This document shows positions 1 to 64,000 of a stretch of 64,000 bases of DNA, one piece after another. The stretch lies in NCBI GenBank assembly GCA_003135635.1, contig PLCJ01000001.1, positions 8,836 to 72,835 of the forward strand, read 5' to 3'. Both the position numbers and the translations under genes were made by a program. Within the stretch, counting starts at the first letter, position 1, and each line of letters begins with the position of its first letter. Below the pieces are notes generated by a model. The model had not been told where the DNA came from, did no database searches, and saw only the letters and a program-made list of their open reading frames with translations. The stretch is from Candidatus Adlerbacteria bacterium. GTDB lineage: Bacteria > Patescibacteriota > Minisyncoccia > Phycocordibacterales > SBAW01.

Positions 1-501
1 CGCGCCTAGGGCACAGGTATTGTACCCGTGGGCAGTTATGGTGGTACGCACAGGATTTCCGTTTTTCGCTACGGTTACTCGTACACAAGAGCTCGATTGA
101 TTCTGACCCATTGATATCTCAAAGGTAGTTGTCGCATCACTCGGGTCGGGCGCCGTTATGGTCCAAGGAAACTGCAGCGGGCTTGAGCCACCAACAATGT
201 CTTGTCCATTGCAATATACCTGACCCGGGGAGGCGGTGCCCCCATAGACATAATCACTTGACGTAGCAAACGCACTTCCATCGGCATCAGTTGGGATTAC
301 CGTGTTGTACTTGAAGTCCCAGTACAAAGCACATTCGGCTCCTGTATCAGCGGCATAAATTGCATACTGCGACTGTGTCTGAGTGATGGAAAGATTGAGT
401 TCGCGCGAAGCAAGATCATAGATAGCAAGCCCTATCGCAAGCGCCAGGGAGGCGATGAGAACTGCAAGAAAAATAGTGAAACCCCGCGTTATAGAGTACA
501 T
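1..501 (-). CDS. Prepilin-type N-terminal domain protein (pilin-like), 3' end truncated by window edge
   Basis: Manual translation of minus strand from ATG at 501..499 gives MYSITRGFTIFLAVLIASLALAIGLAI..., i.e. short leader + G|FT cleavage motif + hydrophobic helix. Not in ORF track because it runs off the window. Lacks Glu at +5. Confidence 0.55.
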   Translation of the reverse strand, partial: MYSITRGFTIFLAVLIASLALAIGLAIYDLASRELNLSITQTQSQYAIYAADTGAECALYWDFKYNTVIPTDADGSAFATSSDYVYGGTASPGQVYCNGQDIVGGSSPLQFPWTITAPDPSDATTTFEISMGQNQSSSCVRVTVAKNGNPVRTTITAHGYNTCALGA

Positions 502-502
502 A

Positions 503-1066
503 TTATTCCCAATTAAATAAATTTTCCTGCACCTGCACGGAGCGAGTAATCCTGGCAGTATCATTCCACGATACTTTAACAGTAACCACAGCCTCAAAAG
601 GATTAGAGCCGCTTGGTATAGGTACCGGTGTGAGTATAGAAACGGTTCTTGTAAAAATAGATGCCGATCCAGCGTTGTAATTAAAATATCCTCCGTTAGT
701 CACTGAATCGTAGTTAAGTATCGGGCAGCCTCCTGTGGGACAGGCTGCTACCGTGGCGTTTAGTGAATCGATAGTGCATTGAGCAGTGCCACCTACGTTA
801 GCATTTATGCAAGAACTCAGTCCCGTAAGCCACGTGGCATTTGATGAATTTCCTGAAAGGTTATTGGAATCGCGGACGGAACGCACATATTCTATGGCAT
901 CTTGAGCAAGGTAATAGGCGGTTATTTGGTCTTTTGCAATAAGAGTGGCATGTAAGTCTCCCTCCGCGATAGCAATCGGACCCGCTAGTGCCATAGTAAG
1001 AATAAGTATCGCAACAAGCGTTTCAACCAGAGTGAATCCTTGGGTGATGTTATATTTATTGATCAT
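503..1066 (-). CDS. Type IV pilin-like / pseudopilin (prepilin N-terminal methylation domain)
   Basis: MINKYNITQGFTLVETLVAILILTMALAG: class III signal peptide, G|FTLVE with Glu+5; start trimmed to internal ATG (cat at 1064-1066) because upstream gene stop lies at 1056. Confidence 0.8.
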   Translation of the reverse strand: MINKYNITQGFTLVETLVAILILTMALAGPIAIAEGDLHATLIAKDQITAYYLAQDAIEYVRSVRDSNNLSGNSSNATWLTGLSSCINANVGGTAQCTIDSLNATVAACPTGGCPILNYDSVTNGGYFNYNAGSASIFTRTVSILTPVPIPSGSNPFEAVVTVKVSWNDTARITRSVQVQENLFNWE

Positions 1067-1655
1067 ATATGCGTTGAGTAACGGAGGCCTGTAAATTAAA
1101 CGATGATGTCTGGGTGCTTGATACTGGGACAGAACCATGTATCAGCATAATGACTCTTGGCTGTATAGTGTCTGGCGCACATCCCCCCGTCCCGGAGGCT
1201 GAGCAAGAACCAATAACATAGAACATAGAACTATTAGCCACATTTACATCAGGCGAGGTGAGGGGCGAGGGTGTGAGGCTTATGGAGGGCACCTGTCGTT
1301 CAATGCAGCCTCCGATATATCCCGCGGGACACTGTCCGGATGGAACAAAACTATACGCAACAACAATGCCACCGCTTGTGGTAAATGAAAGATAATTACT
1401 CCCATTAATGCAGTCTTGCGGTATGGTGGTCACCGTTCCAAAAGTACCACCGCAGTGATAATTGGTGCCGGTTCGAATAGCCCGAGACATACTATCAAGT
1501 GAAAAATTGAGATTATTGATTGCCGATTTCAATACTTCAGCCTTGAGATCACTTTGCGATAGTGTTAAAAGGGCGCCAAGCGCTACTACCATAACGACCA
1601 TAAACAGTGCGACCGCCACCATCATTTCTATAAGAGTAAATCCGCGTTTTTGCAT
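1056..1655 (-). CDS. Type IV pilin-like protein
   Basis: MQKRGFTLIEMMVAVALFMVVMV prepilin leader and cleavage motif; start chosen at internal ATG 1655. Confidence 0.8.
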   Translation of the reverse strand: MQKRGFTLIEMMVAVALFMVVMVVALGALLTLSQSDLKAEVLKSAINNLNFSLDSMSRAIRTGTNYHCGGTFGTVTTIPQDCINGSNYLSFTTSGGIVVAYSFVPSGQCPAGYIGGCIERQVPSISLTPSPLTSPDVNVANSSMFYVIGSCSASGTGGCAPDTIQPRVIMLIHGSVPVSSTQTSSFNLQASVTQRIYDQ

Positions 1656-1659
1656 ATGA

Positions 1660-2292
1660 TTAACTTCCCACAATTCCTACGGCTATTTCCCCCGTGGGAG
1701 AAATGGTCACACTGCGCGTACTGCCCCCTTGAGAGGAAAATTGTATGCTGGCGCTACTATACTCTCCTGGCACACACGCACCAGAATCAAGATTGGTTGC
1801 AAAACATGCATCAGGATTTGGCCGGCTAAAGATAACGGTGAGTGATGTAATAGTCCTGTTGCTACTGCACTGCGAGCCGGCACAAAAATTAGTGATAGTA
1901 TATCCAGGTCCAAGAGTAAAAGTTTGCACTATTTTATCTCCCGAATCATATTGTCCACTGCTATTGGTGTCAGCAAAAAGGAAATAGCTTGTCGGGGTAC
2001 CCGAACTAAAATAGGCCCCGTATGCAGAAGCAAAAACGGTACTCCCCGAAGCACTTTCCCCTTGTACCGATACCCCATACGTCTGCGCTTGGCGAATAGA
2101 GAGCGCCGCACTGTAGGCAAGTGAGCGCAGTAGAATTGAGCTGTCAAACTGTTGTTGGCGCAGCAGAAGAATCGTTGTGATAATAGCCATGATAGCGATT
2201 ACCACTAAGAGCTCAATGAGCGTAAATCCGCGCGTGCGCGGAGAAGTGTGGTTAGCTAAGGAGGCTTGAAAGTGAGAAGAAGAGATCAACAT
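1660..2292 (-). CDS. Type IV pilin-like protein
   Basis: ...SPRTRGFTLIELLVVIAIMAIITT; 22-aa leader; 5' end overlaps 3' end of pilD ORF by ~40 nt (start uncertain, TTG at codon 2 possible). Confidence 0.75.
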   Translation of the reverse strand: MLISSSHFQASLANHTSPRTRGFTLIELLVVIAIMAIITTILLLRQQQFDSSILLRSLAYSAALSIRQAQTYGVSVQGESASGSTVFASAYGAYFSSGTPTSYFLFADTNSSGQYDSGDKIVQTFTLGPGYTITNFCAGSQCSSNRTITSLTVIFSRPNPDACFATNLDSGACVPGEYSSASIQFSSQGGSTRSVTISPTGEIAVGIVGS

Positions 2293-3040
2293 GTAGGAAA
2301 TACACTATGGCCGCTCCAAGAACAAGAAACGGCGCGAAGGGGATTTCGCTTTTCATTGTAAAACGAGAAGCCTTAGTTTTCCATCGACGCGATGCGAACA
2401 ACAGTACGATACCAATACCAGCGCCGCTCCAAAATGCAAGCATGAGCGCAGTAAGTCCCAGAGAAAATCCTAAGAGCCATCCCAAAGAAAGCTCGAGAAT
2501 GCCGTCTCCCCATCCCATCCACTGGCCCTTTGATACAAACGATAACAAAAAAAGTGGCAGGGCAAGCACTACCCCAGCCAGTAAGGTATGGGGAGAAGCG
2601 GGCAGTAGAAAGAGTGCCCGACCAAATCCGAGAATAACAAGCAACAATGAAGGAGCCCGAGGAATAATTGCGTGTCGTAGATCATACACGACAATAAAAA
2701 GAAGGGTCATCCATACAATAAACCAATAACAAAACCAGTACGGATTGAACACAAGCAAATAGATACCCAAGGAAAGCAACGCTGCAGATATTTCAACTAA
2801 CGGATATTGCAGCGAGATAGCGCTACTGCAGTAGCGACACCGACCAGCAAGAGCGAGATAGGAAAAAACAGGGATGAGGTCAAAGAAAGTAAGGACGTGC
2901 CCGCAGCGCATGCAGTGTGAGCGGCCATATATAACTGAGCGTCCAGTGCCGAATCGAAACGACAGAACATTTAGAAAACTACCCGCAATGGCTCCGAGAA
3001 GTACTGCGCCTATTGCAAACACCACTCCCTGCCCATCCAT
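2252..3040 (-). CDS. pilD: Prepilin peptidase (A24 family), PilD
   Basis: MDGQGVVFAIGAVLLGAIAGSFLNV..., CxxC..CxxC zinc motif (CMRCGH...CRYC), polytopic membrane; start at ATG 3040 overlapping stop of upstream pilin by 1 nt (TAATG). Confidence 0.88.
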   Translation of the reverse strand: MDGQGVVFAIGAVLLGAIAGSFLNVLSFRFGTGRSVIYGRSHCMRCGHVLTFFDLIPVFSYLALAGRCRYCSSAISLQYPLVEISAALLSLGIYLLVFNPYWFCYWFIVWMTLLFIVVYDLRHAIIPRAPSLLLVILGFGRALFLLPASPHTLLAGVVLALPLFLLSFVSKGQWMGWGDGILELSLGWLLGFSLGLTALMLAFWSGAGIGIVLLFASRRWKTKASRFTMKSEIPFAPFLVLGAAIVYFLHVDLFFSLSSLLS

Positions 3041-3588
3041 TAGTTTGTAACGTCGTAGCAAGCTTCCGTGCCACCAGGCTGAGGCGTACCGGCAGTTGCG
3101 TCGCAACTTCCGTTGGAACCAGCACTCGTCCCAGAAAAATCACTATTACTGCTCGAACAATTATTAGATCTGTATGCAGCATCACTATCTTGAGTAAGTG
3201 CAGAATTGCTCGTTTGTTCAAGGAGTGCCCCGAGATGGTACGCGATAGGCGGAGGCGGACTACATATGTTGTTTACTGGATTTACCGCATTAAATGCAGC
3301 GTAGGAATATTGTTGACCTGTTTTTGGGTCAAGAGGCATGGTGGGCAGGTACGTTGGAACCAGAGTGCTTAACTGTAGAGGATAGCTAAGATTGTCACTA
3401 TAGTACTGCTCAAGGGAAAGCTGGATGGTGCGAATATCAGCAATGCGTTTAGCATCGCGGCCTTTGGCTTGAGCACTACTCAGAGACACCAAAATGATAG
3501 AGGCTAAAATGCCGATCAGAGCAATGACTACCAACAGCTCAATAAGGGTGAAACCACGAAGACGAAAAATAGATAATTTCATATACAC
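3040..3588 (-). CDS. Type IV pilin (PilA-like)
   Basis: MYMKLSIFRLRGFTLIELLVVIALIGILASIILVSLSSAQAKGRD; N-terminus nearly identical to next pilin. Confidence 0.85.
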   Translation of the reverse strand: MYMKLSIFRLRGFTLIELLVVIALIGILASIILVSLSSAQAKGRDAKRIADIRTIQLSLEQYYSDNLSYPLQLSTLVPTYLPTMPLDPKTGQQYSYAAFNAVNPVNNICSPPPPIAYHLGALLEQTSNSALTQDSDAAYRSNNCSSSNSDFSGTSAGSNGSCDATAGTPQPGGTEACYDVTN

Positions 3589-3654
3589 GTACCTATCCTA
3601 CGATACAATGAGGTCAAATTAAGTGCAGGTAAACCCCTCAGAAAAGTATCCTCC

Positions 3655-4152
3655 TTAGTTACATCCCACCGCAACACTGGCACTACTATTGCTACTAACA
3701 CTTACTATGTACGTGCCTGCTGAGCCTCCAGCAAACTGAGCTGTCCCACTTTCAAGGTACGTGCAAATTTCATAATTCTCTGTTCCGGGAGCACCTGCGC
3801 CGCCTGCTTGAGGAGCCACCATATATTGGCAGGTAGCAGCGGATGTTTTAGTGCAGACGGTCGCTGGAGTAGTTGGATCAAGATAATTTGAGAAGCTAAT
3901 AGGGCTAGGGCCGGTACACGTAGAGGCCATGACGCCGCCACTTACGCACCCGGTAAGGGCTACATTTGTCCCCGTATCAGCCAAGCTTATTGCTTTTCCC
4001 ATTTCCTGCAGAGAGGAAATACGTGCTGCATCGCGTCCTTTTGCCCGAGCGCTGTTAAGAGACACTAAAATGATAGAGGCCAAAATACCAATGATGGCGA
4101 TAACCACCAACAGTTCGATGAGGGTGAAACCACGTTTAAAATGTTTAGACAT
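3655..4152 (-). CDS. Type IV major pilin candidate (PilA-like)
   Basis: MSKHFKRGFTLIELLVVIAIIGILASIILVSLNSARAKGRD; 165 aa, Cys pairs in C-terminal region. Confidence 0.85.
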   Translation of the reverse strand: MSKHFKRGFTLIELLVVIAIIGILASIILVSLNSARAKGRDAARISSLQEMGKAISLADTGTNVALTGCVSGGVMASTCTGPSPISFSNYLDPTTPATVCTKTSAATCQYMVAPQAGGAGAPGTENYEICTYLESGTAQFAGGSAGTYIVSVSSNSSASVAVGCN

Positions 4153-4267
4153 ATATATAATTCATCAATAATTTACACACTTCCTTCACTGCCTCAAGTA
4201 TACCTCGCCCTTAGTATGTCACTTTTTATTGCTGTGGATAATATGTACCTTCCCTTGTAAGCTCTTT

Positions 4268-5482
4268 TTAGAGTTGGCTCGTCGTGTTATAAATCGGCAA
4301 CAATATTGATGCGAGAAGAAATCCAACCCCTATCGCCAAAACGACAATCATTGCTGGCTCAATAAGAGCAACCAGGGTGTCTACCGCTGCGCTTACCTCG
4401 CGATTATAAAATTTAGCAAGCCGATCAAGGATATTGGCAGTTTCCCCCGTCTCATTGCCTATCTGGAGCATTTGCACCATGATCGTAGGAATTTCCTTGG
4501 GATATCGAGACAATATGTCATGAAGGGGCGCGCCTCCCTTCACCCCCTCCACGGCAGCTTGGAGAATATCTTCGTACACAGCATTTTGTATGATTGAGGC
4601 AGTTATCTCAAGGGCGCGGAGAGTAGAGATACCACTACTTAGCATCACGTGCAAATTGTCGGCGATACGGGAAAGATATAACTTTTGGTATAGCGATCCA
4701 ATATAGGGCAAGGTGATCTGCAACCGAGAAATAGACCAGCGTCCTTGGGGTGTTTGAGCGTAACGGAAGAGAAAATAACCTGCGATAATAAGTGCAATAA
4801 GGAGAAATATTCCATAATCGACGAAAAATCCGCTGAGGTTAAGAACAATCTGAGTATATATAGGAAGTGTTCCACCTTCACTGGTCAAAATAGTGGCAAT
4901 TTTAGGAATAATGACCGTAATCATGAGTAGCATTACAGCAATAAACGTCACGATAATGAATGCTGGGTAAATGAGGGCATTGCGCACCTTACTGGTTATC
5001 TCGTAGGAACGATCAATATGATCTGCAAGAAATATAAATGTTTGGCTAAGCTTTCCCGTCTCTTCTCCGGCTCGCACCATATTGACGTAGAAATCTGAAA
5101 AAACCTTCGGGTGTTTGCCGAGCGCCTGAGAAATACTGCTTCCCGCCTGAAGATCATCGCTCACGCTCACGAGCGTTTGCCGCAGATAGGATGTGTCGGC
5201 CTGCTGGCTGAGGAGTTGGAATATGCGCAGTGGAGAAACCTGGGCCTCAAAGAGCGTTGCCAGTTGGCGCGAGAGAATAACGATACTGCGGCCACTTACC
5301 CCTCCAAAAATAGTAATATTGTGCAGTGAGGAGAATACATCTTTTTTTTGATTTGTTGAAAAAACAGTGAGGGTAAGCCCACGACGCTGCAGTATAGTAA
5401 TAGCCGCTTCCTCCGTTGCGGCGTTTACGGTTCCAGCTTGGGGCTTGCCTTCTTGATCTAGTGCTTCGTATTTATACTCCAT
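4268..5482 (-). CDS. pilC: Type IV pilus platform protein PilC (GspF family)
   Basis: 404 aa, two GspF repeats, 3 TM segments, position between pilin and pilT. Confidence 0.9.
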   Translation of the reverse strand: MEYKYEALDQEGKPQAGTVNAATEEAAITILQRRGLTLTVFSTNQKKDVFSSLHNITIFGGVSGRSIVILSRQLATLFEAQVSPLRIFQLLSQQADTSYLRQTLVSVSDDLQAGSSISQALGKHPKVFSDFYVNMVRAGEETGKLSQTFIFLADHIDRSYEITSKVRNALIYPAFIIVTFIAVMLLMITVIIPKIATILTSEGGTLPIYTQIVLNLSGFFVDYGIFLLIALIIAGYFLFRYAQTPQGRWSISRLQITLPYIGSLYQKLYLSRIADNLHVMLSSGISTLRALEITASIIQNAVYEDILQAAVEGVKGGAPLHDILSRYPKEIPTIMVQMLQIGNETGETANILDRLAKFYNREVSAAVDTLVALIEPAMIVVLAIGVGFLLASILLPIYNTTSQL

Positions 5483-5486
5483 AGCT

Positions 5487-6551
5487 CTACATCATTAACC
5501 GCTCCAGTGTTTTGGGGTTCCAAGAACGTGCGTAGGCGCTCTCTGGAGTAATTTCTCCGGCACGCACGAGATCCGCCAAGCAGCGATTCATATCAATCAT
5601 GCCTTCCTGGGAACTCGTTTCGATGATAGCGTCGATTTCGTGGATACGTTTTTCTCGAATAAGATTTGCAACTGCACTGGTGTTGATAAGAAGTTCATAG
5701 GCAGGAATAAGTCCACCAGAGATGCGCGGTATAAGCCGCTGAGAAAAGATGCCGCTGAGTGTTTCTGCAAGCTGGGCCCGGACTTGTTCCTGCTGACCCG
5801 AAGGAAATGTATCAAGGATACGATCGATAGTTTGGGAAGCGTTGTTGGTATGGAGCGTCGAAAAAACGAGGTGGCCCGTCTCTGCGGCAGTGACCGCAAT
5901 GGCCATTGTCTCTGATGTCCGCATCTCACCTATCATAAGAACGTCAACATCTTGACGAAATACGGATCCCAGTGCTGTTTCAAAGTCAGCGGTATCAATA
6001 CGCACTTCGCGTTGATCAACAATAGAGCGCTTATTTTCAAATAGATATTCGATTGGATCTTCAATGGTAATAATATGCTCGGTGCGTTCGATGTTGATTT
6101 TTTCAAGAAGCGCCGCAAGGGTGGTCGTCTTTCCTTGTCCCACTGGCCCAACTACTAAAAAAAAGCCCTGCTCACGGGTTGCAAACTGCTCAAGCTCTGA
6201 AGGAAGGTTTAATTCTTTTACTGAGCGAATGGTGCGGGGAACTAGCCGGAGTGCAACACCGATATGACCGCGCTCAACAAATGCATTTCCACGGAAACGC
6301 GCAGTATTGCCGTAGGAGAAAGAAAAATCGGCTTCCTGAGTCTGCAAAAACTTCTGTATACGCTCTGGAGAGAGCATGCGCTCAAGTAGACCCCGCACAT
6401 CTTCGTCGCTGAGTTTCGCTTCAGAGAGAAGTGGTGTCAAGATGCTAGAAACACGAATGACTGGATGCGCACCAGCCGACAAATGAAGATCTGATGCACC
6501 TTGTGCGATTACTTGATTGACAAAAGAAGTGAGCAATTGTTCGTAGTTCAT
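5487..6551 (-). CDS. pilT: Twitching motility retraction ATPase PilT
   Basis: Walker A GPVGQGKTTTLAAL, Asp box DVLMIGEMR, His box GHLVFSTLHTNNA; 354 aa. Confidence 0.92.
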   Translation of the reverse strand: MNYEQLLTSFVNQVIAQGASDLHLSAGAHPVIRVSSILTPLLSEAKLSDEDVRGLLERMLSPERIQKFLQTQEADFSFSYGNTARFRGNAFVERGHIGVALRLVPRTIRSVKELNLPSELEQFATREQGFFLVVGPVGQGKTTTLAALLEKINIERTEHIITIEDPIEYLFENKRSIVDQREVRIDTADFETALGSVFRQDVDVLMIGEMRTSETMAIAVTAAETGHLVFSTLHTNNASQTIDRILDTFPSGQQEQVRAQLAETLSGIFSQRLIPRISGGLIPAYELLINTSAVANLIREKRIHEIDAIIETSSQEGMIDMNRCLADLVRAGEITPESAYARSWNPKTLERLMM

Positions 6552-8401
6552 AATTGAATTTCTGTTTGGGGCTCTTCCGATTTCGTCTCTTCTTCTTCTG
6601 TTAGTTCTTTGGGCACAGAAGGAGGAATATCCGCACCAATATCAGAAAGTTCAAATTGGCCCCCAAGGCTATTGACCTCCTCAAACGGAATGACGCCCTT
6701 TACCGCTTTAATGATAGCATCCTCTTTCATCGTGAGCATGCCATCTTTACGTACAATGGAGAACATTTCTTCTTCAGATTTCCTTGCGAGGATGGCGCGT
6801 TCCAATTCCGGCACCATTTCAAAGGCTTCGGATACCGCAATGCGTCCTTTGGTTCCTGTTGGATACTCAAGCGTGGGCTTGATACGATATATTTCCTTAA
6901 GGGCGGGAATCTGATCACGAAATTCCTCTGGCACATCGGCAAATTCATCCTTAATCAGAGCCTCCATGCTGCCTTCAATCGGCATTTTCTGTCCACCTCC
7001 TTGCGGAAGCGTCCGTACGAGACGTTGTGCCATACCCAAAATGAGCACCGGGGGAATAAGATATGGCTCAATTTTCATATCAAGGAGACGCGGCACTATA
7101 CCGATAGCATTGTTGGTGTGTATTGTAGAAAGCACTAAATGGCCAGTGAGTGCAGCCTGCACAGCCAAGTCAGCTGTTTCGGCATCACGAATCTCACCCA
7201 CCATTATGATATTTGGGTCTTGGCGCAAGGTTGTACGCAGTCCGTTGGCAAAGGTATAGCCAATTTCAGGATGAACTTGTGATTGTGAAACCCCAGCAAT
7301 GGTGTATTCAACTGGATCTTCAAGCGAGAGCACATTTTGTCCTTCGCGGTCGATTTCATTGAGAACCGCATACAACGTCGTAGATTTTCCCGATCCAGTA
7401 GGACCAGAGATAAGAACGAGGCCGTAAGGCTTTTTTATAGCAGTACGAATAAGTTTAAGACTGCGGTCTGAAAAACCAAGATTCTCCAGTTTGACTTCTT
7501 GGGCAGACGCGCCAAGAATGCGCATCACCACCTTTTCGCCATAGTAGGTTGGAAAAGTAGAAACACGGAAATCCACCTTATTGCCACCCACCCGTGCAGA
7601 AAAACGGCCGTCCTGAGGCTTCCGTTTTTCATCAAGACGCATATTACAGAGTACTTTGATTCGAGCCACTACCGCTGGATGCACCTTGAGTGGCAACGTA
7701 ATGTTTGTTGAAAGGAACCCATCCACACGAAAGCGTACTCGTGTTTTATCGGCGAGTGGTTCGATATGAATGTCAGATGCTCGCTTCTCAGATGCATGAC
7801 GTAAGATGGTCGCTACAATCTTCGTAATGGGTGCATCAGTGGTGGTAGCATCGCTTGCTGTTTCAGTAATGGTTTCTTCTTGTATCGAAACAGTACGTTT
7901 ATTTTCCTTATCTGTTTTTTTAGTTTCATCAGTGATCTCAACTTCAAGTTCACTGAGAGCCTTCCCCACCTCTCCTGAAAGACCCTTATACTGGCCCATG
8001 ACACGATCAAAATCAGTTTCTGTAATAAGAAACACTTTGTATGGCATTCCTAATTTCGAAGAAATAAAGCTGAGAGCGTCTCGTGCTTCTAAATTGTCTG
8101 GATCAGTAATACCTACCTCAAGCACATTATCTTTGACCGTCAGAGGTACTAGCCCGTAATGTCGAGCAGATTCTTCAGGAATAAGCTGCAAAATATCAAA
8201 GGGTACTTGCTCTTCTCCCACTAAGCGCGTGGGGACAGCATAATATTGTCCTTTGGTCTTTAGGATGTCTTCAAGTGATATCCCCGCCTGGATCAAGAGG
8301 GCTTCTGGGGAGGCACCGGGAGATTTGAGATTCCGTTCTATTTCGGAAACTTTTTTTCGATCAAGTGTACCGTTTTGCAGGAATGTTTGCAGAAGGTCCA
8401 T
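6548..8401 (-). CDS. pilB: Type IV pilus assembly ATPase PilB (GspE family)
   Basis: T2SSE_N domain, Walker A ISGPTGSGKSTTLYAV, DPNIIMVGEIRD, TGHLVLSTIHTNNA; no Cys in the region where the tetracysteine motif usually lies; overlaps pilT start by 4 nt. Confidence 0.92.
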   Translation of the reverse strand: MDLLQTFLQNGTLDRKKVSEIERNLKSPGASPEALLIQAGISLEDILKTKGQYYAVPTRLVGEEQVPFDILQLIPEESARHYGLVPLTVKDNVLEVGITDPDNLEARDALSFISSKLGMPYKVFLITETDFDRVMGQYKGLSGEVGKALSELEVEITDETKKTDKENKRTVSIQEETITETASDATTTDAPITKIVATILRHASEKRASDIHIEPLADKTRVRFRVDGFLSTNITLPLKVHPAVVARIKVLCNMRLDEKRKPQDGRFSARVGGNKVDFRVSTFPTYYGEKVVMRILGASAQEVKLENLGFSDRSLKLIRTAIKKPYGLVLISGPTGSGKSTTLYAVLNEIDREGQNVLSLEDPVEYTIAGVSQSQVHPEIGYTFANGLRTTLRQDPNIIMVGEIRDAETADLAVQAALTGHLVLSTIHTNNAIGIVPRLLDMKIEPYLIPPVLILGMAQRLVRTLPQGGGQKMPIEGSMEALIKDEFADVPEEFRDQIPALKEIYRIKPTLEYPTGTKGRIAVSEAFEMVPELERAILARKSEEEMFSIVRKDGMLTMKEDAIIKAVKGVIPFEEVNSLGGQFELSDIGADIPPSVPKELTEEEETKSEEPQTEIQL

Positions 8402-8407
8402 GACATA

Positions 8408-8767
8408 TTAACGTCCCAAGGTTGGCACGGGTAATTTCGTTGTCTGAGATTGGGGCACACTATTTCCAAATGATGCAAAGGGGTTGTGACGACCAACATT
8501 TTCAGGCGGTATAACAACACCAAAATTTGTAAGAGATACAAACACAGGATCAGTAAATATTGAGCTATCAAGCGTTATCGTGCTAAGGCTTGTCAGCGAG
8601 GTAAGTAGTTTCTGGGAAGCGGGCGAGGAAGAGGAATCTCCTGTCGAAATCAAAAGCGTGCTGCTTGAAGAAGAGTTATTCATGCCAAGGGTATAGTAGA
8701 GAAGGCCGCCGATTACCCCCACAGTGACAATGGTCAAGAGTACATTTTGTTTAATAAAGGTCATCAT
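8408..8767 (-). CDS. Small bitopic membrane protein in pilus operon (PilP/PilO-like accessory?)
   Basis: N-terminal TM (LLTIVTVGVIGGLLYYTL), Ser-rich periplasmic part; only positional evidence. Confidence 0.5.
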   Translation of the reverse strand: MMTFIKQNVLLTIVTVGVIGGLLYYTLGMNNSSSSSTLLISTGDSSSSPASQKLLTSLTSLSTITLDSSIFTDPVFVSLTNFGVVIPPENVGRHNPFASFGNSVPQSQTTKLPVPTLGR

Positions 8768-8770
8768 ACG

Positions 8771-9322
8771 TTAATAGAGCCAATAGGTGCGAAAGGTGAT
8801 GGTATACGTTGTGGTGTTTCCGGTTCCATTTTGAAATGAAAGCTGTGTAATATCGACTATGCGCTCACTATGCTCAAGGTCCTGCAGAAACGCCATGAAC
8901 GTATCGTAATTTGTCGTTACTGAAAACCCAAGTTCTGCAGAACCAACTGGATTGCCAGAAGAGCCCACCGCAGCAATGCCGCCCGTGGTGCTGCTGTTTG
9001 ATGCCGTAGCTAATTTAAGGTTGCTGAGCGATAGGTTATACCGGGATGCAATATTGTTAACATCAATGATAAGACGGATGTTATCTACATTGTCAGGAAG
9101 TATCTGCTGCAATTTATCTACATCACTTTGAGAGAAGGCGTTGCTTTTGGTCAATAGTTGCTGACGCAAACCTTGCAACTGTTGCACTTTACTGAGTGCG
9201 TCATCATACTGCACCCCTTGTGATTGCACTCCTTTGATTTGTTGGTAGGTCGGATTGATATACAAGACAAACAGTCCGATGGCAGCAGCAATTAATATGA
9301 GAGGGATGAATATACGAGTCAT
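8771..9322 (-). CDS. pilO: PilO-like pilus assembly protein
   Basis: N-terminal TM + coiled-coil (QQLQGLRQQLLTK) typical of PilO; operon position. Confidence 0.6.
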   Translation of the reverse strand: MTRIFIPLILIAAAIGLFVLYINPTYQQIKGVQSQGVQYDDALSKVQQLQGLRQQLLTKSNAFSQSDVDKLQQILPDNVDNIRLIIDVNNIASRYNLSLSNLKLATASNSSTTGGIAAVGSSGNPVGSAELGFSVTTNYDTFMAFLQDLEHSERIVDITQLSFQNGTGNTTTYTITFRTYWLY

Positions 9323-9324
9323 AG

Positions 9325-9987
9325 TTATTGAAGAGGAGTAGTTGTGGCGGGAAGGATAGGAATAGAAGAGGAAGCAATGGGTTGTACATTTTGGTTAGAA
9401 GTTGCACCAGTGATAAGCTTGTTGCTGTAAAGAAGGAGAGCCTGGCTAACGTTTGTACTCAGGGTAAAAACCACCTGTCCGGATGTGTTGGTATTAATAT
9501 TAGAGAAAATGATATTTTTGAGCATATTGCTGCTGCCGAACTGGTCGCTTTGAAGCGCAAGAGTCGAAAAGGAATCCGCAATGCCCTGCAAGGTGACAAG
9601 TGCGGAACCATTAGGTTGTAGTTGATAATTAAAACTTGTAAATTGGACGTTTAATAGTGTCTGCTGCGAGAGAAAATCAAAAAGAGCAGAGGGAGCCACA
9701 TGCCCGGCAAGCAAAATCTTTGCCTGCAGTATCCGGTTATCCATGCGAACAAGATCATTAATGGAAGAAAGATCAATTGCGCTTTGGTCTTTTTGCAGTA
9801 CAGCGCTTTTATTTGCAATAGATTGGTTCAGATACTGCTCATACCCAAATACCAGCCCAGCTGCAACTAGTGATACTATGAAAATTAACAGCGCAATTAA
9901 AAACAAAAGCCCCGCTCCTTCTCCATGAGAAGGACCCGGAGTAAAAGATTTTTTCGGTATAAAGGACGCGGGAGCTTGAGGATCCAT
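9325..9987 (-). CDS. pilN: PilN-like pilus assembly protein
   Basis: Short cytoplasmic N-term, single TM (LLFLIALLIFIVSLVAAGLVF), follows pilM. Confidence 0.6.
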   Translation of the reverse strand: MDPQAPASFIPKKSFTPGPSHGEGAGLLFLIALLIFIVSLVAAGLVFGYEQYLNQSIANKSAVLQKDQSAIDLSSINDLVRMDNRILQAKILLAGHVAPSALFDFLSQQTLLNVQFTSFNYQLQPNGSALVTLQGIADSFSTLALQSDQFGSSNMLKNIIFSNINTNTSGQVVFTLSTNVSQALLLYSNKLITGATSNQNVQPIASSSIPILPATTTPLQ

Positions 9988-10037
9988 CAGTATTAGTATA
10001 CCGTTAAAAATTCCACAACTGCGGATCTATCAACAGA

Positions 10038-11117
10038 TTAGGCGATTTCCTGCAAACGCCGCAGCGCAAGGCCTACCGCAACAGAAAACTCTGGTCCTGC
10101 TTCTTTAAGAACACCTTCCAGAAATGCTGGCGCCTGTGTTTTTCCAAAAGGATCGGCAAGTCGAATTTCGTTTTGTAACTTACTCTGTGCAAAATCTTTA
10201 AGCCCCTTGAGGGTGGCGCTTCCTCCGGTGACCACCATGGTGCTGAGCGATTGGTTCATGCGCTGCTCGTAGGCAGCAATGGTGCGTGATACCTCCGACA
10301 GCAAGGGTGTTACGGAAAGAGCGAGCGTCTGAGTAAGATCGGGGCCCCCCTCCGGCATAAGGCCAAATTTTCTCTTGCGCTCTTCCGCTTGAGAGACACT
10401 AATATTAAGTGCACGGGAAGCGGCAAGTGTTAAATCTTGGCCTCCGTGATTAATAATATGGCTTTCGCGAATGAGTCCTCGTTCAACCACATAAAACTTT
10501 GTTGTCGCCGCGCCCATGTCAACCACTGCAACCGGCGCAATACCGCGATCAAGGGATGCTCGCACCGCACTAAATACTTCTATTTCAAAAAATGCTAGGG
10601 TAAGTCCGGCATCGCTGACAATACTTTTGAATTTAGCGATGGTATCGTTGTGTATGGCGACTAAAAGTACTTCAAGCTTACTTCCTGGCGTTGCTTCTTT
10701 GCCTCCGCCGGAGAGTACAAACCAATCAAGTAGTACTTCATTTATGGGAACTGGAATATACTTGCGTGCTTCAAGGGGTACCACTTGTGCAAGCTGCTTT
10801 TCGACAGACGCGGGCAATTTCAATATCGAAATAAGGCTCAAGGCATAAGGAATGGAGATTGCTACATCAGTAGTGGTGACACGCGCTTCACGAATCACAT
10901 CTTTAAGCGCTTCAGCGATCTTTTCAGTAGGCAAAGAGGTTGCACGACCAATTTCAAGACCGGCGTATGGCCCAAGGGCGATAGCACCATATGTTTCAAG
11001 TATCACCCGTCCATGTTCACGCCTGAGTTGTACCACCTTGATTGAAGAAGTGCCGACATCGACCCCAATGACACTCTTTTGTTCTTTGGAGAATAATGAT
11101 GAAAAAGAAAAGGCCAT
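10038..11117 (-). CDS. pilM: Type IV pilus assembly protein PilM (actin-like ATPase)
   Basis: SVIGVDVGTSSIKVVQL..., FtsA/actin fold motifs; start trimmed to ATG 11117 (MAFSFSSLFSKEQK) removing 44-aa ORF extension. Confidence 0.88.
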   Translation of the reverse strand: MAFSFSSLFSKEQKSVIGVDVGTSSIKVVQLRREHGRVILETYGAIALGPYAGLEIGRATSLPTEKIAEALKDVIREARVTTTDVAISIPYALSLISILKLPASVEKQLAQVVPLEARKYIPVPINEVLLDWFVLSGGGKEATPGSKLEVLLVAIHNDTIAKFKSIVSDAGLTLAFFEIEVFSAVRASLDRGIAPVAVVDMGAATTKFYVVERGLIRESHIINHGGQDLTLAASRALNISVSQAEERKRKFGLMPEGGPDLTQTLALSVTPLLSEVSRTIAAYEQRMNQSLSTMVVTGGSATLKGLKDFAQSKLQNEIRLADPFGKTQAPAFLEGVLKEAGPEFSVAVGLALRRLQEIA

Positions 11118-11233
11118 CAGGGAGTAGTATACCACTGTGTAGAAAGAGATTTGTGGCTCTAGGGCCTTCTGGTGTATACGTTTTCCGTCAGACTGAGTAT
11201 CTGGTACATTTATGAAGCAAAGGAAAGAATTAC

Positions 11234-11785
11234 GTGGTTGTTTCGTCATTACCTATGGAGCATAAAGATAAAGAAGAGGAGTTTCGGGAGGTATTCGAAA
11301 AACACTCAGATGAGTTATTTCGGCACTGCCACCTGCGCCTCTCTGATCGAGAGCGAGCGGTCGAGCTCACGCAGGAGACCTTCCTGCGGGCGTGGGAGTA
11401 CGTCTCCAAAGGAAATGTGGTTAAAAATTATCGACCTTTTCTCTATCGCATTCTCAACAACCTTGTTGTAGACGAATACCGTAAGAAAAAATCTCAGTCA
11501 CTGGATGCCCTTCTTGAAGATGAAGAAACAGTGGTTTCAATCGAAGGAGAATTTCTGCGGGATGAATCCGATGCGCTTGAAGCCGCTATGATTCGGTTTG
11601 ATGCGGCTCATGCTATTGAGGCTCTAAAAAAACTTCCCCAGCAGTATCAGGTTGTTCTTATTATGCGCTACGTTGATGGCTTTTCTTCTACGGAAATTGC
11701 CGCATATATGAAAGAAAAAGAAAACGCGATCGCGGTGCGCATCCACCGGGGCCTTCGGAAACTACGCGATATGCTTGAACTATAA
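11234..11785 (+). CDS. ECF-type RNA polymerase sigma factor (sigma-70 regions 2 and 4)
   Basis: ETFLRAWEYVSKG region 2; VVLIMRYVDGFSSTEIAAYM...RIHRGLRKLRDML region 4; alternative start at 11255 (MEHKDKEE). Confidence 0.85.
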   Translation: MVVSSLPMEHKDKEEEFREVFEKHSDELFRHCHLRLSDRERAVELTQETFLRAWEYVSKGNVVKNYRPFLYRILNNLVVDEYRKKKSQSLDALLEDEETVVSIEGEFLRDESDALEAAMIRFDAAHAIEALKKLPQQYQVVLIMRYVDGFSSTEIAAYMKEKENAIAVRIHRGLRKLRDMLEL

Positions 11786-11790
11786 AAAAC

Positions 11791-13053
11791 ATGAATGATT
11801 TTGAAACACAACTAAAAAAAGAAACCTCAACACTTCGTCTTTCCTATGAAGAAAAAGAGCGTATGCGTGGAGTACTTGAGGAGCAAATCGTGCATCATCC
11901 TCTGCGGCCCGTTGCTTCTCCATACCAAGCACGATGGCCTTTTCCCTCGCGCGCAGTAGCGGTTTCTTGGGGTATTACGCTGGGAGTGGCTCTCATGAGT
12001 GGCACCGCCTATGCCGCGCAAGGTACCCTACCTGGTGATTTGCTCTACCCGATAAAGATCCACGTTACCGAACCAGTCGCCGGAGCCTTAGCGATTTCTA
12101 CACAAGCAAAAGCTCAGTGGAACGCGGGTGTGGCTCAGGAGCGGGTGCAAGAAGCAGAAAAACTTGCATATAAAGGTGATCTGACCGCAAGTGCTACCCA
12201 AGAGATACAAACTAATTTTGATATGCATGCTACTCAAGCAATCGCTCTAACGCAGAAGCTGAAAAAAGATAATCCCTCGCAAGGGTTGCAGCTCTCTGCA
12301 CAGCTAAGCGCATCGCTTGAAGCGCACAGCCTCGTACTTGAAAGCGTGGCTCAAAACCAACAAAATCCTGCTACGAGAGAGAATGCAAAAAATATAGCGG
12401 AGCAGGTGCAGATACAAGATGCCGTGCTACAAGAAACGGGGAATAAGACGGCATCGTCTAGTCTTCCCCTTCTGCAGACACAGGAAATAGCCACTTCCTC
12501 GCGTGCGTCAAAGGATACTACTGCAGTAACTATAAGAGAAAAAGCAGTGGAGCAACTTTCTTTGGTGGAAGCTAATTTTAATCTTCTACGCTCCTCTCTT
12601 AGCGCAACAACGACAGATGCGTTTGATGCGCGCGTTGCCAAAGCAAACCTATTGATAGAGGAGGGTGATACGGCTTCTACTACCTCTCCACAAACTTCTC
12701 GAGCCCAATATGAAGCAGCACTTGAAGTAGGAATCGTGCTTCAAACATTTCTTGACGCTAATAAAGAATTCAAGGGGGATATCCTTGTTCCGTTGCTGCA
12801 AAACGATACGCTACAAAATCTGATGATTCAGGGGGAAAAGAGCTCCCAAGGAGTTGGCCGTTATAATGAAAATATCTATCTGCAGCAGAAAACGTCTGAC
12901 ACTGCAACAACTTCAGCTCCTTTCATAAAGCTAAATACCTCAGTCAATATTTCATCTTCTACCGGAGGGAGAAGCGCGGATGCATCGGGTACTTTTCATG
13001 CTGATGGGCAGAACACTCTGCAAAATATTATTCAAGCGCTTCCCAGTAAGTAA
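11791..13053 (+). CDS. DUF5667 domain protein (putative anti-sigma / sigma-associated factor)
   Basis: N-terminal cytoplasmic segment, TM (AVSWGITLGVALMSGTAYA), LPGDLLYPIKI motif typical of DUF5667; immediately downstream of ECF sigma. Confidence 0.7.
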   Translation: MNDFETQLKKETSTLRLSYEEKERMRGVLEEQIVHHPLRPVASPYQARWPFPSRAVAVSWGITLGVALMSGTAYAAQGTLPGDLLYPIKIHVTEPVAGALAISTQAKAQWNAGVAQERVQEAEKLAYKGDLTASATQEIQTNFDMHATQAIALTQKLKKDNPSQGLQLSAQLSASLEAHSLVLESVAQNQQNPATRENAKNIAEQVQIQDAVLQETGNKTASSSLPLLQTQEIATSSRASKDTTAVTIREKAVEQLSLVEANFNLLRSSLSATTTDAFDARVAKANLLIEEGDTASTTSPQTSRAQYEAALEVGIVLQTFLDANKEFKGDILVPLLQNDTLQNLMIQGEKSSQGVGRYNENIYLQQKTSDTATTSAPFIKLNTSVNISSSTGGRSADASGTFHADGQNTLQNIIQALPSK

Positions 13054-13155
13054 GGTAACGCTCTTTAGATCAAACTTCTTGACTCTCCCACCAACTCTTA
13101 ATACCCTAGTGCCTAGATGACTCAAAGGTAATTATAGCTAGCTCAGGAGGTTCCC

Positions 13156-13497
13156 GTGCTCAAGATTCAACATGGCGTATCTACCTTTTATACTCCCTAC
13201 CGCGTGGTGCAGCACGATCATGTCGATGTTGGTTTGCAGTTCATCGAGGTTCTGGAGATTCCTCCCGGGGAGATTATTCTTCACGAATACAACCCCCGCA
13301 CCGGCTCAAGCTTCTCCGAGTGGGATACGCTGGATCATGCAAAGCAAGCATTCTGCGCTCGTCCGAGTGGCGGACAAAAGGACGGCTACAGATTCTTTCC
13401 AAAACTCTCTGGCTTCATACGTCTTGTAGAGTGCGGTGAGTCCCTTCCGTGGTTCTATACCCGACGGAAAGACAGGGTGGTGGAAAGCGTGTTATAA
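13156..13497 (+). CDS. Hypothetical protein, 113 aa
   Basis: GTG start at 13156 preceded by AGGAGG (13145-13150, spacing 5); own rho-independent terminator downstream; no recognizable motif. Confidence 0.55.
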   Translation: MLKIQHGVSTFYTPYRVVQHDHVDVGLQFIEVLEIPPGEIILHEYNPRTGSSFSEWDTLDHAKQAFCARPSGGQKDGYRFFPKLSGFIRLVECGESLPWFYTRRKDRVVESVL

Positions 13498-13529
13498 GCG
13501 GTATGGAGATGTAATGTGTCTCTAACCCA

Positions 13530-13571
13530 AGGTCGCCAAGTCCAAAAGGAATGGCGACCTTTAATTTTTAT
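13530..13571 (+). terminator. Rho-independent terminator
   Basis: AGGTCGCCA-agtccaaaaggaa-TGGCGACCT 9-bp stem followed by TTAATTTTTATG. Confidence 0.7.
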
Positions 13572-13648
13572 GTGTTTCAGTTCCCTAAGTAACAGTAGTT
13601 CTCCTACTAGCGGAGGGGTTTGGATGGATTGGTTTATAATGAATCCTC

Positions 13649-14365
13649 ATGGAGCAAAATCAAAACGTTGCCGCTTCCAGTTTACAGCCAGGAACAAAGA
13701 TCATGGTTGATGGTGCTGTTTACGAACGTTTTCCCATAAAAGTGATGCGGCTCATTGAGTTCGGTGAGAACTTAGAGGACAATTTCAATGAATTCGTAAA
13801 ACCTTATTATAAAAAAGGAGACTGGGTTATGCTTTCGGAGAAAATTATCTCGATCTCTCAAAACAGAGTGCGACATATTTCCACGGTACGGGTGACCTGG
13901 CTTGCGCGGCTCATCACGAAAGGAGTGAAAAAACATAAAAATATGACTGCATGGTCAAAGCCGGAAAAAGTTCAGGTGGCAATAGAGGAAGCGGGCATTT
14001 ACCGCATTATTCCCGCCATGATCTTAGGCGGCATTGGAAAGCTCTTCGGCCTCCATGGCATATTTTGGATTATTGCAGGCGGCCGTGTTTCAGAGATCGA
14101 CGGTTTTATTCCGGAGGATATGTATCCCTATACTGAATGGGCGGTACTTCCTCCCCCCGATCCACAAAGAGTGTGCGAGGATTTAGAAAAAAAACTCGGC
14201 ATTCCTATTGCAACTGCAGACGCAAATTATATCGATGTAAAAGTACTGGGAGTAAGCAAGAGCGTCGGGCTTGATAAAAAAACCGTGCGACGAGTCATTC
14301 TCGACAATCCTCTGGGCCAAGGAAATAAAATGACACCATTCGTGCTGGTTCGAAAAATAAGCTAA
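13649..14365 (+). CDS. CofE-like protein (F420-0:gamma-glutamyl ligase family fold), function unknown here
   Basis: GDWVMLSEKIISISQNRV matches the GD..V.SK.VSKAEGR core of PF01996; alternative start ATG 13703 (MVDGAVYE) has weak SD. Confidence 0.5.
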   Translation: MEQNQNVAASSLQPGTKIMVDGAVYERFPIKVMRLIEFGENLEDNFNEFVKPYYKKGDWVMLSEKIISISQNRVRHISTVRVTWLARLITKGVKKHKNMTAWSKPEKVQVAIEEAGIYRIIPAMILGGIGKLFGLHGIFWIIAGGRVSEIDGFIPEDMYPYTEWAVLPPPDPQRVCEDLEKKLGIPIATADANYIDVKVLGVSKSVGLDKKTVRRVILDNPLGQGNKMTPFVLVRKIS

Positions 14366-14378
14366 GCGTTATTTTACA

Positions 14379-15161
14379 ATGAATCTGCGAAGTAAGATTA
14401 AAAGACATCTGCCTTGGATATTCCTGTATATATATCGGAAGATTTACTACTTGCCCCAAGACTTTCCGGCCGCAGTCGGTTTTTTGCTCCATAGAACAAA
14501 GTCACCAACTACCCTCACGAGCCGTCTCTCCCTTATATACAAGTTCTACGCGATCTCTTACAAGGTTGACTGTCCCCATACCGAGCATGAACTTTTGACT
14601 ATCGCGAGACGGATTTTGAATCTCGGCACCGGAGTTTCCGGAGTGATTGTGGAGGCTGGAGCGTATCACGGAGGAAGCACCGCTAAACTTAGTTTGGTCG
14701 CTCGACTGTGTAGGCGGCAGCTGGCAGTTTTTGATTCCTTTGAGGGGATGCCGGGGAACACCGAGATGCATGGGAAAAGCATTTTTGGGAGAGAGCATCA
14801 TTTTCCAAAAGGAAGTCATGCAGTTACTCTTCAGGAAGTGAAGCACAACATCACCCGGTATGGCGATATCAATCGATGCCACTTCTATAAAGGCTGGTTT
14901 AGTGAGACTATGCCACATTTTAGAGATATGGTTGCCGCGGCATGCATTAATGTGGATCTCGTGCAGTCCACGAAAGACTGTTTACGCTACCTATATCCTT
15001 TAACACAAAAAGGCGGCGTCATTTTTTCCCAAGATAGCCACTTCCCGTGGATCATTGACCTCTTAAGTGATGATGCTTTTTGGGAACATGATCTGGGAAT
15101 TAAAAAACCAACGCTCGAAGGACTGGGCTCCTCTAAGCTCGTCGCCATTCCTATAGACTAA
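14379..15161 (+). CDS. TylF/MycF-family SAM-dependent O-methyltransferase
   Basis: GVIVEAGAYHGGS...FDSFEGMPG motif set and C-terminal VIFSQDSHFPW region typical of macrocin O-methyltransferase family. Confidence 0.7.
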   Translation: MNLRSKIKRHLPWIFLYIYRKIYYLPQDFPAAVGFLLHRTKSPTTLTSRLSLIYKFYAISYKVDCPHTEHELLTIARRILNLGTGVSGVIVEAGAYHGGSTAKLSLVARLCRRQLAVFDSFEGMPGNTEMHGKSIFGREHHFPKGSHAVTLQEVKHNITRYGDINRCHFYKGWFSETMPHFRDMVAAACINVDLVQSTKDCLRYLYPLTQKGGVIFSQDSHFPWIIDLLSDDAFWEHDLGIKKPTLEGLGSSKLVAIPID

Positions 15162-15162
15162 G

Positions 15163-16497
15163 TCACTGCGGAAGTGGCGGGAGATATGATAAGGGATTGA
15201 GGTAGGCCTGAAGTGTCGCAACGGGCATCGTATAAATTTTGCCCAAGCAGTAGGGATTTTTAGTAGGCCATGAGGAAATCTCGGATCCTTGAGTGGCATA
15301 GACACCAAAGTGGAGGTGTGGGCCTATGGCGTACCCGGTAGTGTCGGAATATGCAATGACCTGGCCAGTTGTCACTTGTTGTCCCTGAGAGACAAGTATT
15401 GAGGAGAGATGCGCATACATTGTTGAAAGTCCATCATCGTGCTGAATGAATACCCATTTCCCAAAAGATGCTCCAGGGCATGTAAGATCTGTGTTACCTG
15501 TTCCCATCACGACTCCGCTTCGCGCTGCCATAATGGGTGTACCAGGACTCGCGCTCAAGTCGATACCATCGTGACCGTGACCGTTATAGATTTGTGGATT
15601 GGCTGTAGCAAAGGGAGTGTTGCCAAAATACTGAGTGATGATTGTGTGAGCAACTGGCCACTGGAGCACCCCGCTGCCGGCAGGAGGTAGTCCCCCTGGC
15701 TGTATTTTTAGATTCAACTGCGATTCATAATTTAGGAGACTTTGTTCGAACTGCGCCTCTTGGACTTTCTTTTGGGCGATAAGAGCCTGGTACGCGGATT
15801 CTTTGTTTTTGGTCTCTTGGAGTAATTGATTTTGAGATGCACGGGTGATAACAACGCCTTGTTTTTGCTCACTTAGATTCTGCTGCAAGACGGCAAGCTC
15901 CTGGCGCTTACTTTGAGCACTAAACTTATTCGCCTCAAGAGTGGTCTTAAGAGAGGAGAGCTCCTGTATCTTATTTTCCAAATCGATTCGGAGAGATGAG
16001 AGGGCTTCCGCTTCATTAAAAACAGACGAGAGCGTTCCCCCAGAGAGAAGCGTGATGATAAGAGGCTGAGCATCTAATATGTTAAGCTGGCGCAAAGAAC
16101 TTGCTACTTGGGCTTGAGTCTGGAGAACCCCTTGTGACGTCGTGGCAATACTGCCAGAGAGACCTTTGATCTGCAGATTTTTTTGATCAATCTGGAGATT
16201 CGTGAGCGCAATGCTTTTAGTGAGCTTCTGGATATTAAGATTAAGCGATGCTATCGCACTCTGCAGGGTCTGTTTCTGGCTGCTGGTGGTATTAAGTTGC
16301 GCCTGAAGCTGAGCCACTTCGGACTGGAGTGCTTGAAGTTGTGCATTTTGTTGGTCTATCTGTGTTTGAAGCGAAGAAGAGGCGGCCGTCTGAGCTTCCG
16401 ACCGAGGTACGAGAAAAAGAGATACTGTAGTAATGAGAAAAAGTAAGATGCCAAAGAGTATAAGAGGACGAGTTAAGAGAAATACGGCAGAGCGCAT
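15163..16497 (-). CDS. M23 family metallopeptidase with long N-terminal coiled coil (EnvC-like murein hydrolase/activator)
   Basis: Signal/TM, ~250 aa Q-rich coiled coil, C-terminal HGHDGIDL...HLHFGVY M23 motifs. Confidence 0.85.
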   Translation of the reverse strand: MRSAVFLLTRPLILFGILLFLITTVSLFLVPRSEAQTAASSSLQTQIDQQNAQLQALQSEVAQLQAQLNTTSSQKQTLQSAIASLNLNIQKLTKSIALTNLQIDQKNLQIKGLSGSIATTSQGVLQTQAQVASSLRQLNILDAQPLIITLLSGGTLSSVFNEAEALSSLRIDLENKIQELSSLKTTLEANKFSAQSKRQELAVLQQNLSEQKQGVVITRASQNQLLQETKNKESAYQALIAQKKVQEAQFEQSLLNYESQLNLKIQPGGLPPAGSGVLQWPVAHTIITQYFGNTPFATANPQIYNGHGHDGIDLSASPGTPIMAARSGVVMGTGNTDLTCPGASFGKWVFIQHDDGLSTMYAHLSSILVSQGQQVTTGQVIAYSDTTGYAIGPHLHFGVYATQGSEISSWPTKNPYCLGKIYTMPVATLQAYLNPLSYLPPLPQ

Positions 16498-16619
16498 CTA
16501 TCCACTGTAAAGCCCTGTAGGAAACACCGCAACGTATGCCCATAAACTTAAGCAGACTTGCTGTAAAAAGAATTGCAAACTACTCCCCTCTCTTGCTACC
16601 ATAAAGTTCCACTGATTTC

Positions 16620-17750
16620 ATGAAATATCACACAAACTACATTCTTGTATCACTAGTTGTTATAGTCTCTTACTTTTCTATCCATAGCACAGCTCTCGCT
16701 CAAAGCGGTACTTCAGAACAAGACTACATTGAGAGAGCAAAAGTGCTTGAAGTGCTCTCCCAAGCGCAAAAAATTATTCCCGGCACCAATACCCAAGCGA
16801 ATTATCAAACGCTCAAAGCTCAGGTACTGGACGGGCCGGACAGCGGAAAAACAGTCACGGTTCAAAACGATTATCTCAATCTCACGCAAGGAGAGGAATT
16901 TTATCTGACCCACGTCATAGATCCACTGGATGGTATCGATGCATACAATGTGTCGCAACCGTACCGTTTACCTACAGTGCTTTTTTTCGTTGGTTTGTTT
17001 GTGCTTGCAGTCATTGTGTTTGGAGGAAAGCAGGGTGTGCGTGGACTCCTCTCTCTTATGGTAAGCATCGCTGCTATTTTCTATGTCCTACTGCCCGGTA
17101 TTTTGAATGGCTATTCACCGATACTTCTGAGTGTGGTGATTTCATCATTCATCGTTACCATGGGCTCCTATATAACGCATGGCTTCAATAGAACAACGAC
17201 CGCTGCTGTGCTGGGTATGATTATTACCATATGTTTTACTGGAGCATTAGCCTACTGGGCGGTACACGCAACGCAACTCTCCGGATATACCACGGAGGAA
17301 TCCACGTACCTTAATTTTGATACCGCAGGAAAAATAGATTTTGTCGGTCTGCTGCTTGGGGGTATCATGATAGGGTTACTTGGAATTTTGTATGACGCTG
17401 CGATAGGGCAAGCGGTGGCTGTCGAGGAATTACGTGCTGCAGCAGAGCACTTCTCGCGAGGGCAGGTATATAAACGTGCACTGCGCATTGGAAAAGAGCA
17501 TATCGGGGCTCTTGTGAATACTCTGGCAATAGCCTATGTGGGAGCGTCTCTCCCGCTGCTTCTGCTTCTGCATTTTTCCAATAGTTCCCTCAGCATAACG
17601 CTCAATCAAGAAATTTTCTCAACTGAAATTGTTCGCACGGTGGTGGGCAGCATCGGACTAGTCCTCGCGGTGCCTATTACTACTCTTATTGCCGTATATA
17701 TATTGTTTAAATGGCCAGTAGAAAGACTGGCTAAAAGTTCCAGTCATTAG
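16620..17750 (+). CDS. YibE/F family membrane protein
   Basis: Signal peptide, extracellular domain then multiple TM helices with YibE/F-like Gly-rich helices. Confidence 0.7.
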   Translation: MKYHTNYILVSLVVIVSYFSIHSTALAQSGTSEQDYIERAKVLEVLSQAQKIIPGTNTQANYQTLKAQVLDGPDSGKTVTVQNDYLNLTQGEEFYLTHVIDPLDGIDAYNVSQPYRLPTVLFFVGLFVLAVIVFGGKQGVRGLLSLMVSIAAIFYVLLPGILNGYSPILLSVVISSFIVTMGSYITHGFNRTTTAAVLGMIITICFTGALAYWAVHATQLSGYTTEESTYLNFDTAGKIDFVGLLLGGIMIGLLGILYDAAIGQAVAVEELRAAAEHFSRGQVYKRALRIGKEHIGALVNTLAIAYVGASLPLLLLLHFSNSSLSITLNQEIFSTEIVRTVVGSIGLVLAVPITTLIAVYILFKWPVERLAKSSSH

Positions 17751-17773
17751 TGGCATTTCTATAACCTATAGAG

Positions 17774-18370
17774 TTATTTGTTTTGTCGTGCAGCTTTGAG
17801 TGCCTTTGCAAACCACAGCAGCTGGCTCAGCATGCTACCAGCACGCTCGACGACCGGTTTAAAGAGCTCTGGATTAGTGGGCACTTGCTCTTTCATCACC
17901 GCCATATAGACTTCCATGGGTATATGTACCGCGTAGCGTATAGGAGTCATCTGAAGCTCTATAACAACCTGCCTTAGTTGTTCAACGGCACGGGCTCCTC
18001 CTACACCACCATACCCAACAAACGCGACCGGCTTGTTATTCCATTCTACAAAAATTGAATCAAGCGCATTTTTGAGCACACCGGAATATCCGTGGTTGTA
18101 CTCTGGTGTGACAATGATATACGCATCAGCTTCACTTATCTTCTTTCCAAACTTTTTTACCATATTATCTGCGTAGTTACCCTTAGCCGCAGATGGAGGC
18201 GTCTCTTCCTCAAGAAAAGGAAGCGGATAGTCTTTTAGGTCAATGAGTTCAGCTTCAACCCTTTCCAATTTCTTCGCTTCCCCCAAAATCCAATGAGCGG
18301 GTTTGTCGCCGAACCTACCGTGACGAATGCTTGCGAGAATAACCTGAATCTTTATATGCGCGCTGTCCAT
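17774..18370 (-). CDS. NAD(P)H-dependent FMN reductase (flavodoxin-like fold)
   Basis: IVTPEYNHGYSGVLKNALD motif. Confidence 0.8.
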   Translation of the reverse strand: MDSAHIKIQVILASIRHGRFGDKPAHWILGEAKKLERVEAELIDLKDYPLPFLEEETPPSAAKGNYADNMVKKFGKKISEADAYIIVTPEYNHGYSGVLKNALDSIFVEWNNKPVAFVGYGGVGGARAVEQLRQVVIELQMTPIRYAVHIPMEVYMAVMKEQVPTNPELFKPVVERAGSMLSQLLWFAKALKAARQNK

Positions 18371-18432
18371 ATAAAGATATTAGCATATACTTATAGCCAA
18401 GTAATGATCTCATAAAAGTGTAAAATATACCT

Positions 18433-18882
18433 GTGCACATTAAAGAACTTGGTCATGTGGTGTTGTACGTCTCCGCCCTTAAAAGATCGGCGAATTTTTA
18501 TCGCGACCTGCTTGGTTTTCAAGAAGTTTATCGAGGAGATGGCGTTGCGGTTTTTTCATCTGGACGGACCCATCATGAACTGCTCTTAATTGAAGTTGGC
18601 GGAGAACCAATCCGCAGGGGGCACCCCACCCCGGGTCTGTATCACATTGGGTTTAAGATTGGAGATTCTCCCAAAGAGGCGAAACAGGTATATCAAGAAT
18701 TAAAAGAAAAAGGCGTAGTCATCGTAGGCACCGGAGATCATGGAATTACTCATAGTATCTATATTCTTGATCCCGATGGAAATGAACTCGAGCTGTATGC
18801 GGATGTTTCCGATGAGTGGAAACAAAATCCAAAAGCCATCATGAAACCCGTTAAGTTGCTCAATTTAGAAGAGAAGATATAG
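18433..18882 (+). CDS. VOC/glyoxalase-bleomycin resistance-dioxygenase family protein
   Basis: GTG start; LGHVVLYVSALKRSANFYRDLLGF ... HHELLL...HIGF... paired beta-alpha-beta-beta-beta modules. Confidence 0.75.
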   Translation: MHIKELGHVVLYVSALKRSANFYRDLLGFQEVYRGDGVAVFSSGRTHHELLLIEVGGEPIRRGHPTPGLYHIGFKIGDSPKEAKQVYQELKEKGVVIVGTGDHGITHSIYILDPDGNELELYADVSDEWKQNPKAIMKPVKLLNLEEKI

Positions 18883-18914
18883 CAGCTCCCCTTTCTTCCT
18901 TATATAATGAAACT

Positions 18915-19280
18915 ATGGAAGCTACTTCTGTGTCTGCGGCACCTTTGCTCTGCCCACAATGCCATCAGGTAGTTTCTCCGACCGCATATTATTGCTCAAA
19001 TTGCGGAAAGAAATTACATGAGCCACCATTCTCAACGAGCGCAGGGGCGCAGCTCTGGATATACGCGTTTAGCATTATCCTTCCCATTATTTGTTTTTTA
19101 GCGATAAGTTACTGGCCCGGGATAAAATATGTACGATCAGATGATCCGAAGGTAAAACAGATCGGGTATATTGCAATCGCTCTGGTGGTGATTTCAACGA
19201 TCATAACATTTTGGTACGCAACAGTATGGATTAATCAGCAGATTCAGTCATCGGTAAGCAGCATTGGGAGTCTAGGATAA
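18915..19280 (+). CDS. Zinc-ribbon domain membrane protein
   Basis: CPQCH...CSNCGK ribbon followed by two TM helices. Confidence 0.55.
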   Translation: MEATSVSAAPLLCPQCHQVVSPTAYYCSNCGKKLHEPPFSTSAGAQLWIYAFSIILPIICFLAISYWPGIKYVRSDDPKVKQIGYIAIALVVISTIITFWYATVWINQQIQSSVSSIGSLG

Positions 19281-19418
19281 ATCTGAAAAATTTTTATTGT
19301 AAGAGCTACTTTTTGGACACGAAAATGCCTATGGGGTGTCAGTACATTACAAGATTCATTTTTAAGTGTACTATCCGGGAAGAAGATCTTCATATAGAGG
19401 ATCTATCCCACCAAGGAG

Positions 19419-20453
19419 ATGTTTATGAGAGACCTAAAGCAACACCCTATTTTTGAGGCTACAGACCCGACCCGTGGTCGATCGGTACGTATCTCAGCAC
19501 CATCTCCAAAGTGGCTTAATCCGTTTTGGAAAGATGGAGTGGTTATCCGTGCAGCCGGAATTCCGGGAGAGTTGCCCCATAGTAAATTCTACGTGGCTCG
19601 CGAACTTTTGCTGGGTGGCATCCTTGATGGATCAATCCTACCTGGTACCACCATTGTCGAAGCAACGAGCGGTAATACCGGTGATGGGCTTGCATTATTT
19701 TGCAAGGCACTTGGCTTACCAGTCAGACTTATCATATCGGCTGGCACGGTCGGATGGAAGGTGGATAAAATCCGGGTGATGGGAAGTGGCGTAGAAGTCG
19801 TACTAGATACCATCGCGGGGGAAACCACGGTTGAACGTGCCCGCCGGGAAGGTAAATTAGAAGGACACTACAACCCCGACCAGTATGCAAACCCTCTCAA
19901 TCCACTTTCGCACAAAAAATATTTGGCTCCGCAGCTCTTTAAGGCAGCGGAGGAAATAACTCTTCTTGCGGTTGCGTCAGGTACGATGGGCACTTCCATG
20001 GGCCTCAAGCAATATGCGGAGGAACAGGGTCTTCCTACCTACGTACTTGCTGTTATTCTCGAAGAGAAAGAAGAAGTTCCCGGCATTCGGTCGCTTAGTA
20101 AGATCAAACATGATATACGGCAGCCGTGGAAGAACTTTTTCACGCTTGAAGATCTTGAGTTCGTAAAGCGTCACGAATCGTTTCTTACGTCCTTTTACTC
20201 TTGGCGGTGGGTGCTGCAATCATTTGGCCCGAGCTACGGTTCAGCGCACTTCGGCGCGCTCAAACGCCTCTATAAAGCCAAACGGGCAGGGACGCTTGAT
20301 CGCTACCGTTCGAAGAGGAGTGGAATGGTTGAAGTGGTTGTTCTCGGCGCTGACACGAACGCTCCTTATCTCGACCTCTTCTCAGGAGAGCTCAAGGCTG
20401 AGGAACGACACACGGATAAGGAACCAGATCTTCTAAGTTTACTCGCGGCATAG
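19419..20453 (+). CDS. PLP-dependent enzyme of cysteine synthase / Trp-synthase-beta fold (PALP), with ~100-aa C-terminal extension
   Basis: TSGNTGDGLAL glycine-rich PLP loop, HSKFYVAREL (Lys candidate); function not assignable. Confidence 0.55.
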   Translation: MFMRDLKQHPIFEATDPTRGRSVRISAPSPKWLNPFWKDGVVIRAAGIPGELPHSKFYVARELLLGGILDGSILPGTTIVEATSGNTGDGLALFCKALGLPVRLIISAGTVGWKVDKIRVMGSGVEVVLDTIAGETTVERARREGKLEGHYNPDQYANPLNPLSHKKYLAPQLFKAAEEITLLAVASGTMGTSMGLKQYAEEQGLPTYVLAVILEEKEEVPGIRSLSKIKHDIRQPWKNFFTLEDLEFVKRHESFLTSFYSWRWVLQSFGPSYGSAHFGALKRLYKAKRAGTLDRYRSKRSGMVEVVVLGADTNAPYLDLFSGELKAEERHTDKEPDLLSLLAA

Positions 20454-20473
20454 ATAGTCCTCTACAAAGACTC

Positions 20474-20507
20474 GCCCGGTTGGAATCTCCAACCGGGCAT
20501 TTTTTTC
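20474..20507 (+). terminator. Rho-independent terminator
   Basis: GCCCGGTTGG-aatctc-CCAACCGGGC followed by ATTTTTTTC. Confidence 0.85.
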
Positions 20508-20794
20508 TCACTAACAGTATTTGAGTTCATCAACATATACAGCACAATAAAATAGAAGAGGGTTCGCATTTCTGCGAACCCTCAAACGCTAGATTTAAGT
20601 CTAGCGAGACTTGTGGATCATCCTCCCTTCTTGGGAGAAGGGGGACGGTACGCGGCGTAGGTATGCTGATTTACGACGCCTAAACAAAGTCTCAAATGAG
20701 AGGTACCTCCTATAGGGGACAATATATGATAGGAAGGAAATTGGCAACGATTTTTTGTGAATAAAATTTTGTCGCTTACAAAATGTTCTCTTAC

Positions 20795-21409
20795 CTATTC
20801 TTTATCAGCAAATACCACTAGTCGATCGGAGTAACTTTTCTGAGCCTTATTCCAAACTCCCTGGCACGTGATGAGATTAAGGTGTGCTTTTCCATCGCTT
20901 GAATTAAACACACTTGAGGCATCCTCATTCTGGTCATATGTCCGAACTTCGCGTACCACGAAAGTAGTTATTGTTCCTGTTTCATCTTCAACGTATATTT
21001 TGTCTCCTTTCTGCAATTTATATAAATTATCAAATACCGCTGGTATGCCATTTTTCCAGCCGAAGTGCCCGACAATAACAGCACTACCATTTTCTCCGGG
21101 ACGTGGTCCGAGATCAAACCAGGCTGCGTTAACGGGACCTTCCGGTACCCCCACTGCTCCTTGAGGCGTAAGACCCACAGATTCGAGGGCGGCATCAACA
21201 TTAATCTTTGGAATTTCGAGATGCACTGGCAATCCAGAATTCACTTTTTCTTGTTCATACAGAGCAGAGGTGTTTGCGGCAAGTGCTATCGGGACGTTCT
21301 GAGTCGGGCTTCTTAAGAAAAAAAGGAAAACAAACACTAAAGAAAGCGCAACTCCTGCGAAGGTGATTATTACTAGTGTTCGCCTTAATAAGGTTTTCGA
21401 TATATTCAT
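20795..21409 (-). CDS. Sortase (transpeptidase), membrane anchored
   Basis: N-terminal TM, LEIPKINVDAAL, VGHFGW, catalytic LITC motif; start trimmed to ATG 21409 (MNISKTLL). Confidence 0.85.
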   Translation of the reverse strand: MNISKTLLRRTLVIITFAGVALSLVFVFLFFLRSPTQNVPIALAANTSALYEQEKVNSGLPVHLEIPKINVDAALESVGLTPQGAVGVPEGPVNAAWFDLGPRPGENGSAVIVGHFGWKNGIPAVFDNLYKLQKGDKIYVEDETGTITTFVVREVRTYDQNEDASSVFNSSDGKAHLNLITCQGVWNKAQKSYSDRLVVFADKE

Positions 21410-21512
21410 ACACAACTCAGAAGAGCCAGACCAGCCTTGCTCCTTGGTCTGGCTCTTCTTGCTTACCGGCAGGCAAGGCAAACAATTTTGTTAACTCTCT
21501 TCAAGACTTGGA

Positions 21513-23099
21513 CTACATTGTTAGTTCCTTTCGAGCTAGATAGAACGAGAACAGGGCAAGGAAAATTCCAGTCGGAATGATGATATTCCATGGAGTATTC
21601 CCTTCAGGAGGAAGTCCTGTATTGGGCAAACCAGGAGCAGTTACAGCGACAGTAGCGGGTGAGAAATCGATGGCGGTCAAACCATTGGCACTTCCCTCGG
21701 CCGTGCCGATGTTTGTTGTTGTTTGTGTAAGGTGCGTTTGGCAAGTGAAAGTCCATGTTTCATTACTATCAAGCAGACCATTGTGATTGAGGTCTCCCGG
21801 ATTTCCCAAGACGAGGCCTGGTAGACCGGTACATTTATTGTCAGTAACACTGACATTATTCAGTGGCACTATACCGGGGTTGGTTACCGTGTACGTGTAG
21901 GTAACTGCTCCACCGCCTGCAGGAAGAACAAACACGCTGGGCTTTTTTACTAGGTGGATTAACGGCGGCGTCAATGGCAGTCCAACAACGACAGTTGCGT
22001 TTGCGGTGTCGTACGTGTCCCAACCATTAGCCTGACCATGAGCAGTAGCTGTATTTGTCTGAGTTTGAGAAACTGTTTTAGTACAGTTGTATATCCATGT
22101 TTCAGTTACATCAAGCATTGAGTCATGGTTGGTATCGCCAGATACATATGTTACAGGACTACACATATTGTCCTTGACCCACACACCATGCATTGCAACT
22201 GTGCTTAGATTGGTCGCTGTGTATATGTAAGTAACAGATCCAGGTCCTGAAGGTAAAGCTAAAGGATTTGGTACTTTTATAATGTCAATAAGTGGTAATA
22301 CCGCAAAACTACCGCCACCAGCACCAGGTCCAGATGGTGGGGGAGGAGGAACCACACACGTCGCTTTGATAACGTGAGTATTATTTAATGTAACCGCAGC
22401 ATTTCTTGCCAGAAGTCTTCCGTTGACAGTTGAACCGCCGTTATCTGTGATCGATTGTAAGGCTAGTATATTTCCCTTGAAATCGGAGCCCGTTCCAAGT
22501 GTTGCAGAACTGGTGACTTGCCAAAAGACGTTGCAAGCCTGGGCACCGTTGATCAAGGTTACATGGCTTGCTGATGCTGTGGTTAGCGTGGAGCCCGCTT
22601 GAAAGATGAAGACTGCATTGGGATCGCCACCGGCATCGAGTGTAACCGTTCCGGTGATTGCAAACGAGCTGGGGTCATTGTAAACACCAGGTGTCAGCAC
22701 TGCCCCCCCGAGGTCATGGATCGGACCGTACGTTGTAGTCGGTGTTTGTCCTGCGGCGTTTGTGTAGGCCGCAGTCAGAGAAGTTTGGGCTGCACCCACT
22801 AAGACTGGGTTATTTCCCGCGGCACCTGCAGGACCAGTGGCGTCAACGGCATATATCGTGCCCGTTACTTCTCCTGTAGTTAACACCGGCGTAAGATAAA
22901 AGGTACCTGCGGCTGGACTCAATCCAACATCCCCGCTAATAACAGAGGGAGTAGTGTCCGTAATCGCCGAGCCGGCCAGAACTGCAAAACTATCCGCAGT
23001 GCCAAGACTTACCGTCGTCGCAGCTCTGACTAGCCCAGCCAGACCAAACGTAAACGCAACAGTCAGTACAACTACTGAAACCTTATTAAATATTTTCAT
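21513..23099 (-). CDS. LPXTG-anchored surface protein: N-terminal DUF3494 (ice-binding-like) domain + two DUF11/TIGR01451 repeat domains
   Basis: Signal peptide; LGTADSFAVLAGSAIT...ISGDVGLSP; Pro-rich linker PPPPPSGPGAGGG; C-terminal LPNTG + hydrophobic helix + RKE tail. Confidence 0.85.
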   Translation of the reverse strand: MKIFNKVSVVVLTVAFTFGLAGLVRAATTVSLGTADSFAVLAGSAITDTTPSVISGDVGLSPAAGTFYLTPVLTTGEVTGTIYAVDATGPAGAAGNNPVLVGAAQTSLTAAYTNAAGQTPTTTYGPIHDLGGAVLTPGVYNDPSSFAITGTVTLDAGGDPNAVFIFQAGSTLTTASASHVTLINGAQACNVFWQVTSSATLGTGSDFKGNILALQSITDNGGSTVNGRLLARNAAVTLNNTHVIKATCVVPPPPPSGPGAGGGSFAVLPLIDIIKVPNPLALPSGPGSVTYIYTATNLSTVAMHGVWVKDNMCSPVTYVSGDTNHDSMLDVTETWIYNCTKTVSQTQTNTATAHGQANGWDTYDTANATVVVGLPLTPPLIHLVKKPSVFVLPAGGGAVTYTYTVTNPGIVPLNNVSVTDNKCTGLPGLVLGNPGDLNHNGLLDSNETWTFTCQTHLTQTTTNIGTAEGSANGLTAIDFSPATVAVTAPGLPNTGLPPEGNTPWNIIIPTGIFLALFSFYLARKELTM

Positions 23100-23116
23100 A
23101 TATCTTATTTGTTAAT

Positions 23117-24295
23117 CTAATAATGTGCACTTATATAGCCTCTCGTTATTGGTCCGAAATTTCCCAGAGCTGGGCTAATCCCCACACTCGCTTGAAACTC
23201 AGCCAATGCTGCACGGGTCAGAGCGCCAAAATAAGCAGTCGCGCCAACGTTAGCCAAGGCTTGAGCAGCTGGACCTTTATTTTGGGAAATCAAAAACTGT
23301 TGAAGGATTGTTACATTGTTATTACTCTTGCCTTTTTGAAGATTGACCGCGATCGTTCGAATTTGTTGGCCAGAAGCGGAAGATGCAGTGGCAGTTGCAT
23401 TAGTAGTCGGAACTGTAGATTGCGTAACTGGATAGACATACACATATCCTCCTCCACTACCACCACTGGATGATGAACTAACTGGCACTGTGGAAGTGGG
23501 GGTTGTAGCGGGGGTTGGAGTTGGAGTCATAACCACAGTGGAAGGAATAGTGACAGAATTCGCATTTAATGTAACTGCACTTTGCGCCAACGCTCTACCA
23601 ATTAATTGTGCACCAGTGTTCAGCACAATCGCTGTTTGATCTAATATATTTCCATTAAAGACAGCGGTCGTACCGATGGTCGTTTGACCGGCAACAACCC
23701 AAAAAACATTACCAGCCTGGGCACCGCCAGCAAGAACTATGTTTGTAGCGGAGCTAATACTAAGATTTTGCGCTACCTGAAAAATCCAGACATCATTGGC
23801 ACCACCAGAGAGAGTGACATTTGTTGGTATTGTTACATTAGTACTCCATTTATAGAGCCCAGGAGCGATTGTCAGTCCGCCAATATTTCCCGCTCCAAGT
23901 TCAGTCGCGGTCGGATTTGTCCTTCCAGCGGCATCGACGTACGCGGCTTGCATATCATTGACCGCAGCAGTTACAGTAGCAGGAGTTGGGTTAGCATAAT
24001 CCGGGGCATATATATTTCCAGTTACTAAGGCTGATGTGGAAAATGCACTCGCTGCGGGAAGAATTAACGCAAATCCGGTTATATAACTCGCGGCTGCCGG
24101 ACTGAGTCCAAGATTTCCAACAATGGAGGTGGATCCGGTAGTTGAGATTCCTGTTTTTGCCAGAATCACAAAATTACCTGCCGTTCCAAGATTTACTGCT
24201 GCCGGGCCGGCCGCAAGCGCAGTAATTGGCCCAGCGAGAACAAGCACCGAGGCGGCGGTTAATATAACTACCGAAACCTTATCAAATATTTTCAT
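23117..24295 (-). CDS. Secreted DUF3494 (ice-binding-like) protein with C-terminal peptidoglycan-binding (PG_binding_1-like) domain
   Basis: Paralogous N-terminus (MKIFDKVSVVILT vs MKIFNKVSVVVLT, near-identical DNA around start codons); LGTAGNFVILAKTGIST...VGNLGLSP; C-terminal LQQFLISQ...YFGALTRAALAEFQ. Confidence 0.8.
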   Translation of the reverse strand: MKIFDKVSVVILTAASVLVLAGPITALAAGPAAVNLGTAGNFVILAKTGISTTGSTSIVGNLGLSPAAASYITGFALILPAASAFSTSALVTGNIYAPDYANPTPATVTAAVNDMQAAYVDAAGRTNPTATELGAGNIGGLTIAPGLYKWSTNVTIPTNVTLSGGANDVWIFQVAQNLSISSATNIVLAGGAQAGNVFWVVAGQTTIGTTAVFNGNILDQTAIVLNTGAQLIGRALAQSAVTLNANSVTIPSTVVMTPTPTPATTPTSTVPVSSSSSGGSGGGYVYVYPVTQSTVPTTNATATASSASGQQIRTIAVNLQKGKSNNNVTILQQFLISQNKGPAAQALANVGATAYFGALTRAALAEFQASVGISPALGNFGPITRGYISAHY

Positions 24296-24797
24296 AATAT
24301 TATTTTTTTATAAGCGATTATTGGGAAATTATTAAATACACGTGGAGGTTACGGAATCTCGAAATTCCGAATGGTTGATAATGGTTTAATGGGTTGTTTG
24401 GACAATTGGGGGGCAAGAAGGGGGGTTAATGCCTTTCTTCTTATAGTCTACCCCCAATAAGCTTGCAATACCAACCCCTTGTGCATAATTGGGAAAGAAT
24501 TGACTCTAGGCAAAGGGTAGCAGTACGGCGGATCCTTGCGAATTTGCTTTATAACATGGGGACTTTCGGGGCGCACTGCAGCCATACCTCTGATAAAAAA
24601 TACCCTGTGCGGTGGGGGTTGGTCTCGGAATAAGACGTATGAGGCAGTGTAAGAGTTTTGGGACGAGTTAGCGACTCAGGAAACTGAGGGGGAACGGTCG
24701 GGATTTCCATCGCACCTCGCCTACTCCGAGTGCCGCTCGGAGGCTCTCGACTCTTTTCAGGAAGAGGGTGCCGTTCAGAAATAAAGCGCGGCGACTC

Positions 24798-25340
24798 TCA
24801 TTTAGGCTCCTGGCCGTATGCCTCATCTTGGACATTTGCGTCCGCGGCCACTTTGGTAACTTCGATAGTTCCGTCGATATGGTTTGGCGGAGCATAGACT
24901 GTATAGAGTTTGAGCGGGACGGTACCCGTGTTTATGAAATTATGCAGCGTTCCGGGCGTAACCACAACGACATCACCTGGGCCAATGGGGCTGATCTTTC
25001 CATTTAAGACCGCCTCTCCTGTGCCACTCACAAAGAACAGTGTCTGCTCGGTGTAGATATGTGTTTCCGCACCAATTTCCCCGCCGGGTGGAATGCTCTG
25101 GATGACAAGCTGGCTTCTGGTACCAGTAAAAAGAACTTTTCGAAAATCAGTATTTTGCTGTGTTTCTTGAACTATATTTCCCAGGTATGACATATTGGCT
25201 TTGCTATCTATTTGAGTGACACTGTAGACTACTCCGTCACCTTGTTTAGTTTGATAATAGAAATACATCCCGACCAAGGCGGCGATAAGAACTACTATGA
25301 CTACTACCAACGCTGAGTTACCTTGTTGTACTTTTTTCAT
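24798..25340 (-). CDS. Membrane-anchored cupin domain protein
   Basis: N-terminal TM, GGEIGAETHIYTEQTLFFVSGTG...GDVVVVTPGTLHNF cupin motifs. Confidence 0.75.
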   Translation of the reverse strand: MKKVQQGNSALVVVIVVLIAALVGMYFYYQTKQGDGVVYSVTQIDSKANMSYLGNIVQETQQNTDFRKVLFTGTRSQLVIQSIPPGGEIGAETHIYTEQTLFFVSGTGEAVLNGKISPIGPGDVVVVTPGTLHNFINTGTVPLKLYTVYAPPNHIDGTIEVTKVAADANVQDEAYGQEPK

Positions 25341-25568
25341 TTATTACTTTCGCTCGTGATTATTTGAATAATAGAAATGAGAGATGAGGTTCAAGACCTT
25401 CGTTGCTTTGAGTGTACCATTCTTCGAACATTGCGGTTCGTGACAAATCCCCGCGCTTTTCCGTATCCGCTCCGTTTGATTTTGTCGCTACGCGACGAGA
25501 GTTATTATCTCTCTCCACACGTGCGTCGCGAAGCGGCGCGGCTCTATCTAAACGCGAAGTTTCTATAT

Positions 25569-25656
25569 GCGGAGGCGGAAGGATTCGAACCTTCGGACCA
25601 GTTTCCCGGTCAGCAACTTAGCAGGTTGCTGCTTTCGACCGCTCAGCCACGCCTCC
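25569..25656 (-). tRNA. tRNA-Ser (anticodon GCU)
   Basis: Minus strand GGAGGCGTGGCTGAGCGG...CTGCTAA anticodon loop (GCT), long variable arm GACCGGGAAACTGGTCC, T-arm GAAGGTTCGAATCCTTC, acceptor closed; no encoded CCA. Confidence 0.88.
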
Positions 25657-25747
25657 GTGTTTTATACCCTACACCAAATATACATGACCTGCATTATGTG
25701 TCTGACAGTTGTAGCACAAAAAATATTATTTTCCTGTTCCTTTTATA

Positions 25748-25776
25748 TATGTAAGCATTGAGCGCAGATAAAGCGC
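25748..25776 (+). promoter_or_regulatory. Sigma-70-like promoter upstream of recG
   Basis: TTGAGC-17 nt-TATAAT ending ~8 nt before recG ATG region. Confidence 0.5.
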
Positions 25777-25783
25777 ACGTATA

Positions 25784-27949
25784 ATGGACACGATGCGTAT
25801 AGATGATAGCCTCTCTTCCCACTTCCGGCTTACCGATTCACAAAAAAGTGCCTGCGATACCTTAGGAATCAGAACGGTTCATGATCTTCTTTTTCACTTC
25901 CCTTCTCGTTATGAAGAAGGAGGAAATGAATCGACTATTAGTGGGCTTGCCTCTGGAATGGAAGCCTCCATTATCGGAGTGCTTGAAAAACTAGAAACGA
26001 AAAAATCTTGGAAACGAAAAATTCCGGTATCTGAAGGATATGTATGCGACCAGACCGGTCGCATCAAAGTAATGTGGTTTAACCAGCCCTACATCGCCAA
26101 GATGTATGCCGACGGAGTGCATGTGCGTGCAACCGGTAAGATAACCGGCTCAAGTGGCAAATTGTATTTAGCCAATCCTCATCTTGAGCGTATCTCTCCT
26201 ACTGAAAGCAGCTTATTTGAAAAAAAGACTGCCGACAAAAAAGAAGAGCGCGAACTTTTTGCGATCTATCCGGAAAGTCGTGGCATCACCTCGCTGTGGT
26301 TTCGGCATGCCATCCAAAAGGTGTTGACAAGTGAAATCATGGGCCCCCTGAAGGATCCGATTCCCGCAGATCTGCTCAAGCGCTACAACTTGCCGACGCT
26401 CAAAACCGCACTCGTGTGGGTGCATACGCCACAGCGGCTGAGGGATGCGGAGGCTGCGCGCAAGCGTTTTGCATTTCAGGAAGTATTTTTGATACAGCTT
26501 GAGCTTGGGCGCGAACGTCAAGCACAATTAAAAGAGCAAAGCTTCACCATTGATTCTCCTATAGAGGACATAGAAAGGTTTATGGGTGCGTTCCCTTTCA
26601 AAGCAACCCAAGCGCAAAAGCGAGCGATAAGTACCATCCTTGGTGATATGAAAAGCGGACTCCCGATGTCGCGCTTACTTGAAGGAGATGTGGGGAGTGG
26701 TAAGACCGCAGTTGCTGCAACAGTCGCATATTCGGTAGTGCATACACGCCCCCTAGGACAAAACTATGGAACCCTACAAGCCGCATACATGGCACCCACA
26801 GAGATTTTAGCAAAGCAACATTTTGAATCCTTCATAGCATACTTCAAACAGTTTCCCATCAATATCGGCCTTATCACCGGAAGCGGGTGTTATAAGTTTC
26901 CTTCTAAATTATCGCGAGAAAAAGCAACTCCCATCTCCCGTGCGCAGCTTTTAAAGTGGGTGGCAAATGGTGAGATACCGGTACTCATCGGCACGCACAC
27001 ACTTATTCAAAAATCAGTGCGGTGGAAACATTTGGCACTCGTTATCATCGATGAGCAGCATCGCTTTGGCACCAATCAGCGGCGTCTACTTACGCGCAAA
27101 GAAATACGTCTACCCCATTTACTCTCCATGACCGCAACACCAATCCCCCGAACGCTTGCGCTTACCATATACGGAGACCTAGACCTCACTTTGCTTGACG
27201 AGATGCCTCCGGGACGAAAACCTATTATCACCGAAATCATAAAGCCCGAAGACCGACTAAGAGCGTATGAAAAAATTCGCAAGGAACTACAGGCTGGTCG
27301 TCAAGCGTATATCATTTGTCCGCGCATCGATGAGCCAGATCCTGAAAAAGCATTTGCACTCATTGCAAAGTCAGTGAAAGCAGAGGCAAAACGATTGAAA
27401 AAAGATATATTCCCTGAGTACATCATAGGGATACTTCACGCAAAAATGAAAACCGCTGAAAAAGATGCCGTGATGCGTGCGTTTTCACTACATGAAACAG
27501 ATATCTTGGTTGCAACATCGGTCGTCGAGGTGGGTATCAATATACCAAACGCAACGGTCATCATGATTGAAGGTGCGGAGCGCTTCGGGCTTTCCCAGCT
27601 CCACCAGCTGCGTGGAAGAGTCGTTCGCAGTAACCACCAGGCCTATTGTTTTGTCTGTTCAGAGACCCGCGGGCAGGTGTCACTTACCCGACTCAAAAGT
27701 CTCATCACCGCCAAAAACGGCTTTGAACTTGCTGAACAAGATCTGATGCAGCGAGGACCCGGGGAGCTTTCTGGTCGCAAGCAGTGGGGCATTTCTGACA
27801 TTGGCATGGAAGCACTAAGAAATTTGAAATTGGTTGAAGCCGCCCGTAGTGAAGCTCTAGAGCTCATACAGCATGATGAGAAACTTGCTCACCATCCCCT
27901 CCTTTTGGAGGCACTCAAGCGGCGTCTGGGGGCGATGCATTTGGAATAA
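25784..27949 (+). CDS. recG: ATP-dependent DNA helicase RecG
   Basis: OB-wedge N-terminus, Walker A DVGSGKTAVA, DEQHRFG, helicase C motifs; 721 aa. Confidence 0.92.
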   Translation: MDTMRIDDSLSSHFRLTDSQKSACDTLGIRTVHDLLFHFPSRYEEGGNESTISGLASGMEASIIGVLEKLETKKSWKRKIPVSEGYVCDQTGRIKVMWFNQPYIAKMYADGVHVRATGKITGSSGKLYLANPHLERISPTESSLFEKKTADKKEERELFAIYPESRGITSLWFRHAIQKVLTSEIMGPLKDPIPADLLKRYNLPTLKTALVWVHTPQRLRDAEAARKRFAFQEVFLIQLELGRERQAQLKEQSFTIDSPIEDIERFMGAFPFKATQAQKRAISTILGDMKSGLPMSRLLEGDVGSGKTAVAATVAYSVVHTRPLGQNYGTLQAAYMAPTEILAKQHFESFIAYFKQFPINIGLITGSGCYKFPSKLSREKATPISRAQLLKWVANGEIPVLIGTHTLIQKSVRWKHLALVIIDEQHRFGTNQRRLLTRKEIRLPHLLSMTATPIPRTLALTIYGDLDLTLLDEMPPGRKPIITEIIKPEDRLRAYEKIRKELQAGRQAYIICPRIDEPDPEKAFALIAKSVKAEAKRLKKDIFPEYIIGILHAKMKTAEKDAVMRAFSLHETDILVATSVVEVGINIPNATVIMIEGAERFGLSQLHQLRGRVVRSNHQAYCFVCSETRGQVSLTRLKSLITAKNGFELAEQDLMQRGPGELSGRKQWGISDIGMEALRNLKLVEAARSEALELIQHDEKLAHHPLLLEALKRRLGAMHLE

Positions 27950-27972
27950 GAATACGATATAGTCGTGGCATT

Positions 27973-28044
27973 GCGCGAGTAGCTCAATGGTAGAGCATCC
28001 GTCTTATACACGGACGGCTCCTGGTTCGAGTCCAGGCTCGCGCA
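27973..28044 (+). tRNA. tRNA with anticodon UAU (tRNA-Ile(UAU)-like)
   Basis: GCGCGAG acceptor, D-arm GCTCAATGGTAGAGC, anticodon arm TCCGT-CTTATAC-ACGGA (U33, anticodon TAT, A37), T-arm CCTGGTTCGAGTCCAGG, 3' CTCGCGC+A; followed by CC. Confidence 0.8.
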
Positions 28045-28073
28045 CCGGAGGTTTAGCAGTATACTAATGTCGT

Positions 28074-30008
28074 TTACACAAGCGGCTGATGTTCGATATC
28101 TTCTTTTTTCTTGGGAGTGATGCCGTGAATGATAAGAATTTTTTCGAATTCTTCGCGCTCGAGCGTCTCTACTTCAACAAGTCGCTTGGCGATGGCGTTG
28201 AGTGCCGCACGATGATGGGTGATAATATGTTCTGCTTTTTTATACGCCTCATCGATGATACGGCGCACTTCAGTATCAATTTCTGCAGATATTTTTTCAG
28301 AATGTTCCTTTCCTTCGATACCTCCGCCAAAAAGAGCTCGTCCTCCGTCGCCGGCGAGCGCTATCGTGCCCATTTTCTCACTCATCCCATAGCGGGTCAC
28401 CATATCCCGCGCCAGGGCGGTCAGTATTTGCAGATCATTGGAAGGACCAGTAGTAATATCGCCAAAGACTGTTTTTTCAGCGACGTACCCACCAAGAGAC
28501 ATCGCAATATCATCGAGAAATTCCCGCTTGCTCTGCATTCTTTTGTCTTCAAAGGGAAGCTTCAAGGTATATCCGCCCGTGCGGCCGCGGCTGATGATTG
28601 ATATCTTGTGGACCGGATCGGCATAAGGCAATACCGAAGCCACCAGCGCGTGACCCGCTTCGTGATAGGCGGTAATTTCCTTTTCTTTTTTGTTGAGTAC
28701 GTGGCTTCGTTCGGGACCGAGCATAACCTTTTCGATAGAGCGGATGAGATCGTATTGGGCAATAGTTTTACGGTTTTCCCGTGCGGCTAAAATTGCGGCT
28801 TCGTTCATAAGAGAGGAAAGATCGGCGCCGGAGAAGCCCGGGGTGCGCTCAGCAACAACTGTTAAATTAACATCCTCAGCAAACGGCTTTTTGCGGGAAT
28901 GGATGTTGAGTATATCGAGGCGATCTCTGCGATCAGGCAGATCAATAACCACCCGGCGGTCAAACCGACCCGTGCGTAAAAGTGCGGGATCAAGCACATC
29001 CGGGCGATTAGTCGCTGCCATGACAATGACCTTCTCGTTCGGTTCAAAGCCGTCCATTTCAACAAGAATCTGATTGAGCGTTTGCTCGCGCTCGTCGTTG
29101 CCCCCACCCACTCCCGTGCCGCGTACCCGGCCGACCGCGTCGATTTCATCGACAAAAATAATAGATGGAGCAGCTTTTTTTGCAGTCAAAAAAAGATCGC
29201 GCACCCGGCTTGCACCAACACCCACAAACATCTCCACAAACTCTGAGCCGGAGATGGAGAAAAACGGCACTCCTGCTTCACCGGCAACTGCACGCGCCAA
29301 AAGGGTCTTACCGGTGCCCGGCGCACCCATAAGAAGAATCCCCTTGGGAATGCGCGCTCCGATATCAAGGAATTTTTTCGGATTGCGCAGAAAATCAACC
29401 ACTTCAATCAGTTCTTCTTTTGCTTCCCGCGCACCTGCGACATCTTTAAACGTCACTCGCTGCGATTGGTCATTGGGATCAGTAACCCGCGGGCGGGATT
29501 GGCCGAAAGAGAATACCTGCATACCCGCGCCGCGCATCTGCCTGGAGAGATACCATACGAATACTACAATGAGAAGAATCGGCGCAAGAAAAGGAGCAAG
29601 GCCCGTGAGCCAAAGCTCCCAGGTACTTTCAGACTTTATTGTGAGCATCACTTTACTGAGCGCATCTTTAGACACCCCATAGTTGGCAAGTGTTTGGGAT
29701 AGAGCGGTGCCGGGTTCTTTTTTTGAGAGCTTCTCAGATTTGTCGGTGTATATAACATCGAGATCATCCCCGTTTACCGTTATCGAGGATACCGTACCGG
29801 CGCCAATGTCCGTGGCAAGTTGGGAAATGGGAATAGTTGGTGGTTGCGGCTTTACACTCCCTGTCACGTACGCATAGGCAGTTGCAAGCAGCGCGAGCAC
29901 CAGGATACTTGCGGCGAGGTTAAATAAAAAGCCATTCCGCCGCGGAGCGGGAGGAGGAGAGACCTTTTTTGGCTTTTTGGAGTCCGGCATCGCGGGGCAG
30001 TATATCAT
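28074..30008 (-). CDS. ftsH: ATP-dependent zinc metalloprotease FtsH
   Basis: Two TM, AAA+ Walker [24 protein letters not shown] zinc site; alternative start 29990. Confidence 0.93.
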
Positions 30009-30040
30009 TTTTATGTTCTGGGTGCTACACTTTTTTCAAA

Positions 30041-30484
30041 ATGACCATCTTGGAGCATAAAAAAGCACGACTCAATTTTGAGCTGCTTGAAGAATTTGAA
30101 GCGGGTATCGAACTATTCGGGTTTGAGGTCAAAGCGTTGCGCGCAAAGCTCGGCAAACTCGATGGGTCGCATGTGATCGTGCGGGGCAAAGAGGGTTACA
30201 TAGTTGGTATGCATATCCCTCCCTACCAGCCCAAAAATACGCCAAAAGAATATGATCCCGATAGAATACGTAAATTACTTCTCACAAAAAAAGAATTAGC
30301 AGTCCTTGCTGGTTTGGAGTCGCAAAAGGGCTTGACAATAGTGCCTATTTCGGTATATACTAAAAACAGGAAATTGAAACTGCGTATCGCAGCTGCGCGC
30401 GGGAGAAAAAGATACGATAAGCGCGAAGTGCTTAAGGCACGCGATGCGAAACGAGAGATGGATCGATCATTGAAAAATCAATAA
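30041..30484 (+). CDS. smpB: SsrA-binding protein SmpB
   Basis: MTILEHKKARLNFELLEEFEAGIELFGFEVKALRAK...; start trimmed to ATG 30041. Confidence 0.9.
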   Translation: MTILEHKKARLNFELLEEFEAGIELFGFEVKALRAKLGKLDGSHVIVRGKEGYIVGMHIPPYQPKNTPKEYDPDRIRKLLLTKKELAVLAGLESQKGLTIVPISVYTKNRKLKLRIAAARGRKRYDKREVLKARDAKREMDRSLKNQ

Positions 30485-30538
30485 TCATTGGAAAGACAGT
30501 TCACTGCGAATATTGCAGGTTAGCGTCGTGCGCTCTTC

Positions 30539-30915
30539 GGGGATGCATTGTCTAGACAATAGAATCATGTGGTCGGCAGTGCGAAGTAGAAGTCCGGAAC
30601 TTCTCTAACACTCCGGAAAACTATAACTGCCAAATCAGTTAGTTCGCCGTATTTCTCGGCGAATAATTTCGCGTTCGCCTACGCTAAGGCCTAACGCGAC
30701 ACTCGCTGCACAACGCTCGTACGTGCAGGCTTGGGTGTCATAATATCGAGCTGCATTGATAAGAGCGCTTTCTCTTATTAATAAAGATTTAGAGCTTAGA
30801 TACAAAATGGTTTTGTCTGTTTTTTACATTTTGTATCGAAACTATAAATAGACTACGCTTTGTAGAAACACCACCACTTCTCTGTTGCACGCGAGCTCAC
30901 TACTCGCCATCTCCA
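30539..30915 (+). ncRNA. ssrA: tmRNA (ssrA) candidate
   Basis: 5' GGGGAUG... pairs with 3' CAUCUCC-A (G3:U wobble, tRNA-Ala identity); T-arm-like GCGAG-CTCACTA-CTCGC just before acceptor; internal ORF GCC AAA...GCC TAA (30629-30694) with B. subtilis-like ACUGCCAAAUC resume context, proposed tag ending ...ANNFAFAYAKA*; directly downstream of smpB. Confidence 0.6.
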
Positions 30916-30944
30916 CAAATAAAGTTGGAATCACTTGTTTGTGC

Positions 30945-30972
30945 TTGACAAGTTTGTATTATATGCTATGAT
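30945..30972 (+). promoter_or_regulatory. Strong sigma-70-like promoter
   Basis: cTTGACAAGT-16 nt-TATGAT, 30 nt upstream of ORF 31001. Confidence 0.6.
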
Positions 30973-31000
30973 AGCACACGCTAACATTAATTAAACAGCC

Positions 31001-31525
31001 ATGAACAAATTTCGTCATATTTCACAAGCATTTTATGGCATTGCCATTTTGGCAACAATTGTGATAGTTCCACACATGTTGTCCGTACCAGTTGCACATG
31101 CTTATGGAAGCGTTAACTCAACGGCTCCATATCTTTGCTGGAATAATTCTTCCTACTGTTCCCCAGTTGTTATTGATACAACTGGACAGTATGTCACACC
31201 TATTAACGTCGCCGGAACGTGGTCTGCTAATGAAGTTCCTGCAACTTATAATGACGTACCTGTGACAATAAACCTTCCGTCCTCGACTGTTACACCTGTT
31301 GGTGAGAGCCCGATCATTATTCCTCCCACCACCTGTGGGACTTATAATTGCATTCCTTCTCATCAAAATTGTATACGTGGCGTTGACTACATCAATGGCT
31401 GCATTAACTATTGCGGAATCGATAATTGTATTCCTCACAATTATAACTACTGTCTCGCGAGCATTGACGGTTGTGTATGGAATAATCCTTGGAACAATTC
31501 GTGGGTGAACAACTATAACTACTAG
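31001..31525 (+). CDS. Secreted Cys- and Asn-rich small protein (174 aa), unknown function
   Basis: Signal peptide ...VAHAYG; 10 Cys with repeated C-I-P-(S/H) and NxxC motifs; C-terminal WNNPWNNSWVNNYNY. Confidence 0.65.
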   Translation: MNKFRHISQAFYGIAILATIVIVPHMLSVPVAHAYGSVNSTAPYLCWNNSSYCSPVVIDTTGQYVTPINVAGTWSANEVPATYNDVPVTINLPSSTVTPVGESPIIIPPTTCGTYNCIPSHQNCIRGVDYINGCINYCGIDNCIPHNYNYCLASIDGCVWNNPWNNSWVNNYNY

Positions 31526-31705
31526 AATTATTATCCTTTTACTGTTAGTCAAAACTGCCCCTAGGGGTAGTTTTGATTTACAAACGATATATATTCATCG
31601 CACTAGTCACTAAGACAGGTTCTAACTTGGTCAACTCATCTCCACAGATAAAATAGCCTTATTTTATAAGGCTCTATAGAGTCAGATCCTTCGTGCACAC
31701 TACAC

Positions 31706-31733
31706 TTGACAAGTAAGCATTATACGATACAAT
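31706..31733 (+). promoter_or_regulatory. Strong sigma-70-like promoter (same extended -35 as 30945)
   Basis: cTTGACAAGT-16 nt-TACAAT upstream of ORF 31762. Confidence 0.6.
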
Positions 31734-31761
31734 ATAAACCTCAATCTTGGCTTAGAGCTTT

Positions 31762-33471
31762 ATGAATTCTCGCTATATTTCCAAACTATTTTACGGAGTC
31801 ACAGTTCTTTGCGTAGTTGTCTTTTCTGTCTCGGTAGCAAGCAGCGTACAGGCGCAGCAACTGCCTATATCGGGCACGCTTACCTGCACCTCTCTTTCTT
31901 ATAACCTCCGGGAAGGATCTACTGATGCATATACGGGCGGAGAGGTAAGTAGATTACAGACCTTTTTGAATCAGGAAAACTATTTTCCCTATGCGGCAGT
32001 AGGTATCTTTGGTCCAGTAACGTATACATCCGTACGAAATTTTCAAGCGGCCCACGGCATATCTAGTACAGGATACGTTGGACCGATAACGAGAGCCGCG
32101 ATTCAACAAATGTCTTGCGGGGGCGCTACGAATATTCCAACGTCAGGTCTTTCACTCCAGTCGTTATCGCCTAATTTAGTAGCGATAGGAAATACGGTAA
32201 CGCTATATGGTACAGGATTTACTTCTGACAATACCATTCTCCTTGCGAGCGGGGCGATTGCTCACGTAGCTTCATATAATGGGACTTCTCTTTCCTTTAC
32301 TGTGCCAAGCACCATCGGGCCAGATTGCTCGGGAACCACTCTGTGTCCAGATTGGATAAGACAGCTTACTCCCGGCACATATAACGTATCTATTGAAAAT
32401 ACATACGGCACTAGCAACACACTGACGTTAACAATTACAGCAAACGGAATAATTCAAGGGGGATATCAATCTCCTGTCATCTCTAGTATCAGCGCTCCTA
32501 CACAATTAACTGTAGGTCAAACAGGAACGTGGACTGTCTATGCCACTAGTCAAACGCAAAATGGGCAGCAACTGAACTATGCAGTTAATTGGGGTGATGG
32601 ATCAAATAATCCATACTCTCAAAACTTCTCTGCTTCAACGGTGTCTTCTGGAACATTTACCCATGCGTATAGTAGTCCAGGCACCTATACTTCCACTTTT
32701 ACAGTCACGGATAGCAATGGTCAATCAAACTCAGCAAGTGCTTCAGTCATAGTGAGTGGACAGCAAAACCAAACTTCAAGCCTGTACATTCAATCACTCT
32801 CACCTTCTTCAGGAGTTGTTGGAACTACGGTGACTATATATGGCTCTGGTTTTACCTCTAATGACACGGTCAACTTCCAAGGCCAAGGAAACGCTTACGT
32901 GAGTTCTGTATCTAGTAATGGGACTTCTCTTTCCTTTACTGTGCCAAGCACATTGACTCAAACTGGATCGGTGACCGGAACTGGATACTGTGCGGTTTCT
33001 TGGACCTGTTCCTATCCTCCTACGAGTCCAGGAATATATAACGTCTCAGTCACAAATGGAAATGTTACCAGCAATGCGCTCCCTTTCACTGTTACCACTG
33101 GCAGTACTAGTAATATTTCTGCCACTCCTTCCATCCAATCACTTTCACCAATATCAGGAATAGTAGGAACAATCGTGACAATATATGGATCAGGATTTAC
33201 TTCTAATGATGTTATAGATTTTGGTACCACTGTATTTTCAGCAGACGTCCTCAATCCCATATCTATATCTAACGATGGAACGAGCATCTCTTTCACTATC
33301 CCGAGTACATGGTCGTCGGGGTTTCTCTGCCCCACAGATATTGTGTGCTCTCCAGTTTTTATAGTTCCAGGAACTTACGGTGTATGGGTTGCCAATATTA
33401 GTACAAACAAGATAAGTAACGCTCTTAGCTTCACCGTCATCAGCTCGGGACAAACGAGAACTCTTCAATAA
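31762..33471 (+). CDS. Secreted wall-associated protein: N-terminal peptidoglycan-binding domain + three IPT/TIG-like repeats + PKD-like domain
   Basis: Signal peptide; LQTFLNQENYFPYAAVGIFGPVTYTSVRNFQAAHGI; repeats IQSLSPxSGxVGTxVTIYGSGFTSND...NGTSLSFTVPST x3; NWGDGS...THAYSSPGTYTSTFTVTDSNG PKD signature. Confidence 0.75.
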   Translation: MNSRYISKLFYGVTVLCVVVFSVSVASSVQAQQLPISGTLTCTSLSYNLREGSTDAYTGGEVSRLQTFLNQENYFPYAAVGIFGPVTYTSVRNFQAAHGISSTGYVGPITRAAIQQMSCGGATNIPTSGLSLQSLSPNLVAIGNTVTLYGTGFTSDNTILLASGAIAHVASYNGTSLSFTVPSTIGPDCSGTTLCPDWIRQLTPGTYNVSIENTYGTSNTLTLTITANGIIQGGYQSPVISSISAPTQLTVGQTGTWTVYATSQTQNGQQLNYAVNWGDGSNNPYSQNFSASTVSSGTFTHAYSSPGTYTSTFTVTDSNGQSNSASASVIVSGQQNQTSSLYIQSLSPSSGVVGTTVTIYGSGFTSNDTVNFQGQGNAYVSSVSSNGTSLSFTVPSTLTQTGSVTGTGYCAVSWTCSYPPTSPGIYNVSVTNGNVTSNALPFTVTTGSTSNISATPSIQSLSPISGIVGTIVTIYGSGFTSNDVIDFGTTVFSADVLNPISISNDGTSISFTIPSTWSSGFLCPTDIVCSPVFIVPGTYGVWVANISTNKISNALSFTVISSGQTRTLQ

Positions 33472-33571
33472 GAAGCTTCTTTTCGACTTCGTAGAGGCAG
33501 CCTTATTTTCACTATTTCTATAGTGAGTATAGGAGTAGTGAAAGAATATTTATTGGTTGTATAATTGAGCT

Positions 33572-33952
33572 ATGAATAAAACTTCTTTTCTCATTTTGAG
33601 AGTGGGGCTGGCTATTACTTTTATTTGGGTGAGTGTATTGATTTTTAGGCAACCAGAAACTTGGGGAAGTCTTATACAACCTTGGGCACTTAAACTGCTG
33701 CCCATTCCGCTTGTACAGATAATGATGGGAACTGCACTATTGGATATGGTCATCGGTATATTATTTTTCTTTGGTCGAACTGCGTGGATTGCAGGCCTGC
33801 TGGGATTCCTGCACCTTGTGACCGTCCTTGTAGCAACTGGAATCAACGACATAACCGTTCGAGACATCGGACTTCTTGCCGCTTCCCTTGCCGTTATGAT
33901 TACCTCACTGCCTCCATCTGTGAGAAACTTATTTGCTAAAACAAGAATATAG
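33572..33952 (+). CDS. Small polytopic membrane protein (DoxX-like?)
   Basis: 4 predicted TM helices; no catalytic motif. Confidence 0.5.
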   Translation: MNKTSFLILRVGLAITFIWVSVLIFRQPETWGSLIQPWALKLLPIPLVQIMMGTALLDMVIGILFFFGRTAWIAGLLGFLHLVTVLVATGINDITVRDIGLLAASLAVMITSLPPSVRNLFAKTRI

Positions 33953-34032
33953 ACACCCACCTCTGAGGGGCTGTGGATGTCTGTATGTGTTAAAATATTC
34001 CTTAATTATATATTAGCCAATAAATAACTCGT

Positions 34033-34341
34033 ATGATTTTTTTCCTTATCCTTGGCATTATTCTCGGTGCAATTTCAGTAGTTTTTCTCTTGCAGAATAT
34101 CACTGTGGTTACGGTGGCATTCTTAACCTGGCAGATTCAAGGTTCACTAGCTGTGGTATTATTTCTCGCTATTTTGTGTGGGGCGATAATGGCTTTGTTG
34201 TTTTTGCTCCCCAGCTTTATTAGCGATGCTTTGTATCTCTCTGCAATAAAAAAGCGGAAAAAGGAACTTGAAGATGAGCTTGCGGATACTAAGCATGCTT
34301 TAGAAAATGCAACCTCTCACACCGAGACTTCTATCCTCTAG
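34033..34341 (+). CDS. LapA/DUF1049-like membrane protein
   Basis: Two TM helices then KKRKKELEDELADTKHALENA coiled coil. Confidence 0.5.
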   Translation: MIFFLILGIILGAISVVFLLQNITVVTVAFLTWQIQGSLAVVLFLAILCGAIMALLFLLPSFISDALYLSAIKKRKKELEDELADTKHALENATSHTETSIL

Positions 34342-34389
34342 TACAAGGCTATCTCCCACTACAAAAGGACGAATACCGTAAGGAGTAAG

Positions 34390-34917
34390 CTATCGTATAC
34401 CAGTATCGATACTGATAGCGACTGTTGAAACTTGTCCCGTAGTAATAATAAGAGTTGTTGGTACCCCTCGCACGCCACCAATCGATTGGTGTTGTATGTC
34501 AATAAAATATGTACCTGTAGGAAGAGTTGCGGAAAAATTACCGTTTGCATCAGGAATGAGCGTCGTGATGAGCTTCGACCTGTCAGAAGAGTAGACAAAG
34601 ACCGTGTGTGCGGCATACATCTGAGGTGTTGGGTTACACGGATGACCAACTTGCTCAACAGGACAAATTGGTCCGATGGTCATAGTTCCTTGAAGAACAC
34701 CGTTTCCTTTTTCTTGCAGTGGTGGGGGGCAAGCTGCAAATGCACAGTCTGGACCTGTTCGACCGACATAGCTTCCATCAGGACACTGCTTTGCTTCCTG
34801 AGTACACGCAACTGGATGTGGGGAATTATTGAAAAAATAAACTGTCCATAAAACGCCGCCAATTATTAAGATAATTGCGAGAAGCAAAATAGCATGCCAC
34901 TTCCCCATCCAAGCCAT
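34390..34917 (-). CDS. Membrane-anchored extracytoplasmic protein, unknown function
   Basis: N-terminal TM (AILLLAIILIIGGVLWTVYFF), Cys pairs, beta-rich C-terminal domain. Confidence 0.5.
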   Translation of the reverse strand: MAWMGKWHAILLLAIILIIGGVLWTVYFFNNSPHPVACTQEAKQCPDGSYVGRTGPDCAFAACPPPLQEKGNGVLQGTMTIGPICPVEQVGHPCNPTPQMYAAHTVFVYSSDRSKLITTLIPDANGNFSATLPTGTYFIDIQHQSIGGVRGVPTTLIITTGQVSTVAISIDTGIR

Positions 34918-35027
34918 ATGGTTTTAATGGTATCACTTGTTTTTAGCTCTTGGAGTAGATTCGAGCATCGCTCAAGACAAAGAGTAAGTGAGATCTCATC
35001 TTGAAGTATTCCGCATTGAGTCGTTCA

Positions 35028-35336
35028 TTACACTCTATCCATAGAACTGAAAATGAATGAGAAAAGCTGAATGATAAGCCAGCCCAAAATGGCGTAGCAG
35101 ATCATGGCCAAAACGATTGAGAGGTTAATCACTGAGTTGCCTCCGATGAATAGCCCCGGGAAGGCTCCTACAAAGGGACCTGCGAGTCTATCGGTGACTT
35201 CATAGAGCCATGCGATGAATTGTGCTGCTGGACTTGCACCGAACAATTGCAATGCCAGCCGCAGAGCGAAGAGAGCTTCAATGATTCCGATAATTGTGTT
35301 GACCAGTCGCATTATAAAAGTTGCCATGATAATCAT
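35028..35336 (-). CDS. YggT family membrane protein
   Basis: ~100 aa, two TM helices, YggT-like LRLALQLFG motif. Confidence 0.6.
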   Translation of the reverse strand: MIIMATFIMRLVNTIIGIIEALFALRLALQLFGASPAAQFIAWLYEVTDRLAGPFVGAFPGLFIGGNSVINLSIVLAMICYAILGWLIIQLFSFIFSSMDRV

Positions 35337-35498
35337 TATACTCCAGATACTATTTAGTAGCCTAGGTTAATACTTCTACTTCCTGAACCTTAAACTTGAG
35401 AGAAATTTGTTCTACTTTGCACACTAGCGTTCGTACTGGATGAGAATAGTTGCCTCTTATATTTTTCTTTGATATAGTCTCTCACATCAGCTACTATT

Positions 35499-36011
35499 TT
35501 GGATACTCGAATTAATCACCAGATCCGTGCGAAAGAAGTGCGTGTCATCGGTCCTGAAGGAGAGAACTTCGGGGTGCTGGCGCTGAGCGAAGCCTTGGGA
35601 CAAGCAGAGAGTTTTGGACTTGACCTTATTGAAATTTCTCCAAACGCCAACCCTCCCGTTGCAAAAATAATGGAGTATGGTAAATTCCATTACGAACAGG
35701 AGAAAAAACGCCGAGAGATGAAGGCGAAATCCCATGCCACCGAGACCAAAAATGTACAGGTCAAAATCGGCACGGGTGATCATGACTTAACACTCAAGGC
35801 AAAAAAAGCTGCCGATTGGCTTAATGAAGGCCACCGTGTCAAAGTGAATCTTTTTCTCTGGGGTCGGTACAAGTACATGGAATTTGATTTCCTAAAAGGA
35901 CGGCTAGAGCGATTTTTGAAACTGATTCCGTATGAATATAAGTTGGGAGAGCCGATAGCAAAAAGCCCGAAGGGGCTCTCTGCCGTCATAGAAAGAGACA
36001 CTAAAAAGTAA
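35499..36011 (+). CDS. infC: Translation initiation factor IF-3
   Basis: INHQIRAKEVRVIGPEGENFGVL...IEISPNANPPVAKIMEYGKF; non-ATG start (TTG at 35499 or ATT at 35496) as in other infC genes. Confidence 0.9.
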   Translation: MDTRINHQIRAKEVRVIGPEGENFGVLALSEALGQAESFGLDLIEISPNANPPVAKIMEYGKFHYEQEKKRREMKAKSHATETKNVQVKIGTGDHDLTLKAKKAADWLNEGHRVKVNLFLWGRYKYMEFDFLKGRLERFLKLIPYEYKLGEPIAKSPKGLSAVIERDTKK

Positions 36012-36013
36012 TT

Positions 36014-36202
36014 ATGAAAACGACTAAAGCATTTACCAAACGCCTCAAGCTCACGCGCCGGGGCAAAATCGTAGCGCGCAAGCCTGGTCAAAATCATTTC
36101 AACGCAAAGGAAAGCCGTTCTGGCCACATGAACCGCCGACGTACGCAAAATATTTCATTAACCAAGAAAGTGATGCAGCGATACATCGACATCGTTAAAT
36201 AA
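36014..36202 (+). CDS. rpmI: 50S ribosomal protein L35
   Basis: MKTTKAFTKRLKLTRRGKIVARKPGQNHFNAKES. Confidence 0.9.
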   Translation: MKTTKAFTKRLKLTRRGKIVARKPGQNHFNAKESRSGHMNRRRTQNISLTKKVMQRYIDIVK

Positions 36203-36207
36203 AAAAT

Positions 36208-36558
36208 ATGGCACGCGTAAAAGGAGGAAAAACATCAAGTAAACGACGCCGCAACGTGCTTCGTATGGTGAAGGGATACCGCTTTGCCCGCAGTAAAAAG
36301 GAACGCGCGGCGCGAGAAGCGATCTTTCATGCGGGCAAATACGCCTTCGCCCACCGTAGAGACAAGAAAAATGATTTTCGCAAACTCTGGAACGTGCGCA
36401 TCAACGGTGGCCTTGACGCCATGAATACAAAACTTTCCTATAGTAAACTCATCAATGCCCTGAAGGTAAAAAAGGTATTGGTAAACCGCAAGATGCTCGC
36501 GGAGCTTGCCGAGAAGCGGCCGGAGAGCTTTATGCGGATCATTAAACAGGTTTCCTGA
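36208..36558 (+). CDS. rplT: 50S ribosomal protein L20
   Basis: MARVKGGKTSSKRRRNVLRMVKGYRF... Confidence 0.92.
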   Translation: MARVKGGKTSSKRRRNVLRMVKGYRFARSKKERAAREAIFHAGKYAFAHRRDKKNDFRKLWNVRINGGLDAMNTKLSYSKLINALKVKKVLVNRKMLAELAEKRPESFMRIIKQVS

Positions 36559-37192
36559 AAGCCTGATCCGGGGCTTTTTCGTATGGGGCAGGCGCCTCTG
36601 CTGATTGTTCAAAACGAAATGAGGCGCGATTAATTCTGTCTTTATTAACAAGCTCCACGACGCGTTCAACAAGTGCCTTGGGGTCGGTATCAAACACGAT
36701 ACAATCGTTCGGACGATGTCCGTTTCGCAAGATATCTTTAATAACCTCATCCGTTTCCCAGCCTGCTTCATATACACCGATGGGTTTTTGATCTTCAAAC
36801 GCAACCGTAAACTCATGTATTGTGCCGATACGCCCACATCCAAAAAAAAGAGCGTCACACGAACGGGTAAAGACAAGATCTCGGCCAGGATACCCAAAAC
36901 CGGTGTATACAATGACATCCAGATACTCAATAGGAAGGTTATAAGTTTCAATGTGTTCCTTCTCCGAGCTTGCGGGAGAAAAGCCCAACGTAAATCCTCC
37001 AGCCTCTTTTGCTCCCATAGCCGCCCATAGCGGAAATCCCGTGGTAGCCCCGTTTATAAGAATGGCTTTGTGGGAAGCAATTATTTTGCCGAGCTCTATT
37101 CCTTTGTCGTATGCATCGGCGCCACAATGGCCGGTTTCTGCCGCCCCTGAGACACCAAATTTCATCTGGAGGTATTGCTGACTTGTATTCAT
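36542..37192 (-). CDS. TIGR00725/SLOG-family Rossmann-fold protein (LOG-like), unknown function
   Basis: MKFGVSGAAETGHCGADAYDKGIELGKIIASHKAILINGATTGFP. Confidence 0.55.
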   Translation of the reverse strand: MNTSQQYLQMKFGVSGAAETGHCGADAYDKGIELGKIIASHKAILINGATTGFPLWAAMGAKEAGGFTLGFSPASSEKEHIETYNLPIEYLDVIVYTGFGYPGRDLVFTRSCDALFFGCGRIGTIHEFTVAFEDQKPIGVYEAGWETDEVIKDILRNGHRPNDCIVFDTDPKALVERVVELVNKDRINRASFRFEQSAEAPAPYEKAPDQAFRKPV

Positions 37193-37209
37193 ACTGCTTC
37201 TTAAGTCTA

Positions 37210-38592
37210 CTACACCTCTATAGTTACCTTCTCTCCGCGCTCTGGCGTCACTGCTTTAACACCGAGGTAATCCCTGATGCGCTGTGCTAAAAATGCCGAT
37301 GAGGCTGGTTCTCCCATAACCACAAATACTTCTTTGAGTGAGGCATTTCCTTTATTGACGAATTCAAGTAGCGCTTCACCATCCATATGGGCCGAGTAGC
37401 CGTAGATGTGTTCAATTTGGCACTTGACGGGCACACTGCGTCCCATGATCTCTACTTTCTTTGCGCCATCAATGAGCCTGCGGCCGAGACTACCGGCTGC
37501 TTGGTAGCCGACAATAAGAAGTGTTGAGGCGGGGTCGGGTAAAATATGCTCTTCGTGACTTATCACTCGGCCGCCATTGCTCATGCCGGAGCCTGCAATA
37601 ATTATTTTTGGGTTAGGTGCCTGCATAAGAGCGCGCGACTGCTCCATATCTTCAATCCACCGCAACTCAGGAAAAGTAAAAATGTTTTCACCCTTCTCAA
37701 TACGTTTTTCAATATTAGGCGCAAAGTAGGAAGGATACGAGAGATAGGCAGTGGTAATTTTTTGGGCCAAGGGTGAATCAAGGTATACCGGCATTGAGGG
37801 GATCTGTTTTTTCAGCATGAGTGTACGGATATCAAAAAGAAGATCTTGTGTGCGTTCAGTTGAAAAAGCGGGGATAAGAAGCGTGCCGCCTCGTCTTACA
37901 GTATTTTCGATAATATTTTCAAGCTCTTGGCAACTATTCCCGTCCTCGTGGCGCACACGATCACCGTACACGCTTTCCATGACGAGATACTGAACCGCGG
38001 GGAGATCTTCCACAAGAGGAAGGAGCGGCGAATTACCACTGCCGAGGTCGCCGGTAAATACGATACTTCTGCCATCACGGGTAAAGCACGCCATAGAAGA
38101 GCCGAGAATATGCCCGGAGCGAAAAAACTCAAAAGAAACACCTCCCCTGAGCGCTTGCTTAGTGTGAAGAGGTACTGTTTCCCACATCTGGAGCGCTTTA
38201 GTAATATCTTCTTTTCCGTAGAACGGTTCTTTACCCTGGCGCTTGGCGCTGTGGAAGAGAAGTTCAAGCGCATCAAAAAGAAGTGGCTCAGCAATAGCTT
38301 TAGTGGGTTCCGTTGAAAGAATCTTGCCCCGAAAACCGTCGTGCACGAGCTTTGGGATTCGGCCGATATGATCGATATGCGCGTGGGTCACGATAAGAAA
38401 AGAGATGTCTTCAGGTTTATACGGAAACGGTTCCCAATTGAGCGCTTCCGTTTCCAAGGTTCCTTGAGTAAGTCCGCAATCAATAAGAAACTTCGCCTCA
38501 CCGATATCAAATAAAAAATTGGAACCCGTGACGAGTCCCGCTCCGCCGCAAAACGTAATCGTTGAGCGCATACTATTTCCATGGTACAGCAA
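37210..38592 (-). CDS. MBL-fold beta-CASP RNA-metabolising hydrolase (RNase J / CPSF-like)
   Basis: HAHIDHIG metallo-beta-lactamase motif, beta-CASP and RMMBL-like C-terminus; alternative start 38571. Confidence 0.8.
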   Translation of the reverse strand: MLYHGNSMRSTITFCGGAGLVTGSNFLFDIGEAKFLIDCGLTQGTLETEALNWEPFPYKPEDISFLIVTHAHIDHIGRIPKLVHDGFRGKILSTEPTKAIAEPLLFDALELLFHSAKRQGKEPFYGKEDITKALQMWETVPLHTKQALRGGVSFEFFRSGHILGSSMACFTRDGRSIVFTGDLGSGNSPLLPLVEDLPAVQYLVMESVYGDRVRHEDGNSCQELENIIENTVRRGGTLLIPAFSTERTQDLLFDIRTLMLKKQIPSMPVYLDSPLAQKITTAYLSYPSYFAPNIEKRIEKGENIFTFPELRWIEDMEQSRALMQAPNPKIIIAGSGMSNGGRVISHEEHILPDPASTLLIVGYQAAGSLGRRLIDGAKKVEIMGRSVPVKCQIEHIYGYSAHMDGEALLEFVNKGNASLKEVFVVMGEPASSAFLAQRIRDYLGVKAVTPERGEKVTIEV

Positions 38593-38750
38593 ATCCCGCG
38601 TGAGCGGGATTGACTGTCAGACGACGGAAGCAAGTGTCTCTTGTAAAGCTAGGTGGGTACTTTAAGTGAAGCGCCAAGGCGCACCAACAAGATCAAGTTC
38701 CCTAAAACACTTAAGGACATTGCCTCCGCTGTCTACCGTTAATTATACAC

Positions 38751-39335
38751 CTACTCGTCAACGCCAAACCGCTTATAGCTAAACGTGGCATCTTTGCCGA
38801 ACCAGTGCGCTATTTCGTGCTGTGCTTCCTCGGGGGTTTCTGAAGCATGAAGAATATTTGCAACTGCACGTTTTTCGCTGTTTGCAATCGCGGGAGAATC
38901 AATGGAGAAATCACCCCGTATGGTACCCATATCTGCCATATACGGCATGGTTGGTCCTGCAATTTTACGCACCATATCAACCGCATGTACCCCCTCCACC
39001 ACCATGCGAACCAGAGGCGCTGAGGTCATGTAATCGATCACCCATAGGCGTACCATGGGGCCTATTTTTTTTGGATCGTTTGTGCCGAGAACTTCTATAG
39101 GGTCTATCTTGTACTTCTCGTACGTGGCAAGTGTCTTCGTGGCCAACCGCTCGATCCAGGCCGAGTCTTTGGGGTAATGATCATCAATCATCTGCCGAGT
39201 CGGTTCAAACATTTGCAGTGCCACGATTTTAAGATCGCGCTGCTCAAAACGCCGAATAACTTCTCCAATGAGTCCTTTGCGCACACCGTCTGGCTTCAGG
39301 AGCACAAAAGTTTGTTCTCTTTTTAAATCTTTCAT
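38751..39335 (-). CDS. ndk: Nucleoside diphosphate kinase (elongated, 194 aa)
   Basis: TFVLLKPDGVRKGLIGEVIRRFE, catalytic His region; ~50 aa longer than typical Ndk. Confidence 0.88.
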   Translation of the reverse strand: MKDLKREQTFVLLKPDGVRKGLIGEVIRRFEQRDLKIVALQMFEPTRQMIDDHYPKDSAWIERLATKTLATYEKYKIDPIEVLGTNDPKKIGPMVRLWVIDYMTSAPLVRMVVEGVHAVDMVRKIAGPTMPYMADMGTIRGDFSIDSPAIANSEKRAVANILHASETPEEAQHEIAHWFGKDATFSYKRFGVDE

Positions 39336-39340
39336 TGCTC

Positions 39341-39727
39341 CTAGATCATCTTTACTTCAATAGTAACTCCTGAAGGCAGTGAGAGATTGGTCAACGCTTC
39401 AATGACCTTCTGCGATGGATCAAGAATATCTATGAGACGTTTATGCACGCGCATTTCAAACTGCTCGCGGGCGTCTTTGTAAATGAACGTGGAGCGATTC
39501 ACCGTATATTTTTTAATCTCTGTCGGAAGCGGAATAGGGCCGGCGATTTTTGCGTCATAGCGAAGCGCAGTTTCTACAATCTGCTTCACAGACATATCAA
39601 GCACTTTGTGCTCATAGGCGCGCACCTTAATGCGCAGCCGTTGTGGCGGAGCGACGACGGCTACTTTGCGAGGACGCCTGGGCGTTGCCACTTTCTTTTT
39701 CTTTTCTTCTTTTGCGGCTACTGCCAT
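39341..39727 (-). CDS. rpsJ: 30S ribosomal protein S10 with Lys-rich N-terminal extension
   Basis: ...[41 protein letters not shown]; start trimmed to ATG 39727 ([12 protein letters not shown]...). Confidence 0.9.
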
Positions 39728-39737
39728 GACAAAACAG

Positions 39738-40937
39738 CTAGGCAGTGATCTTGGTGATAACGCCTGCGCCGACGGTCTTACCACCTTCGCGCACGGCGAA
39801 GCGCTGCTTTTCTTCAAGCGCAACCGGGGCAACGAGCTTGACCTTAAAGGTAATGGTATCCCCTGGCATGACCATCTCGGTTCCTCCGGGAAGCGTTACT
39901 TCCCCTGTTACATCCGTAGTGCGCAGATAAAACTGCGGTTTGTATCCGGTGAAAAACGGTGTGTGCCTGCCACCTTCCTCTTTGGTAAGAACATATACCT
40001 CTGATTCAAATTCGGTGTGCGGCGTCACTGAACCGGGTTTTGCAAGCACCTGGCCACGATGGATATCTTCTTTTTTAGTGCCACGAAGAAGTACGCCTGC
40101 ATTATCCCCTGCAACACCGGAGTCAAGCTGCTTGTTGAACATTTCAATACCAGTGACTGTAGTTTTTGTCGTTGGCTGAAGACCGACAATTTCTATTTCT
40201 TCACCTACTTTCACTTGCCCGCGTTCAATGCGACCAGTGACGACCGTGCCACGGCCTTCAATTGAGAAGATGTCTTCAATCGGCATGAGAAATGGCTTGT
40301 CTAACTCGCGCTGCGGAAGCGGAATATAGCTATCAAGCGTCTTTACGAGCTCAAGCACCTTCTGAGATGCTTCGCTGTTTATATCTTTTGATTCAAGTGC
40401 CTTCAGGCCCGATCCGCGAATGACTGGAGCATCTTTGCCATCAAAGCCTTGTTTGGTAAGAAGATCGCGAACTTCTTCTTCAACGAGATCAATGAGGTCT
40501 TTATCATCCACCATGTCTACTTTGTTTAAGAAAACGACCACCCGAGGCACACCGACCTGTTTTGCAAGCAGAATGTGTTCACGGGTCTGGGGCATAACAC
40601 CATCGGTTGCAGCGACAACCAAAATTGCGCCGTCCATCTGTGCGGCACCGGTAATCATGTTCTTAATGTAGTCGGCGTGGCCTGGAGCATCAATGTGTGC
40701 GTAGTGGCGCTCTGGAGTCCAGTACTCAGAGTGGTGAAGTGCAATAGTAATACCGCGCGCTTTTTCCTCAGGCGCGTTGTCGATACCCTCAACTCCCTCT
40801 ACGCGTGCGCCATAGCCCTGGTCTTTGGCCATATCAAGCGTATGGAGAATTGCCGCGGTAAGAGTAGTCTTTCCGTGGTCAACGTGGCCAATGGTGCCGA
40901 CGTTTACGTGAGGCTTGGTGCGTTCAAATGTTGCCAT
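39738..40937 (-). CDS. tuf: Elongation factor Tu
   Basis: [44 protein letters not shown]. Confidence 0.97.
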
Positions 40938-41178
40938 ATCTATAACTAATACTAAGTAATAATGTGCACAATATTGATGTTCTCAAAAGAAAAACCACGC
41001 ACGGATGCGTTGCTTCCTATAGTAGCCGAGGAGCAAGAAAGAGTCAATAACTATATAGCAATCCACTGAAGGGAGTTTGACAAAAGAGTGGGGATGGTGT
41101 ATAAGGAACATAGATGTTTGTGGGGCAAATCTGCACCGCATTCACAATCACTCCACTCCCTACCTAAGGAGGTAGAGA

Positions 41179-41724
41179 ATGAACAATCTCCAACGGCTTG
41201 TCCTGCTAATCGCAGTGGCGAGCGGTGGGCTCGTTGCCTGCACAGGAGGAGGTAGCGGAGGTGGAGGATTTAACCCTACCCCACTGCCGGTGTCTCCGAC
41301 GCCAATGATCACACCCAAGTCCTTCAATGGATTTGATCTCACGGTGTTGGGTAGTGGAAGCCTCGCCGTGGATTACATCCTCACGGGGTCCTATGCCCAG
41401 CAAGTCCCGGCAGCGGATGTCGGGAAGGGAGTCACCTGCGTTCAATCAAACGGGCAGAATTACCTCCAGGGAGCAAGTTTGCATCTTGCTGTCGGGGGAG
41501 AATTGAACGACCCCGACGCTTCGTCAACGGGCTATATCGTGGAGCTGACCGCCAGCTCCGGAGGAAACATTCCCGCAAACGTACAGGTGAAGTGTCAGAT
41601 GAAGCTCAATGACGGCACGGTGATTACCCCCTTCTCCGCGTCCTACGAGACCTGGACGACCGCAGTCCCTTCCGGCTGGACGGAGACGAACGACACTCCG
41701 AGCACGGCAACAGCCGCGCTTTAA
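41179..41724 (+). CDS. Predicted lipoprotein, unknown function; GC-rich relative to neighbours
   Basis: Signal + lipobox LLIAVASGGLVAC; strong SD AAGGAGG 7 nt upstream; codons end mostly in G/C, unlike flanking genes. Confidence 0.7.
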   Translation: MNNLQRLVLLIAVASGGLVACTGGGSGGGGFNPTPLPVSPTPMITPKSFNGFDLTVLGSGSLAVDYILTGSYAQQVPAADVGKGVTCVQSNGQNYLQGASLHLAVGGELNDPDASSTGYIVELTASSGGNIPANVQVKCQMKLNDGTVITPFSASYETWTTAVPSGWTETNDTPSTATAAL

Positions 41725-41730
41725 TTCCCA

Positions 41731-41790
41731 AAACACGAGAGCCCGTTCCGACGCACAGATTGTGCATCGGCGCGGGCTCATTTTTTATAT
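41731..41790 (+). terminator. Rho-independent terminator
   Basis: GAGCCCG...CGGGCTC stem with internal palindrome, followed by ATTTTTTAT. Confidence 0.65.
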
Positions 41791-41796
41791 AACTAA

Positions 41797-42687
41797 TCAG
41801 TGAGAAGAAAGGGTGGAGTCATTGCTCTGACTAGGAAGTGCACGAATAGCAGTGAGAAAATCGTTGAAGTGTTGCGCCAAAATTGGCTGGCCCGTTACTA
41901 AGTTCTTTGTCCAACTAAATTCAGGTAGCCCGCATTGCGTATATATTGCATTTACTGCGTCTCGTAAAGCTATGTAGTGGGCAGCTCTAATTACAGTATT
42001 GCCTGATACGAGTTCTGTGGGCTCTCCCCCATTTATTGCCAGTGGATCAGTATTCCCAAAGCTGTCTAGGTCAAGGTGTGTACCCGTTACCTGAAAATAC
42101 AGCTGTATTATCGCAGCACGGAGATCTGTAACCCCAGCTGCATATATGGGTGTGCCCAGAGATACGCTTGGGGGCAATGAGACAGAAAATAAGCTGCAAT
42201 TACTTCCTGCCACCGTATAGGTTGCTGTTGCAGTAAGTCCATAGGACTCTGCGCTTACTGTATAGGTACCCGGAGTATCTGGAGCATTAAACGTCGTACT
42301 GTAAAGAAATCCTCCTCCAGTATCTACAGTTTGATCGGAGGGATCTCCCGGGGCCGCTAGAATTAAAATACCATCAAACGCATCTCCAGTAATAGGACTG
42401 AGTGGAATTATTCCACTAATTGTAACGGTTTCCCCTGGTGCATACGCTGATTTGTCCGTACTCACAGTGGTACACTGTATATCTTTATACTCAATAATTT
42501 TCTCATCAGAGGTATAGCCCGGTAAATCAGCATTGGTATAATAGATCGTTGTGCAGGAAGAGCCAAACGTGCCATTATTTCGTGAAGCATTAACACTGTG
42601 AGAAGAAAAAGAAAATATCACACTAAAGACTGCTACAAAAAGAAGAGCGAATTTGAAAAAGGTTGAAGTTGCTGAGATTTGTTTCAT
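41797..42687 (-). CDS. Secreted protein, unknown function
   Basis: Signal peptide MKQISATSTFFKFALLFVAVFSVIFSFSSHSVNA; Thr/Gly-rich beta domain; start trimmed to ATG 42687. Confidence 0.6.
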   Translation of the reverse strand: MKQISATSTFFKFALLFVAVFSVIFSFSSHSVNASRNNGTFGSSCTTIYYTNADLPGYTSDEKIIEYKDIQCTTVSTDKSAYAPGETVTISGIIPLSPITGDAFDGILILAAPGDPSDQTVDTGGGFLYSTTFNAPDTPGTYTVSAESYGLTATATYTVAGSNCSLFSVSLPPSVSLGTPIYAAGVTDLRAAIIQLYFQVTGTHLDLDSFGNTDPLAINGGEPTELVSGNTVIRAAHYIALRDAVNAIYTQCGLPEFSWTKNLVTGQPILAQHFNDFLTAIRALPSQSNDSTLSSH

Positions 42688-42723
42688 ATAATCGCCAAGT
42701 TTAGTCATAAAAAATTTTTCTAC

Positions 42724-44028
42724 TCATAGCTCTACATGATGCATTCCATGCTTCAGTGCAAAAAATGCACCAAGAAGGATAAGAAGCACTAGAATAAACG
42801 CAAATAATTCGGTATTTGCTTTGCTCCATGGCAAAGTATTTATCGGAGGATGTGCGCTTATAACGATTAGCATTTTGTGAGCATATACATTTCCCGTTCC
42901 GTCTGTTATGGAAGCCGTAACTGTAGGGCTTATACATGTCGCTGTTATTTGCATGGGCACGACAATCTGAATGCTACTTGAGCTAGTTATTGTTTGTGAC
43001 ACGGGCGCGGCGCACGAGAATCCTTTTCCATCTACAAGAGAGAGGCCGAGATAGGCTTCTCGTGCAGTAGATCCGCTAAAAAAGTCAGGAGAGAGTGTCC
43101 AGGTGACGGTGGCAGTTGCAACATCACCTCTAGCATACATATCTTTATCAAGAACAAGATCTTCTATCGTTGCAGAAGGTCCGCTTACCTGATAAAGGAA
43201 AAAGGTAGGATTTGAAACTATGCTACCGGCACTATCAGCAAAGCTTAATTTAGCTTCATACAGCTGAGGCATTTGAGGTACGAGCAATAGGAAAGAAACC
43301 GAGTGCAGGGCGCCAGGAGAAAAAACACTTCCCTGCTGTGCAGAAGGTGCGGCTGTCACCATTTGACCGAACTGACTTTGATAAAATGTCTCAACGACAG
43401 GTGAGAGCGTTTGCACAGACGTAAAATGGCTTTGCACCTGACAGGTCGCACGAAGTATGTCCGTGGAGGATACTCCTATTCTCTGCTGAGGCAGATAATG
43501 TGTAGTACTTGTCCCTACGGTAAGAAAGCAGGTCGAAGGAAGAATTGTTGCATATCCCTGATTAGATGCTGGCACAATTATCTTCCCAGCAAAGGCAACC
43601 CCAAGTGGAAGTCCACTGCTTGTACGGGCTTCTATAACAATTTGATATGTGCCGGATAGATAGGGAGGAATCGGATATGAAATACTGCGGCCGATGGATT
43701 GATTGGCAGAGAGAGAAAGAGTTTCATTTGCAACGCTGGTATCAACAATTTGCTGCGGTGTTCCTTTTTGTGTTGATAGGACATCGATACCGTAGCGAAT
43801 ATCCGGCTGCGCAGTATCGCTATTTTGTAGCGCAAAAGTAACGGTGAGAATCCCGCCACTTAGCTGTGCATTCGCGGCATGAATCGATACCGTGGAAATG
43901 GTGGCTTGCTCTGTAGAAGTACTCACTGCGGCAAAAGCTGTCGAAGAGTAAGAAAGAGCAATTAACAAAATCGCTGCCGCGCCAAGATGCTTAAACACAA
44001 ACGTAATAAGGGGATAGGGCTTTTTCAT
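42724..44028 (-). CDS. Secreted protein with C-terminal membrane anchor, unknown function
   Basis: N-terminal signal (AAILLIALSYSSTAFA), C-terminal LFAFILVLLILLGAFFALKH helix; start trimmed to ATG 44028. Confidence 0.6.
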   Translation of the reverse strand: MKKPYPLITFVFKHLGAAAILLIALSYSSTAFAAVSTSTEQATISTVSIHAANAQLSGGILTVTFALQNSDTAQPDIRYGIDVLSTQKGTPQQIVDTSVANETLSLSANQSIGRSISYPIPPYLSGTYQIVIEARTSSGLPLGVAFAGKIIVPASNQGYATILPSTCFLTVGTSTTHYLPQQRIGVSSTDILRATCQVQSHFTSVQTLSPVVETFYQSQFGQMVTAAPSAQQGSVFSPGALHSVSFLLLVPQMPQLYEAKLSFADSAGSIVSNPTFFLYQVSGPSATIEDLVLDKDMYARGDVATATVTWTLSPDFFSGSTAREAYLGLSLVDGKGFSCAAPVSQTITSSSSIQIVVPMQITATCISPTVTASITDGTGNVYAHKMLIVISAHPPINTLPWSKANTELFAFILVLLILLGAFFALKHGMHHVEL

Positions 44029-44035
44029 TTGAATT

Positions 44036-44383
44036 CTATTGATAGACGATGCCCGCGGTTGAAGGAGAACATATAATATTTCCTTGTGCATCTGTGGCGA
44101 GATTAGTGCAGTTTTGTATTGGTATCAACTCAACACTACCTTGACGCACAATAAGAGCTTGGGCCTGTACGCCCCCTGCGTTTAGCTCTACACCACCCTG
44201 TTTTATTTGCCAGCTGGAACCAACATTTAAGGGAGCCGGGGTGTTGCCACCTGGAGCTTGGGCGGTAGGAGGATTCCACACACCGGAGTCAGCAGAGACG
44301 ATATTAGCGAAAAGCACGGCACCGCCAAGGGCAAGAAAAACAACTGCGGCCTGAGTTAGTATGGCTTTTAATTCTATTTTCAT
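44036..44383 (-). CDS. Small secreted protein (116 aa)
   Basis: Signal peptide AVVFLALGGAVLFANIVSA; Gly-rich; start trimmed to ATG 44383. Confidence 0.55.
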   Translation of the reverse strand: MKIELKAILTQAAVVFLALGGAVLFANIVSADSGVWNPPTAQAPGGNTPAPLNVGSSWQIKQGGVELNAGGVQAQALIVRQGSVELIPIQNCTNLATDAQGNIICSPSTAGIVYQ

Positions 44384-44428
44384 ACTCTGTGATTCCTTAA
44401 TTACACCTAATAATATCACTTTCCCACA

Positions 44429-45490
44429 CTATAACTCTCTATACGAAGGTATGAGGGTAATACTCACACTTGAAGTATAGGGAGCTCCGTTTGAATCCGT
44501 GCACGTTAAAGTATATATCGCCTTTTGGGTAATGGGTTTAGTGGTAAACTCCGAATTCCCCGAAAGAGTCCCTCTGTCAGCATTTGTGGCAGAGATAGAG
44601 CATGAACTTAGATTAACATTTGACAAATTGACCCCATACAGGTTGACCTTCGATTGAGCAGTAACAAGTGCGCTTTCAACACATGAGGATTGTTTCGTAC
44701 TGAGACAGCCACTAGCAGAAGGGGGTATGCATTGGCCCGTGCTTTGATTGCATCCATCATTACAAGCAGTAACCGCTACTTGATTTGGATCGGTGGTACA
44801 TTCACTGCTACCGTCTGGAGAACAGGTACACCCCGTAATGCATTCCCCCGTACCTTGATTGCAGCCCAGTGGACAATCTGTTGTTGTTGTATTTCCTTGG
44901 GTGTCTGTGGTCTGACTATTATTGCTGTCAATGCAGATATGGGTGTTGGGGGTCGCATACACTCCGCTAAATGATACCCAGCCAACGACATTTCCTCCCC
45001 ATGCAAACCCACTCAATACGCCATCCTGTGCAGTAAGGCCGTCCCCATAGCCAGTGCTGCCAAGATCGATCCATCCATCCCATCCATCAGTACGGCCAAT
45101 AGCTGAGATCGCCCGTGCCCATCCCGTAACAGTGCCATCTCTAGCAACTTTTCCCTGACAACTACTCCCTTGGGGGACAGGGCATCCTTGCACATCATTG
45201 TAGTTGAAACTCACCCAACCGATGTTGCTGCTCCAGGCATAACCGCTTAATGTTCCCGTAGGGAATCCGGAGGAAATGACGTCGTAATTACTTGTTCCGC
45301 ACACATTACTTTGTCCTGGACCGCCCTCCTCGCAGTTTAAGCTTATCCATCCGATATTACTGCTCCATGCATAACCTCCAATTGGGGTTGGGGGAACAGC
45401 GAAAGCATGCACTCGTGAAGATAGAGCGACTATAGACACAAAAACCAGAAGGAGGGACAGTAGAAACCACCACCGGCCGAAAATATTCAC
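44429..45490 (-). CDS. Secreted repeat protein: three G[YF]AW[SG][SG]N[IV][GV]W[IV]SF motifs + Cys-rich C-terminal modules
   Basis: Signal peptide; GYAWSSNIGWISLN / GYAWSSNIGWVSFN / GFAWGGNVVGWVSFS; CPLGCNQGTGECITGC and CNDGCNQSTGQCIP modules. Confidence 0.65.
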   Translation of the reverse strand: MNIFGRWWFLLSLLLVFVSIVALSSRVHAFAVPPTPIGGYAWSSNIGWISLNCEEGGPGQSNVCGTSNYDVISSGFPTGTLSGYAWSSNIGWVSFNYNDVQGCPVPQGSSCQGKVARDGTVTGWARAISAIGRTDGWDGWIDLGSTGYGDGLTAQDGVLSGFAWGGNVVGWVSFSGVYATPNTHICIDSNNSQTTDTQGNTTTTDCPLGCNQGTGECITGCTCSPDGSSECTTDPNQVAVTACNDGCNQSTGQCIPPSASGCLSTKQSSCVESALVTAQSKVNLYGVNLSNVNLSSCSISATNADRGTLSGNSEFTTKPITQKAIYTLTCTDSNGAPYTSSVSITLIPSYREL

Positions 45491-45544
45491 TCCCCAATTA
45501 TACTTGGGTAGAAGGTATGAAGGAGCGCGGTTATCAACAACGAC

Positions 45545-47689
45545 CTATTTTCTCTCAGCCACTATTGCTGCCGAAACACTGGGCGGCACCACCTCATAAT
45601 GGTCAAATTCCATAGTAAAACTTGCCCGTCCCTCAGTCATTGAGCGCAGCACGGTCGTATAGCCGAACATCTCCGCAAGAGGGACGGTTGCTCTAATAGC
45701 TCGGGCAAGCCCCCGCTCTTCGGTCCCCTCTATCTGACCGCGCCTTCCGTTGAGGTTGCCCGTAACGTCACCCATAAACTTTTCAGGCGTCACGACTTCT
45801 ACCTTCATGACAGGCTCAAGCAAGACTGGCTTAGCAGCTTTTGCCGCGTCCTGGAAGCCCATTGAAGCCGCAATTTTAAAAGCGATTTCTGAGGAATCTA
45901 CATCGTGATAGGAGCCATCGTAGAGTTCAACGGAAATATCAACGAGCTTAAAGCCCGCAACGATGCCTCGCTCCATTGCCTCGCGTACTCCTTTTTCAAC
46001 TGCAGGTATGTACTCCTGAGGAATCACTCCTCCTTTGATGTTATTGATGAATTCAAAGTGATCCTCCCGAGTAATGTTTTTGCGCACCTTTGCTCCCTCC
46101 ACAATTTTCTCAAGAGGTTTTATGCGCAGCCGTACATGACCATACTGTCCGCGGCCGCCTGTTTGTTTTATATATTTCCCTTCCGCCTCAGCCTCTTTTT
46201 GTATAGTTTCGCGATACGCCACCTGCGGCTTGCCGACATCAGCCTCAACGTTAAATTCGCGTTTCATGCGATCAACCAAAATTTCCAAGTGGAGCTCCCC
46301 CATGCCCGCAATAAGAGTCTCGAGAGTCTCCGCATCAGTTGAAACTTTAAACGTAGGATCTTCATCGGAGAGTTTCTTCAGAGCAATACCCATTTTTTCC
46401 TGGTCTGCTTTGGTCTTGGGTTCAATGCGCATAGAAATAACTGGTTCGGGAAAGTGTATTTGCTCAAGGATAATGGGATTATTCTCATCACAAAGTGTAT
46501 GGGAAGTTTTGGTGTTTTTGAGGCCCACCGCCGCAGCAATCTCTCCGGAGTACACCGTCTTTACTTCTTCGCGCTGGTCAGCTTGCAGGCGCACGATGCG
46601 TCCCACTCGCTCTTTCTCTCCCGTGGTCGAGTTATAAACATAGGAACCCGCTTCAACAATGCCCGAATACACACGGAAAAACGTGAGCTGCCCCACAAAG
46701 GGATCCGCTTGGAGTTTAAAAGCAAGCGCACAAAAGGGCTCAGAGTCAGACGCATGGCGTTCCACCTCTTTGCCATCTTTTGGATTAATGCCCTTAACTG
46801 GTGGCATATCAAGAGGAGAAGGCAAATAGTCTACAACCGCGTCAAGCACGAGCTGCACCCCTTTGTTTTTAAGCGCGGAGCCGGTGTAAACGGGAAAGAT
46901 CTTGTTATCTATGACCGCTCCCCGAAGGGTGGCATTGAGCTCTTCAAGACTCGGCTCTTTACCGTCAAGGTAGCTGGTCATGAGTGCATCATTGTGCTCG
47001 ACAATTCTTTCGACGAGCTCAGCGCGATACTTGGTGGCGTCAGGGAGATATGCCTCTGGAATAGCAAATTCGATGACCGCATCACCCATATTCCCCTCAA
47101 AGCGGTAGGCTTTCATTTTCAAAAGATCAATCACGCCTTCAAACTTCTCTTCAGCGCCAATAGGGATTTGCATGCGTACGGCGCTCTTGCTCAAGCGATC
47201 AAGAATAGAGTGAAAGGATTTCTCAAAGGATGCACCGGTGCGATCAAGTTTGTTGATGAAACACACCCGCGGCACTTTCGCTTCGTCGGCATAGCGCCAG
47301 TTGGTCTCCGACTGCGGTTCAACGCCGGCAACACCATCAAATACAACGATTGCCCCATCGAGCACTCGCATAGAGCGCTTTACTTCAGCGGTAAAATCAA
47401 TATGCCCCGGGGTATCGATAATATTGAAACGGTATTTCTTAGACGCATCTTTTTTATCCTGCTCCTCAGTCTTTGACCAAAAACAAGTAATCGCAGCGGC
47501 AGTGATAGTAATACCTCGCTCCCTCTCCTGCTCCATCCAGTCAGTGGTGGTCTCCCCTTCATGCACCTCACCGATTTTGTGCTGCGACCCTGTGTAGTAC
47601 AAAACACGCTCAGACGTGGTCGTCTTGCCCGCGTCGATGTGCGCGATGATGCCGAAATTGCGAACTTTTTGAAGTGGGTAGTCTCTCAT
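45545..47689 (-). CDS. fusA: Elongation factor G
   Basis: [33 protein letters not shown]; 714 aa. Confidence 0.97.
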
Positions 47690-47769
47690 AAAATGTGGTC
47701 AAAAAAAACCGCCCGAGGCGTAGCTGTAGAGTACTGCAAAATCACAAAAAATGCAAAAGAAATGAGCCG

Positions 47770-48780
47770 CTAAAGATCAAGAATATGCCGCGCAAGTAGT
47801 GTGGAATCGTGACGAATAAGATCCTGCACAAGACCAGGCTTGCTTAAGAAATCCGCGCACACAATTTTTTCCGACCGCAAACGCACCCGCTCCTCAGCCC
47901 CCGCATCAAAGACAACCGGGAATGCTTTTTCTTTCGCCTGGTATGCCTGAAGCAACTTCTTCGGGATCACTCCACTATTAACGAGTACCGCGTCAAGACA
48001 ATCTCTCCCGATACCATAGGCAAAGAGCGTTTCAACAAAATCCGCAACGCTAAAATCTCTCGTTTCGGCATACTTCGTCATAATATTTGCAACGTATATA
48101 ACTCGCGCGGAGGAATCATGAATTGCTTCTGCGGCTCCCTCTACCAGAAGATTTGGGATAATGGAGGTGTAGAGGTCGCCCGGTCCCAACACAATGAGAT
48201 CGGCTTTCTGTATTGCCTCAGCTGCTTCACGGCAGATAAGCGCAGAGGGCTGAAGTGATACACGCACAATAGTGCGCGTATCATTGTACCCGCGCGTATC
48301 AATCGCTCCTTCACCTTCCAGAGAAGAGCCGTCGGAGAGCTCCGCCACCAAAGTAGCGTGATCTATTGAAATCGGCAGTACTTCTCCGTGGGCATCAAGG
48401 AGCCTGCTTATCCGACGAATGCCTTCAATCGGTCCCCACAATTGCTCCGCGGCAAGTAGCAGCACATTGCCTACGTTGTGTTCGGAAAGTCCCGAACCAT
48501 TTCCTTGAAAACGGTGGCTAAAAATTTCTCGCAGAGTATCGTACTCATCATTTGCCAGTGCCAAGATACACCGGCGAATATCTCCTTGGGGCAGTGAACC
48601 AAATTCATCGCGCAGCTTCCCAGTGCTCCCGCCGCTGTCAAACACCGTACAAATCGCCGTCGGTCGGCCAGGATACCGGTTGAGCCCGCGATTGACTATA
48701 AACCCACCGCTTCCGCCGCCGATGGTCACAATCCTTCGCTCTAATATGTGGGAGCTGCCCTGCATGCCTTTAGGATACAA
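47770..48780 (-). CDS. yvcK: YvcK/CofD-like (UPF0052, gluconeogenesis factor family) protein
   Basis: IVTIGGGSGGFIVNRGL, FDSGGSTGKLRDEFG motifs. Confidence 0.8.
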   Translation of the reverse strand: MYPKGMQGSSHILERRIVTIGGGSGGFIVNRGLNRYPGRPTAICTVFDSGGSTGKLRDEFGSLPQGDIRRCILALANDEYDTLREIFSHRFQGNGSGLSEHNVGNVLLLAAEQLWGPIEGIRRISRLLDAHGEVLPISIDHATLVAELSDGSSLEGEGAIDTRGYNDTRTIVRVSLQPSALICREAAEAIQKADLIVLGPGDLYTSIIPNLLVEGAAEAIHDSSARVIYVANIMTKYAETRDFSVADFVETLFAYGIGRDCLDAVLVNSGVIPKKLLQAYQAKEKAFPVVFDAGAEERVRLRSEKIVCADFLSKPGLVQDLIRHDSTLLARHILDL

Positions 48781-48809
48781 CTATATACCTCCCCCTCGTG
48801 GTCACAGAA

Positions 48810-49280
48810 CTACCACGCAAAGTGCGCAAACGCTTTGTTCGCTTCAGCCATTTTATGCGTATCTTCGCGCTTTTTTACCGCCACTCCTTCATTATTGGAA
48901 GCCGAAAGAATTTCTTCAGCAAGACGTTTATGCATTGCCATGCCTTTGCGCGAACGGGCTGCGGTTAAAATCCATCGAAACGCAAGTGCTTGTTTGCGCT
49001 CAGAGCGGACTTCCCTTGGCACTTGATAGTTAGCACCCCCGACTCGGCGAGAGCGAATTTCCATAGTGGGACTTACATTGCGCAGCGCCGTTTCAAACAC
49101 TTCAACCGGATTTTCAACCTTTGCTTTCTCTTTGATCAGGTCAAATGCGTCATACACCACCTTGCGTGCAGTTGATTTCTTTCCATCCAACATCACCGAA
49201 TTGATAAATTTTTCAACCCGAAGTGATTGGTACTTGAGGTCAGGTTTAAGTTCGTGTTTTTTCTTAAGAGGTCTGCGCAT
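48810..49280 (-). CDS. rpsG: 30S ribosomal protein S7
   Basis: [26 protein letters not shown]. Confidence 0.95.
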
Positions 49281-49285
49281 ATGTC

Positions 49286-49702
49286 TTACTTATTTTTGGG
49301 CTTCTTACCCCCATAGCGGCTGCGAGAAACCCGCCGCTTCTCAAGGCCGGAAGCATCCAGACGGCCACGCACCACTTGATAGCGGACGTTAATATCTTTC
49401 ACCCGACCCGCGCGCACCATAACCACGGAGTGTTCCTGGAGATTATGGGTCTCGCCAGGAATATACGCAGTAATTTCTTGTCCGTTCGTGAGACGCACCC
49501 GAGCAATTTTTCGAATGGCAGAGTTTGGTTTGCGCGGTGTTTTGGTAGTCACCTTAGTACACACACCGCGTTTAAAGGGCGATGGGTAAAAAACAGGACG
49601 GTTTTTAACTGCATTAAAACCACGCCCGAGCGCCGGCGCTTTTGATTTTGATTTAATCATTCCCTTACGTCCGCTGCGAACTAGTTGTGAGATACGTGCC
49701 AT
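49286..49702 (-). CDS. rpsL: 30S ribosomal protein S12
   Basis: [15 protein letters not shown]...[29 protein letters not shown]. Confidence 0.95.
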
Positions 49703-49774
49703 ATTTTCTTAAATAAAATGCCCGCTGAGGTGCGTGCTTGCGCAGTGTACTATAGGCATACTGCTGACGCAACT

Positions 49775-50419
49775 CTACACAGCAACTCCAGTCAAAAGCG
49801 AAAATAGCCAGGAGAGAGCTGCGGTAAAAAAAGGAGAAAGCGCATAAAAAATAATAAGTATGAGAAGCATGCCAGGAAGGAGTCCGATGCGTTCAAAATT
49901 GCTGCGAAACATGGCGTAGGTCTGGGAAAGCCCCGAAGGCAATATGCCGGAAAGTACTTTGGAGCCATCAAAGGGTGGTATAGGGATGAGGTTAAAGAGA
50001 GCAAGAAGCATGTTGATATAAACAATGGCAGCAAACGCGCTTAGCATGGGTGCGCTCATTGCCACTGCTCCAAAACGAATGGTGAGGCCGAATATAAGCG
50101 CGATGCAAATGTTTGTCCCTGGCCCCGCAAATGCGACCAGCGTTTCGTCATACCGGCCAGGTAAATTATCAGGATTGTATGGTACTGGTTTTGCGTAGCC
50201 GATCAGTATAGGAGAGCCGGTCAACCCTAAGAAAAGGGGCAAAATGATCGAGCCGATGGGATCAATATGTGGAAGAGGGTTTAGAGTAAGTCGGCCCATA
50301 AGTCTTGCGGTCGGATCTCCCAACATATCTGCAACGTACCCATGAGCGACTTCATGGAGAATGACGGAAACAATAAGCACCACAAGCCCGAATACAATTT
50401 CTATTTGCATAATGTACAA
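49775..50419 (-). CDS. Site-2 protease family (M50) intramembrane zinc metalloprotease
   Basis: HEVAHG (HExxH) in TM1, NLIPIPPFDGSKV (LDG) motif; alternative start 50410. Confidence 0.8.
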   Translation of the reverse strand: MYIMQIEIVFGLVVLIVSVILHEVAHGYVADMLGDPTARLMGRLTLNPLPHIDPIGSIILPLFLGLTGSPILIGYAKPVPYNPDNLPGRYDETLVAFAGPGTNICIALIFGLTIRFGAVAMSAPMLSAFAAIVYINMLLALFNLIPIPPFDGSKVLSGILPSGLSQTYAMFRSNFERIGLLPGMLLILIIFYALSPFFTAALSWLFSLLTGVAV

Positions 50420-50447
50420 AAAATGATACCATAATTTGCTTAACTAT

Positions 50448-50690
50448 ATGGCAAAAATCTGTCCCATCACGAAAAAAGGTTCGAAAGTCGCCGGCGGCTA
50501 TAGTAACCGCGTGCGTGCTACAAAATTCAATCCAACGGGATCTGTACGCAAACAGCCAAATATGCAGAAGAAGCGCATTTTTGTACCTGAACTGAATCGC
50601 ACCATCGTCGTAACCCTTTCTACGAAAGGGATGCGAACCCTTACAAAAAACGGCGTCTACAATACTTTAAAAAAAGCTGGGGTGATATAA
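50448..50690 (+). CDS. rpmB: 50S ribosomal protein L28
   Basis: MAKICPITKKGSKVAGGYSNRVRATKFNPTGSVRKQPNMQKKRIFVPE; start trimmed to ATG 50448. Confidence 0.88.
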   Translation: MAKICPITKKGSKVAGGYSNRVRATKFNPTGSVRKQPNMQKKRIFVPELNRTIVVTLSTKGMRTLTKNGVYNTLKKAGVI

Positions 50691-50698
50691 CCCGACAC

Positions 50699-50727
50699 TT
50701 GACAAATATTGTGCTGTTGTTTAATAT
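50699..50727 (+). promoter_or_regulatory. Sigma-70-like promoter for candidate sRNA
   Basis: TTGACA-17 nt-TAATAT. Confidence 0.55.
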
Positions 50728-50734
50728 AGCGCGC

Positions 50735-50915
50735 AGAGGTTGGGTTGTGTTGCCCCACTTCCTTGGGAAATCTCCCAAGTGGTGGGCACGTGCTGCACAG
50801 TCATAGGTGGGAGACCCGATGCGGTTTCCAGTCCAGACATCCCTTGGATGTCGACACACACACTTCACAACCTATGGGGACCTCGGCTGCGTCAGCAACC
50901 GGGGTCCTTTATTAT
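50735..50915 (+). ncRNA. Candidate small RNA (~180 nt), family unassigned
   Basis: Between consensus promoter and intrinsic terminator GGACCUCGG-cugcgucagcaa-CCGGGGUCC + UUUAUU (50878-50915); internal hairpins CCACUUCCUUGGG-aaaucu-CCCAAGUGGUGGG and GACAUCC-cuu-GGAUGUC; GC-rich island in AT-rich spacer; short antisense/sense ORFs look spurious. Confidence 0.45.
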
Positions 50916-50997
50916 TTACATATAGTAATTACTTTATTCATAAAATTTTAAAAAGTGTATACTTAGAAATGAACACTACTAGTAATAAACAACTTCT

Positions 50998-51591
50998 ATG
51001 GCATACGAAGAAAAAAAATTTAATCTCCCCGACCTCATAGATATTTCAAAAGAAAGTGTCATTGCGCATCTTGGTCTCTACGCAGGATATGTAAAAAACT
51101 GCAATGCACTCATGAGCCTGGAGAAAGAACTTCGGGGGGACGCCGCCAGCAATACACATGCTCTTGCTGAAGTTGTACGCCGGTTTGCTTTTGAATTTGA
51201 TGGCATGCGCATGCATGAATACTACTTTCAACAGTGGGAAGAGGGAGCAAACGCGCTTGATGGTGCTGGCGCCCTGGGCAGCGCACTCATACAGCAGTTC
51301 GGCAGCATTGTGGAGTTTGAGAAACAGCTCCGTAGTGTCGGTATGATGCGCGGTGTCGGTTGGGCAGTACTCTTTTTTGATCCGGCAAGCAGCCTCTTCC
51401 ACATCGTGTGGGTGGGCGAGCACATGCAAGGACATTTGGCTGGAGTGCCTATCATTTGCGGGCTTGATGTATGGGAGCACGCCTATATTGCCCAGTTTGG
51501 AGCGGGGGGACGAAATGCCTATATTGACGCTTTCTTCAAAAATCTTAATTGGAAAGTAATGGAGAAGCGCTTTAGTGCCGCGATAAAATAA
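50998..51591 (+). CDS. Fe/Mn superoxide dismutase family protein (divergent N-terminus)
   Basis: C-terminal GWAVLFFDP...ICGLDVWEHAYI and MHEYYFQQW match SOD signatures; N-terminal helical hairpin shortened, only one His where HHxKHH is expected. Confidence 0.7.
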   Translation: MAYEEKKFNLPDLIDISKESVIAHLGLYAGYVKNCNALMSLEKELRGDAASNTHALAEVVRRFAFEFDGMRMHEYYFQQWEEGANALDGAGALGSALIQQFGSIVEFEKQLRSVGMMRGVGWAVLFFDPASSLFHIVWVGEHMQGHLAGVPIICGLDVWEHAYIAQFGAGGRNAYIDAFFKNLNWKVMEKRFSAAIK

Positions 51592-51608
51592 ACACGCGTT
51601 GTGGGACG

Positions 51609-52040
51609 CTAGTGATGCCCATCAATCGCCGCATTCACTAATGTGTCGGCGTGCGTATTTTTCTCCCGCCCCACATGGGTAAAGATTACATTTGGCATAT
51701 GCTCAAGGCGCACCGTAGCGACACGCGCAAATAGTTTTTTGAGTGTTGCATCTTTCACCTTATAAATTCCATTGAGCTGCCGTACGGCAAGCTCACTATC
51801 CATACACACCTCAATCTTCATAGACCTGAGTTTTTCTCCAAATAACTCCACTACCGCAGTGAGCGCGCGAATAAGCGCTTCATATTCGGCAACGTTGTTT
51901 GTCGTCTCGCCAATGTAGTCTGATATCTCTTTCAGTACCTTTCCTTCCCCATCAAGAATCACTGCGCCCACGCCGGCGGGCCCCGGATTGCCACGCGCGC
52001 CTCCGTCGGTATATATGGTTATTGCTTCCATGTGCTTCAC
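51609..52040 (-). CDS. rnhA: Ribonuclease HI
   Basis: IYTDGGARGNPGPAGVGAVIL, TNNVAEYEALIRAL. Confidence 0.88.
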   Translation of the reverse strand: MKHMEAITIYTDGGARGNPGPAGVGAVILDGEGKVLKEISDYIGETTNNVAEYEALIRALTAVVELFGEKLRSMKIEVCMDSELAVRQLNGIYKVKDATLKKLFARVATVRLEHMPNVIFTHVGREKNTHADTLVNAAIDGHH

Positions 52041-52052
52041 TATATCCCCAAG

Positions 52053-53705
52053 TTATAGCAAGTCGACGACCCGAACGCGCACACCGCCGCGCCAATCAGT
52101 TTCTATGTGACCCACGACATCAAACCGCTCCCCCACTCGCGCAGGTTTTGTAAATGAGTTTGGTGTCGAAAAAAAGGCTATACCTGAAACTTGATCAGTA
52201 TCTGCGCTCAGTGTAAGCGCGAGGTGATCTTTTGCTTTACCAAAGGTGCGTGCTCCTGCAATTGAGACTCGAGGAAAGAGAAACAGCGGCTTTGGATTTC
52301 CTTGGCCAAAGGGGGCGAGCTGTTTCACGATGCGATGCGCATGCGTAATTTCATGGAGCGGAAGCTCCCGCTCAACAATGGTATCGGGAAGAGGTGTGGG
52401 AGATGTGCGCATCTCTTCATATGCGCTTTGGAGTCTGCCGCTGAGTTCATGTACTCGTTCTTGGGAAACGGAAAAACCGCCTGATGCATAGTGTCCTCCA
52501 AAATCATCAAACACATCCCGTGCAGCACTCATAAGTGCAACGACGTTGAGTGAACCGTCAGAGCGGCATGAACCACGAACCATCGTGCCACCCTCTCGAC
52601 CCCATAAAAATACTGGCTTGCGGTGTACCGCGACTAGTGAATTGGCAACCAGACCAAGCACCCCGGGGCGCCAACGAGGATTTCCCATGATGATGATGGG
52701 GCTTTCTATAGCGCCGCTCAGAAGTCGTTTGTTTACTTCTTTTACCGTCGTCGCCACAGCACCTTTGCGCTTGTCGTTGAGTCTCTGGAGTGTTTGGGCA
52801 AGTTCGCGTGCTTCCTCTGCGTCTTTTGTTGCAAGGAGATGAGCCGCTGTCTCTGGAGCATCCATGCGCGATGCTGCGTTTATGCGTGGCGCAATCATGA
52901 AGCCAATATCATCTTCCGTGAGCGTAGAGGCACGGATGCGCAGCAAGCTCATAAGAGCTGCAATACCCGGCCTGCGACCGCGTTTCATAACCAAGAGACC
53001 GTAGTGCGCGAGCATACGATTTTCTCCTACGAGCGGAACCATGTCAGAGAGCGTTGCAAGCCCAACTAAATCAAGAAGCCATTTCTCTTGGCCCTCGGCG
53101 ATACCAAAACGCTCCCCCCGGAGCATCCCTTGCACGAGCTTCCATGCAACTCCCGCGCCGCACAAGCTATCAAAAGGATAAGTGCTGTCGGGTCGCTTCG
53201 GATTAATTATTGCATAGGCCTCCGGCAGAGACCCAGAGACTAAATGGTGGTCAGTAATAATGATTTCGATATTTTTTTCTTTTGCAAAAAGAACCGGCTC
53301 GACATCACTTATGCCAAGATCAACAGTGATTACCAAAGAAATACCCTCCCTAGCCAGTTGTGCAAGACCGTTCTCATTGAGACCATACCCTTCTGCGTGT
53401 CGATGCGGGATATAGTGTCTGACTTCAAGACCGATGCTGCGTAAAAACTCTACCAGCATGACACCTCCGGGAATGCCGTCGCAGTCGTAGTCGCTCCATA
53501 CGGCAATCTTTTCGCCACGCACCAGTGCATGTTTGATACGCTCTACCGCTTTTTCCATATCAGGAAGAAGAAATGGATCATGAGAATCACGCGTAAAATC
53601 AGGCTCAAGAAAACGCGTTTGTGTTTCTTCAGTTATAAGCCCTCGCGCGCGTAGAAGATCGGTGAGTAATTCGGGATGGAATACTTCTCGCACGCGATAT
53701 ATCAT
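52053..53705 (-). CDS. recJ: Single-stranded-DNA-specific exonuclease RecJ (DHH/DHHA1)
   Basis: DYDCDGIPGG, IITDHH, DHHA1 C-terminus; start trimmed to ATG 53705 (MIYRVREVF), upstream in-frame ATGs possible. Confidence 0.85.
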   Translation of the reverse strand: MIYRVREVFHPELLTDLLRARGLITEETQTRFLEPDFTRDSHDPFLLPDMEKAVERIKHALVRGEKIAVWSDYDCDGIPGGVMLVEFLRSIGLEVRHYIPHRHAEGYGLNENGLAQLAREGISLVITVDLGISDVEPVLFAKEKNIEIIITDHHLVSGSLPEAYAIINPKRPDSTYPFDSLCGAGVAWKLVQGMLRGERFGIAEGQEKWLLDLVGLATLSDMVPLVGENRMLAHYGLLVMKRGRRPGIAALMSLLRIRASTLTEDDIGFMIAPRINAASRMDAPETAAHLLATKDAEEARELAQTLQRLNDKRKGAVATTVKEVNKRLLSGAIESPIIIMGNPRWRPGVLGLVANSLVAVHRKPVFLWGREGGTMVRGSCRSDGSLNVVALMSAARDVFDDFGGHYASGGFSVSQERVHELSGRLQSAYEEMRTSPTPLPDTIVERELPLHEITHAHRIVKQLAPFGQGNPKPLFLFPRVSIAGARTFGKAKDHLALTLSADTDQVSGIAFFSTPNSFTKPARVGERFDVVGHIETDWRGGVRVRVVDLL

Positions 53706-53729
53706 AAGATTCAAGTATACTAGAGATGC

Positions 53730-54119
53730 ATGGATTGTATTTTTTGCAAAATCGTCGCTGGAGAAATTCCTTGCGATCGTATCTATGAAGACACCGAGGT
53801 GCTCGCATTTCTTGACATCCACCCCAAGACGCCGGGGCATACTCTGGTCATACCCAAAACTCATTCTGAAAATATCTACGACATACACTCTCAATCCTTA
53901 ACAGCGATAATGAGTAGCGCACAAAAAATCGCGTGCGCTATAAAAACTGCCCTAGCGGTTGATGGTATTAATGTCATTATGAATAACGGAGCTGCCGCCG
54001 GTCAGATTGTCTTTCACGCACACCTACATGTTATTGCGCGCTTTGCAGCGGGAAGCAACACTTCTCGCCATGAAGAGCTTGGAATCGTTGCCTCAAAAAT
54101 TAGAGAAGCACTTTTATAA
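53730..54119 (+). CDS. HIT family (histidine triad) hydrolase
   Basis: CIFCKI zinc-ribbon start, HAHLHVI histidine triad. Confidence 0.88.
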   Translation: MDCIFCKIVAGEIPCDRIYEDTEVLAFLDIHPKTPGHTLVIPKTHSENIYDIHSQSLTAIMSSAQKIACAIKTALAVDGINVIMNNGAAAGQIVFHAHLHVIARFAAGSNTSRHEELGIVASKIREALL

Positions 54120-54154
54120 CCCTATAGAAGGTTTATCATTCAATGAGCACAAAG

Positions 54155-54192
54155 GAGCACCGAGAGGGCGTACCCAATCGGTGCTCTTGTTT
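54155..54192 (+). terminator. Rho-independent terminator
   Basis: GAGCACCGA-gagggcgtacccaa-TCGGTGCTC then TTGTTT. Confidence 0.75.
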
Positions 54193-54639
54193 AACGCTGA
54201 TCAGTTACCAGACTGTTTAACGGGTTGGCCTTCGGCCGTCATTGCGATCTTGAATCGCCGCCGACCTTTCTTCATCGGGGAGCATTTCGCCGCTTGTTGG
54301 ACAACGAACGAAACTGCTACCTCTGCCGTGGTGGGTAATTTTAGGACCGAGGCTCAATGAGCTTCTCACCGAAGCCATCGTACTAGCTCGATCTGGATCT
54401 ACAGCATTTCTGCTGTTGGAGTCGTTGTCATCCACGGATAACCCTTTCAGCGATCATTGTGCAAAAAGATTGCACTGAAAAAAGAATACGATACGAGATT
54501 TAATTGTCAATGTGGATATTAACTTCATGTTAGCGAGACTCAAATCTATAACCTTCACTAGTTACGAAATGATTTCACGAGTTTGCTTCCAGAACTTTTA
54601 GAAAAAGAGAAAGGAAGTTCTGAATATTCCTCAGTGTCT

Positions 54640-55773
54640 TCAGTTTTGTCTGAGCGCTTCAATACCAACGAGAGTTCCCGCCGTTAAAAAGGCAAGCATA
54701 GCCCCACCGCCAGTTGAGAGAAACACACGTTTTGGATCAAAAGAAAACTTCTGAAGTGCCGCAAGTGTGTCTCCGCCTCCAACCACGCCGACGCCCGTTG
54801 CCCTTGTCAGCGCTTCAGCAAGTGCATCGGTGCCTGAGACAAAACCAAGCTCATATACACCAACTGGGCCATTCCATAAAATAAATGGTGCAGTAGAAAT
54901 TTCCTTGCCCCATTCTTGCGCAGTGATCGGGCCAATATCATCGATTTGCTCGGCTTTATGTACATTGTTTATATACGCTTCCCGTTCGGCATTTGCACCT
55001 TCATCTTTAAATACAGCATCTACCGGCACCACCAGTCGTTCATTTTGCGCAAGCTCAACGGGAATGGGAGTTGAGGAAATAACTGAGCTTCCAATGGGAG
55101 CGCCGCGAACCTTCAGCACATCGTTTGCAAGCGCGCCGCCAAGAAAAATCTTTTCGTAGGAAGAGAGTAGTTTGCTGATGAGGGGTTCTTTTGTTTGAAA
55201 TTTTGCCCCACCGATGATAGCAAGCGCGTGGGGAGGAGGAGTGAGCGCCGGGGAAAGTCGTGCAATTTCCTCGGCCATCAAAAAGCCACAGTAGGAAGGC
55301 AGGAGTGGGGGTATGCCGATGATTGATGCATGTCCTCGATGCGAATCGGCAAATGCATCGTTTACATAGATGTCACCGAGGCTTGCAAACGCCTCCGCAA
55401 GCTTAGAGTCATTGCTTTCTTCCCCCGCGTTGCGTCGCACATTTTCAAGTACCAGGCACTCACCATCAAGAAGCTTCTTTATCTCTGCCTTTGCGGCGCT
55501 CAGCGCTCCAGGAAAAAATTTGACCGGCACTCCCGAAATGAGGCTTGAGAGCGCAGTGACAATGGGCTCAAGTGTGGCTCCTTCACTGCCCAAATGAGCA
55601 AGGATAACAATACGCGCTCCATGTTCATGCAACCATAAGATAGTAGGCAGTGCTGCTTTGAGGCGAAATAGGTCACCAGGGGCACCATTAAGGAGCGGCA
55701 CATTAAGACTGGTGCGCAGAAGCACCCGCTTGCCGCGGACCTCGGCCGAGGAAATAATTTTTACTTCTTGCAT
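54640..55773 (-). CDS. pgk: Phosphoglycerate kinase
   Basis: N-terminal KRVLLRTSLNVPL, hinge and C-terminal GGGDTLAAL motifs. Confidence 0.93.
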   Translation of the reverse strand: MQEVKIISSAEVRGKRVLLRTSLNVPLLNGAPGDLFRLKAALPTILWLHEHGARIVILAHLGSEGATLEPIVTALSSLISGVPVKFFPGALSAAKAEIKKLLDGECLVLENVRRNAGEESNDSKLAEAFASLGDIYVNDAFADSHRGHASIIGIPPLLPSYCGFLMAEEIARLSPALTPPPHALAIIGGAKFQTKEPLISKLLSSYEKIFLGGALANDVLKVRGAPIGSSVISSTPIPVELAQNERLVVPVDAVFKDEGANAEREAYINNVHKAEQIDDIGPITAQEWGKEISTAPFILWNGPVGVYELGFVSGTDALAEALTRATGVGVVGGGDTLAALQKFSFDPKRVFLSTGGGAMLAFLTAGTLVGIEALRQN

Positions 55774-56537
55774 GCAGAGAGTATCTCGATAAATGATTCT
55801 ATCTCAGCGCTTGCGTGCCCAACCAAAAAACCCGAGACCCCACCTTCTTGCATAAGCAAGTGGGCATTTTGAGGCTCAATCGAACCACCATAGAGAACCG
55901 GCACTCCGCGCGCTGACTCGCGGCCTAAAATATCGACAAGAATTTTCCGGATGAAAATTTGCATCTCTTGAAGTTCACCAGGGTTCATTGCGTCTTGTGC
56001 GGTCTTCCCGATCGCCCAGACCGGCTCATAGGCAATCATCAGTTTACGAGTTGCACTGCGCGGAAAGTCGGAAAGCGCTGACGATAATTGCGAAGAAATA
56101 ACTTCAAAATAGGATCCATTGTGATCATGTTCCCGCTCCCCTATGCACAGCACTGCCGTAAGACCCGCTTGTATGGTCTGCAAAAGTTCTTCATGAATGA
56201 GTGCGTCTGTCTCCCCGAGCGCACGACGATCAGAATGTCCTACAAGCACAAACGAAGCGCCAGTCTGTTTTAGCATAGTGGCCGAGACATCGCCCGTATG
56301 CGCGCCCGCTTTGTGGGCGGAGACTGTTTGTGCCCCCAGGCGCACCGAAGTATTTTTAAGCGTGGGTTGCAGAAGTGAAAGGAGTGTAAAAGGAGGAGCT
56401 ACCCATACCTCAAGACCCCGAAAGAGGCGAGCGCGTCGCGTAAGCGTCAGAGCAAATTTCTTTGCTTCACTCGGCGAGGCAATATACATCTTCCAATTAC
56501 CAATAACAAAACGTTTTTTCACCCCCCAACTATACAA
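55761..56537 (-). CDS. tpiA: Triosephosphate isomerase
   Basis: IGNWKM, AYEPVWAIG, VLYGGSI motifs; overlaps pgk start by 13 nt. Confidence 0.9.
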   Translation of the reverse strand: MYSWGVKKRFVIGNWKMYIASPSEAKKFALTLTRRARLFRGLEVWVAPPFTLLSLLQPTLKNTSVRLGAQTVSAHKAGAHTGDVSATMLKQTGASFVLVGHSDRRALGETDALIHEELLQTIQAGLTAVLCIGEREHDHNGSYFEVISSQLSSALSDFPRSATRKLMIAYEPVWAIGKTAQDAMNPGELQEMQIFIRKILVDILGRESARGVPVLYGGSIEPQNAHLLMQEGGVSGFLVGHASAEIESFIEILSACKK

Positions 56538-56543
56538 TTCTTA

Positions 56544-58274
56544 TTACTGGGCCGCTATCCGCAAGACTTCTTCTATTGTTGTATATCCTTGTGTCGCTTT
56601 ATAGATACCATCTTCAGCAAGAGTAAGCATGCCTTCATCGTAGGCAATCTGCTGGAGATCCTGTAGATCAGTATGCTGGGTGATCATTTCCTTCATGTTG
56701 CGCGATATTGGCCATACCTCCTGCACGCCGATGCGTCCCCGGTATCCCCCGTCGCACTTCTCACAGGGCACCTGGCGGTGAAAACTAATTTCCTTCCACG
56801 GCGTATGCGGGGCCACAGCTCCACCTTCTCTCAGTGCCGCCAAAATACGGGAGGGATCTGCTACCTCTTCAATCGATTGCAACTCCGATCGTAGTGCCTG
56901 ATATGTCTCTCGTTTAGTGCAAAGTCTGCGTACGTGGGAAACCCCGATGGCTGTATGTAGAACAGATGCAATGGATAGAGGAGGCGCTACCTCTTGGAGT
57001 TTTGTGATACCTTCTGCGGTAGAAGATGCTCCAATACCTGCAAGTACCAATATGCCGCGGTTCGCTGCAGCAAGTGCGACCGTGGCCACAGCCGCATCGT
57101 CAATAGTACCCACCATGAGCACGTCGGGATCTTGTTTTGCTGCGGCACGAAGCGCTGCGACCAACGAAACGCCCATCTCAGGCTGCGCTTGTGTTTGGAC
57201 AATATGACGAAGCGGATACTTAACACGCTCTTCTACCGTGATTATGTTTTTATCAGAGGTAGCAAGAATATCAAGAAGTGTATAGAGGAGCGTTGCTTTT
57301 CCCGCCCCCAGTGCGCCACATACCATAATAAGTCCAGAGCGTTGGGCAAGAGCGTGGTGGACATTTTCAAGTGACTGTCCATGCAACCCGAGTGCCTCAA
57401 GCGTAAAGCCGGCGCGATGGGAATAGTCAGGGATAAGATGAAGCACCATCCGCTCGCCATGAGCGCTCGGGATACTTGCAAGTGTTACCAAGGCTCGGCC
57501 TGCTTCTCCTTCTAACCGAAAGCGCCCCTCTTGTGGTGACACTTCGGAAAGTGGTACCTGTGCGAGGAATTTTAAACGCAGAAGCATGCTAGTTGCTGTA
57601 GAGGGTGGCAACACCATGCTGTCGCATAATTTTCCAGCAATCCTATAGCGCACTAACAAACCGTGCTCCGTGGGATCCAAATGAATATCTGTCGCGCGAC
57701 TGCTAAGCGCATGTCGCATGAGCAGGTCAACAAGATGTGATACCGGCTGGAGCTGCGCTGCTTGAAGCACATCTTGAGGAGTGTCTGAAAAAGGGACGGA
57801 CACGTCATGAGCCACCTGCGCCATAGCATTCCCGACCGTTTGTTTGAGATATTTTTGATATTTCAGAAGAGCCATCTTCATACTTTCCGCGTCGGTCAAA
57901 CGAGGCAGGACGCGCCAGCGATCTTCTAAAAACGAAATCGCGGGTCGATCCTCAAGATCAAGAAATGCTACTTCCAGCGTATGGCCATGCGCGGCAAATG
58001 CCACCGTATGATGAGCCCGAGCAAGAGGTTCAGGAATAAGGGTGAAAACCTCAGGAGTAATATCCTCAGCGGTGAGTTTTACAAATGGTACGCCAGTCAT
58101 ATTGGCTACTGCCCGATTGAGCTCATCTGAGGAAAGAATGCCAGCGCCCACAAGTGCTTGCTCGAGAGTTTCCCGCATTTCCTCTGCGCGCTCTTGTGCA
58201 GCCGCTGCATCGGCGCGAGAGAGCATACCGCTTCCGAGTAAAAAATCAAGCAGCTGTGCTTCATCAATCTCCAT
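56544..58274 (-). CDS. PilB/GspE-family ATPase paralog with degenerate catalytic motifs (predicted pseudo-ATPase)
   Basis: T2SSE_N-like N-terminus; Walker A GALGAGKATLL (Ala after Lys), Asp box VGTIDD (catalytic Glu lost), His box replaced by NRGILVLAGIGASS; retains C..CxxC; start trimmed to MEIDEAQLL (coordinate +/-1). Confidence 0.75.
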   Translation of the reverse strand: MEIDEAQLLDFLLGSGMLSRADAAAAQERAEEMRETLEQALVGAGILSSDELNRAVANMTGVPFVKLTAEDITPEVFTLIPEPLARAHHTVAFAAHGHTLEVAFLDLEDRPAISFLEDRWRVLPRLTDAESMKMALLKYQKYLKQTVGNAMAQVAHDVSVPFSDTPQDVLQAAQLQPVSHLVDLLMRHALSSRATDIHLDPTEHGLLVRYRIAGKLCDSMVLPPSTATSMLLRLKFLAQVPLSEVSPQEGRFRLEGEAGRALVTLASIPSAHGERMVLHLIPDYSHRAGFTLEALGLHGQSLENVHHALAQRSGLIMVCGALGAGKATLLYTLLDILATSDKNIITVEERVKYPLRHIVQTQAQPEMGVSLVAALRAAAKQDPDVLMVGTIDDAAVATVALAAANRGILVLAGIGASSTAEGITKLQEVAPPLSIASVLHTAIGVSHVRRLCTKRETYQALRSELQSIEEVADPSRILAALREGGAVAPHTPWKEISFHRQVPCEKCDGGYRGRIGVQEVWPISRNMKEMITQHTDLQDLQQIAYDEGMLTLAEDGIYKATQGYTTIEEVLRIAAQ

Positions 58275-58383
58275 TATCTTCACATTATATACGCTACACA
58301 GGAAAATTAGAGTGACGTGCACGGGTGACACAAAGGCATTTGACATATGCGACCGTCTCATATATCATGTGTACATCTGGCAG

Positions 58384-58407
58384 CCGCCCTGAGGGGGCGG
58401 TTGTTTT
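58384..58407 (+). promoter_or_regulatory. Leader hairpin/attenuator-like element upstream of nusA
   Basis: CCGCCC-tgag-GGGCGG followed by TTGTTTTG, ~10 nt downstream of a TTGACA-17-TATCAT promoter (58339-58367). Confidence 0.4.
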
Positions 58408-58439
58408 GTGCCAGGGCATATTCATTAACCTATTTTTTT

Positions 58440-59633
58440 ATGTTCGACCTTAAAGTCATTAACTCGGTTCTGAGTGAACTTGAGCAAGAGCGTGGCATAC
58501 CGCGAGAAAAAGTTATCGAAGCGATAGAGGCTGCTCTTGCGACCGCATACAAAAAAGAATACGCAAAAAAAGGACAGATCATACGCGCACATATTGATCT
58601 TGAGACCGGCACTACTGAATTTTCGCAAGTAAAAGTAGCAGTAGATGCGTCAACCGTACGATTTTCTGAAGAAAATGAGAGCGATGCGCACAAACCAGCT
58701 CAGGGGTTGACTGATGAGGAACTTTTGCCCCACTTTAATCCTGAACAGCACATCCTTCTTTCAGATGCCAAGCTCATCAAGCGCGACGCACAGGTAGGTG
58801 ACGAGCTTATTTTCCCCCTCGAAACGAAGGGTGATTATGGGCGTATTGCGGCACAAACCGCAAAACAGGTCATTATCCAAAAAATCAGAGAAGCGGAAAA
58901 AGTTTCCATCATGGCCGAGTTCGGCAAGCGACAAGGAGAAATTATTACTGGCATGGTACAGCGCATGGAACGAGGCAATTTGTATGTGGATCTCGGACGC
59001 GCTACTGGCATTATTCCCTACAGCGAACAAATTCCCGGTGAACGCTATCGACAAGGTGAGCGTATTCGAGCACTCCTGTATCAAGTTGAAGAAAGTCTGC
59101 ATGGGATGTACTTGCGACTTTCGCGTGCACAGCCACAATTTCTTGCAAAGCTTTTTGAAGCAGAAGTGCCAGAAGTTGCACACGGTACTGTCGTGTTTAA
59201 ATCCATCGCAAGGGAGGCCGGCAGTCGCTCCAAAGTAGCAGTTGCTTCCACCGATCCCCACGTGGATCCTGTGGGTTCTCTGGTGGGCCAGCGTGGTGTG
59301 CGTGTTTCGACAGTTACCACTGAGCTTGGGGGAGAAAAAATCGACATCGTCGAATGGTCAGAAGATACAAAAAGATTTATTGAAGAAGCCCTTTCCCCTG
59401 CTCGCGTTATAGAAGTGGACATTGATGAAGCAGAGCACAAGGCAGTCGTTAAAGTCTCTGAAGATCAGCAATCCCTCGCCATCGGCAGGGGGGGTCAAAA
59501 TGTACGGCTTGCCGCAAAACTGACTGGCTGGCGCATTGATATTCAATCAATAGGCGGAGGAAAAACTGCTGAGATGACTGAGAACACTAAAGCTACAGAA
59601 GAAAAACCAACGGGGGAAATTATAAAAGAGTAA
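58440..59633 (+). CDS. nusA: Transcription termination/antitermination factor NusA
   Basis: MFDLKVINSVLSELEQERGIPREKVIEAIEAAL, S1 and two KH domains; start trimmed to ATG 58440. Confidence 0.9.
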   Translation: MFDLKVINSVLSELEQERGIPREKVIEAIEAALATAYKKEYAKKGQIIRAHIDLETGTTEFSQVKVAVDASTVRFSEENESDAHKPAQGLTDEELLPHFNPEQHILLSDAKLIKRDAQVGDELIFPLETKGDYGRIAAQTAKQVIIQKIREAEKVSIMAEFGKRQGEIITGMVQRMERGNLYVDLGRATGIIPYSEQIPGERYRQGERIRALLYQVEESLHGMYLRLSRAQPQFLAKLFEAEVPEVAHGTVVFKSIAREAGSRSKVAVASTDPHVDPVGSLVGQRGVRVSTVTTELGGEKIDIVEWSEDTKRFIEEALSPARVIEVDIDEAEHKAVVKVSEDQQSLAIGRGGQNVRLAAKLTGWRIDIQSIGGGKTAEMTENTKATEEKPTGEIIKE

Positions 59634-59648
59634 GATATAATCACCTAT

Positions 59649-60188
59649 ATGAATCTTTGGCACGACATACCTCTTGGTAAGAATGTTCCCGAAGAAATTA
59701 ATACTATTATTGAAATCCCGCGCGGTTCATCTAACAAGTACGAAATTGATAAAGAAACAGGCCTTATAAAATTAGATCGGGCTAATTATTCATCTGCCCC
59801 ATACCCCTTTGATTATGGGTTTGCACCCCAAACACTGTGGGAAGATAATGATCCTTTGGACGTTATGGTTCTTACAACTTATCCGCTGTTTCCGGGAATC
59901 TTAGTTGCGGTCCGCCCTGTCGGTGTTATTGAAATGATTGATTCAGGTGAATCTGATTACAAAATTATTACAGTACCAGTTGCAGACCGCAATTGGGATC
60001 ACGTGAAAGATCTATCTGATCTCAATCCTCACAGTTTGAGAGAATATCAGCACTTCTTTGAAACTTACAAAATGCTTAAAGGAAAACCAGTCTCAGTAGA
60101 AATAAAAGGTATCAAAGGTAAAGCAGAAGCACTGGAAGCAATACGGAAGTCTATAGAAATGTACCAACAGAAATTTCCAAAAAAATAG
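59649..60188 (+). CDS. ppa: Inorganic pyrophosphatase (family I)
   Basis: NTIIEIPRGSSNKYEIDKETG, DNDPLDVMVL. Confidence 0.9.
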   Translation: MNLWHDIPLGKNVPEEINTIIEIPRGSSNKYEIDKETGLIKLDRANYSSAPYPFDYGFAPQTLWEDNDPLDVMVLTTYPLFPGILVAVRPVGVIEMIDSGESDYKIITVPVADRNWDHVKDLSDLNPHSLREYQHFFETYKMLKGKPVSVEIKGIKGKAEALEAIRKSIEMYQQKFPKK

Positions 60189-60203
60189 CGCTATACTTAC
60201 GGC

Positions 60204-60377
60204 ATGGATCCCTCTCCCCCACCACCTCAAAGGCACAAACGCCGAGAAGAGGTTGGGGAGATAATTGGAATAATTGTTGTTGTACTGTTATTTTTCTTTG
60301 CGGGTATATACTTTGTCATCACTGAAAAATCTCGTTTGCATACTGCGCCAGTACAAGAGCAAGTGAACTCTTAATCT
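60204..60377 (+). CDS. Possible small single-TM protein (57 aa), below ORF-track cutoff
   Basis: ATG...MDPSPPPPQRHKRREEVGEIIGIIVVVLLFFFAGIYFVITEKSRLHTAPVQEQVNS*; Pro-rich N-term, one hydrophobic helix; no homology evidence. Confidence 0.3.
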
Positions 60378-60413
60378 ATTGCGACCAAGATCTCTACCTG
60401 CTAGTATCGCGCA

Positions 60414-61460
60414 ATGTCTCATGATCTTTTTTCCGATATTGCAAAAACATTTACACTTACGAAGTTACCAGACTCAGAAATAGAGCTCTCTGGCGACATC
60501 CCACCCGAAATAATCGCCCTCTACAGCAAGAAGGCACTTGAGGAGATCGCGCGTAGTCTTAAACTGCCAGGGTTTCGCGAAGGCCACGTGCCGGAGGAGA
60601 TCGCGCGCAAAAAAGTGGGTGATATTGCTGTTCTTGAAGGGGCAGTTGCGCTCTGTATAAAAGAGTTTTACCCAGTGCTTATAACTCAGAAAAACGTAGA
60701 TGCGGTAGGCCAGCCCGCTATACGCCTCACCAAACTAGCCCCTGGCAATCCCGTCGGCGTAGTCCTTAAAACAGCAGTGTACCCTGCGGTCAGCTTACCG
60801 AAAGACTGGAAAACCCTGGGCACGAAGATTCCTCCTGTTGTAGAGGGAGCAGTAACCGAGGAGGAAGTATTGAAGATGCTCACTTCTCTTCAAGAAAATC
60901 ACAAGCAAGAAAAAGGAGACGGGGCTCAAGATCTTCCCGAGATTAATGATGCATTTGCGAAATCTCTTGGGGCATTTGAAAATCTCGATGCACTCAAGAA
61001 ACAAATCAGGCAAGGCATTCAGGAAGAGAAGGAACGCGTGGCACACGATACTTATCGTGGGCATATAATCGATGCCTTACTACAAAAGGTAGTGGTTACC
61101 ATACCAAAAATTTTTGTCGAAAGTGAGCTTGATAAAATTATAGGTCAGATGCGCCAAGATATTACACGTTTCAATATGACATTTGAGGCATATCTTGAGC
61201 GTACACAAAAAACCGAGGAGAGCGTGAGAAACGAGTTTGAAGCACAAGCAGCAAAACGTGCGAAACTTCAACTTACCCTTAATAAAATTGCCGAACTGGA
61301 AAAAATTACGGCAGATACTGATGCGGTTGAGCGAGAAATGAAATATGCGTTGGAACACTTCCCTAACGCAAAGCCGGAACTTGTGCGTATTCACATTGAA
61401 ACGGTGCTACGAAATGAGAAAGCACTGCAGTTACTTGAGTCTCGGGACAAAAAAGAGTAG
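60414..61460 (+). CDS. tig: Trigger factor (short form lacking FKBP/PPIase domain)
   Basis: Ribosome-binding signature LPGFREGHVP in N-domain; C-terminal helical arm domain; 348 aa; immediately upstream of clpP. Confidence 0.75.
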   Translation: MSHDLFSDIAKTFTLTKLPDSEIELSGDIPPEIIALYSKKALEEIARSLKLPGFREGHVPEEIARKKVGDIAVLEGAVALCIKEFYPVLITQKNVDAVGQPAIRLTKLAPGNPVGVVLKTAVYPAVSLPKDWKTLGTKIPPVVEGAVTEEEVLKMLTSLQENHKQEKGDGAQDLPEINDAFAKSLGAFENLDALKKQIRQGIQEEKERVAHDTYRGHIIDALLQKVVVTIPKIFVESELDKIIGQMRQDITRFNMTFEAYLERTQKTEESVRNEFEAQAAKRAKLQLTLNKIAELEKITADTDAVEREMKYALEHFPNAKPELVRIHIETVLRNEKALQLLESRDKKE

Positions 61461-61469
61461 AGTCGTAAC

Positions 61470-62084
61470 ATGCAAACCAAGATCATAAGAAGCCAGCTCG
61501 TGCCTATGGTAGTTGAGAAAAGCCCTTACGGAGAACGGGCCTTTGATATCTACTCTCGGCTCCTCAAAGAGCGAATTATTTTCCTTGGAGGACCAATTGA
61601 AGATCATACCGCTAACCTGGTTATTGCCCAGCTCCTCCACCTAGAATCTGAGGACCCAAAGAAAGACGTTCAGATATACATAAATTCTCCCGGGGGGTCG
61701 GTTACCGCAACACTCGCCATGCTTGATACGATGAACTACATTAAGCCCGATGTCGCTACCGTGTGTGTGGGTGTCGCTGCGTCAGGGGCAGCAATTATTC
61801 TTGCGGGAGGCGCTAAAGGAAAACGCTTCGCGCTTCCAAACGCCGAAATATTGGTGCATCAACCATGGGGCAATGCGCAGGGTCAAGCAACCGATATCGA
61901 AATAACCGCAAAGCATATCATTGCAAGTCGTAGTCGACTCAACAAAATTCTTGCGAAAGCGACTGGTAAACCTTTGGCTCAAGTTGAAAAAGACGTGGAA
62001 CGTGACTACTTTATGGATGCAGATGAAGCAAAAAAGTATGGAATTATTGACGATATTCTTACTCATAAAGGAGAGAAAAAGTAG
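61470..62084 (+). CDS. clpP: ATP-dependent Clp protease proteolytic subunit
   Basis: [33 protein letters not shown] (Ser), HQPWG (His). Confidence 0.93.
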
Positions 62085-62210
62085 CTATCCCCAGGCCTAG
62101 AAAATTTTTGGGCCCCAGTCCTCTATTCCTATTGCCTAATGGGAATTTTATTGCTATTGTAAAGTCGTTCGTTTTCCCTGTTTTCTTATAAAATCCTATG
62201 TTTAATCTTT

Positions 62211-63740
62211 ATGTCATTAAAATTATTGCTTGCGCTCCTGGCGTTTTCAGGAATCGTGGGAGCAGTCATCGGATACGTATTCCGCTGGCTTTTCGCTCTT
62301 GCCCGTAAAAGTTCGATAGAAGTTGAAGTCAAACAATTACTGTTTGATGCTCGCGAAGAGGCAAAAAAAATAACTACCCGGGCGGAAGAAGAATCGAGGA
62401 AGCATGTCGCAATCCTTGAGAATGAGCTGAAGGAAAAAGAAGAGAAAGTAGCTCGCATGGAAGATCGCGTTTTTAAACGCGAAGAATCTCTCGACAAGAA
62501 ACAAACTGAACTGAATGCAGAAGTGGAAGGTCTCAAGGTTCGCATTGAAGAAATAAAAGTCATTAAAGAACGCGCGAGCGTACTCCTCGCACAGCGCAGC
62601 GAAGAACTCGCAAAAGTTGCAGGACTTACGAAAGAAGAAGCAGAAGAACTTCTCTATAAGGAATTGGCCCGTGAGGGTGAGGAAGATCTTATGGTGCGCC
62701 TACAAAAACTCGAGCGCGATGGACTGGAAAAAATTGAACGCAGAGCAAAAGAAATCCTTACTACCGCTATTCACCGATTGGGTAATTCTGTTGCCTCCGA
62801 CACCATGGCGACCGCTATTACTATTCCCAATGATGAATTAAAAGGCAAAATTATCGGTAAAGAAGGCCGTAATATCAAGGCCTTTGAACGCGCGGCGGGG
62901 GTGGAAGTCATTATCGATGATACACCGGGTTCCATACTTATTTCTTCTTTTGACCCAATCCGTCGTGCCATTGCACGAGTTGCGCTTGAAAATCTTATTA
63001 TCGACGGACGTATACAACCAGCGAAAATAGAAGAAACCGTTGAAAAAGCGAAAAATGAGATCCAAAAGATTATAAAAGAGAAAGGCGAACAAGCCGCATT
63101 TGAGACGGGTGTGCTTAATCTTGATCCTCGCCTCCTTCAAATTCTTGGTCGACTCTACTTCCGTACGAGTTACGGTCAAAATGTACTTCAACACTCAATT
63201 GAAATGGCACATCTCTCTGGAATGATCGCCGAAGAGCTTGGAGCAAATCCGCAAATTGCACGTGCGGGAGCTTTGCTGCATGACATTGGCAAAGCCCTCG
63301 ACCATGATATACAAGGTACCCATGTGGAAATTGGCCGGCGCGTCCTTCAAAAATTCGGCGTAAATGAAGAAGTAGTTAAGGCTATGCAAGCGCATCATGA
63401 GGAATATCCATATGAAACAGTGGAATCAATCATTGTACAGGTTGCAGATGCTATCTCCGGAGGACGCCCTGGCGCTCGGCGAGACTCGGTTGAAAATTAT
63501 CTTAAACGTCTGGCTGACATCGAAGAAATCACAAACTCTTTCGGAGGAGTCGAGAAATCTTACGCCATTTCAGCTGGTCGCGAGGTACGCGTCTTTGTAA
63601 GGCCAGAGGAAATGTCTGATCTTGCGGCCCGCGAGTTGGCCCGCAATATTGCTCTGCGTATTGAAAATGAACTTAAATATCCAGGCGAGATAAAAGTAGC
63701 AGTTATTCGAGAGACACGCGCTATAGAGTTTGCTCGATAA
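62211..63740 (+). CDS. rny: Ribonuclease Y
   Basis: N-terminal TM, coiled coil, KH domain (GKIIGKEGRNIKA), HD domain LLHDIGKALDHD. Confidence 0.92.
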   Translation: MSLKLLLALLAFSGIVGAVIGYVFRWLFALARKSSIEVEVKQLLFDAREEAKKITTRAEEESRKHVAILENELKEKEEKVARMEDRVFKREESLDKKQTELNAEVEGLKVRIEEIKVIKERASVLLAQRSEELAKVAGLTKEEAEELLYKELAREGEEDLMVRLQKLERDGLEKIERRAKEILTTAIHRLGNSVASDTMATAITIPNDELKGKIIGKEGRNIKAFERAAGVEVIIDDTPGSILISSFDPIRRAIARVALENLIIDGRIQPAKIEETVEKAKNEIQKIIKEKGEQAAFETGVLNLDPRLLQILGRLYFRTSYGQNVLQHSIEMAHLSGMIAEELGANPQIARAGALLHDIGKALDHDIQGTHVEIGRRVLQKFGVNEEVVKAMQAHHEEYPYETVESIIVQVADAISGGRPGARRDSVENYLKRLADIEEITNSFGGVEKSYAISAGREVRVFVRPEEMSDLAARELARNIALRIENELKYPGEIKVAVIRETRAIEFAR

Positions 63741-63867
63741 TCGGCGAGTGTAGTTTTTACTCCAAAAATCCGCATATTGGCTTCAACACTGTATCCGGGA
63801 GTAAAAACGCTGTTTCATACTCTTGAGAGTAGTTCTCATATGCTACACTTAATCGTGGACTGTTCGC

Positions 63868-63907
63868 CCAAACCCGCTCTACGGCACAAGCCTCGGGGCG
63901 GGTTTGG
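63868..63907 (+). terminator. Terminator-like hairpin downstream of rny (second of two inverted repeats)
   Basis: CCAAACCCGC-19 nt-GCGGGTTTGG; an upstream 11-bp inverted repeat AGTTTTTACTCC/GGAGTAAAAAC at 63755-63813. Confidence 0.5.
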
Positions 63908-64000
63908 TGCATATTGGGAAACTTTTTTGTATATCTGTCAAAAATTTATTATCCCCGTGGCTCTATTGCAAGGTTTTTCACAATCAGTATACTTTGGGCG

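What the first reader, a model, noticed from the sequence alone, without database searches (positions are those of the whole stretch)
1..11117. Complete type IV pilus locus with six tandem prepilin genes and pilD embedded in the pilin array
Six consecutive minus-strand ORFs carry class III signal peptides (G|FT[LI][IV]E); one is truncated by the window edge. The prepilin peptidase gene sits between pilins 4 and 5 and overlaps both neighbours. The two distal pilins (3040-3588, 3655-4152) share an almost identical first 35 residues, suggesting a recent duplication or alternative major pilins. Downstream lie pilC, pilT, pilB, three bitopic PilN/O-like proteins and pilM. A full assembly + retraction machinery fits the episymbiont-like lifestyle implied by the rest of the window.
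Basis: partly seen in the sequence, partly recalled or inferred. Interest (0 to 1): 0.55.

Follow-up and report, generated by a model that had tools for sequence, protein, structure and literature searches.

The report
Type IV pilus operon, Adlerbacteria
This is a complete, tightly packed 14-gene operon for a retractable type IV pilus in an uncultured ultra-small (CPR/Patescibacteria, Adlerbacteria) bacterium; the same gene order recurs in dozens of related genomes, so it is a typical example of a known system, not a new one.

Summary
Window 1-11117 (minus strand) encodes pilM-pilN-pilO-X119-pilB-pilT-pilC-pilA1-pilA2-pilD-mp1-mp2-mp3-mp4. All machinery genes pass Pfam thresholds. PilD keeps both catalytic Asp and four Cys in 69 orthologues.

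- Only five of six pilin-like ORFs have G|FTxxE. The sixth (mp4, 1-501) reads G|FTIFL, with no Glu5, and hits no HMM. It still models confidently as a pilin.
- The source contig shows mp4 is 179 aa and is followed by ligA. No further pilins follow.
- pilA1/pilA2 are not a recent duplication. They share 31/35 N-terminal residues, but synonymous sites are about 48% identical, globular domains are unrelated, and each has positional orthologues in other species.
- The third bitopic protein is not PilN/O-like. It belongs to a large unannotated family with a conserved C-terminal GRxNPF motif.
- pilC/T/B/M lie upstream, not downstream.

The order, with one to four pilins before pilD and four after it, holds in nearly all of about 55 loci complete enough to judge. 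Best reading: a secretin-less type IVa pilus with two major-type pilins and a four-subunit tip-priming set capped by mp4.

Type IV pili are already documented in these bacteria and characterised in Saccharibacteria. Verdict: new member of a known kind, low to moderate interest.

The parts
10038..11117 (-). pilM, actin-like cytoplasmic alignment protein (359 aa from ATG 11117; the longest ORF runs to 11249)
   Evidence: Pfam PilM_2 7.7e-41 and FtsA. Conservation across 56 orthologues begins at Met45 of the long ORF.
9325..9987 (-). pilN, bitopic alignment protein with a conserved N-terminal SFIPK motif (candidate PilM-binding peptide)
   Evidence: Pfam PilN 5.9e-05, above the gathering score. 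SFIPK is at least 95% conserved in 65 orthologues.
8771..9322 (-). pilO, bitopic alignment protein
   Evidence: Pfam PilO 1.1e-07, above the gathering score. Present in every complete related locus.
8408..8767 (-). X119, a conserved small bitopic protein of unknown family: TM helix, low-complexity linker, short helix, and a C-terminal G-R-x-N-P-F motif. Candidate extra alignment subunit.
   Evidence: No Pfam, NCBIfam or PDB sequence hit. Always lies between pilO and pilB in related loci. GRxNPF is nearly invariant. 2796 cluster representatives at E<=1e-3. The AF2 model has no globular domain, pTM 0.26.
6548..8401 (-). pilB, extension ATPase (617 aa, MshEN N-domain plus T2SSE). Overlaps pilT by 4 nt.
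   Evidence: Pfam T2SSE 2.9e-110 and MshEN 7.5e-13. NCBIfam PilB 2.2e-141, below the equivalog cut-off. Walker A, Asp box, Walker B and His box are intact.
5487..6551 (-). pilT, retraction ATPase (354 aa)
   Evidence: NCBIfam TIGR01420 PilT/PilU, 409.7 bits against a cut-off of 319.1. Pfam T2SSE. The translation shows GPVGQGKTT, GEMRT, TGHLVFSTLHTNNA and AVANLIRE.
4268..5482 (-). pilC, inner-membrane platform protein
   Evidence: Pfam T2SSF 2.7e-56, two domains. 49-73% identical to 80 Paceibacteria homologues.
3655..4152 (-). pilA1, major-type pilin: leader MSKHFKRG, mature 157 aa, 6 Cys, and the highest Gly/Ala/Ser/Thr content of the six. Preceded by a 115-nt intergenic gap.
   Evidence: N_methyl 7.8e-10. 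Alpha1 matches solved major pilins. GAST 0.48. Orthologous globular domains always sit first after pilC.
3040..3582 (-). pilA2, second major-type (GspG-like) pilin: leader MKLSIFRLRG, mature 170 aa, 4 Cys. Its stop overlaps the pilD ATG (TAATG).
   Evidence: N_methyl 1.9e-07. Best NCBIfam hit is GspG at 3.8e-13, sub-threshold. PDB hits include GspG and major pilins. Orthologues always sit last before pilD in 25 or more genomes.
2252..3040 (-). pilD, bifunctional prepilin peptidase / N-methyltransferase (262 aa)
   Evidence: Pfam A24_N_bact 9.1e-29 and Peptidase_A24 1.8e-08. Asp in VVYD-LRH, Asp in GWGD-G, and the four Cys of CxxC...CxxC are invariant in 68-69 of 69 orthologues.
1660..2292 (-). 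mp1, minor pilin with a 22-aa leader and weak GspH/FimU-like signal. Its start lies 41 nt inside pilD.
   Evidence: N_methyl 4.5e-09. Best NCBIfam hit is GspH at 7.6e-08, sub-threshold. hhalign to E. coli GspH gives 95.7% over 71 columns. Glu5 is present in 57 orthologues. The overlap was read directly.
1056..1655 (-). mp2, minor pilin (leader MQKRG)
   Evidence: N_methyl 1.3e-08. Weak ComGE and GspJ hits. Glu5 is present in 58 orthologues.
503..1066 (-). mp3, minor pilin (leader MINKYNITQG) with weak PilV/GspI-like signal
   Evidence: N_methyl 2.4e-05. PilV 7.1e-08 and GspI 7.7e-05, both sub-threshold. Glu5 is present in 59 orthologues.
1..501 (-). mp4, non-canonical pilin without Glu5 (MYSITRG|FTIFLAV). 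167 of 179 codons lie in the window. Candidate tip cap, a functional analogue of GspK/PilX/ComGG.
56544..58271 (-). pilB2, an orphan, catalytically degenerate PilB paralogue elsewhere in the window. It is not part of the operon but may relate to it.
   Evidence: Pfam T2SSE 3.3e-71 and MshEN. 27% identical to PilB. Walker A is GAGKAT, the Walker B Glu is Thr, and both His-box His are lost; 83 of 120 homologues lack the intact Glu/His/His signature. The pilB2-tpiA-pgk arrangement with nusA close upstream (two extra genes intervene) also appears in L086; in L087 only nusA upstream is retained.

Best explanation
This is the single-membrane (secretin-less) type IVa pilus operon of an uncultured Candidatus Adlerbacteria (Paceibacteria, CPR/Patescibacteria) genome. 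It is transcribed from pilM (11117) towards coordinate 1.

Shown by sequence and HMM evidence:
- PilM, PilN and PilO form the alignment scaffold genes. PilC is the platform. PilB is the extension ATPase and PilT the retraction ATPase.
- PilD is a prepilin peptidase with an intact Asp pair and a Zn-type Cys4 methyltransferase domain.
- Five canonical prepilins are present, plus one Glu5-less pilin-fold protein.

Inferred mechanism:
- PilD cleaves each prepilin after Gly-1 and methylates Phe+1.
- The four genes after pilD (mp1-mp4) form the membrane-embedded priming complex that ends up at the pilus tip. mp4 sits on top as the cap, because a tip subunit needs no Glu5 salt bridge to a neighbour above it.
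- PilB-driven rotation of PilC then adds PilA1 and/or PilA2 beneath this complex. PilT removes subunits to retract the fibre.
- X119 is an additional lineage-specific membrane component of the alignment complex.
- Tight spacing and overlaps (pilB/pilT 4 nt, pilA2/pilD 1 nt, pilD/mp1 41 nt, mp2/mp3 11 nt) suggest translational coupling. This would keep PilD and the minor pilins at low, fixed ratios.
- The 115-nt gap before pilA1 may hold an internal promoter for high pilin expression. No promoter was demonstrated.

Likely biological role, by analogy with Saccharibacteria T4P-1: attachment to and movement on a host cell, and possibly DNA uptake.
For: - Domain content.
- PilD catalytic residues invariant in 69 orthologues.
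- Taxon.
- Gene order pilM-N-O-X119-B-T-C-[1-4 pilins]-pilD-mp1-mp2-mp3-mp4 recurs in nearly all of about 55 related loci complete enough to judge. The number of pilins between pilC and pilD is 1 (16 loci), 2 (30), 3 (19) or 4 (4).
- Glu5 is present in mp1-3 orthologues and never in mp4.
- The mp4 model is a confident pilin lollipop and its nearest solved structures are pilins.
- E. coli GspK (G|VALLI) and YgdB (G|VSSLA) likewise lack Glu5, while GspG/H/I/J and PpdA/B/C have it: read from sequences.
- The concept of four core minor pilins with a GspK cap: PMC7248040.
- No Secretin family appears among the called genes of the window. This matches the CPR-wide absence of PilQ reported in PMC6744442.
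- TM7x locus one has the same parts list, is essential, and is linked to twitching: PMC11623550.
- All six pilins have even Cys counts, against 0-1 Cys in the machinery proteins.
Against: - There are no expression, proteomic or imaging data for this organism, so which pilin is the major subunit is not known.
- One-to-one orthology of mp1-mp3 with GspH/I/J or FimU/PilV/PilW is not established. NCBIfam hits are sub-threshold and hhalign mostly aligns only the N-terminal helix.
- Promoter and terminator scans give nothing above background in the intergenic gaps.
- The role of X119 is purely positional inference.
Confidence: 0.88

Rival explanations
1. The locus is a type II secretion system, whose pseudopilus pushes folded proteins out, and not a surface pilus.
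For: The best sub-threshold NCBIfam hits of the pilin-like proteins are to GspG, GspH, GspI and GspJ. PilB scores almost equally against GspE and PilB models. The arrangement of four minor subunits with a Glu5-less last one mirrors gspH-I-J-K.
Against: - A PilT-family retraction ATPase passes its curated cut-off.
- PilM_2, PilN and PilO are present, with no GspL, GspM or GspC hits.
- No secretin is found in the window, and PilQ is reported missing across CPR (PMC6744442).
- Homologous loci in Saccharibacteria make real pili (PMC11623550).
Confidence: 0.03
2. The locus is a dedicated competence (Com-type) pseudopilus used only for DNA uptake.
For: There are weak hits to ComGC/D/E/F models. Four minor pilins with a Glu5-less last one resemble ComGD-E-F-G. 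CPR bacteria depend on external nucleotides, and competence genes are widespread in them (PMC6744442).
Against: By my own knowledge of the Com family, Com systems lack PilT and PilM/N/O, and their ATPase ComGA lacks the MshEN N-domain. Here all of these are present. No comEA, comEC or comFC gene was found among the called genes of the operon or its flanks. A type IVa pilus can still contribute to DNA uptake, so the function is not excluded. Only family membership is.
Confidence: 0.04
3. The two pilins next to pilC arose by a recent tandem duplication or gene conversion. It would make the array a currently diversifying antigenic or adhesive repertoire.
For: - 31/35 identical mature N-terminal residues, and a 117-nt direct repeat at 79% identity.
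- Copy number between pilC and pilD varies from 1 to 4 among relatives.
- Some other genomes (L007, L028, L034, L065, L079) do show pairs with 82-97% third-position identity.
Against: - In this window, third-codon identity at conserved codons is 0.48. That equals the median for all paralogue pairs and is close to the between-species values of 0.45 and 0.34.
- The globular domains are about 16% identical.
- Each copy has its own positional orthologues in 10 to 25 or more other species.
Confidence: 0.04

Closest known systems
T4P-1 (locus one: PilC1, PilB1, PilT, PilM1/N1/O1, PilD plus five pilins) of the Saccharibacterium Nanosynbacter lyticus TM7x (PMC11623550)
   Same: - Same superphylum.
- Same parts list in one locus, including PilT and PilD.
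- Several pilins have only T2SS-pseudopilin-level similarity.
- One or more pilins lack a canonical PilD signal (PilX1/PilX2 there, mp4 here).
- No secretin.
   Different: - Different class (Paceibacteria/Adlerbacteria against Saccharimonadia).
- This locus has six pilin-like genes and an extra conserved small protein, X119.
- mp4 is small (179 aa) with no accessory lectin, jelly-roll or propeller domain, unlike PilX1/PilX2.
- Nothing here has been tested experimentally.
Monoderm type IVa pili of Firmicutes (Streptococcus sanguinis pil locus; Clostridium perfringens/difficile T4P)
   Same: - PilB, PilT, PilC, PilM, PilN, PilO and PilD are present without a secretin.
- More than one major-type pilin gene sits in tandem (PilE1/PilE2 in S. 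sanguinis; my own knowledge).
- The nearest solved structure to mp4 is the S. sanguinis minor pilin PilA.
   Different: - Gene order differs.
- Sequence identity of the pilins is confined to the N-terminal helix.
- X119 and the mp4 family have no detectable counterparts there.
Core minor (pseudo)pilin sets: GspH-I-J-K (T2SS), FimU-PilV-PilW-PilX / PilH-I-J-K (T4aP), ComGD-E-F-G (PMC7248040)
   Same: - A block of four consecutive pilin-like genes.
- The last gene lacks Glu5, like E. coli GspK and YgdB.
- There are weak GspH-like (mp1) and PilV/GspI-like (mp3) signals.
   Different: - No member reaches a curated family cut-off.
- mp4 lacks the large GspK insertion domain and has no profile similarity to GspK or YgdB.
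- The gene block follows pilD and not the major pilin or pseudopilin gene.
PilP, the inner-membrane lipoprotein that bridges PilN/PilO to the secretin in diderm T4aP
   Same: X119 sits directly after pilO, as pilP does in pilMNOPQ operons (my own knowledge). It is membrane-anchored, with a largely unstructured segment that could dock on PilN/PilO.
   Different: No PilP Pfam or PDB sequence signal. No beta-sandwich domain in the model. It has a TM anchor and not a lipobox. There is no secretin to bind.

Membership tests
Type IVa pilus machinery (monoderm / secretin-less form) | Extension ATPase of the PilB/GspE family with intact Walker A, Asp box, Walker B and His box | tested here: met
   T2SSE 2.9e-110 plus MshEN. 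Motifs SGPTGSGKSTT, LSLEDPVEY, MVGEIRD and TGHLVLSTIHTNNA are present. The NCBIfam PilB equivalog score of 472 is below the 675 cut-off, so this is a divergent member.
Type IVa pilus machinery (monoderm / secretin-less form) | Dedicated PilT-family retraction ATPase | tested here: met
   TIGR01420 scores 409.7 bits against a cut-off of 319.1.
Type IVa pilus machinery (monoderm / secretin-less form) | PilC platform with two T2SSF domains | tested here: met
   PF00482 2.7e-56, two stretches.
Type IVa pilus machinery (monoderm / secretin-less form) | PilM-PilN-PilO alignment proteins | tested here: met
   PilM_2 7.7e-41, PilN 5.9e-05 and PilO 1.1e-07, all above gathering scores. The conserved PilN N-terminal SFIPK peptide is present. 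Its binding to PilM was not tested.
Type IVa pilus machinery (monoderm / secretin-less form) | Major pilin with a short leader, Gly-1, Phe+1, Glu+5 and a hydrophobic alpha1 helix | tested here: met
   PilA1 has leader MSKHFKRG|FTLIE and PilA2 has MKLSIFRLRG|FTLIE. N_methyl is above cut-off for both. Alpha1 matches solved major pilins. Which one is the major subunit is not testable here.
Type IVa pilus machinery (monoderm / secretin-less form) | Assembled, retractile surface filament | not testable with these tools
   Requires microscopy or proteomics on an enrichment culture.
Type IVa pilus machinery (diderm form) | PilQ secretin (and PilP) | tested here: not met
   No Secretin family appears among the called genes covering about 98% of the window. 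The rest of the 263-kb contig was not examined. PilQ is reported missing across CPR (PMC6744442).
Prepilin peptidase, MEROPS A24A (PilD/GspO) | Two catalytic Asp in conserved motifs (the second in GxGD) | tested here: met
   D in VVYDLRH and D in GWGDG. They are invariant in 69 and 68 of 69 orthologues respectively. PF01478 is above cut-off.
Prepilin peptidase, MEROPS A24A (PilD/GspO) | N-terminal methyltransferase domain with four Cys | tested here: met
   PF06750 9.1e-29. The four Cys of CMRC...CRYC are invariant in 69 of 69 orthologues. Enzyme activity was not tested.
Type IV pilin / pseudopilin (N_methyl, PF07963 / TIGR02532) | Class III signal with Gly-1, hydrophobic +1 and Glu+5 | tested here: met
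   Met for PilA1, PilA2, mp1, mp2 and mp3.
Type IV pilin / pseudopilin (N_methyl, PF07963 / TIGR02532) | The same feature, applied to mp4 (window 1-501) | tested here: not met
   No N_methyl or TIGR02532 hit. Position +5 is Leu here and F/L/M/V in orthologues. Gly-1 and Phe+1 are invariant and the fold is pilin-like. It therefore works like a GspK-type pilin but is not a member of the HMM-defined family.
Core minor pilin set (GspH/I/J/K equivalents) | Four co-encoded minor pilins, one of them without Glu5 | tested here: met
   mp1-mp4 are conserved in order in nearly all complete related loci. The Glu5 pattern is shown. E. coli GspK and YgdB provide the comparison.
Core minor pilin set (GspH/I/J/K equivalents) | One-to-one homology of each member to GspH, GspI, GspJ and GspK | tested here: inconclusive
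Type II secretion system | GspD secretin and GspC/L/M, with no PilT | tested here: not met
   No Secretin, GspL, GspM or GspC hits, and PilT is present.
Com (competence) pseudopilus | ComGA/ComGB with ComGC-G, and no PilT or PilMNO | tested here: not met
   PilT and PilM/N/O are present. The ATPase carries the MshEN domain. The ComGA model scores below cut-off.
PilN/PilO family (for X119, the 'third bitopic protein') | PilN or PilO domain with a ferredoxin-like periplasmic fold | tested here: not met
   None of the 86 family members scanned hit PilN or PilO. The model shows a TM helix plus short helices only, pTM 0.26.

The most novel reading that the evidence does not exclude
Two conserved but unannotated components make the Paceibacteria pilus machine mechanistically distinct.
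- X119 (TM anchor plus GRxNPF motif, at least 2796 cluster representatives) would be a new fourth subunit of the PilMNO alignment complex. It would take the place of PilP in a cell without a secretin.
- The mp4 family (584 or more members, no Glu5, no accessory domain) would be a new minimal tip-cap pilin.
- The syntenically conserved, catalytically degenerate PilB paralogue (pilB2, 56544-58271) may be a third such component, acting as a non-hydrolysing regulator of the same machine.
Probability: 0.3. Interest if true: 0.45.

Novelty: new member of a known kind. Interest (0 to 1): 0.25.

Why it matters
Type IV pili are thought to be the main organ by which CPR/Patescibacteria find, hold and perhaps feed on their hosts. 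They have been dissected experimentally only in Saccharibacteria.

This locus adds nothing categorically new, but the comparative result is useful. Across Adler-, Kaiser-, Nomura-, Taylor- and Vogelbacteria-type genomes the operon has a fixed grammar:
- machinery genes first;
- then one to four variable major-type pilins;
- then pilD;
- then four invariant minor pilins, ending in a Glu5-less cap.

The grammar gives annotation rules for thousands of MAGs. In these, mp4, X119 and sometimes mp2 are called 'hypothetical' or are mis-started. It also points to the variable pilC-proximal pilins as the likely host-specificity determinants.

Tried and rejected
- Promoter and terminator consensus scans over 1-11800 found 20 promoter-like sites against 19.4 expected, and nothing in the pilC-pilA1 or pilA1-pilA2 gaps.
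- RNA folding of both gaps gave z-scores of +0.9 and +1.4, so there is no attenuator hairpin.
- Profile searches of mp4 and X119 against PDB sequences returned only noise.
- hhalign of mp1-mp4 profiles against E. coli GspG-K and PpdA/PpdB/YgdB/PpdC did not resolve one-to-one orthology.
- A word-indexed homologue search for X119 found only 5 proteins. The full HMM scan found 2796.
- The hypothesis that the divergent ECF sigma / DUF5667 pair (11255-13053) is a conserved regulator of the operon was rejected. It lies next to pilM only in this genome, out of 50 loci.
- Recent duplication or gene conversion of pilA1/pilA2 was rejected.
- No tandem repeats occur in the locus.
- One context look-up failed because my ORF start did not match the recorded gene call.

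Full report
**1. What is in the sequence**

Window 1-11117 holds fourteen co-directional minus-strand genes with almost no spacing. In the direction of transcription they are:

| Gene | Window coordinates |
|---|---|
| pilM | 11117-10038 |
| pilN | 9987-9325 |
| pilO | 9322-8771 |
| X119 (119 aa) | 8767-8408 |
| pilB | 8401-6548 |
| pilT | 6551-5487 |
| pilC | 5482-4268 |
| pilA1 | 4152-3655 |
| pilA2 | 3582-3040 |
| pilD | 3040-2252 |
| mp1 | 2292-1660 |
| mp2 | 1655-1056 |
| mp3 | 1066-503 |
| mp4 | 501-1, cut by the window edge |

- Pfam places PilM_2, PilN, PilO, T2SSE+MshEN, T2SSE, T2SSF (two domains), and A24_N_bact+Peptidase_A24 above their gathering scores.
- N_methyl is above its gathering score for five of the six pilin-like ORFs.
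- PilT also passes the curated NCBIfam PilT/PilU cut-off, at 409.7 against 319.1 bits.
- A pattern search over all six frames of the 64-kb window finds the class III signal plus hydrophobic stretch only six times. All six are in this array.
- A DNA repeat search independently groups the five canonical N-terminal coding segments as one family.

**2. Corrections of detail**

- The sixth ORF reads MYSITRG|FTIFLAV. It has Gly-1 and Phe+1 but no Glu at +5, and it hits no Pfam or NCBIfam model. 'Six ORFs with G|FT[LI][IV]E' should be five plus one non-canonical.
The pilA2 stop and pilD start share one base (TAATG). The only possible mp1 starts (ATG 2292 or TTG 2289) lie 41 or 38 nt inside pilD.
- In 57 orthologous loci the Gly-1 codon of mp1 begins 1-140 nt after the pilD stop, and within 45 nt in most. 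A close or overlapping junction is therefore the rule.
Conservation across 56 orthologues begins there.
- The gene call in the public record starts mp2 at MMVAV..., which cuts off its signal peptide. ATG 1655 (MQKRG|FTLIE) is correct.
- pilC, pilT, pilB and pilM lie upstream of the pilins, not downstream.

**3. Beyond the window edge**

An exact-protein look-up found the source contig: ENA ERZ19973380, 263,578 bp. On it, mp4 is 179 aa, so only 12 codons are missing from the window. The next genes are ligA, gatC and gatA. No further pilins follow. ligA directly follows mp4 in 45 of 56 related loci.

**4. Organism and conservation**

- PilC relatives in one-genome-per-species GTDB data are all Patescibacteria. 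The best are Candidatus Adlerbacteria, at no more than 73% identity.
- I called ORFs in the 80 fetched loci and classified them with the window proteins as queries.
- The order pilM-N-O-X119-B-T-C-[pilins]-pilD-mp1-mp2-mp3-mp4 recurs in nearly all of about 55 loci long enough to judge. These span MAGs labelled Adler-, Kaiser-, Nomura-, Taylor- and Vogelbacteria.
- The number of pilin genes between pilC and pilD is 1 (16 loci), 2 (30), 3 (19) or 4 (4). The four genes after pilD are essentially invariant in number and order.
- 'pilD embedded in the pilin array' is therefore a lineage-wide architecture. It separates a variable major-pilin segment from a fixed minor-pilin segment. It is not a peculiarity of this genome.

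**5. PilD**

Both catalytic Asp (VVYD-LRH and GWGD-G) and the four Cys of the N-terminal CxxC...CxxC domain are invariant in 68-69 of 69 orthologues.

**6. The two pilC-proximal pilins**

- Their mature N-termini are 31/35 identical. Only 16 of the 35 third-codon positions agree, and the remaining about 120-135 residues are about 16% identical.
- At conserved codons the third-position identity is 0.48. This equals the median of 111 within-genome paralogue pairs in the related loci. It is close to the values for window-versus-other-species comparisons, 0.45 and 0.34.
- The globular domain of PilA1 finds 13 relatives, mostly the first pilin after pilC. That of PilA2 finds 38; the top 25 inspected are all pilD-proximal (last, or in L012 the last two). 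Neither domain finds the other.
- These are old paralogues whose alpha1 helices are held similar by selection. They are not a recent duplication.
- Truly recent duplications or conversions do exist in other genomes (L007, L028, L034, L065, L079), with third-position identity of 0.82-0.97. The segment is dynamic in the lineage, just not here.
- Both proteins match the alpha1 region of solved major pilins and GspG.
- PilA1 is the smaller protein and the richer in Gly/Ala/Ser/Thr (0.48 against 0.37). It is preceded by the only sizeable intergenic gap, 115 nt. It is my tentative candidate for the major subunit. This is inference only.

**7. The four genes after pilD**

- mp1-mp3 carry Glu5 in 57, 58 and 59 orthologues. 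mp4 has F, L, M or V and never Glu.
- The best, sub-threshold NCBIfam hits are GspH for mp1, ComGE/GspJ for mp2 and PilV/GspI for mp3. mp4 has none.
- Profile searches against PDB sequences and hhalign against E. coli GspG-K and PpdA/PpdB/YgdB/PpdC align little more than alpha1. One-to-one orthology stays open.
- The E. coli sequences fetched for that test show directly that GspK (G|VALLI) and YgdB (G|VSSLA) lack Glu5, while the others have it.
- mp4 has 584 homologues, all unannotated. Gly-1 and Phe+1 are invariant and four Cys positions are conserved (two invariant, two in at least 90% of sequences).
- An AlphaFold2 model built on 55 sequences is confident (pLDDT 90.9). It shows a 63-residue N-terminal helix packed on a five-stranded sheet, the pilin 'lollipop'.
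- Foldseek finds nothing significant.
- The four core minor pilins are held to form a tip-priming complex capped by GspK (PMC7248040). That a tip subunit needs no Glu5 is my own knowledge (Korotkov & Hol 2008).
- On that basis the most economical reading is that mp1-mp4 are this lineage's priming and tip complex, with mp4 as a minimal cap.
- In TM7x, PilX1 and PilX2 likewise lack a predicted PilD signal (PMC11623550).

**8. X119**

- The 119-aa protein is bitopic but not PilN/O-like. There is no family hit for it or for 85 relatives, and no PDB sequence hit.
- The AlphaFold2 model (86 sequences) shows a TM helix, a disordered linker and short helices, with pTM 0.26.
- It is always found between pilO and pilB.
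- It has a nearly invariant C-terminal G-R-x-N-P-F motif.
- Its family has 2796 cluster representatives in a full HMM scan.
- Its position after pilO and its anchored, unstructured character suggest a PilP-like docking role in a machine without a secretin. This is speculation.

**9. Other features of the locus**

- PilN carries an N-terminal SFIPK motif that is at least 95% conserved. It is plausibly the counterpart of the PilM-binding peptide of other PilN proteins (my own knowledge).
- All six pilins have even Cys counts (6, 4, 4, 6, 4, 4). The machinery proteins have 0-1. This fits disulfide-bonded ectodomains and the CPR-enriched oxidoreductases noted in PMC6744442.
- No consensus promoter or terminator stands out.
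- The divergent ECF sigma / DUF5667 pair next to pilM is unique to this genome among 50 loci. It is not part of the system.

**10. Comparison with what is known**

- Méheust et al. (PMC6744442) reported that PilB, PilT, PilC, PilM, PilN, PilO, PilD and pilins are widespread and co-localised in CPR genomes, and that PilQ was not found.
- The TM7x study (PMC11623550) showed that a locus with the same parts list makes an essential pilus linked to twitching.
- Several Paceibacteria papers mention T4P genes.
- By parts list this locus meets the definition of a secretin-less type IVa pilus. It fails the tests for T2SS and Com systems (see the membership table).
- It is therefore a new member of a known kind.
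- The modest added value is the conserved operon grammar and two large unannotated families (mp4, X119) tied to it.

**11. Seen in passing**

- A second PilB-like gene sits at 56544-58271. It is 27% identical to PilB.
- Its Walker A reads GAGKAT, its Walker B Glu is Thr, and both His-box histidines are lost.
- 83 of its 120 closest database relatives lack the intact Walker-B Glu / His / His signature.
- The pilB2-tpiA-pgk arrangement, with nusA close upstream (two extra genes intervene), is also seen in another Adlerbacteria-type contig (L086). In L087 only nusA upstream is retained.
- This conserved orphan pseudo-ATPase is the most unusual item near the finding and may deserve its own look.

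**12. Verdict**

- Novelty: new member of a known kind.
- Interest: 0.25.

Noticed in passing
window 56544-58271 (-): An orphan second PilB/GspE-type ATPase (MshEN + T2SSE), 27% identical to the operon's PilB. Its catalytic motifs are degenerate: Walker A is GAGKAT, the Walker B Glu is Thr, and both His-box His are lost. 83 of its 120 closest homologues lack the intact Walker-B Glu / His-box signature. The pilB2-tpiA-pgk arrangement with nusA close upstream (two extra genes intervene) recurs in another contig (L086); in L087 only nusA upstream is retained. It is possibly a regulatory pseudo-ATPase.
   Followed up: partly
window ~41797-45490 (-): Four consecutive genes with no Pfam hit (353, 115, 434 and 303 aa in the public gene calls) sit between fusA (45545-47689) and tuf (39738-40937). 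They interrupt the usual rpsL-rpsG-fusA-tuf arrangement.
   Followed up: no
window 20795-24295 (-): Two adjacent Ice_binding (PF11999) domain proteins (392 and 528 aa) are followed by a sortase gene. This looks like a likely cell-surface protein cassette.
   Followed up: no
window 11255-13053 (+): An ECF-type sigma factor and a DUF5667 protein are divergent from pilM. The pairing with the pil operon is found only in this genome among 50 related loci, so it is probably not a dedicated pilus regulator.
   Followed up: yes
window 27973-28046 (+); 30539-30918 (+): tRNA-Ile with anticodon TAT (UAU). tmRNA (Rfam RF00023, 90.9 bits), with smpB encoded next to it.
   Followed up: no
window 1056-1655 (-) and L001:12528-13097: The public gene call for mp2 starts at an internal Met (MMVAV...), which removes the class III signal peptide. 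That gene call has no precomputed Pfam family on record, although the full-length protein hits N_methyl, so such minor pilins can go unrecognised in MAG annotations.
   Followed up: yes
related loci L007, L028, L034, L065, L079 (pilin genes between pilC and pilD): Unlike the window, these genomes carry pairs of major-type pilin genes whose N-terminal 35 codons are 82-97% identical at third positions. This indicates recent duplication or gene conversion in the variable segment of the operon.
   Followed up: partly
window 1-4152, all six pilin-like genes: Every pilin-like protein has an even number of Cys (6, 4, 4, 6, 4, 4), while PilB/C/N/O and X119 have 0-1. This suggests obligatory disulfide bonding of the pilin ectodomains.
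   Followed up: partly

What the first reader, a model, noticed from the sequence alone, without database searches (positions are those of the whole stretch)
20795..24295. Sortase plus two paralogous DUF3494 (ice-binding-like) wall proteins using different anchoring modes
A membrane sortase (LITC active site) is followed by a 528-aa DUF3494 protein. That protein ends in LPNTG + hydrophobic helix + RKE, a classical sortase substrate. Next comes a 392-aa paralog with near-identical signal-peptide DNA but a non-covalent peptidoglycan-binding domain instead of LPXTG. The pair is therefore a recent duplication followed by anchor swapping. DUF3494 domains act as adhesins or ice-binding modules elsewhere. 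Two wall-tethered copies beside their sortase suggest a dedicated attachment module, plausibly for host contact.
Basis: partly seen in the sequence, partly recalled or inferred. Interest (0 to 1): 0.6.

Follow-up and report, generated by a model that had tools for sequence, protein, structure and literature searches.

The report
Sortase cassette displaying ice-binding-like proteins
This is a three-gene cell-surface cassette from a Patescibacteria (CPR) bacterium: two secreted "ice-binding-like" beta-solenoid proteins, one sortase-linked and one apparently held by a peptidoglycan-binding domain, plus their sortase; it is real and found across related genomes, but built from known, already auto-annotated parts.

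Summary
On the minus strand, in order of transcription, lie three genes. The first is a 392-aa DUF3494 protein with a C-terminal PG_binding_1-like domain. The second is a 528-aa DUF3494 protein with two CLIPPER_2 (DUF7507) stalk domains and an LPNTG sorting signal. The third is a 204-aa class-F-like sortase.

The "recent duplication" reading is wrong. The two heads are 42% identical in protein and 54% in DNA. Each has its own orthologues at 58-79% identity in other Patescibacteria. The shared 5' DNA covers only 33 nt (30/33 identical). It encodes a signal-peptide start, MK[IK]FNK[VI]S, that recurs in both paralogue families.

The long protein is followed by a sortase in about 25 of 27 patescibacterial loci. 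The full three-gene order is present in 4 of 4 loci found through the short protein. Three relatives fuse substrate and sortase into one polypeptide.

Most likely this is a dedicated surface-display module for beta-solenoid binding heads. The ligand is unknown. Ice binding is not excluded, because the short protein's head is 68% identical to a crystallised protein deposited as an ice-binding protein from Candidatus Cryosericum odellii.

It is a new member of a known kind. Interest is modest.

The parts
23117..24295 (-). Gene 1, 'P-type': 392-aa secreted DUF3494 protein with a peptidoglycan-binding-like C-terminus
   Evidence: ORF. PF11999 E=8.5e-74. Identical protein on a 263,578-bp public contig. 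More than 100 full-length orthologues at 58-79% identity.
24212..24295 (-). P-type signal peptide (residues 1-28, MKIFDKVSVVILTAASVLVLAGPITALA|AG)
   Evidence: Read from the sequence. Hydrophobic segment. Model helix 5-26. The cleavage site is inferred.
23549..24166 (-). P-type Ice_binding (DUF3494) beta-solenoid head, residues 44-249
   Evidence: Pfam. E=2.6e-88 and 68% identity to PDB 9LHN (deposited as an ice-binding protein of Ca. Cryosericum odellii).
23342..23548 (-). P-type Thr/Pro/Ser/Gly-rich linker, residues about 250-318, predicted disordered
   Evidence: Sequence. pLDDT below 50 for residues 251-324. Poorly conserved in orthologues.
23120..23323 (-). P-type C-terminal PG_binding_1-like helical domain, residues about 325-392
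   Evidence: PF01471 at 20.8 bits (below the cut-off of 23). 59 of 59 orthologues hit at E<=0.01. Strongly conserved across orthologues. Helical but low-confidence model.
21513..23099 (-). Gene 2, 'L-type': 528-aa DUF3494 protein with two CLIPPER_2 domains and an LPNTG signal; the sortase substrate
   Evidence: ORF. Pfam. AlphaFold2 model with pLDDT 88.7 and pTM 0.84.
23022..23099 (-). L-type signal peptide (residues 1-26, ...GLAGLVRA|AT)
   Evidence: Sequence. Model helix 4-21. The cleavage site is inferred.
22371..22982 (-). L-type Ice_binding (DUF3494) head, residues 40-243
21984..22289 (-). CLIPPER_2 (DUF7507) stalk domain 1, residues 271-372, with candidate isopeptide triad K275/D310/N349 and Cys313/Cys339
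   Evidence: Pfam. Beta-sandwich in the model. Triad 92-100% conserved and the cysteines invariant. Family definition from PMC12617251.
21642..21965 (-). CLIPPER_2 stalk domain 2, residues 379-486, with candidate triad K385/D420/N463 and Cys423/Cys453
   Evidence: Pfam residues 379-471. All five residues invariant in 76 sequences.
21516..21629 (-). Cell-wall sorting signal: LPNTG (residues 491-495), spacer, hydrophobic helix 504-527, RKELTM tail
   Evidence: Sequence. Model helix. 116 of 120 homologues carry a [LFI]PxTG-like motif in the last 50 residues, LPNTG in 70.
21419..21459 (-). Stem-loop (16 pairs) between the L-type stop codon and the sortase start
   Evidence: Fold of 21400-21520: -39.3 kcal/mol, z=-3.6. 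Strong folding in the same position (z<-2) in 16 of 29 intervals examined, counting this window twice. Its role as an attenuator or RNA stabiliser is inferred.
20795..21409 (-). Gene 3: 204-aa membrane-anchored class-F-like sortase (hydrophobic segment about residues 6-36; His115, Cys182 in LITC, Arg196)
   Evidence: PF04203 E=9e-25. NF033748 class F is the best class at 133 bits (cut-off 166). Catalytic residues in conserved columns. Homologues at 58-74% identity are named 'class F sortase' by NCBI.
24798..25340 (-). Possible accessory gene: 180-aa Cupin_2 protein with an N-terminal hydrophobic segment, 502 nt upstream on the same strand
   Evidence: Cupin_2. Homologues at 65-73% identity sit inside or beside the cassette in L004, L016, L017 and L082. 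Association only; the function is unknown.

Best explanation
This is a conserved patescibacterial surface-display operon.

Both DUF3494 proteins are exported through cleavable signal peptides.

The 528-aa L-type protein is the substrate of the sortase encoded just downstream. It would be held in the membrane by its C-terminal helix and short basic tail. The sortase (Cys182/His115/Arg196) would cut LPNT|G and transfer the protein to a peptidoglycan precursor. The beta-solenoid head then ends up covalently attached to the wall on a stalk of two Ig-like CLIPPER_2 domains. Each stalk domain is probably locked by a Lys-Asn isopeptide bond and a disulfide.

The 392-aa P-type protein carries a different, anciently diverged head. 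A roughly 70-residue disordered Thr/Pro/Ser linker joins it to a C-terminal PG_binding_1-like domain that would hold it on the wall non-covalently.

A strong stem-loop between the substrate gene and the sortase gene probably lets the substrates be made in excess over the enzyme.

The heads are binding modules for a flat, regular surface. I think a conserved envelope or matrix component of a partner cell, or of the bacterium's own surface, is more likely than ice in most carriers.

Shown: the domain content, the motifs, and their conservation, synteny and fusions. Inferred: export, sortase cleavage and wall attachment, isopeptide formation, the role of the hairpin, and the ligand.
For: - Domain assignments.
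- High-confidence model with the layout signal helix, beta-solenoid, two beta-sandwiches, terminal helix.
- Sorting signal conserved in 116 of 120 homologues.
- Sortase catalytic residues in conserved columns.
- A sortase adjacent to the L-type gene in about 25 of 27 patescibacterial loci with differing flanks.
- P-type, L-type, sortase order in 4 of 4 loci found through the P-type protein.
- In-frame L-type::sortase fusions in P0107, L017 and L008. P0107 and L017 are 54% identical across the junction, so the fusion is inherited rather than an assembly error.
- K/D/N triads and Cys pairs (nearly) invariant. Their spacing matches the CLIPPER_2 triad reported in PMC12617251.
- PG_binding_1 hit in 59 of 59 orthologues.
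- Strong folding after the L-type stop codon (z<-2) in 16 of 29 intervals.
- Only one LPXTG substrate in the 64-kb window, so the sortase has one evident client here.
Against: - Nothing has been tested biochemically.
- PG_binding_1 is below Pfam's cut-off in this protein, and its model has low confidence (pLDDT 50-67).
- The sortase is below NCBIfam's class F cut-off.
- No Gram_pos_anchor or LPXTG-anchor model was listed in either scan. The basic tail is weak (RKELTM).
- The ligand is unknown.
- The cassette is unusually conserved. The P-type protein is 72% identical between genomes whose RecG is 38% identical. That fits a housekeeping envelope role or horizontal transfer better than host-specific adhesion.
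- The P-type head is 68% identical to a protein deposited as an ice-binding protein.
Confidence: 0.6

Rival explanations
1. The heads are true ice-binding modules. The cassette would coat the cell with ice-binding proteins, either to hold it to ice or to inhibit ice recrystallisation around it. This would resemble the proposed DUF3494 ice adhesin of Shewanella frigidimarina.
For: - The P-type protein scores E=2.6e-88 and is 68% identical to 9LHN. That entry was deposited as an 'ice binding protein from Candidatus Cryosericum odellii'.
- A survey of fibrillar adhesins lists Ice_binding as an adhesive head domain whose ligand is ice: PMC8286594.
Against: - NCBIfam's ice-binding equivalog NF045625 is far below its cut-off: 159 and 235 bits against 400.
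- The T-[A/G]-x-[T/N] motifs of FfIBP (TGIT, TGIN, TAVT) are matched strictly at none of the three aligned sites in the L-type head (SAIT, QSIT, NAAV). By my own hand transfer through the L/P alignment, none is matched in the P-type head either (TGIS, TAIV, SAVT). This motif is a weak predictor.
- Record titles of close homologues carry sample prefixes (GW2011, RIFCSP, CG1_02/CG10, Zod_Metabat, nzgw) that I recall as unfrozen aquifers and springs. That reading comes from memory, not from a tool.
- DUF3494 is described in the literature as present in substrate-binding as well as ice-binding proteins: PMC12337378.
Confidence: 0.2
2. The L-type protein is a subunit or tip of a sortase-assembled pilus or fibre, not a monomeric wall-anchored protein.
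For: - The stalk domains are CnaA-like isopeptide domains of the kind used in pilins and fibrillar adhesins.
- Several relatives (L004, L010, L012, L024, L082) carry a second module. It comprises a roughly 300-aa CLIPPER_2-only protein with a sorting signal and a second sortase fused to PG_binding_1. That pair could serve as shaft protein and polymerising enzyme.
Against: - The window has a single sortase. It scores 133 bits against the class F model and 34 bits against class C.
- There is no second LPXTG protein in 64 kb.
- I saw no YPK-type pilin motif in the L-type sequence (read by eye).
- The second module is absent from the window. The rest of the genome could not be examined.
Confidence: 0.1
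3. The pair is a structural part of the bacterium's own envelope, for example a spacer or coat organising the wall or S-layer, rather than an adhesin for other cells.
For: - Both proteins are strongly conserved relative to a housekeeping neighbour: P-type 72% versus RecG 38% against L085.
- The paralogue pair is kept together across genomes with different flanks.
- The PG_binding_1-like domain is among the most conserved segments.
Against: - P-type genes are missing upstream of the L-type gene in many L-type loci.
- In some loci (L021, L023, L024, L025) the upstream partner is instead another LPXTG-anchored DUF3494 protein. The set is therefore modular rather than fixed.
- High identity to a Cryosericota protein suggests horizontal transfer, which would also explain the conservation.
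Confidence: 0.1

Closest known systems
Fibrillar-adhesin-like LPXTG surface proteins (adhesive head, isopeptide-stabilised CLIPPER/CLIPPER_2 stalk, sorting signal), as surveyed in PMC8286594 and PMC12617251
   Same: The layout is the same: signal peptide, N-terminal binding head, tandem CnaA-like Ig stalk domains with a conserved Lys/Asp/Asn triad, and a C-terminal LPXTG signal. Ice_binding is already listed as a head domain of such proteins.
   Different: The stalk is very short (two domains). Some proteins found with this stalk region reach 2,000-7,000 residues with many matched stretches. The gene sits in a fixed cassette with its own sortase and a second, differently anchored DUF3494 protein. 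The host is a Patescibacteria genome. No paper in the searched library pairs DUF3494 with sortase or with Patescibacteria.
DUF3494 ice-binding proteins with solved structures: ColAFP 3WP9, FfIBP 4NU2, EfcIBP 6EIO, Ca. Cryosericum odellii protein 9LHN
   Different: Those proteins were crystallised as head-only constructs of about 220-255 residues. Here both heads carry wall anchors. Neither protein reaches the NCBIfam ice-binding equivalog cut-off. Ice activity is untested.
SfIBP_1 of Shewanella frigidimarina (PDB 6BG8), a DUF3494 domain attached to Ig-like domains and proposed as an ice adhesin
   Different: The organism type and the anchoring of SfIBP_1 are recalled from memory, not tested. 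Here anchoring is by LPXTG and sortase, and the stalk domains belong to CLIPPER_2.
Class F sortases (NCBIfam NF033748; the one studied enzyme I recall is the housekeeping SrtF of Cutibacterium acnes)
   Same: Class F is by far the best-scoring class (133 bits; the next class-specific model, class C, scores 34). The protein has a hydrophobic N-terminal segment and the His/Cys/Arg triad. NCBI names homologues at 58-74% identity 'class F sortase'.
   Different: It scores below the family cut-off of 166 bits. Here it is a dedicated enzyme next to a single substrate rather than a housekeeping sortase with many clients. Similar pairings of DUF3494 proteins with sortases occur in Actinomycetota with non-canonical xPxTG signals.
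'Choice-of-anchor' surface proteins (choice-of-anchor A / pAdhesive_15, PF20597), ice-binding-like heads found with alternative C-terminal anchors
   Same: The principle is the same: one beta-solenoid head type is displayed through interchangeable anchors (10.1101/2023.03.06.531300). In related loci the upstream partner is either PG_binding_1-anchored or LPXTG-anchored.
   Different: It is a different Pfam family. PF11999 is the Ice_binding hit reported here, and PF20597 is not among the reported hits. The PG_binding_1 option is not among the three anchors listed for that family in the paper.

Membership tests
Sortase (PF04203) | Match to the sortase domain model above the curated cut-off | tested here: met
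   87.3 bits against a cut-off of 26.6, E=9e-25.
Sortase (PF04203) | Catalytic His, Cys (TLxTC-type motif) and Arg, plus a membrane anchor | tested here: met
   His115, LITC with Cys182, and Arg196 sit in conserved columns of a 27-sequence alignment. There is an N-terminal hydrophobic segment at about residues 6-36.
Class F sortase (NCBIfam NF033748) | Score at or above the curated family cut-off | tested here: not met
   133.3 bits against a cut-off of 166. It is still the best class by about 100 bits. Close homologues are named class F by NCBI. I therefore call it class-F-like.
LPXTG cell-wall sorting signal | Tripartite C-terminus (LPXTG, hydrophobic segment, basic tail) on a protein with an N-terminal signal peptide | tested here: met
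   LPNTG at residues 491-495, model helix 504-527, tail RKELTM, N-terminal signal helix. The motif is present in 116 of 120 homologues. No anchor model was listed in either scan, and the tail carries only a weak positive charge.
LPXTG cell-wall sorting signal | Cleavage by sortase and covalent linkage to peptidoglycan | not testable with these tools
   Supported indirectly by conserved adjacency and by natural substrate::sortase fusions.
Ice_binding / DUF3494 (PF11999) | Domain model match and beta-solenoid-plus-helix fold | tested here: met
Ice-binding protein, functional equivalog (NCBIfam NF045625 IBP_CFB) | Score at or above the equivalog cut-off | tested here: not met
   158.9 and 235.5 bits against a cut-off of 400.
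Ice-binding protein, functional | T-[A/G]-x-[T/N] motifs at the three FfIBP sites | tested here: not met
   The L-type head has SAIT, QSIT and NAAV at the aligned sites. The P-type head has TGIS, TAIV and SAVT by my own hand transfer through the L/P alignment. This gives 0 of 3 strict matches each. It is a weak criterion.
Ice-binding protein, functional | Measured ice affinity, thermal hysteresis or recrystallisation inhibition | not testable with these tools
CLIPPER_2 / DUF7507 (PF24346), a CnaA-like isopeptide domain | Domain model match above the cut-off and an Ig-like beta-sandwich | tested here: met
   47.3 bits against a cut-off of 27, two stretches. Two all-beta domains at residues 271-372 and 382-486, with block-mean pLDDT of 93-98 over most of their length.
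CLIPPER_2 / DUF7507 (PF24346), a CnaA-like isopeptide domain | Lys/Asp/Asn triad for the intramolecular isopeptide bond | tested here: met
   K275/D310/N349 and K385/D420/N463 are 92-100% conserved. Their spacing resembles the reference triad K72/D112/N152. Bond formation itself cannot be tested here.
PG_binding_1 (PF01471) | Domain model match above the curated cut-off | tested here: inconclusive
   This protein scores 20.8 bits against a cut-off of 23, E=4.5e-4. 59 of 59 orthologues match at E<=0.01, best 2.3e-6. The model is helical but has low confidence.
Sortase-assembled pilus | Class C pilin sortase, at least two LPXTG pilin genes, and a YPKN-type pilin motif | tested here: not met
   Class C scores 34 bits against a cut-off of 160. 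There is one LPXTG protein in 64 kb. I saw no YPK motif in the L-type sequence (read by eye).

The most novel reading that the evidence does not exclude
Class-F-like sortases would be dedicated display enzymes for DUF3494 beta-solenoid proteins across Patescibacteria, and perhaps Actinomycetota. This conserved cassette would be a principal contact organelle, alongside type IV pili, by which these ultrasmall bacteria recognise a partner's surface. The natural single-chain L-type-LPNTG-sortase proteins seen in relatives would be self-processing sortase substrates.
Probability: 0.15. Interest if true: 0.6.

Novelty: new member of a known kind. Interest (0 to 1): 0.3.

Why it matters
Patescibacteria are thought to live attached to other cells. 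Their known attachment equipment is mostly type IV pili, and a full pilus cluster lies in this same window.

A second, widely conserved, covalently wall-anchored surface module is therefore a sensible candidate for study in the few culturable members. It also gives class F sortases a concrete, recurrent client. It adds thousands of sequences from apparently ice-free habitats to a family that is named for ice binding.

None of this changes how sortases or such adhesins are understood to work. The genes are already auto-annotated correctly in public records.

Tried and rejected
1. Recent tandem duplication or gene conversion. I rejected it on divergence and on each paralogue having its own orthologues. 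The 5' identity covers only 11 codons. Identical codons at identical residues are 8/11 there against 45/101 elsewhere. The same N-terminal peptide recurs in both families in other genomes.

2. A riboswitch or known RNA in the 502-nt spacer upstream of gene 1. Rfam gave nothing at gathering level. The E-value search gave only a chance miRNA hit. Folding is only mildly better than shuffles (z=-2.05).

3. A sigma-70 promoter scan of the region gave fewer hits than shuffles (3 against 6.6). It was uninformative.

4. Confirming the PG-binding domain by structure. The P-type model had low confidence there, so I did no fold search on that domain.

5. Literature. No paper in the held library pairs DUF3494 or 'ice-binding' with sortase, LPXTG or Patescibacteria in a relevant way. 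No paper was found for PDB entries 9LHN/9LI0.

6. Organism name. The exact-sequence look-up returned no names. The Patescibacteria/Minisyncoccota assignment rests on the names of the nearest homologues.

7. Other LPXTG substrates and a second sortase. None is present in the window.

Full report
**What is there**

The region 20795-24295 holds three ORFs, all on the minus strand. In order of transcription they are:
- a 392-aa protein (24295..23117), called P-type here;
- a 528-aa protein (23099..21513), called L-type here, which starts 17 nt after the P-type stop codon;
- a sortase.

The sortase ORF can be read from a TTG at 21481. The public gene call on the identical contig starts at the ATG at 21409 and gives 204 aa. 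A strong stem-loop occupies 21419-21459. I therefore take 21409..20795 as the gene.

**Domain content**

- The sortase matches PF04203 (E=9e-25).
- The L-type protein matches PF11999 Ice_binding/DUF3494 (E=1.6e-61) and has two stretches of PF24346. It also hits TIGR01451.
- The P-type protein matches PF11999 (E=8.5e-74). It also has a PG_binding_1 match that falls just under Pfam's cut-off (20.8 against 23 bits).
- A Pfam scan of 59 P-type orthologues hit PG_binding_1 in all 59 (E<=0.01, best 2.3e-6). The C-terminal 65 residues are among the best-conserved parts of the family. The assignment is reasonable at family level but not proven for this protein.
- PF24346 has been renamed CLIPPER_2. 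It is described as a CnaA-like Ig domain that often carries a Lys-Asn isopeptide bond catalysed by an Asp (PMC12617251).
- In alignments of 109 and 76 L-type homologues, K275/D310/N349 and K385/D420/N463 are 92-100% conserved. Three cysteine pairs are invariant: 189/248, 313/339 and 423/453.

**Structure**

An AlphaFold2 model of the L-type protein, built on 76 sequences, is confident (pLDDT 88.7, pTM 0.84). It shows, in order:
- a signal helix;
- a beta-solenoid with a long helix at residues 98-117;
- a proline/glycine linker;
- two beta-sandwiches at 271-372 and 382-486;
- LPNTG at 491-495;
- a terminal helix at 504-527.

The P-type model is weaker (pLDDT 66.6). It shows the solenoid, a disordered Thr/Pro/Ser linker and a helical C-terminus.

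**The sortase**

It has an N-terminal hydrophobic segment. His115, Cys182 (within LITC) and Arg196 sit in conserved columns. Among the NCBIfam class-specific models, class F scores 133 bits and the next, class C, scores 34. The curated class F cut-off is 166, so I call the enzyme class-F-like. NCBI names homologues at 58-74% identity 'class F sortase' in Jorgensenbacteria, Saccharimonadales and Minisyncoccia.

**Is it a unit?**

Yes. The evidence is as follows.
- The L-type protein retrieved 80 loci from species-representative genomes.
- In the patescibacterial loci a sortase lies next to the L-type gene in about 25 of 27 cases, almost always immediately downstream, although the flanking genes differ.
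- 116 of 120 homologues keep a [LFI]PxTG-type motif in the last 50 residues. LPNTG is the form in 70 of them.
- A P-type gene sits directly upstream in L001, L012, L017 and (truncated) L013.
- Starting instead from four P-type orthologues, all four loci have the order P-type, L-type, sortase.
- Three relatives encode the L-type protein and the sortase as one ORF (P0107, L017, L008). The LPxTG motif is kept, but both the substrate's C-terminal helix and the sortase's N-terminal anchor are absent. Only one hydrophobic segment remains, at the N-terminus.
- P0107 and the L017 ORF are 54% identical along 760 residues, including the junction. The fusion is therefore inherited, not an assembly error. 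This is Rosetta-stone evidence that the two proteins work together.
- The 64-kb window has no other LPXTG-type protein.

**The duplication claim**

The two heads are 42% identical in protein and 54% in aligned codons. The following points argue against a recent duplication.
- P-type orthologues in other genomes are 75-78% identical to the window's P-type head. They are only about 39% identical to its L-type head.
- Actinobacterial DUF3494 domains are 52-59% identical to the L-type head. That is closer than the neighbouring paralogue.
- The P-type head is 68% identical to PDB 9LHN from Candidatus Cryosericum odellii. This is as close as many patescibacterial orthologues are (58-79%).

The duplication is therefore old, and horizontal transfer of the heads is likely.

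The 5' DNA identity is real but short. It is 30/33 nt, then 61% over the next 11 codons. The encoded start, MKIF[ND]KVS, belongs to a motif, MK[IK]FNK[VI]S, seen in both families in other genomes.

The broader idea that such heads swap anchors over evolutionary time does hold. In L021, L023, L024 and L025 the upstream partner is another LPXTG-anchored DUF3494 protein instead of a PG_binding_1-anchored one.

**How it most likely works**

Both proteins are exported. The L-type protein is retained by its sorting signal, cut by the sortase at LPNT|G and joined to a peptidoglycan precursor. Its head then stands on two cross-linked Ig domains. The P-type protein binds the wall non-covalently through its C-terminal domain, on a flexible linker.

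The stem-loop after the L-type stop codon (z=-3.6) has counterparts at the same position. 16 of the 29 intervals examined fold with z<-2, and that count includes this window twice, as the window and as L081. I read it as an attenuator or a 3' stabiliser that keeps substrate expression above sortase expression. This reading is an inference.

All steps after domain content are inferred from what is established for sortases and LPXTG proteins.

**What the heads bind**

This is unknown. Ice cannot be excluded, given the similarity to crystallised ice-binding proteins. Several points weigh against it.
- Both proteins are far below the NCBIfam ice-binding equivalog cut-off.
- Neither head keeps strictly any of the three FfIBP T-[A/G]-x-[T/N] motifs. 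The L-type sites come from the alignment. The P-type sites are my own transfer by eye through.
- Close homologues carry sample prefixes that I recall, from memory only, as unfrozen aquifers and springs.
- Published work already treats this fold as a general surface-binding scaffold.

The cassette is much more conserved than the neighbouring RecG: 72% against 38% for L085. That fits a conserved ligand, an envelope role or horizontal transfer better than fast-evolving host-specific adhesion.

**Comparison and novelty**

The L-type protein fits the published description of fibrillar-adhesin-like proteins, which already lists Ice_binding as a head domain and CLIPPER_2 as a stalk domain. An exhaustive search with the stalk region found 616 cluster representatives at E<=1e-30, including proteins of 2,000-7,000 residues.

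Public records already name these genes 'ice-binding family protein' and 'class F sortase'. No paper in the searchable library pairs DUF3494 with sortase or with Patescibacteria.

I rate it a new member of a known kind, of modest interest. The substrate::sortase fusions seen in relatives are the most unusual lead.

Noticed in passing
Related loci, not the window: P0107 (775 aa); L017 3696-6077; L008 1314-3170: These are natural in-frame fusions of the L-type protein and the sortase. LPNTG/FPKTG is kept, but the substrate's C-terminal helix and the sortase's N-terminal anchor are both missing. The only hydrophobic segment is at the N-terminus. P0107 and L017 are 54% identical across the junction. 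They may be self-processing sortase substrates.
   Followed up: partly
window 24798-25340 (-): This is a 180-aa Cupin_2 protein with an N-terminal hydrophobic segment, just upstream of the cassette. Homologues at 65-73% identity lie upstream of the P-type gene (L017), between the L-type gene and the sortase (L004, L082), or after the L-type gene (L016). It may be a fourth, optional cassette member.
   Followed up: partly
window 21419-21459 (-), and the same position in L003, L004, L006, L010, L012, L013, L014, L018, L084, L085 and others: A long, near-perfect stem-loop lies between the L-type stop codon and the sortase start. The structure is conserved but the sequence is not. No clear U-tract follows it in the window.
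   Followed up: partly
L004 4867-6893; L010 5931-7988; L012 11765-13779; L024 4842-6622; L082 10353-12469: A second module occurs in some relatives. It comprises a CLIPPER_2-only protein of about 210-320 aa with a sorting signal, followed by a sortase fused to PG_binding_1 with a C-terminal hydrophobic segment. It is absent from this 64-kb window.
   Followed up: no
L035, L049, L054, L060-L062, L064, L065, L068, L078, L080 (Actinomycetota): DUF3494 proteins followed by a sortase also occur in Acidimicrobiia and other Actinomycetota. Most of these DUF3494 proteins end in non-canonical signals (SPHTG, APGTG, APKTG, NPPTG, GVDTG) followed by a hydrophobic segment and an Arg-rich tail.
   Followed up: partly
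window 503-11249 (-): A complete type IV pilus cluster is present: PilM, PilN, PilO, a PilB-like ATPase (617 aa), a PilT-like ATPase (354 aa), PilC, three N-methyl pilins and a prepilin peptidase. A further PilB-like ATPase lies at 56544-58361.
   Followed up: no
window 31762-33471 (+): This is another probable wall-associated surface protein of 569 aa. It has a clear N-terminal PG_binding_1 domain (47 bits) followed by PKD and TIG domains.
   Followed up: no
window 41797-42708, 42724-44091, 44429-45490 (-): Three consecutive ORFs of 303, 455 and 353 aa have no Pfam match at E<=1e-4. They lie between the EF-Tu and EF-G genes.
   Followed up: no
window 24296-24797: A 502-nt non-coding spacer lies between the Cupin_2 gene and the P-type gene. 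It has no Rfam match, and its folding is only mildly better than shuffles (z=-2.05). The equivalent gap in L017 is about 105 nt.
   Followed up: yes
window 27973-28046 (+), 25569-25656 (-), 30539-30918 (+): ARAGORN calls a tRNA-Ile with anticodon TAT, which as I recall is uncommon in bacteria. A tRNA-Ser(GCT) and a tmRNA are also present. The public gene calls list an SmpB gene next to the tmRNA region.
   Followed up: no
PDB 9LI0 versus 9LHN, compared with alignment A2: The two substitutions in the engineered Cryosericum protein (M74I, A97V) change it to the residues that are the consensus in patescibacterial P-type heads (SYITGF, GKVYAP).
   Followed up: no

What the first reader, a model, noticed from the sequence alone, without database searches (positions are those of the whole stretch)
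27973..28044. tRNA gene with a UAU anticodon
The cloverleaf is canonical (7-bp acceptor, U33, A37, TTCGAGT T-loop) and the anticodon triplet reads TAT. Bacteria normally decode AUA with tRNA-Ile2 (CAU modified to lysidine by TilS). A genomic UAU anticodon is rare (a few Mollicutes, Bifidobacteria, Neorickettsia) and implies a different AUA/AUG discrimination strategy.
Basis: seen in the sequence. Interest (0 to 1): 0.5.

Follow-up and report, generated by a model that had tools for sequence, protein, structure and literature searches.

The report
Isoleucine tRNA reading AUA directly
This is a genuine transfer RNA gene with a UAU anticodon, which reads the isoleucine codon AUA without the usual lysidine-modified tRNA; textbooks call this rare in bacteria, but it is the standard, conserved arrangement in the ultra-small Patescibacteria (CPR) lineage this DNA comes from.

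Summary
ARAGORN and Rfam both call a tRNA at 27973-28044/46 (+) with anticodon TAT at 28005-28007. An alignment of 114 relatives supports the canonical register by covariation and rejects the alternative register that RNAfold prefers.

The window is from a Paceibacterota/Adlerbacteria-like CPR bacterium. The gene lies between recG and ftsH, next to smpB and tmRNA.

It is not a one-off. An almost identical tRNA (same D-arm, CUUAUAC loop, A73) turned up in at least 119 species genomes, nearly all labelled Patescibacteria or unclassified, and in 36 metagenome contigs. In 70 of the 72 genome loci that also hold ftsH, it sits just downstream of ftsH.

AUA is common here (17 per 1000 codons, 24% of Ile codons). 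It aligns with Ile and Val in homologues, not Met.

CAU/A38 tRNAs with the same D-arm exist elsewhere, and two of them lie next to tilS. The CPR form therefore looks like an Ile2-type tRNA carrying U34 and C38.

I found no tilS in 82 kb of the source contig or in any related locus, but whole-genome absence could not be tested.

The kind is known (Mycoplasma mobile, Bifidobacterium, Neorickettsia, and one CPR genome, WWE3). What seems under-reported is the spread across the phylum, the link to ftsH and the C38 signature.

The parts
27973..28044 (+). tRNA-Ile(UAU) gene, positions 1-73. ARAGORN extends it to 28046 because CC follows, but CCA is not fully encoded (ACCG).
   Evidence: ARAGORN. Rfam RF00005, 74.3 bits. 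Cloverleaf supported by covariation in 114 relatives.
28005..28007 (+). Anticodon T34 A35 T36, inside the 7-nt loop CTTATAC (28003-28009), with U33, A37 and an unusual C38.
   Evidence: Sequence. Register fixed by covariation of the anticodon stem: 98.7% paired against 58% for the shifted register. In the scan that left position 38 free, all 17 ftsH-linked UAU tRNAs have C38, while CAU tRNAs with the same D-arm have A38 in 68 of 68 cases.
25784..27949 (+). recG helicase, ending 23 nt before the tRNA on the same strand. The public records call a 718-aa product whose start lies 9 nt downstream of the ORF start.
   Evidence: Pfam RecG_wedge, DEAD, Helicase_C, RecG_dom3_C. Called gene in L137. recG also neighbours the tRNA in 36 of 119 related genome loci.
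28074..30008 (-). ftsH protease, convergent with the tRNA. Its stop codon lies 27 nt beyond the tRNA's CC.
   Evidence: Pfam Peptidase_M41, AAA, FtsH_ext. ftsH shares an 8-kb block with the tRNA in 72 of 119 genome loci, and the tRNA lies downstream of ftsH in 70 of those 72. The link recurs in 17 metagenome loci.
30041..30484 (+). smpB, divergent from ftsH. It occupies the position where tilS lies in Southlakia.
   Evidence: Called gene with PF01668 SmpB in L137 and L138. Coordinates converted from L137.
30539..30918 (+). tmRNA (ssrA), context only.
   Evidence: Rfam RF00023, 90.9 bits.
25569..25656 (-). tRNA-Ser(GCU), the only other tRNA in the window. It also neighbours the UAU tRNA in 9 related loci.
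   Evidence: ARAGORN. Rfam. Tally of tRNAs in related loci.

Best explanation
This is the functional chromosomal gene for a minor isoleucine tRNA with a genomically encoded UAU anticodon (called Ile3 in tRNAscan-SE terms), in a Paceibacterota/Adlerbacteria-like member of the Patescibacteria (CPR).

Shown:
- It has a canonical cloverleaf under purifying selection.
- It belongs to a family conserved across many CPR lineages at a fixed site downstream of ftsH, often between ftsH and recG.
- AUA is a frequent codon in this genome and behaves as an Ile codon, not a Met codon.

Inferred:
- The transcript is probably made by read-through from recG. The gap is 23 nt and no promoter-like site was found upstream.
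- RNase P and 3' processing would trim it, and the CCA-adding enzyme encoded on the same contig would complete the CCA end.
- A37 would be converted to t6A, and IleRS would charge the tRNA with Ile.
- U34-A35-U36 then pairs directly with AUA, so C34-to-lysidine conversion by TilS is not needed.
- The gene most likely replaces the TilS/tRNA-Ile2(CAU) system rather than supplementing it.
- It probably descends from an Ile2(CAU)-type tRNA by a C34-to-U change accompanied by A38-to-C.

Unknown: how AUG misreading through U-G wobble is avoided. Candidates are ribosome-based discrimination as in Mycoplasma mobile, competition from tRNA-Met, a U34 modification, or the unusual C32/C38 loop.
For: - Real tRNA with anticodon UAU.
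- Chromosomal housekeeping context (recG, ftsH, smpB, tmRNA, EF-G, EF-Tu, NusA, RNase Y), with no phage genes or integrase beside it.
- Organism: the best named FtsH relatives are Paceibacterota, Parcubacteria and Adlerbacteria at 80-84% identity.
In the metagenome scan, 36 matches were UAU/C38.
- Synteny: ftsH in 72 of 119 loci with the tRNA downstream in 70 of 72, and recG in 36. Seen again in 17 metagenome loci.
- Isoleucine identity elements as defined for E. coli (Nureki 1994, from my own knowledge): A73 is invariant, C4-G69 occurs in 88 of 110 sequences and C29-G41 in 82 of 110. U12-A23 is also present but was fixed by the search pattern. All four are present in the window's copy.
- AUA use: 216 AUA against 237 AUG codons, 17.3 per 1000, 24% of AUH, compared with 30-35% A-ending codons in four-fold families.
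- AUA meaning: the window's ATA sites align to Ile(ATY) 32%, Val 34% and Met 2% in homologues. Homologues' ATA codons fall on 10% of the window's ATT/ATC sites, 2.9% of GTN sites and 1% of ATG sites.
- Ile2 ancestry: CAU/A38 tRNAs with the same D-arm exist, and two lie directly beside tilS genes.
- Replacement:
  - No PP-loop motif and no TilS homologue in the window, the contig extensions or the 119 related blocks.
  - None in the Pfam lists for contig positions 527-82607.
  - The gene upstream of ftsH is smpB here and an S1-domain protein in many relatives, not tilS as in Southlakia.
  - The two CAU tRNAs found on the same contig look like an initiator and an elongator Met.
  - The closed CPR genome WWE3 RAAC2 has Ile3-TAT and no Ile2.
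- A CCA-adding enzyme gene is on the same contig.
Against: - Absence of tilS and of a third CAU tRNA was tested over only about 82 kb of a genome probably 0.6-1 Mb long. The 8-kb related blocks say something only about linkage to ftsH.
- Co-existence of tRNA-Ile(UAU) with tilS is documented in some Firmicutes (Taniguchi et al.).
- C38 departs from the A38 that belongs to the E. coli IleRS identity set.
- No aminoacylation, modification or expression data exist.
- The codon-alignment test rests on 25 AUA sites in two genes. It gives Ile and Val in similar proportions, so it excludes Met more firmly than it proves Ile.
- D-arm and loop invariance in the family was imposed by the search pattern.
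- Taxon labels on many TPA MAGs are unreliable. Loci labelled 'Saccharibacteria' are as close to the window as loci labelled Adlerbacteria.
Confidence: 0.88

Rival explanations
1. Redundant decoder. The genome also carries tilS and a tRNA-Ile2(CAU) elsewhere, and the UAU tRNA merely supplements AUA decoding. This is the 'intermediate stage' in Taniguchi's evolutionary scheme.
For: Some Firmicutes carry a TAT gene as well as tilS. At least one CPR class, Saccharimonadia (Southlakia), has retained TilS. Only about 82 kb of this genome could be inspected.
Against: There is no TilS in the inspected 82 kb, nor beside ftsH in 44 relatives that have at least 900 bp of sequence upstream. Southlakia, which has TilS, has only one annotated tRNA-Ile, the one in the rRNA operon. 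WWE3, which has the TAT gene, lacks Ile2. The two CAU tRNAs nearby fit initiator and elongator Met. High AUA usage fits a dedicated, efficient decoder.
Confidence: 0.22
2. The anticodon is misplaced. An alternative loop register (loop UAUACAC, nominal anticodon UAC) or an intron means this is not a UAU tRNA.
For: The RNAfold MFE of the single sequence picks the shifted 6-bp stem at -32 kcal/mol.
Against: The shifted register gives A33 and a 2-nt variable loop, which do not fit a tRNA L-shape. Across 110 distinct relatives the shifted stem is 58% paired, against 98.7% for the canonical stem, which covaries at 5 of 5 pairs. ARAGORN and Infernal both place the anticodon at TAT.
Confidence: 0.01
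3. A phage- or island-borne rare-codon tRNA acquired horizontally, like the tRNA(UAU) genes seen in viral contigs.
For: The same D-arm with UAU occurs in 17 viral contigs. tRNA and tmRNA genes are common integration sites, and GC content dips just past the tmRNA.
Against: The flanks are recG and ftsH, with no integrase or phage genes. The gene order is conserved across dozens of CPR lineages whose FtsH is only 56-84% identical. Local GC is typical of the contig. Most of the viral versions differ: 91 nt with a long variable arm, from Acinetobacter phages.
Confidence: 0.02
4. AUA is reassigned. The tRNA is charged with Met, as in many mitochondria, or with Val.
For: CPR lineages are known for recoding (UGA in Gracilibacteria and Absconditabacteria; from my own knowledge). 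Val is as frequent as Ile at the window's AUA sites. tRNA-Val is the most similar other tRNA and is often adjacent.
Against: Met aligns to only 2% of AUA sites, against 52% of AUG sites. Homologues' ATA codons prefer the window's Ile sites 3.5-fold over Val sites. ValRS requires A35-C36 (from my own knowledge), but position 36 here is U. A73, C4-G69, U12-A23 and C29-G41 match Ile determinants.
Confidence: 0.03

Closest known systems
Mycoplasma mobile tRNA-Ile2(UAU) (Taniguchi et al. 2013, PMC3575796)
   Same: A bacterial tRNA with a genomically encoded UAU anticodon that reads AUA without lysidine. It has A37 (t6A). It is the only experimentally characterised bacterial example, and its organism lacks tilS.
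   Different: In M. mobile, U34 is shown to be unmodified, IleRS carries a specific Arg865, and the ribosome rejects AUG. None of this is known here. M. mobile is a recent, isolated switch within the Tenericutes, whereas the present gene belongs to a family spread over many CPR lineages with conserved synteny. The loop here has C38.
Ile3-TAT of candidate division WWE3 bacterium RAAC2_WWE3_1 (tRNAscan-SE 2.0, File S5, PMC8450103)
   Same: A CPR genome recorded as lacking tRNA-Ile2(CAU) and having tRNA-Ile(UAU) instead. This is the nearest published precedent for this lineage.
   Different: It is a single table entry with no analysis. I could not compare the sequences. It is a different CPR class (Katanobacteria/WWE3, against Paceibacteria here).
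tRNA-Ile(UAU) of Bifidobacterium adolescentis and Neorickettsia spp.
   Same: A UAU gene present with tilS and Ile2 absent.
   Different: Those organisms have a eukaryote-type IleRS. The IleRS type of this organism could not be examined. They are isolated genera, not a superphylum.
Canonical bacterial tRNA-Ile2(CAU) with TilS (lysidine)
   Same: The same decoding job (AUA). The body is of the same type: CAU/A38 tRNAs with the identical D-arm and an xGGTT variable loop exist, and two lie next to tilS. In B. subtilis (from my own knowledge) and in Southlakia, tilS lies next to ftsH, the same neighbour as here.
   Different: Position 34 is T, not C, in the gene, so no lysidine is needed or possible. 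Position 38 is C, not A.
Archaeal (Nanoarchaeum, Korarchaeum) and eukaryotic cytoplasmic tRNA-Ile(UAU)
   Same: A UAU anticodon dedicated to AUA.
   Different: A different domain of life. Eukaryotic U34 and U36 are pseudouridylated (from my own knowledge). No homology is claimed.

Membership tests
tRNA (Rfam RF00005) | Covariance-model score above the gathering threshold | tested here: met
   74.3 bits against 29, E 2e-14, full-length match 1-71. ARAGORN agrees.
tRNA (Rfam RF00005) | Four-helix cloverleaf maintained by compensatory substitutions | tested here: met
   99.3% of 2310 cells paired. 16 of 21 pairs have double-sided changes. Covariation score 0.68 against 0.17 in shuffles (0 of 500 reach it) and 0.07-0.11 in slid controls.
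tRNA-Ile(UAU) ('Ile3') | Anticodon UAU at positions 34-36 of a 7-nt loop, with U33 and a purine at 37 | tested here: met
   Loop CTTATAC at 28003-28009. The register is confirmed by covariation and the shifted register rejected.
tRNA-Ile(UAU) ('Ile3') | Isoleucine identity elements outside the anticodon: A73, C4-G69, U12-A23, C29-G41 and A38 (E. coli set of Nureki 1994, recalled from my own knowledge) | tested here: inconclusive
   A73, C4-G69, U12-A23 and C29-G41 are present in the window's copy. In the family A73 is invariant, C4-G69 occurs in 88 of 110 and C29-G41 in 82 of 110. A38 is not met: position 38 is C. The E. coli rules may not transfer to CPR IleRS.
tRNA-Ile(UAU) ('Ile3') | AUA is translated as isoleucine in the organism | tested here: met
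   AUA sites align with Ile and Val; Met accounts for 2%. Homologues' ATA codons fall on 10% of Ile sites, 2.9% of Val sites and 1% of Met sites. This is an indirect test on 25 sites.
tRNA-Ile(UAU) ('Ile3') | Charged with Ile by IleRS; modification state of U34 | not testable with these tools
   This needs biochemistry or tRNA mass spectrometry. The IleRS gene is not in the window: no ORF of 900 aa or more.
TilS-independent AUA decoding (tilS and tRNA-Ile2(CAU) lost) | No tilS and no Ile2-type CAU tRNA anywhere in the genome | tested here: inconclusive
   None found in contig positions 527-82607. Two CAU tRNAs on the contig look like an initiator and an elongator.
Patescibacterial ftsH-linked tRNA(UAU) family (defined here) | D-arm AGCTCAATGGTAGAGCA, loop CUUAUAC with C38, a 5-nt variable loop ending in T (xGGTT in most members), and A73 | tested here: met
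   The window's copy matches all of these; its variable loop is CGGCT, a variant also seen in L077, L088 and L134. C38 is specific to the ftsH-linked UAU set.
Patescibacterial ftsH-linked tRNA(UAU) family (defined here) | Located within about 2 kb downstream of ftsH, often between ftsH and recG | tested here: met
   The window has recG, then the tRNA, then ftsH in convergent orientation, with gaps of 23 and 27 nt. Of 72 relatives holding ftsH, the tRNA is downstream in 70: 55 on the same strand and 15 convergent, as here.
Phage or mobile-element rare-codon tRNA | Embedded in phage or integrative-element genes, with patchy distribution | tested here: not met
   The neighbours are housekeeping genes and synteny is conserved across CPR.
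tRNA-Ile2(CAU), the lysidine substrate | C34 in the gene | tested here: not met
   T at 28005.

The most novel reading that the evidence does not exclude
Most Patescibacteria outside Saccharimonadia (Paceibacteria, ABY1, Microgenomates, Doudnabacteria, WWE3) decode AUA with an ancient, vertically inherited tRNA-Ile(UAU) that replaced the TilS/tRNA-Ile2(CAU) system. If so:
- Lysidine-independent AUA decoding is the norm for a large share of bacterial diversity, not a curiosity of a few parasites.
- The family's hallmark C38, paired with C32, is an adaptation for IleRS recognition or for suppressing U34-G wobble on AUG.
- The gene sits beside ftsH, the same neighbour that tilS has in Southlakia and Bacillus, which would reflect an in-situ swap of the AUA-decoding determinant.
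Probability: 0.5. Interest if true: 0.6.

Novelty: new member of a known kind. Interest (0 to 1): 0.4.

Why it matters
For this window on its own, the result is an ordinary, correctly recognised gene: the AUA-reading isoleucine tRNA of a CPR bacterium.

The wider pattern it exposes is more useful. Papers up to 2026 still describe bacterial tRNA-Ile(UAU) as a rare exception. None of the three full-text searches I ran that paired tilS or lysidine with CPR or Patescibacteria names returned a paper holding both.

Here the gene family appears in at least 119 species genomes, mostly labelled Patescibacteria. It has fixed synteny with ftsH and a distinctive C38.

If tilS is indeed absent from these lineages, three things follow:
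- TilS is not near-universal in bacteria.
- TilS-targeted antibacterials or essentiality assumptions would not apply to CPR.
- CPR become a natural system for asking how a ribosome, IleRS or anticodon loop prevents a UAU anticodon from misreading AUG.

Tried and rejected
1. Alternative anticodon register from the RNAfold MFE. Rejected by covariation.

2. Phage origin.
   - blastn against phage genomes gave only generic tRNA similarity of 77-79% to tRNA-Arg and tRNA-Met.
   - The viral-contig hits are mostly a different 91-nt tRNA from Acinetobacter phages.

3. 'This tRNA body never carries CAU.' My first pattern fixed C38 and returned 136 of 136 UAU. That result was an artefact of the pattern. 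With position 38 left free, 68 of 121 metagenome matches are CAU/A38, so I withdrew the claim.

4. Looking for tilS.
   - The SGGxDS motif in six frames of the window gave nothing.
   - In the 119 related blocks it gave only two GlyA-like hits.
   - phmmer --max with E. coli TilS gave nothing significant; the best E-value was 0.036.
   - Candidate ORFs of 320-420 aa upstream of ftsH in relatives were mostly S1-domain proteins, plus one class I (Trp/Tyr-type) tRNA synthetase and two with no Pfam match; none was TilS.

5. Whole-genome test for tilS or Ile2.
   - The look-up of encoding contigs accepts only window proteins, so the 263-kb contig could be extended by about 10 kb each side.
   - Protein searches list only the best 120 hits, so absence in a clade cannot be shown.

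6. Literature.
   - The searches pairing tilS or lysidine with CPR, Patescibacteria, Parcubacteria and similar names found nothing.
   - The Nealsonbacteria supplement has no matching terms.

7. The first look-up with the RecG ORF failed because the public gene call starts 9 nt downstream.

8. No sigma-70-like promoter or intrinsic terminator was found for the tRNA.

Full report
**Observation**

The sequence at 27973-28044 reads GCGCGAG-TA-GCTC-AATGGTA-GAGC-A-TCCGT-CTTATAC-ACGGA-CGGCT-CCTGG-TTCGAGT-CCAGG-CTCGCGC-A. ARAGORN calls tRNA-Ile(tat) at 27973-28046. Rfam's tRNA model scores 74.3 bits against a gathering score of 29. The anticodon T34 A35 T36 is at 28005-28007, flanked by U33 and A37. 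The discriminator is A73. The next bases are CC-G, so the 3' CCA is not fully encoded. A CCA-adding enzyme gene (PolyA_pol plus tRNA_NucTran2_2) lies on the same contig, about 10 kb beyond the window.

**Register check**

RNAfold's minimum-energy fold of the single sequence does prefer a shifted 6-bp anticodon stem with loop UAUACAC. I aligned the window's tRNA with 113 relatives (A1) and counted pairs for both structures.
- Canonical cloverleaf: 99.3% paired, with double-sided changes at 16 of 21 pairs. Its anticodon stem is 98.7% paired and covaries at all five pairs.
- Shifted stem: 58% paired.

The anticodon is UAU.

**Organism and context**

The neighbours are housekeeping genes:
- recG ends 23 nt upstream on the same strand.
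- ftsH converges from the other side.
- smpB and tmRNA follow.
- EF-Tu, EF-G, NusA, RNase Y, RecJ, type IV pilus genes, a sortase and ice-binding-like surface proteins fill the rest.

The exact FtsH is on ENA contig ERZ19973380:c_000000010051 (263,578 bp; window coordinate plus 8867) and in Logan SRR7151668. Its closest named relatives, at 80-84% identity, are from Candidatus Paceibacterota, the Parcubacteria group and Candidatus Adlerbacteria. There is no integrase or phage gene near the tRNA.

**The tRNA belongs to a large family**

I scanned one genome per GTDB species for the D-arm plus CTYATAC. All were UAU. By record title:
- 57 carry CPR names other than Saccharibacteria: 31 Paceibacterota/Parcubacteria-type names (Kaiser-, Taylor-, Adler-, Vogel-, Campbell-, Yonath- and others), 7 ABY1-type (Uhr-, Kerfeld-, Veblen-), 3 Microgenomates-type (Davies-, Collier-), 1 Doudnabacteria, and 15 'Patescibacteria group'.
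- 32 carry the TPA label 'Saccharibacteria'.
- 17 are unclassified.
- 8 are labelled 'Gammaproteobacteria'.
- 1 is labelled Alphaproteobacteria.
- 4 are a different, long-arm tRNA from other phyla.

The TPA labels are unreliable. Loci labelled 'Saccharibacteria', such as L026 and L128, have RecG 67-71% identical to the window's, the same as Adlerbacteria locus L058.

**Synteny**

- ftsH lies in the same 8-kb block in 72 of the 119 loci, and recG in 36.
- The tRNA lies downstream of ftsH in 70 of those 72. It is on the same strand in 55 and convergent in 15, as here.
- tRNA-Val (UAC or GAC) often follows it directly.
- The metagenome scan reproduced the ftsH link in 17 more loci.

This is a vertically inherited chromosomal gene, not a mobile one.

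**A correction to my own first reading**

My first pattern fixed C38, so '0 CAU' was forced by the pattern. With position 38 left free, the metagenome scan gave 68 CAU/A38, 36 UAU/C38, 15 UAU/A38 and 2 UAU/U38.
- All ftsH-linked UAU genes have C38. None of the UAU/A38 genes is ftsH-linked.
- Two of the CAU/A38 tRNAs with the same D-arm sit directly beside tilS genes. One (L262) is next to a full-length TilS (PF01171 plus TilS_C) in a non-CPR contig. The other (L245) is next to a short PP-loop protein inside a phage-like tRNA array.

So this tRNA body is of the Ile2 type. The CPR form differs by U34 and C38. This fits Taniguchi's proposal that TAT genes arise from CAT genes by a C-to-T transition.

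**What AUA means here**

In 29 confident ORFs, AUA occurs 216 times against 237 for AUG. That is 17.3 per 1000 codons and 24% of AUH codons, only mildly below the 30-35% share of A-ending codons in four-fold families.

In alignments of the window's RecG and FtsH with CPR homologues:
- AUA sites correspond to Ile (ATT/ATC) 32%, Val 34%, ATA 8.5%, Leu 7% and Met 2%.
- AUG sites correspond to Met 52%.
- Reciprocally, homologues' ATA codons fall on 10% of the window's ATT/ATC sites, 2.9% of GTN sites and 1% of ATG sites.

AUA is therefore not Met, and it behaves as Ile.

A73, C4-G69, U12-A23 and C29-G41 are E. coli IleRS determinants (Nureki 1994, recalled from my own knowledge). All are present in this gene and predominant in the family. 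A38 is replaced by C.

**Does it replace TilS?**

Evidence for replacement:
- No SGGxDS motif in six frames of the window.
- No TilS homologue by phmmer --max in the window, its extensions or the 119 related blocks.
- No PF01171 among called genes over contig positions 527-82607.
- In Southlakia epibionticum, a true Saccharibacterium with a closed genome, TilS (SEML1_0730) lies immediately upstream of FtsH. That genome has one tRNA-Ile and three 'tRNA-Met' genes, which is the canonical system.
- In the UAU-bearing relatives, the gene upstream of ftsH is often an S1-domain protein. Here it is smpB. It is never a PP-loop protein, in 44 loci with at least 900 bp of upstream sequence.
- The closed CPR genome WWE3 RAAC2 is listed as 'Ile2 missing, presence of Ile3-TAT'.
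- Two CAU tRNAs about 13 kb left of the window look like an initiator (1-72 mismatch, GAGC/GCTC D stem) and an elongator (G4, G5).

Evidence against certainty:
- Only about 82 kb of this genome was visible.
- Co-existence of both systems occurs in some Firmicutes.

I put replacement at about 0.7 and redundancy at about 0.2.

**Mechanism**

Shown: a selected, canonical tRNA with anticodon UAU, in a genome that uses AUA heavily as an Ile-like codon.

Inferred:
- Transcription by read-through from recG, since no promoter-like or terminator-like site was found for the tRNA.
- CCA addition, t6A37 formation and charging by IleRS.
- Direct U34-A pairing with AUA.

Unknown: how U34-G wobble on AUG is avoided. 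In M. mobile, U34 is unmodified and the ribosome itself rejects AUG. The family-specific C32/C38 loop is a candidate contributor here, but that is speculation.

**Comparison and novelty**

The kind is known:
- tRNA-Ile(UAU) in Mycoplasma, Bifidobacterium and Neorickettsia: nine bacterial species known in 2013, and 17 genomes in the tRNAscan-SE 2.0 survey.
- One CPR genome in a supplementary table.

Papers still call it rare. None of the three full-text searches I ran pairing tilS or lysidine with CPR names found a paper holding both.

The gene in this window is a new member of a known kind and ordinary for its lineage. The spread across the phylum, the ftsH linkage and the C38 signature appear to be under-reported. 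They make a testable case that lysidine-independent AUA decoding is widespread.

Noticed in passing
L001, L003-L011, L013-L017 (viral contigs); L072, L084, L103, L129: A 91-nt tRNA with a UAU anticodon, the same D-arm and a variable arm of about 22 nt (AACGACAGATAATCGGCTGATG), so it has a class-II shape. It usually lies directly 3' of a tRNA-Arg(UCU). megablast places it in Acinetobacter baumannii temperate phages, for example PV107591.1, where it is annotated tRNA-Ile. Similar long-arm UAU tRNAs occur in Verrucomicrobiae, Proteobacteria and Acidobacteriota MAGs.
   Followed up: partly
L245:944-1694: A phage-like array of 11 tRNA genes contains a tRNA(CAU) followed about 25 nt later by a short (216 aa) PP-loop TilS-like gene. 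This would be a mobile 'tRNA-Ile2 plus its modifier' cassette.
   Followed up: partly
L232:1893-5746: A metagenome contig has MurJ then FtsH (55% identical to the window's FtsH), the same order as in Southlakia. Two tRNA(CAU) genes lie immediately upstream of ftsH where Southlakia has tilS. So tRNA or enzyme genes that serve AUA/AUG decoding cluster around ftsH in several arrangements.
   Followed up: partly
L141:16785-16857 and 17552-17626 (same contig, about 13 kb left of the window): Two tRNA(CAU) genes. One is initiator-like, with an A1-A72 mismatch and a GAGC/GCTC D stem. The other is elongator-like (GCCGGGG...), with an A31-A39 mismatch at the top of the anticodon stem.
   Followed up: partly
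window 25377-25754 (+): A 125-aa ORF called as a gene in the public records (L137:14255-14632, no Pfam match) overlaps tRNA-Ser(GCU) at 25569-25656 on the opposite strand. It is probably a spurious gene call.
   Followed up: no
window 30908-31734: The last 11 nt of the tmRNA plus the next 5 nt (CATCTCCACAAATAAA, 30908-30923) recur 729 nt downstream at 31637-31652. A promoter-like 30-mer (CTTGACAAGT...TATGATA, 30944-30973) recurs at 31705-31734. Together they bracket a 174-aa hypothetical ORF, and GC falls to 42-43% over 30-36 kb. This may be a small insertion or duplication at the tmRNA 3' end.
   Followed up: no
window 37210-38592 (-): A beta-CASP metallo-beta-lactamase ribonuclease. Its best NCBIfam matches are the Cas14-type MBL/CASP model (414 bits, cutoff 800) and archaeal aCPSF1 (298 bits, cutoff 580). 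This is an archaeal-like RNase in a CPR genome.
   Followed up: no
window 21513-24295 (-) and 20795-21481 (-): Two tandem ice-binding-like (PF11999) proteins, one with a peptidoglycan-binding domain, lie next to a sortase. They are probably sortase-anchored surface proteins.
   Followed up: no
L040:6486-6558 and 6594-6668: One genome, labelled Saccharibacteria, carries two tandem tRNA(UAU) genes 36 nt apart. The second has a different D-arm and acceptor stem but the same CTTATAC loop.
   Followed up: no
L018-L136 record titles: NCBI taxon labels on many TPA_asm MAGs ('uncultured Candidatus Saccharibacteria', 'uncultured Gammaproteobacteria') do not fit their gene content. Several are as close to the window's RecG and FtsH as Adlerbacteria are.
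   Followed up: partly
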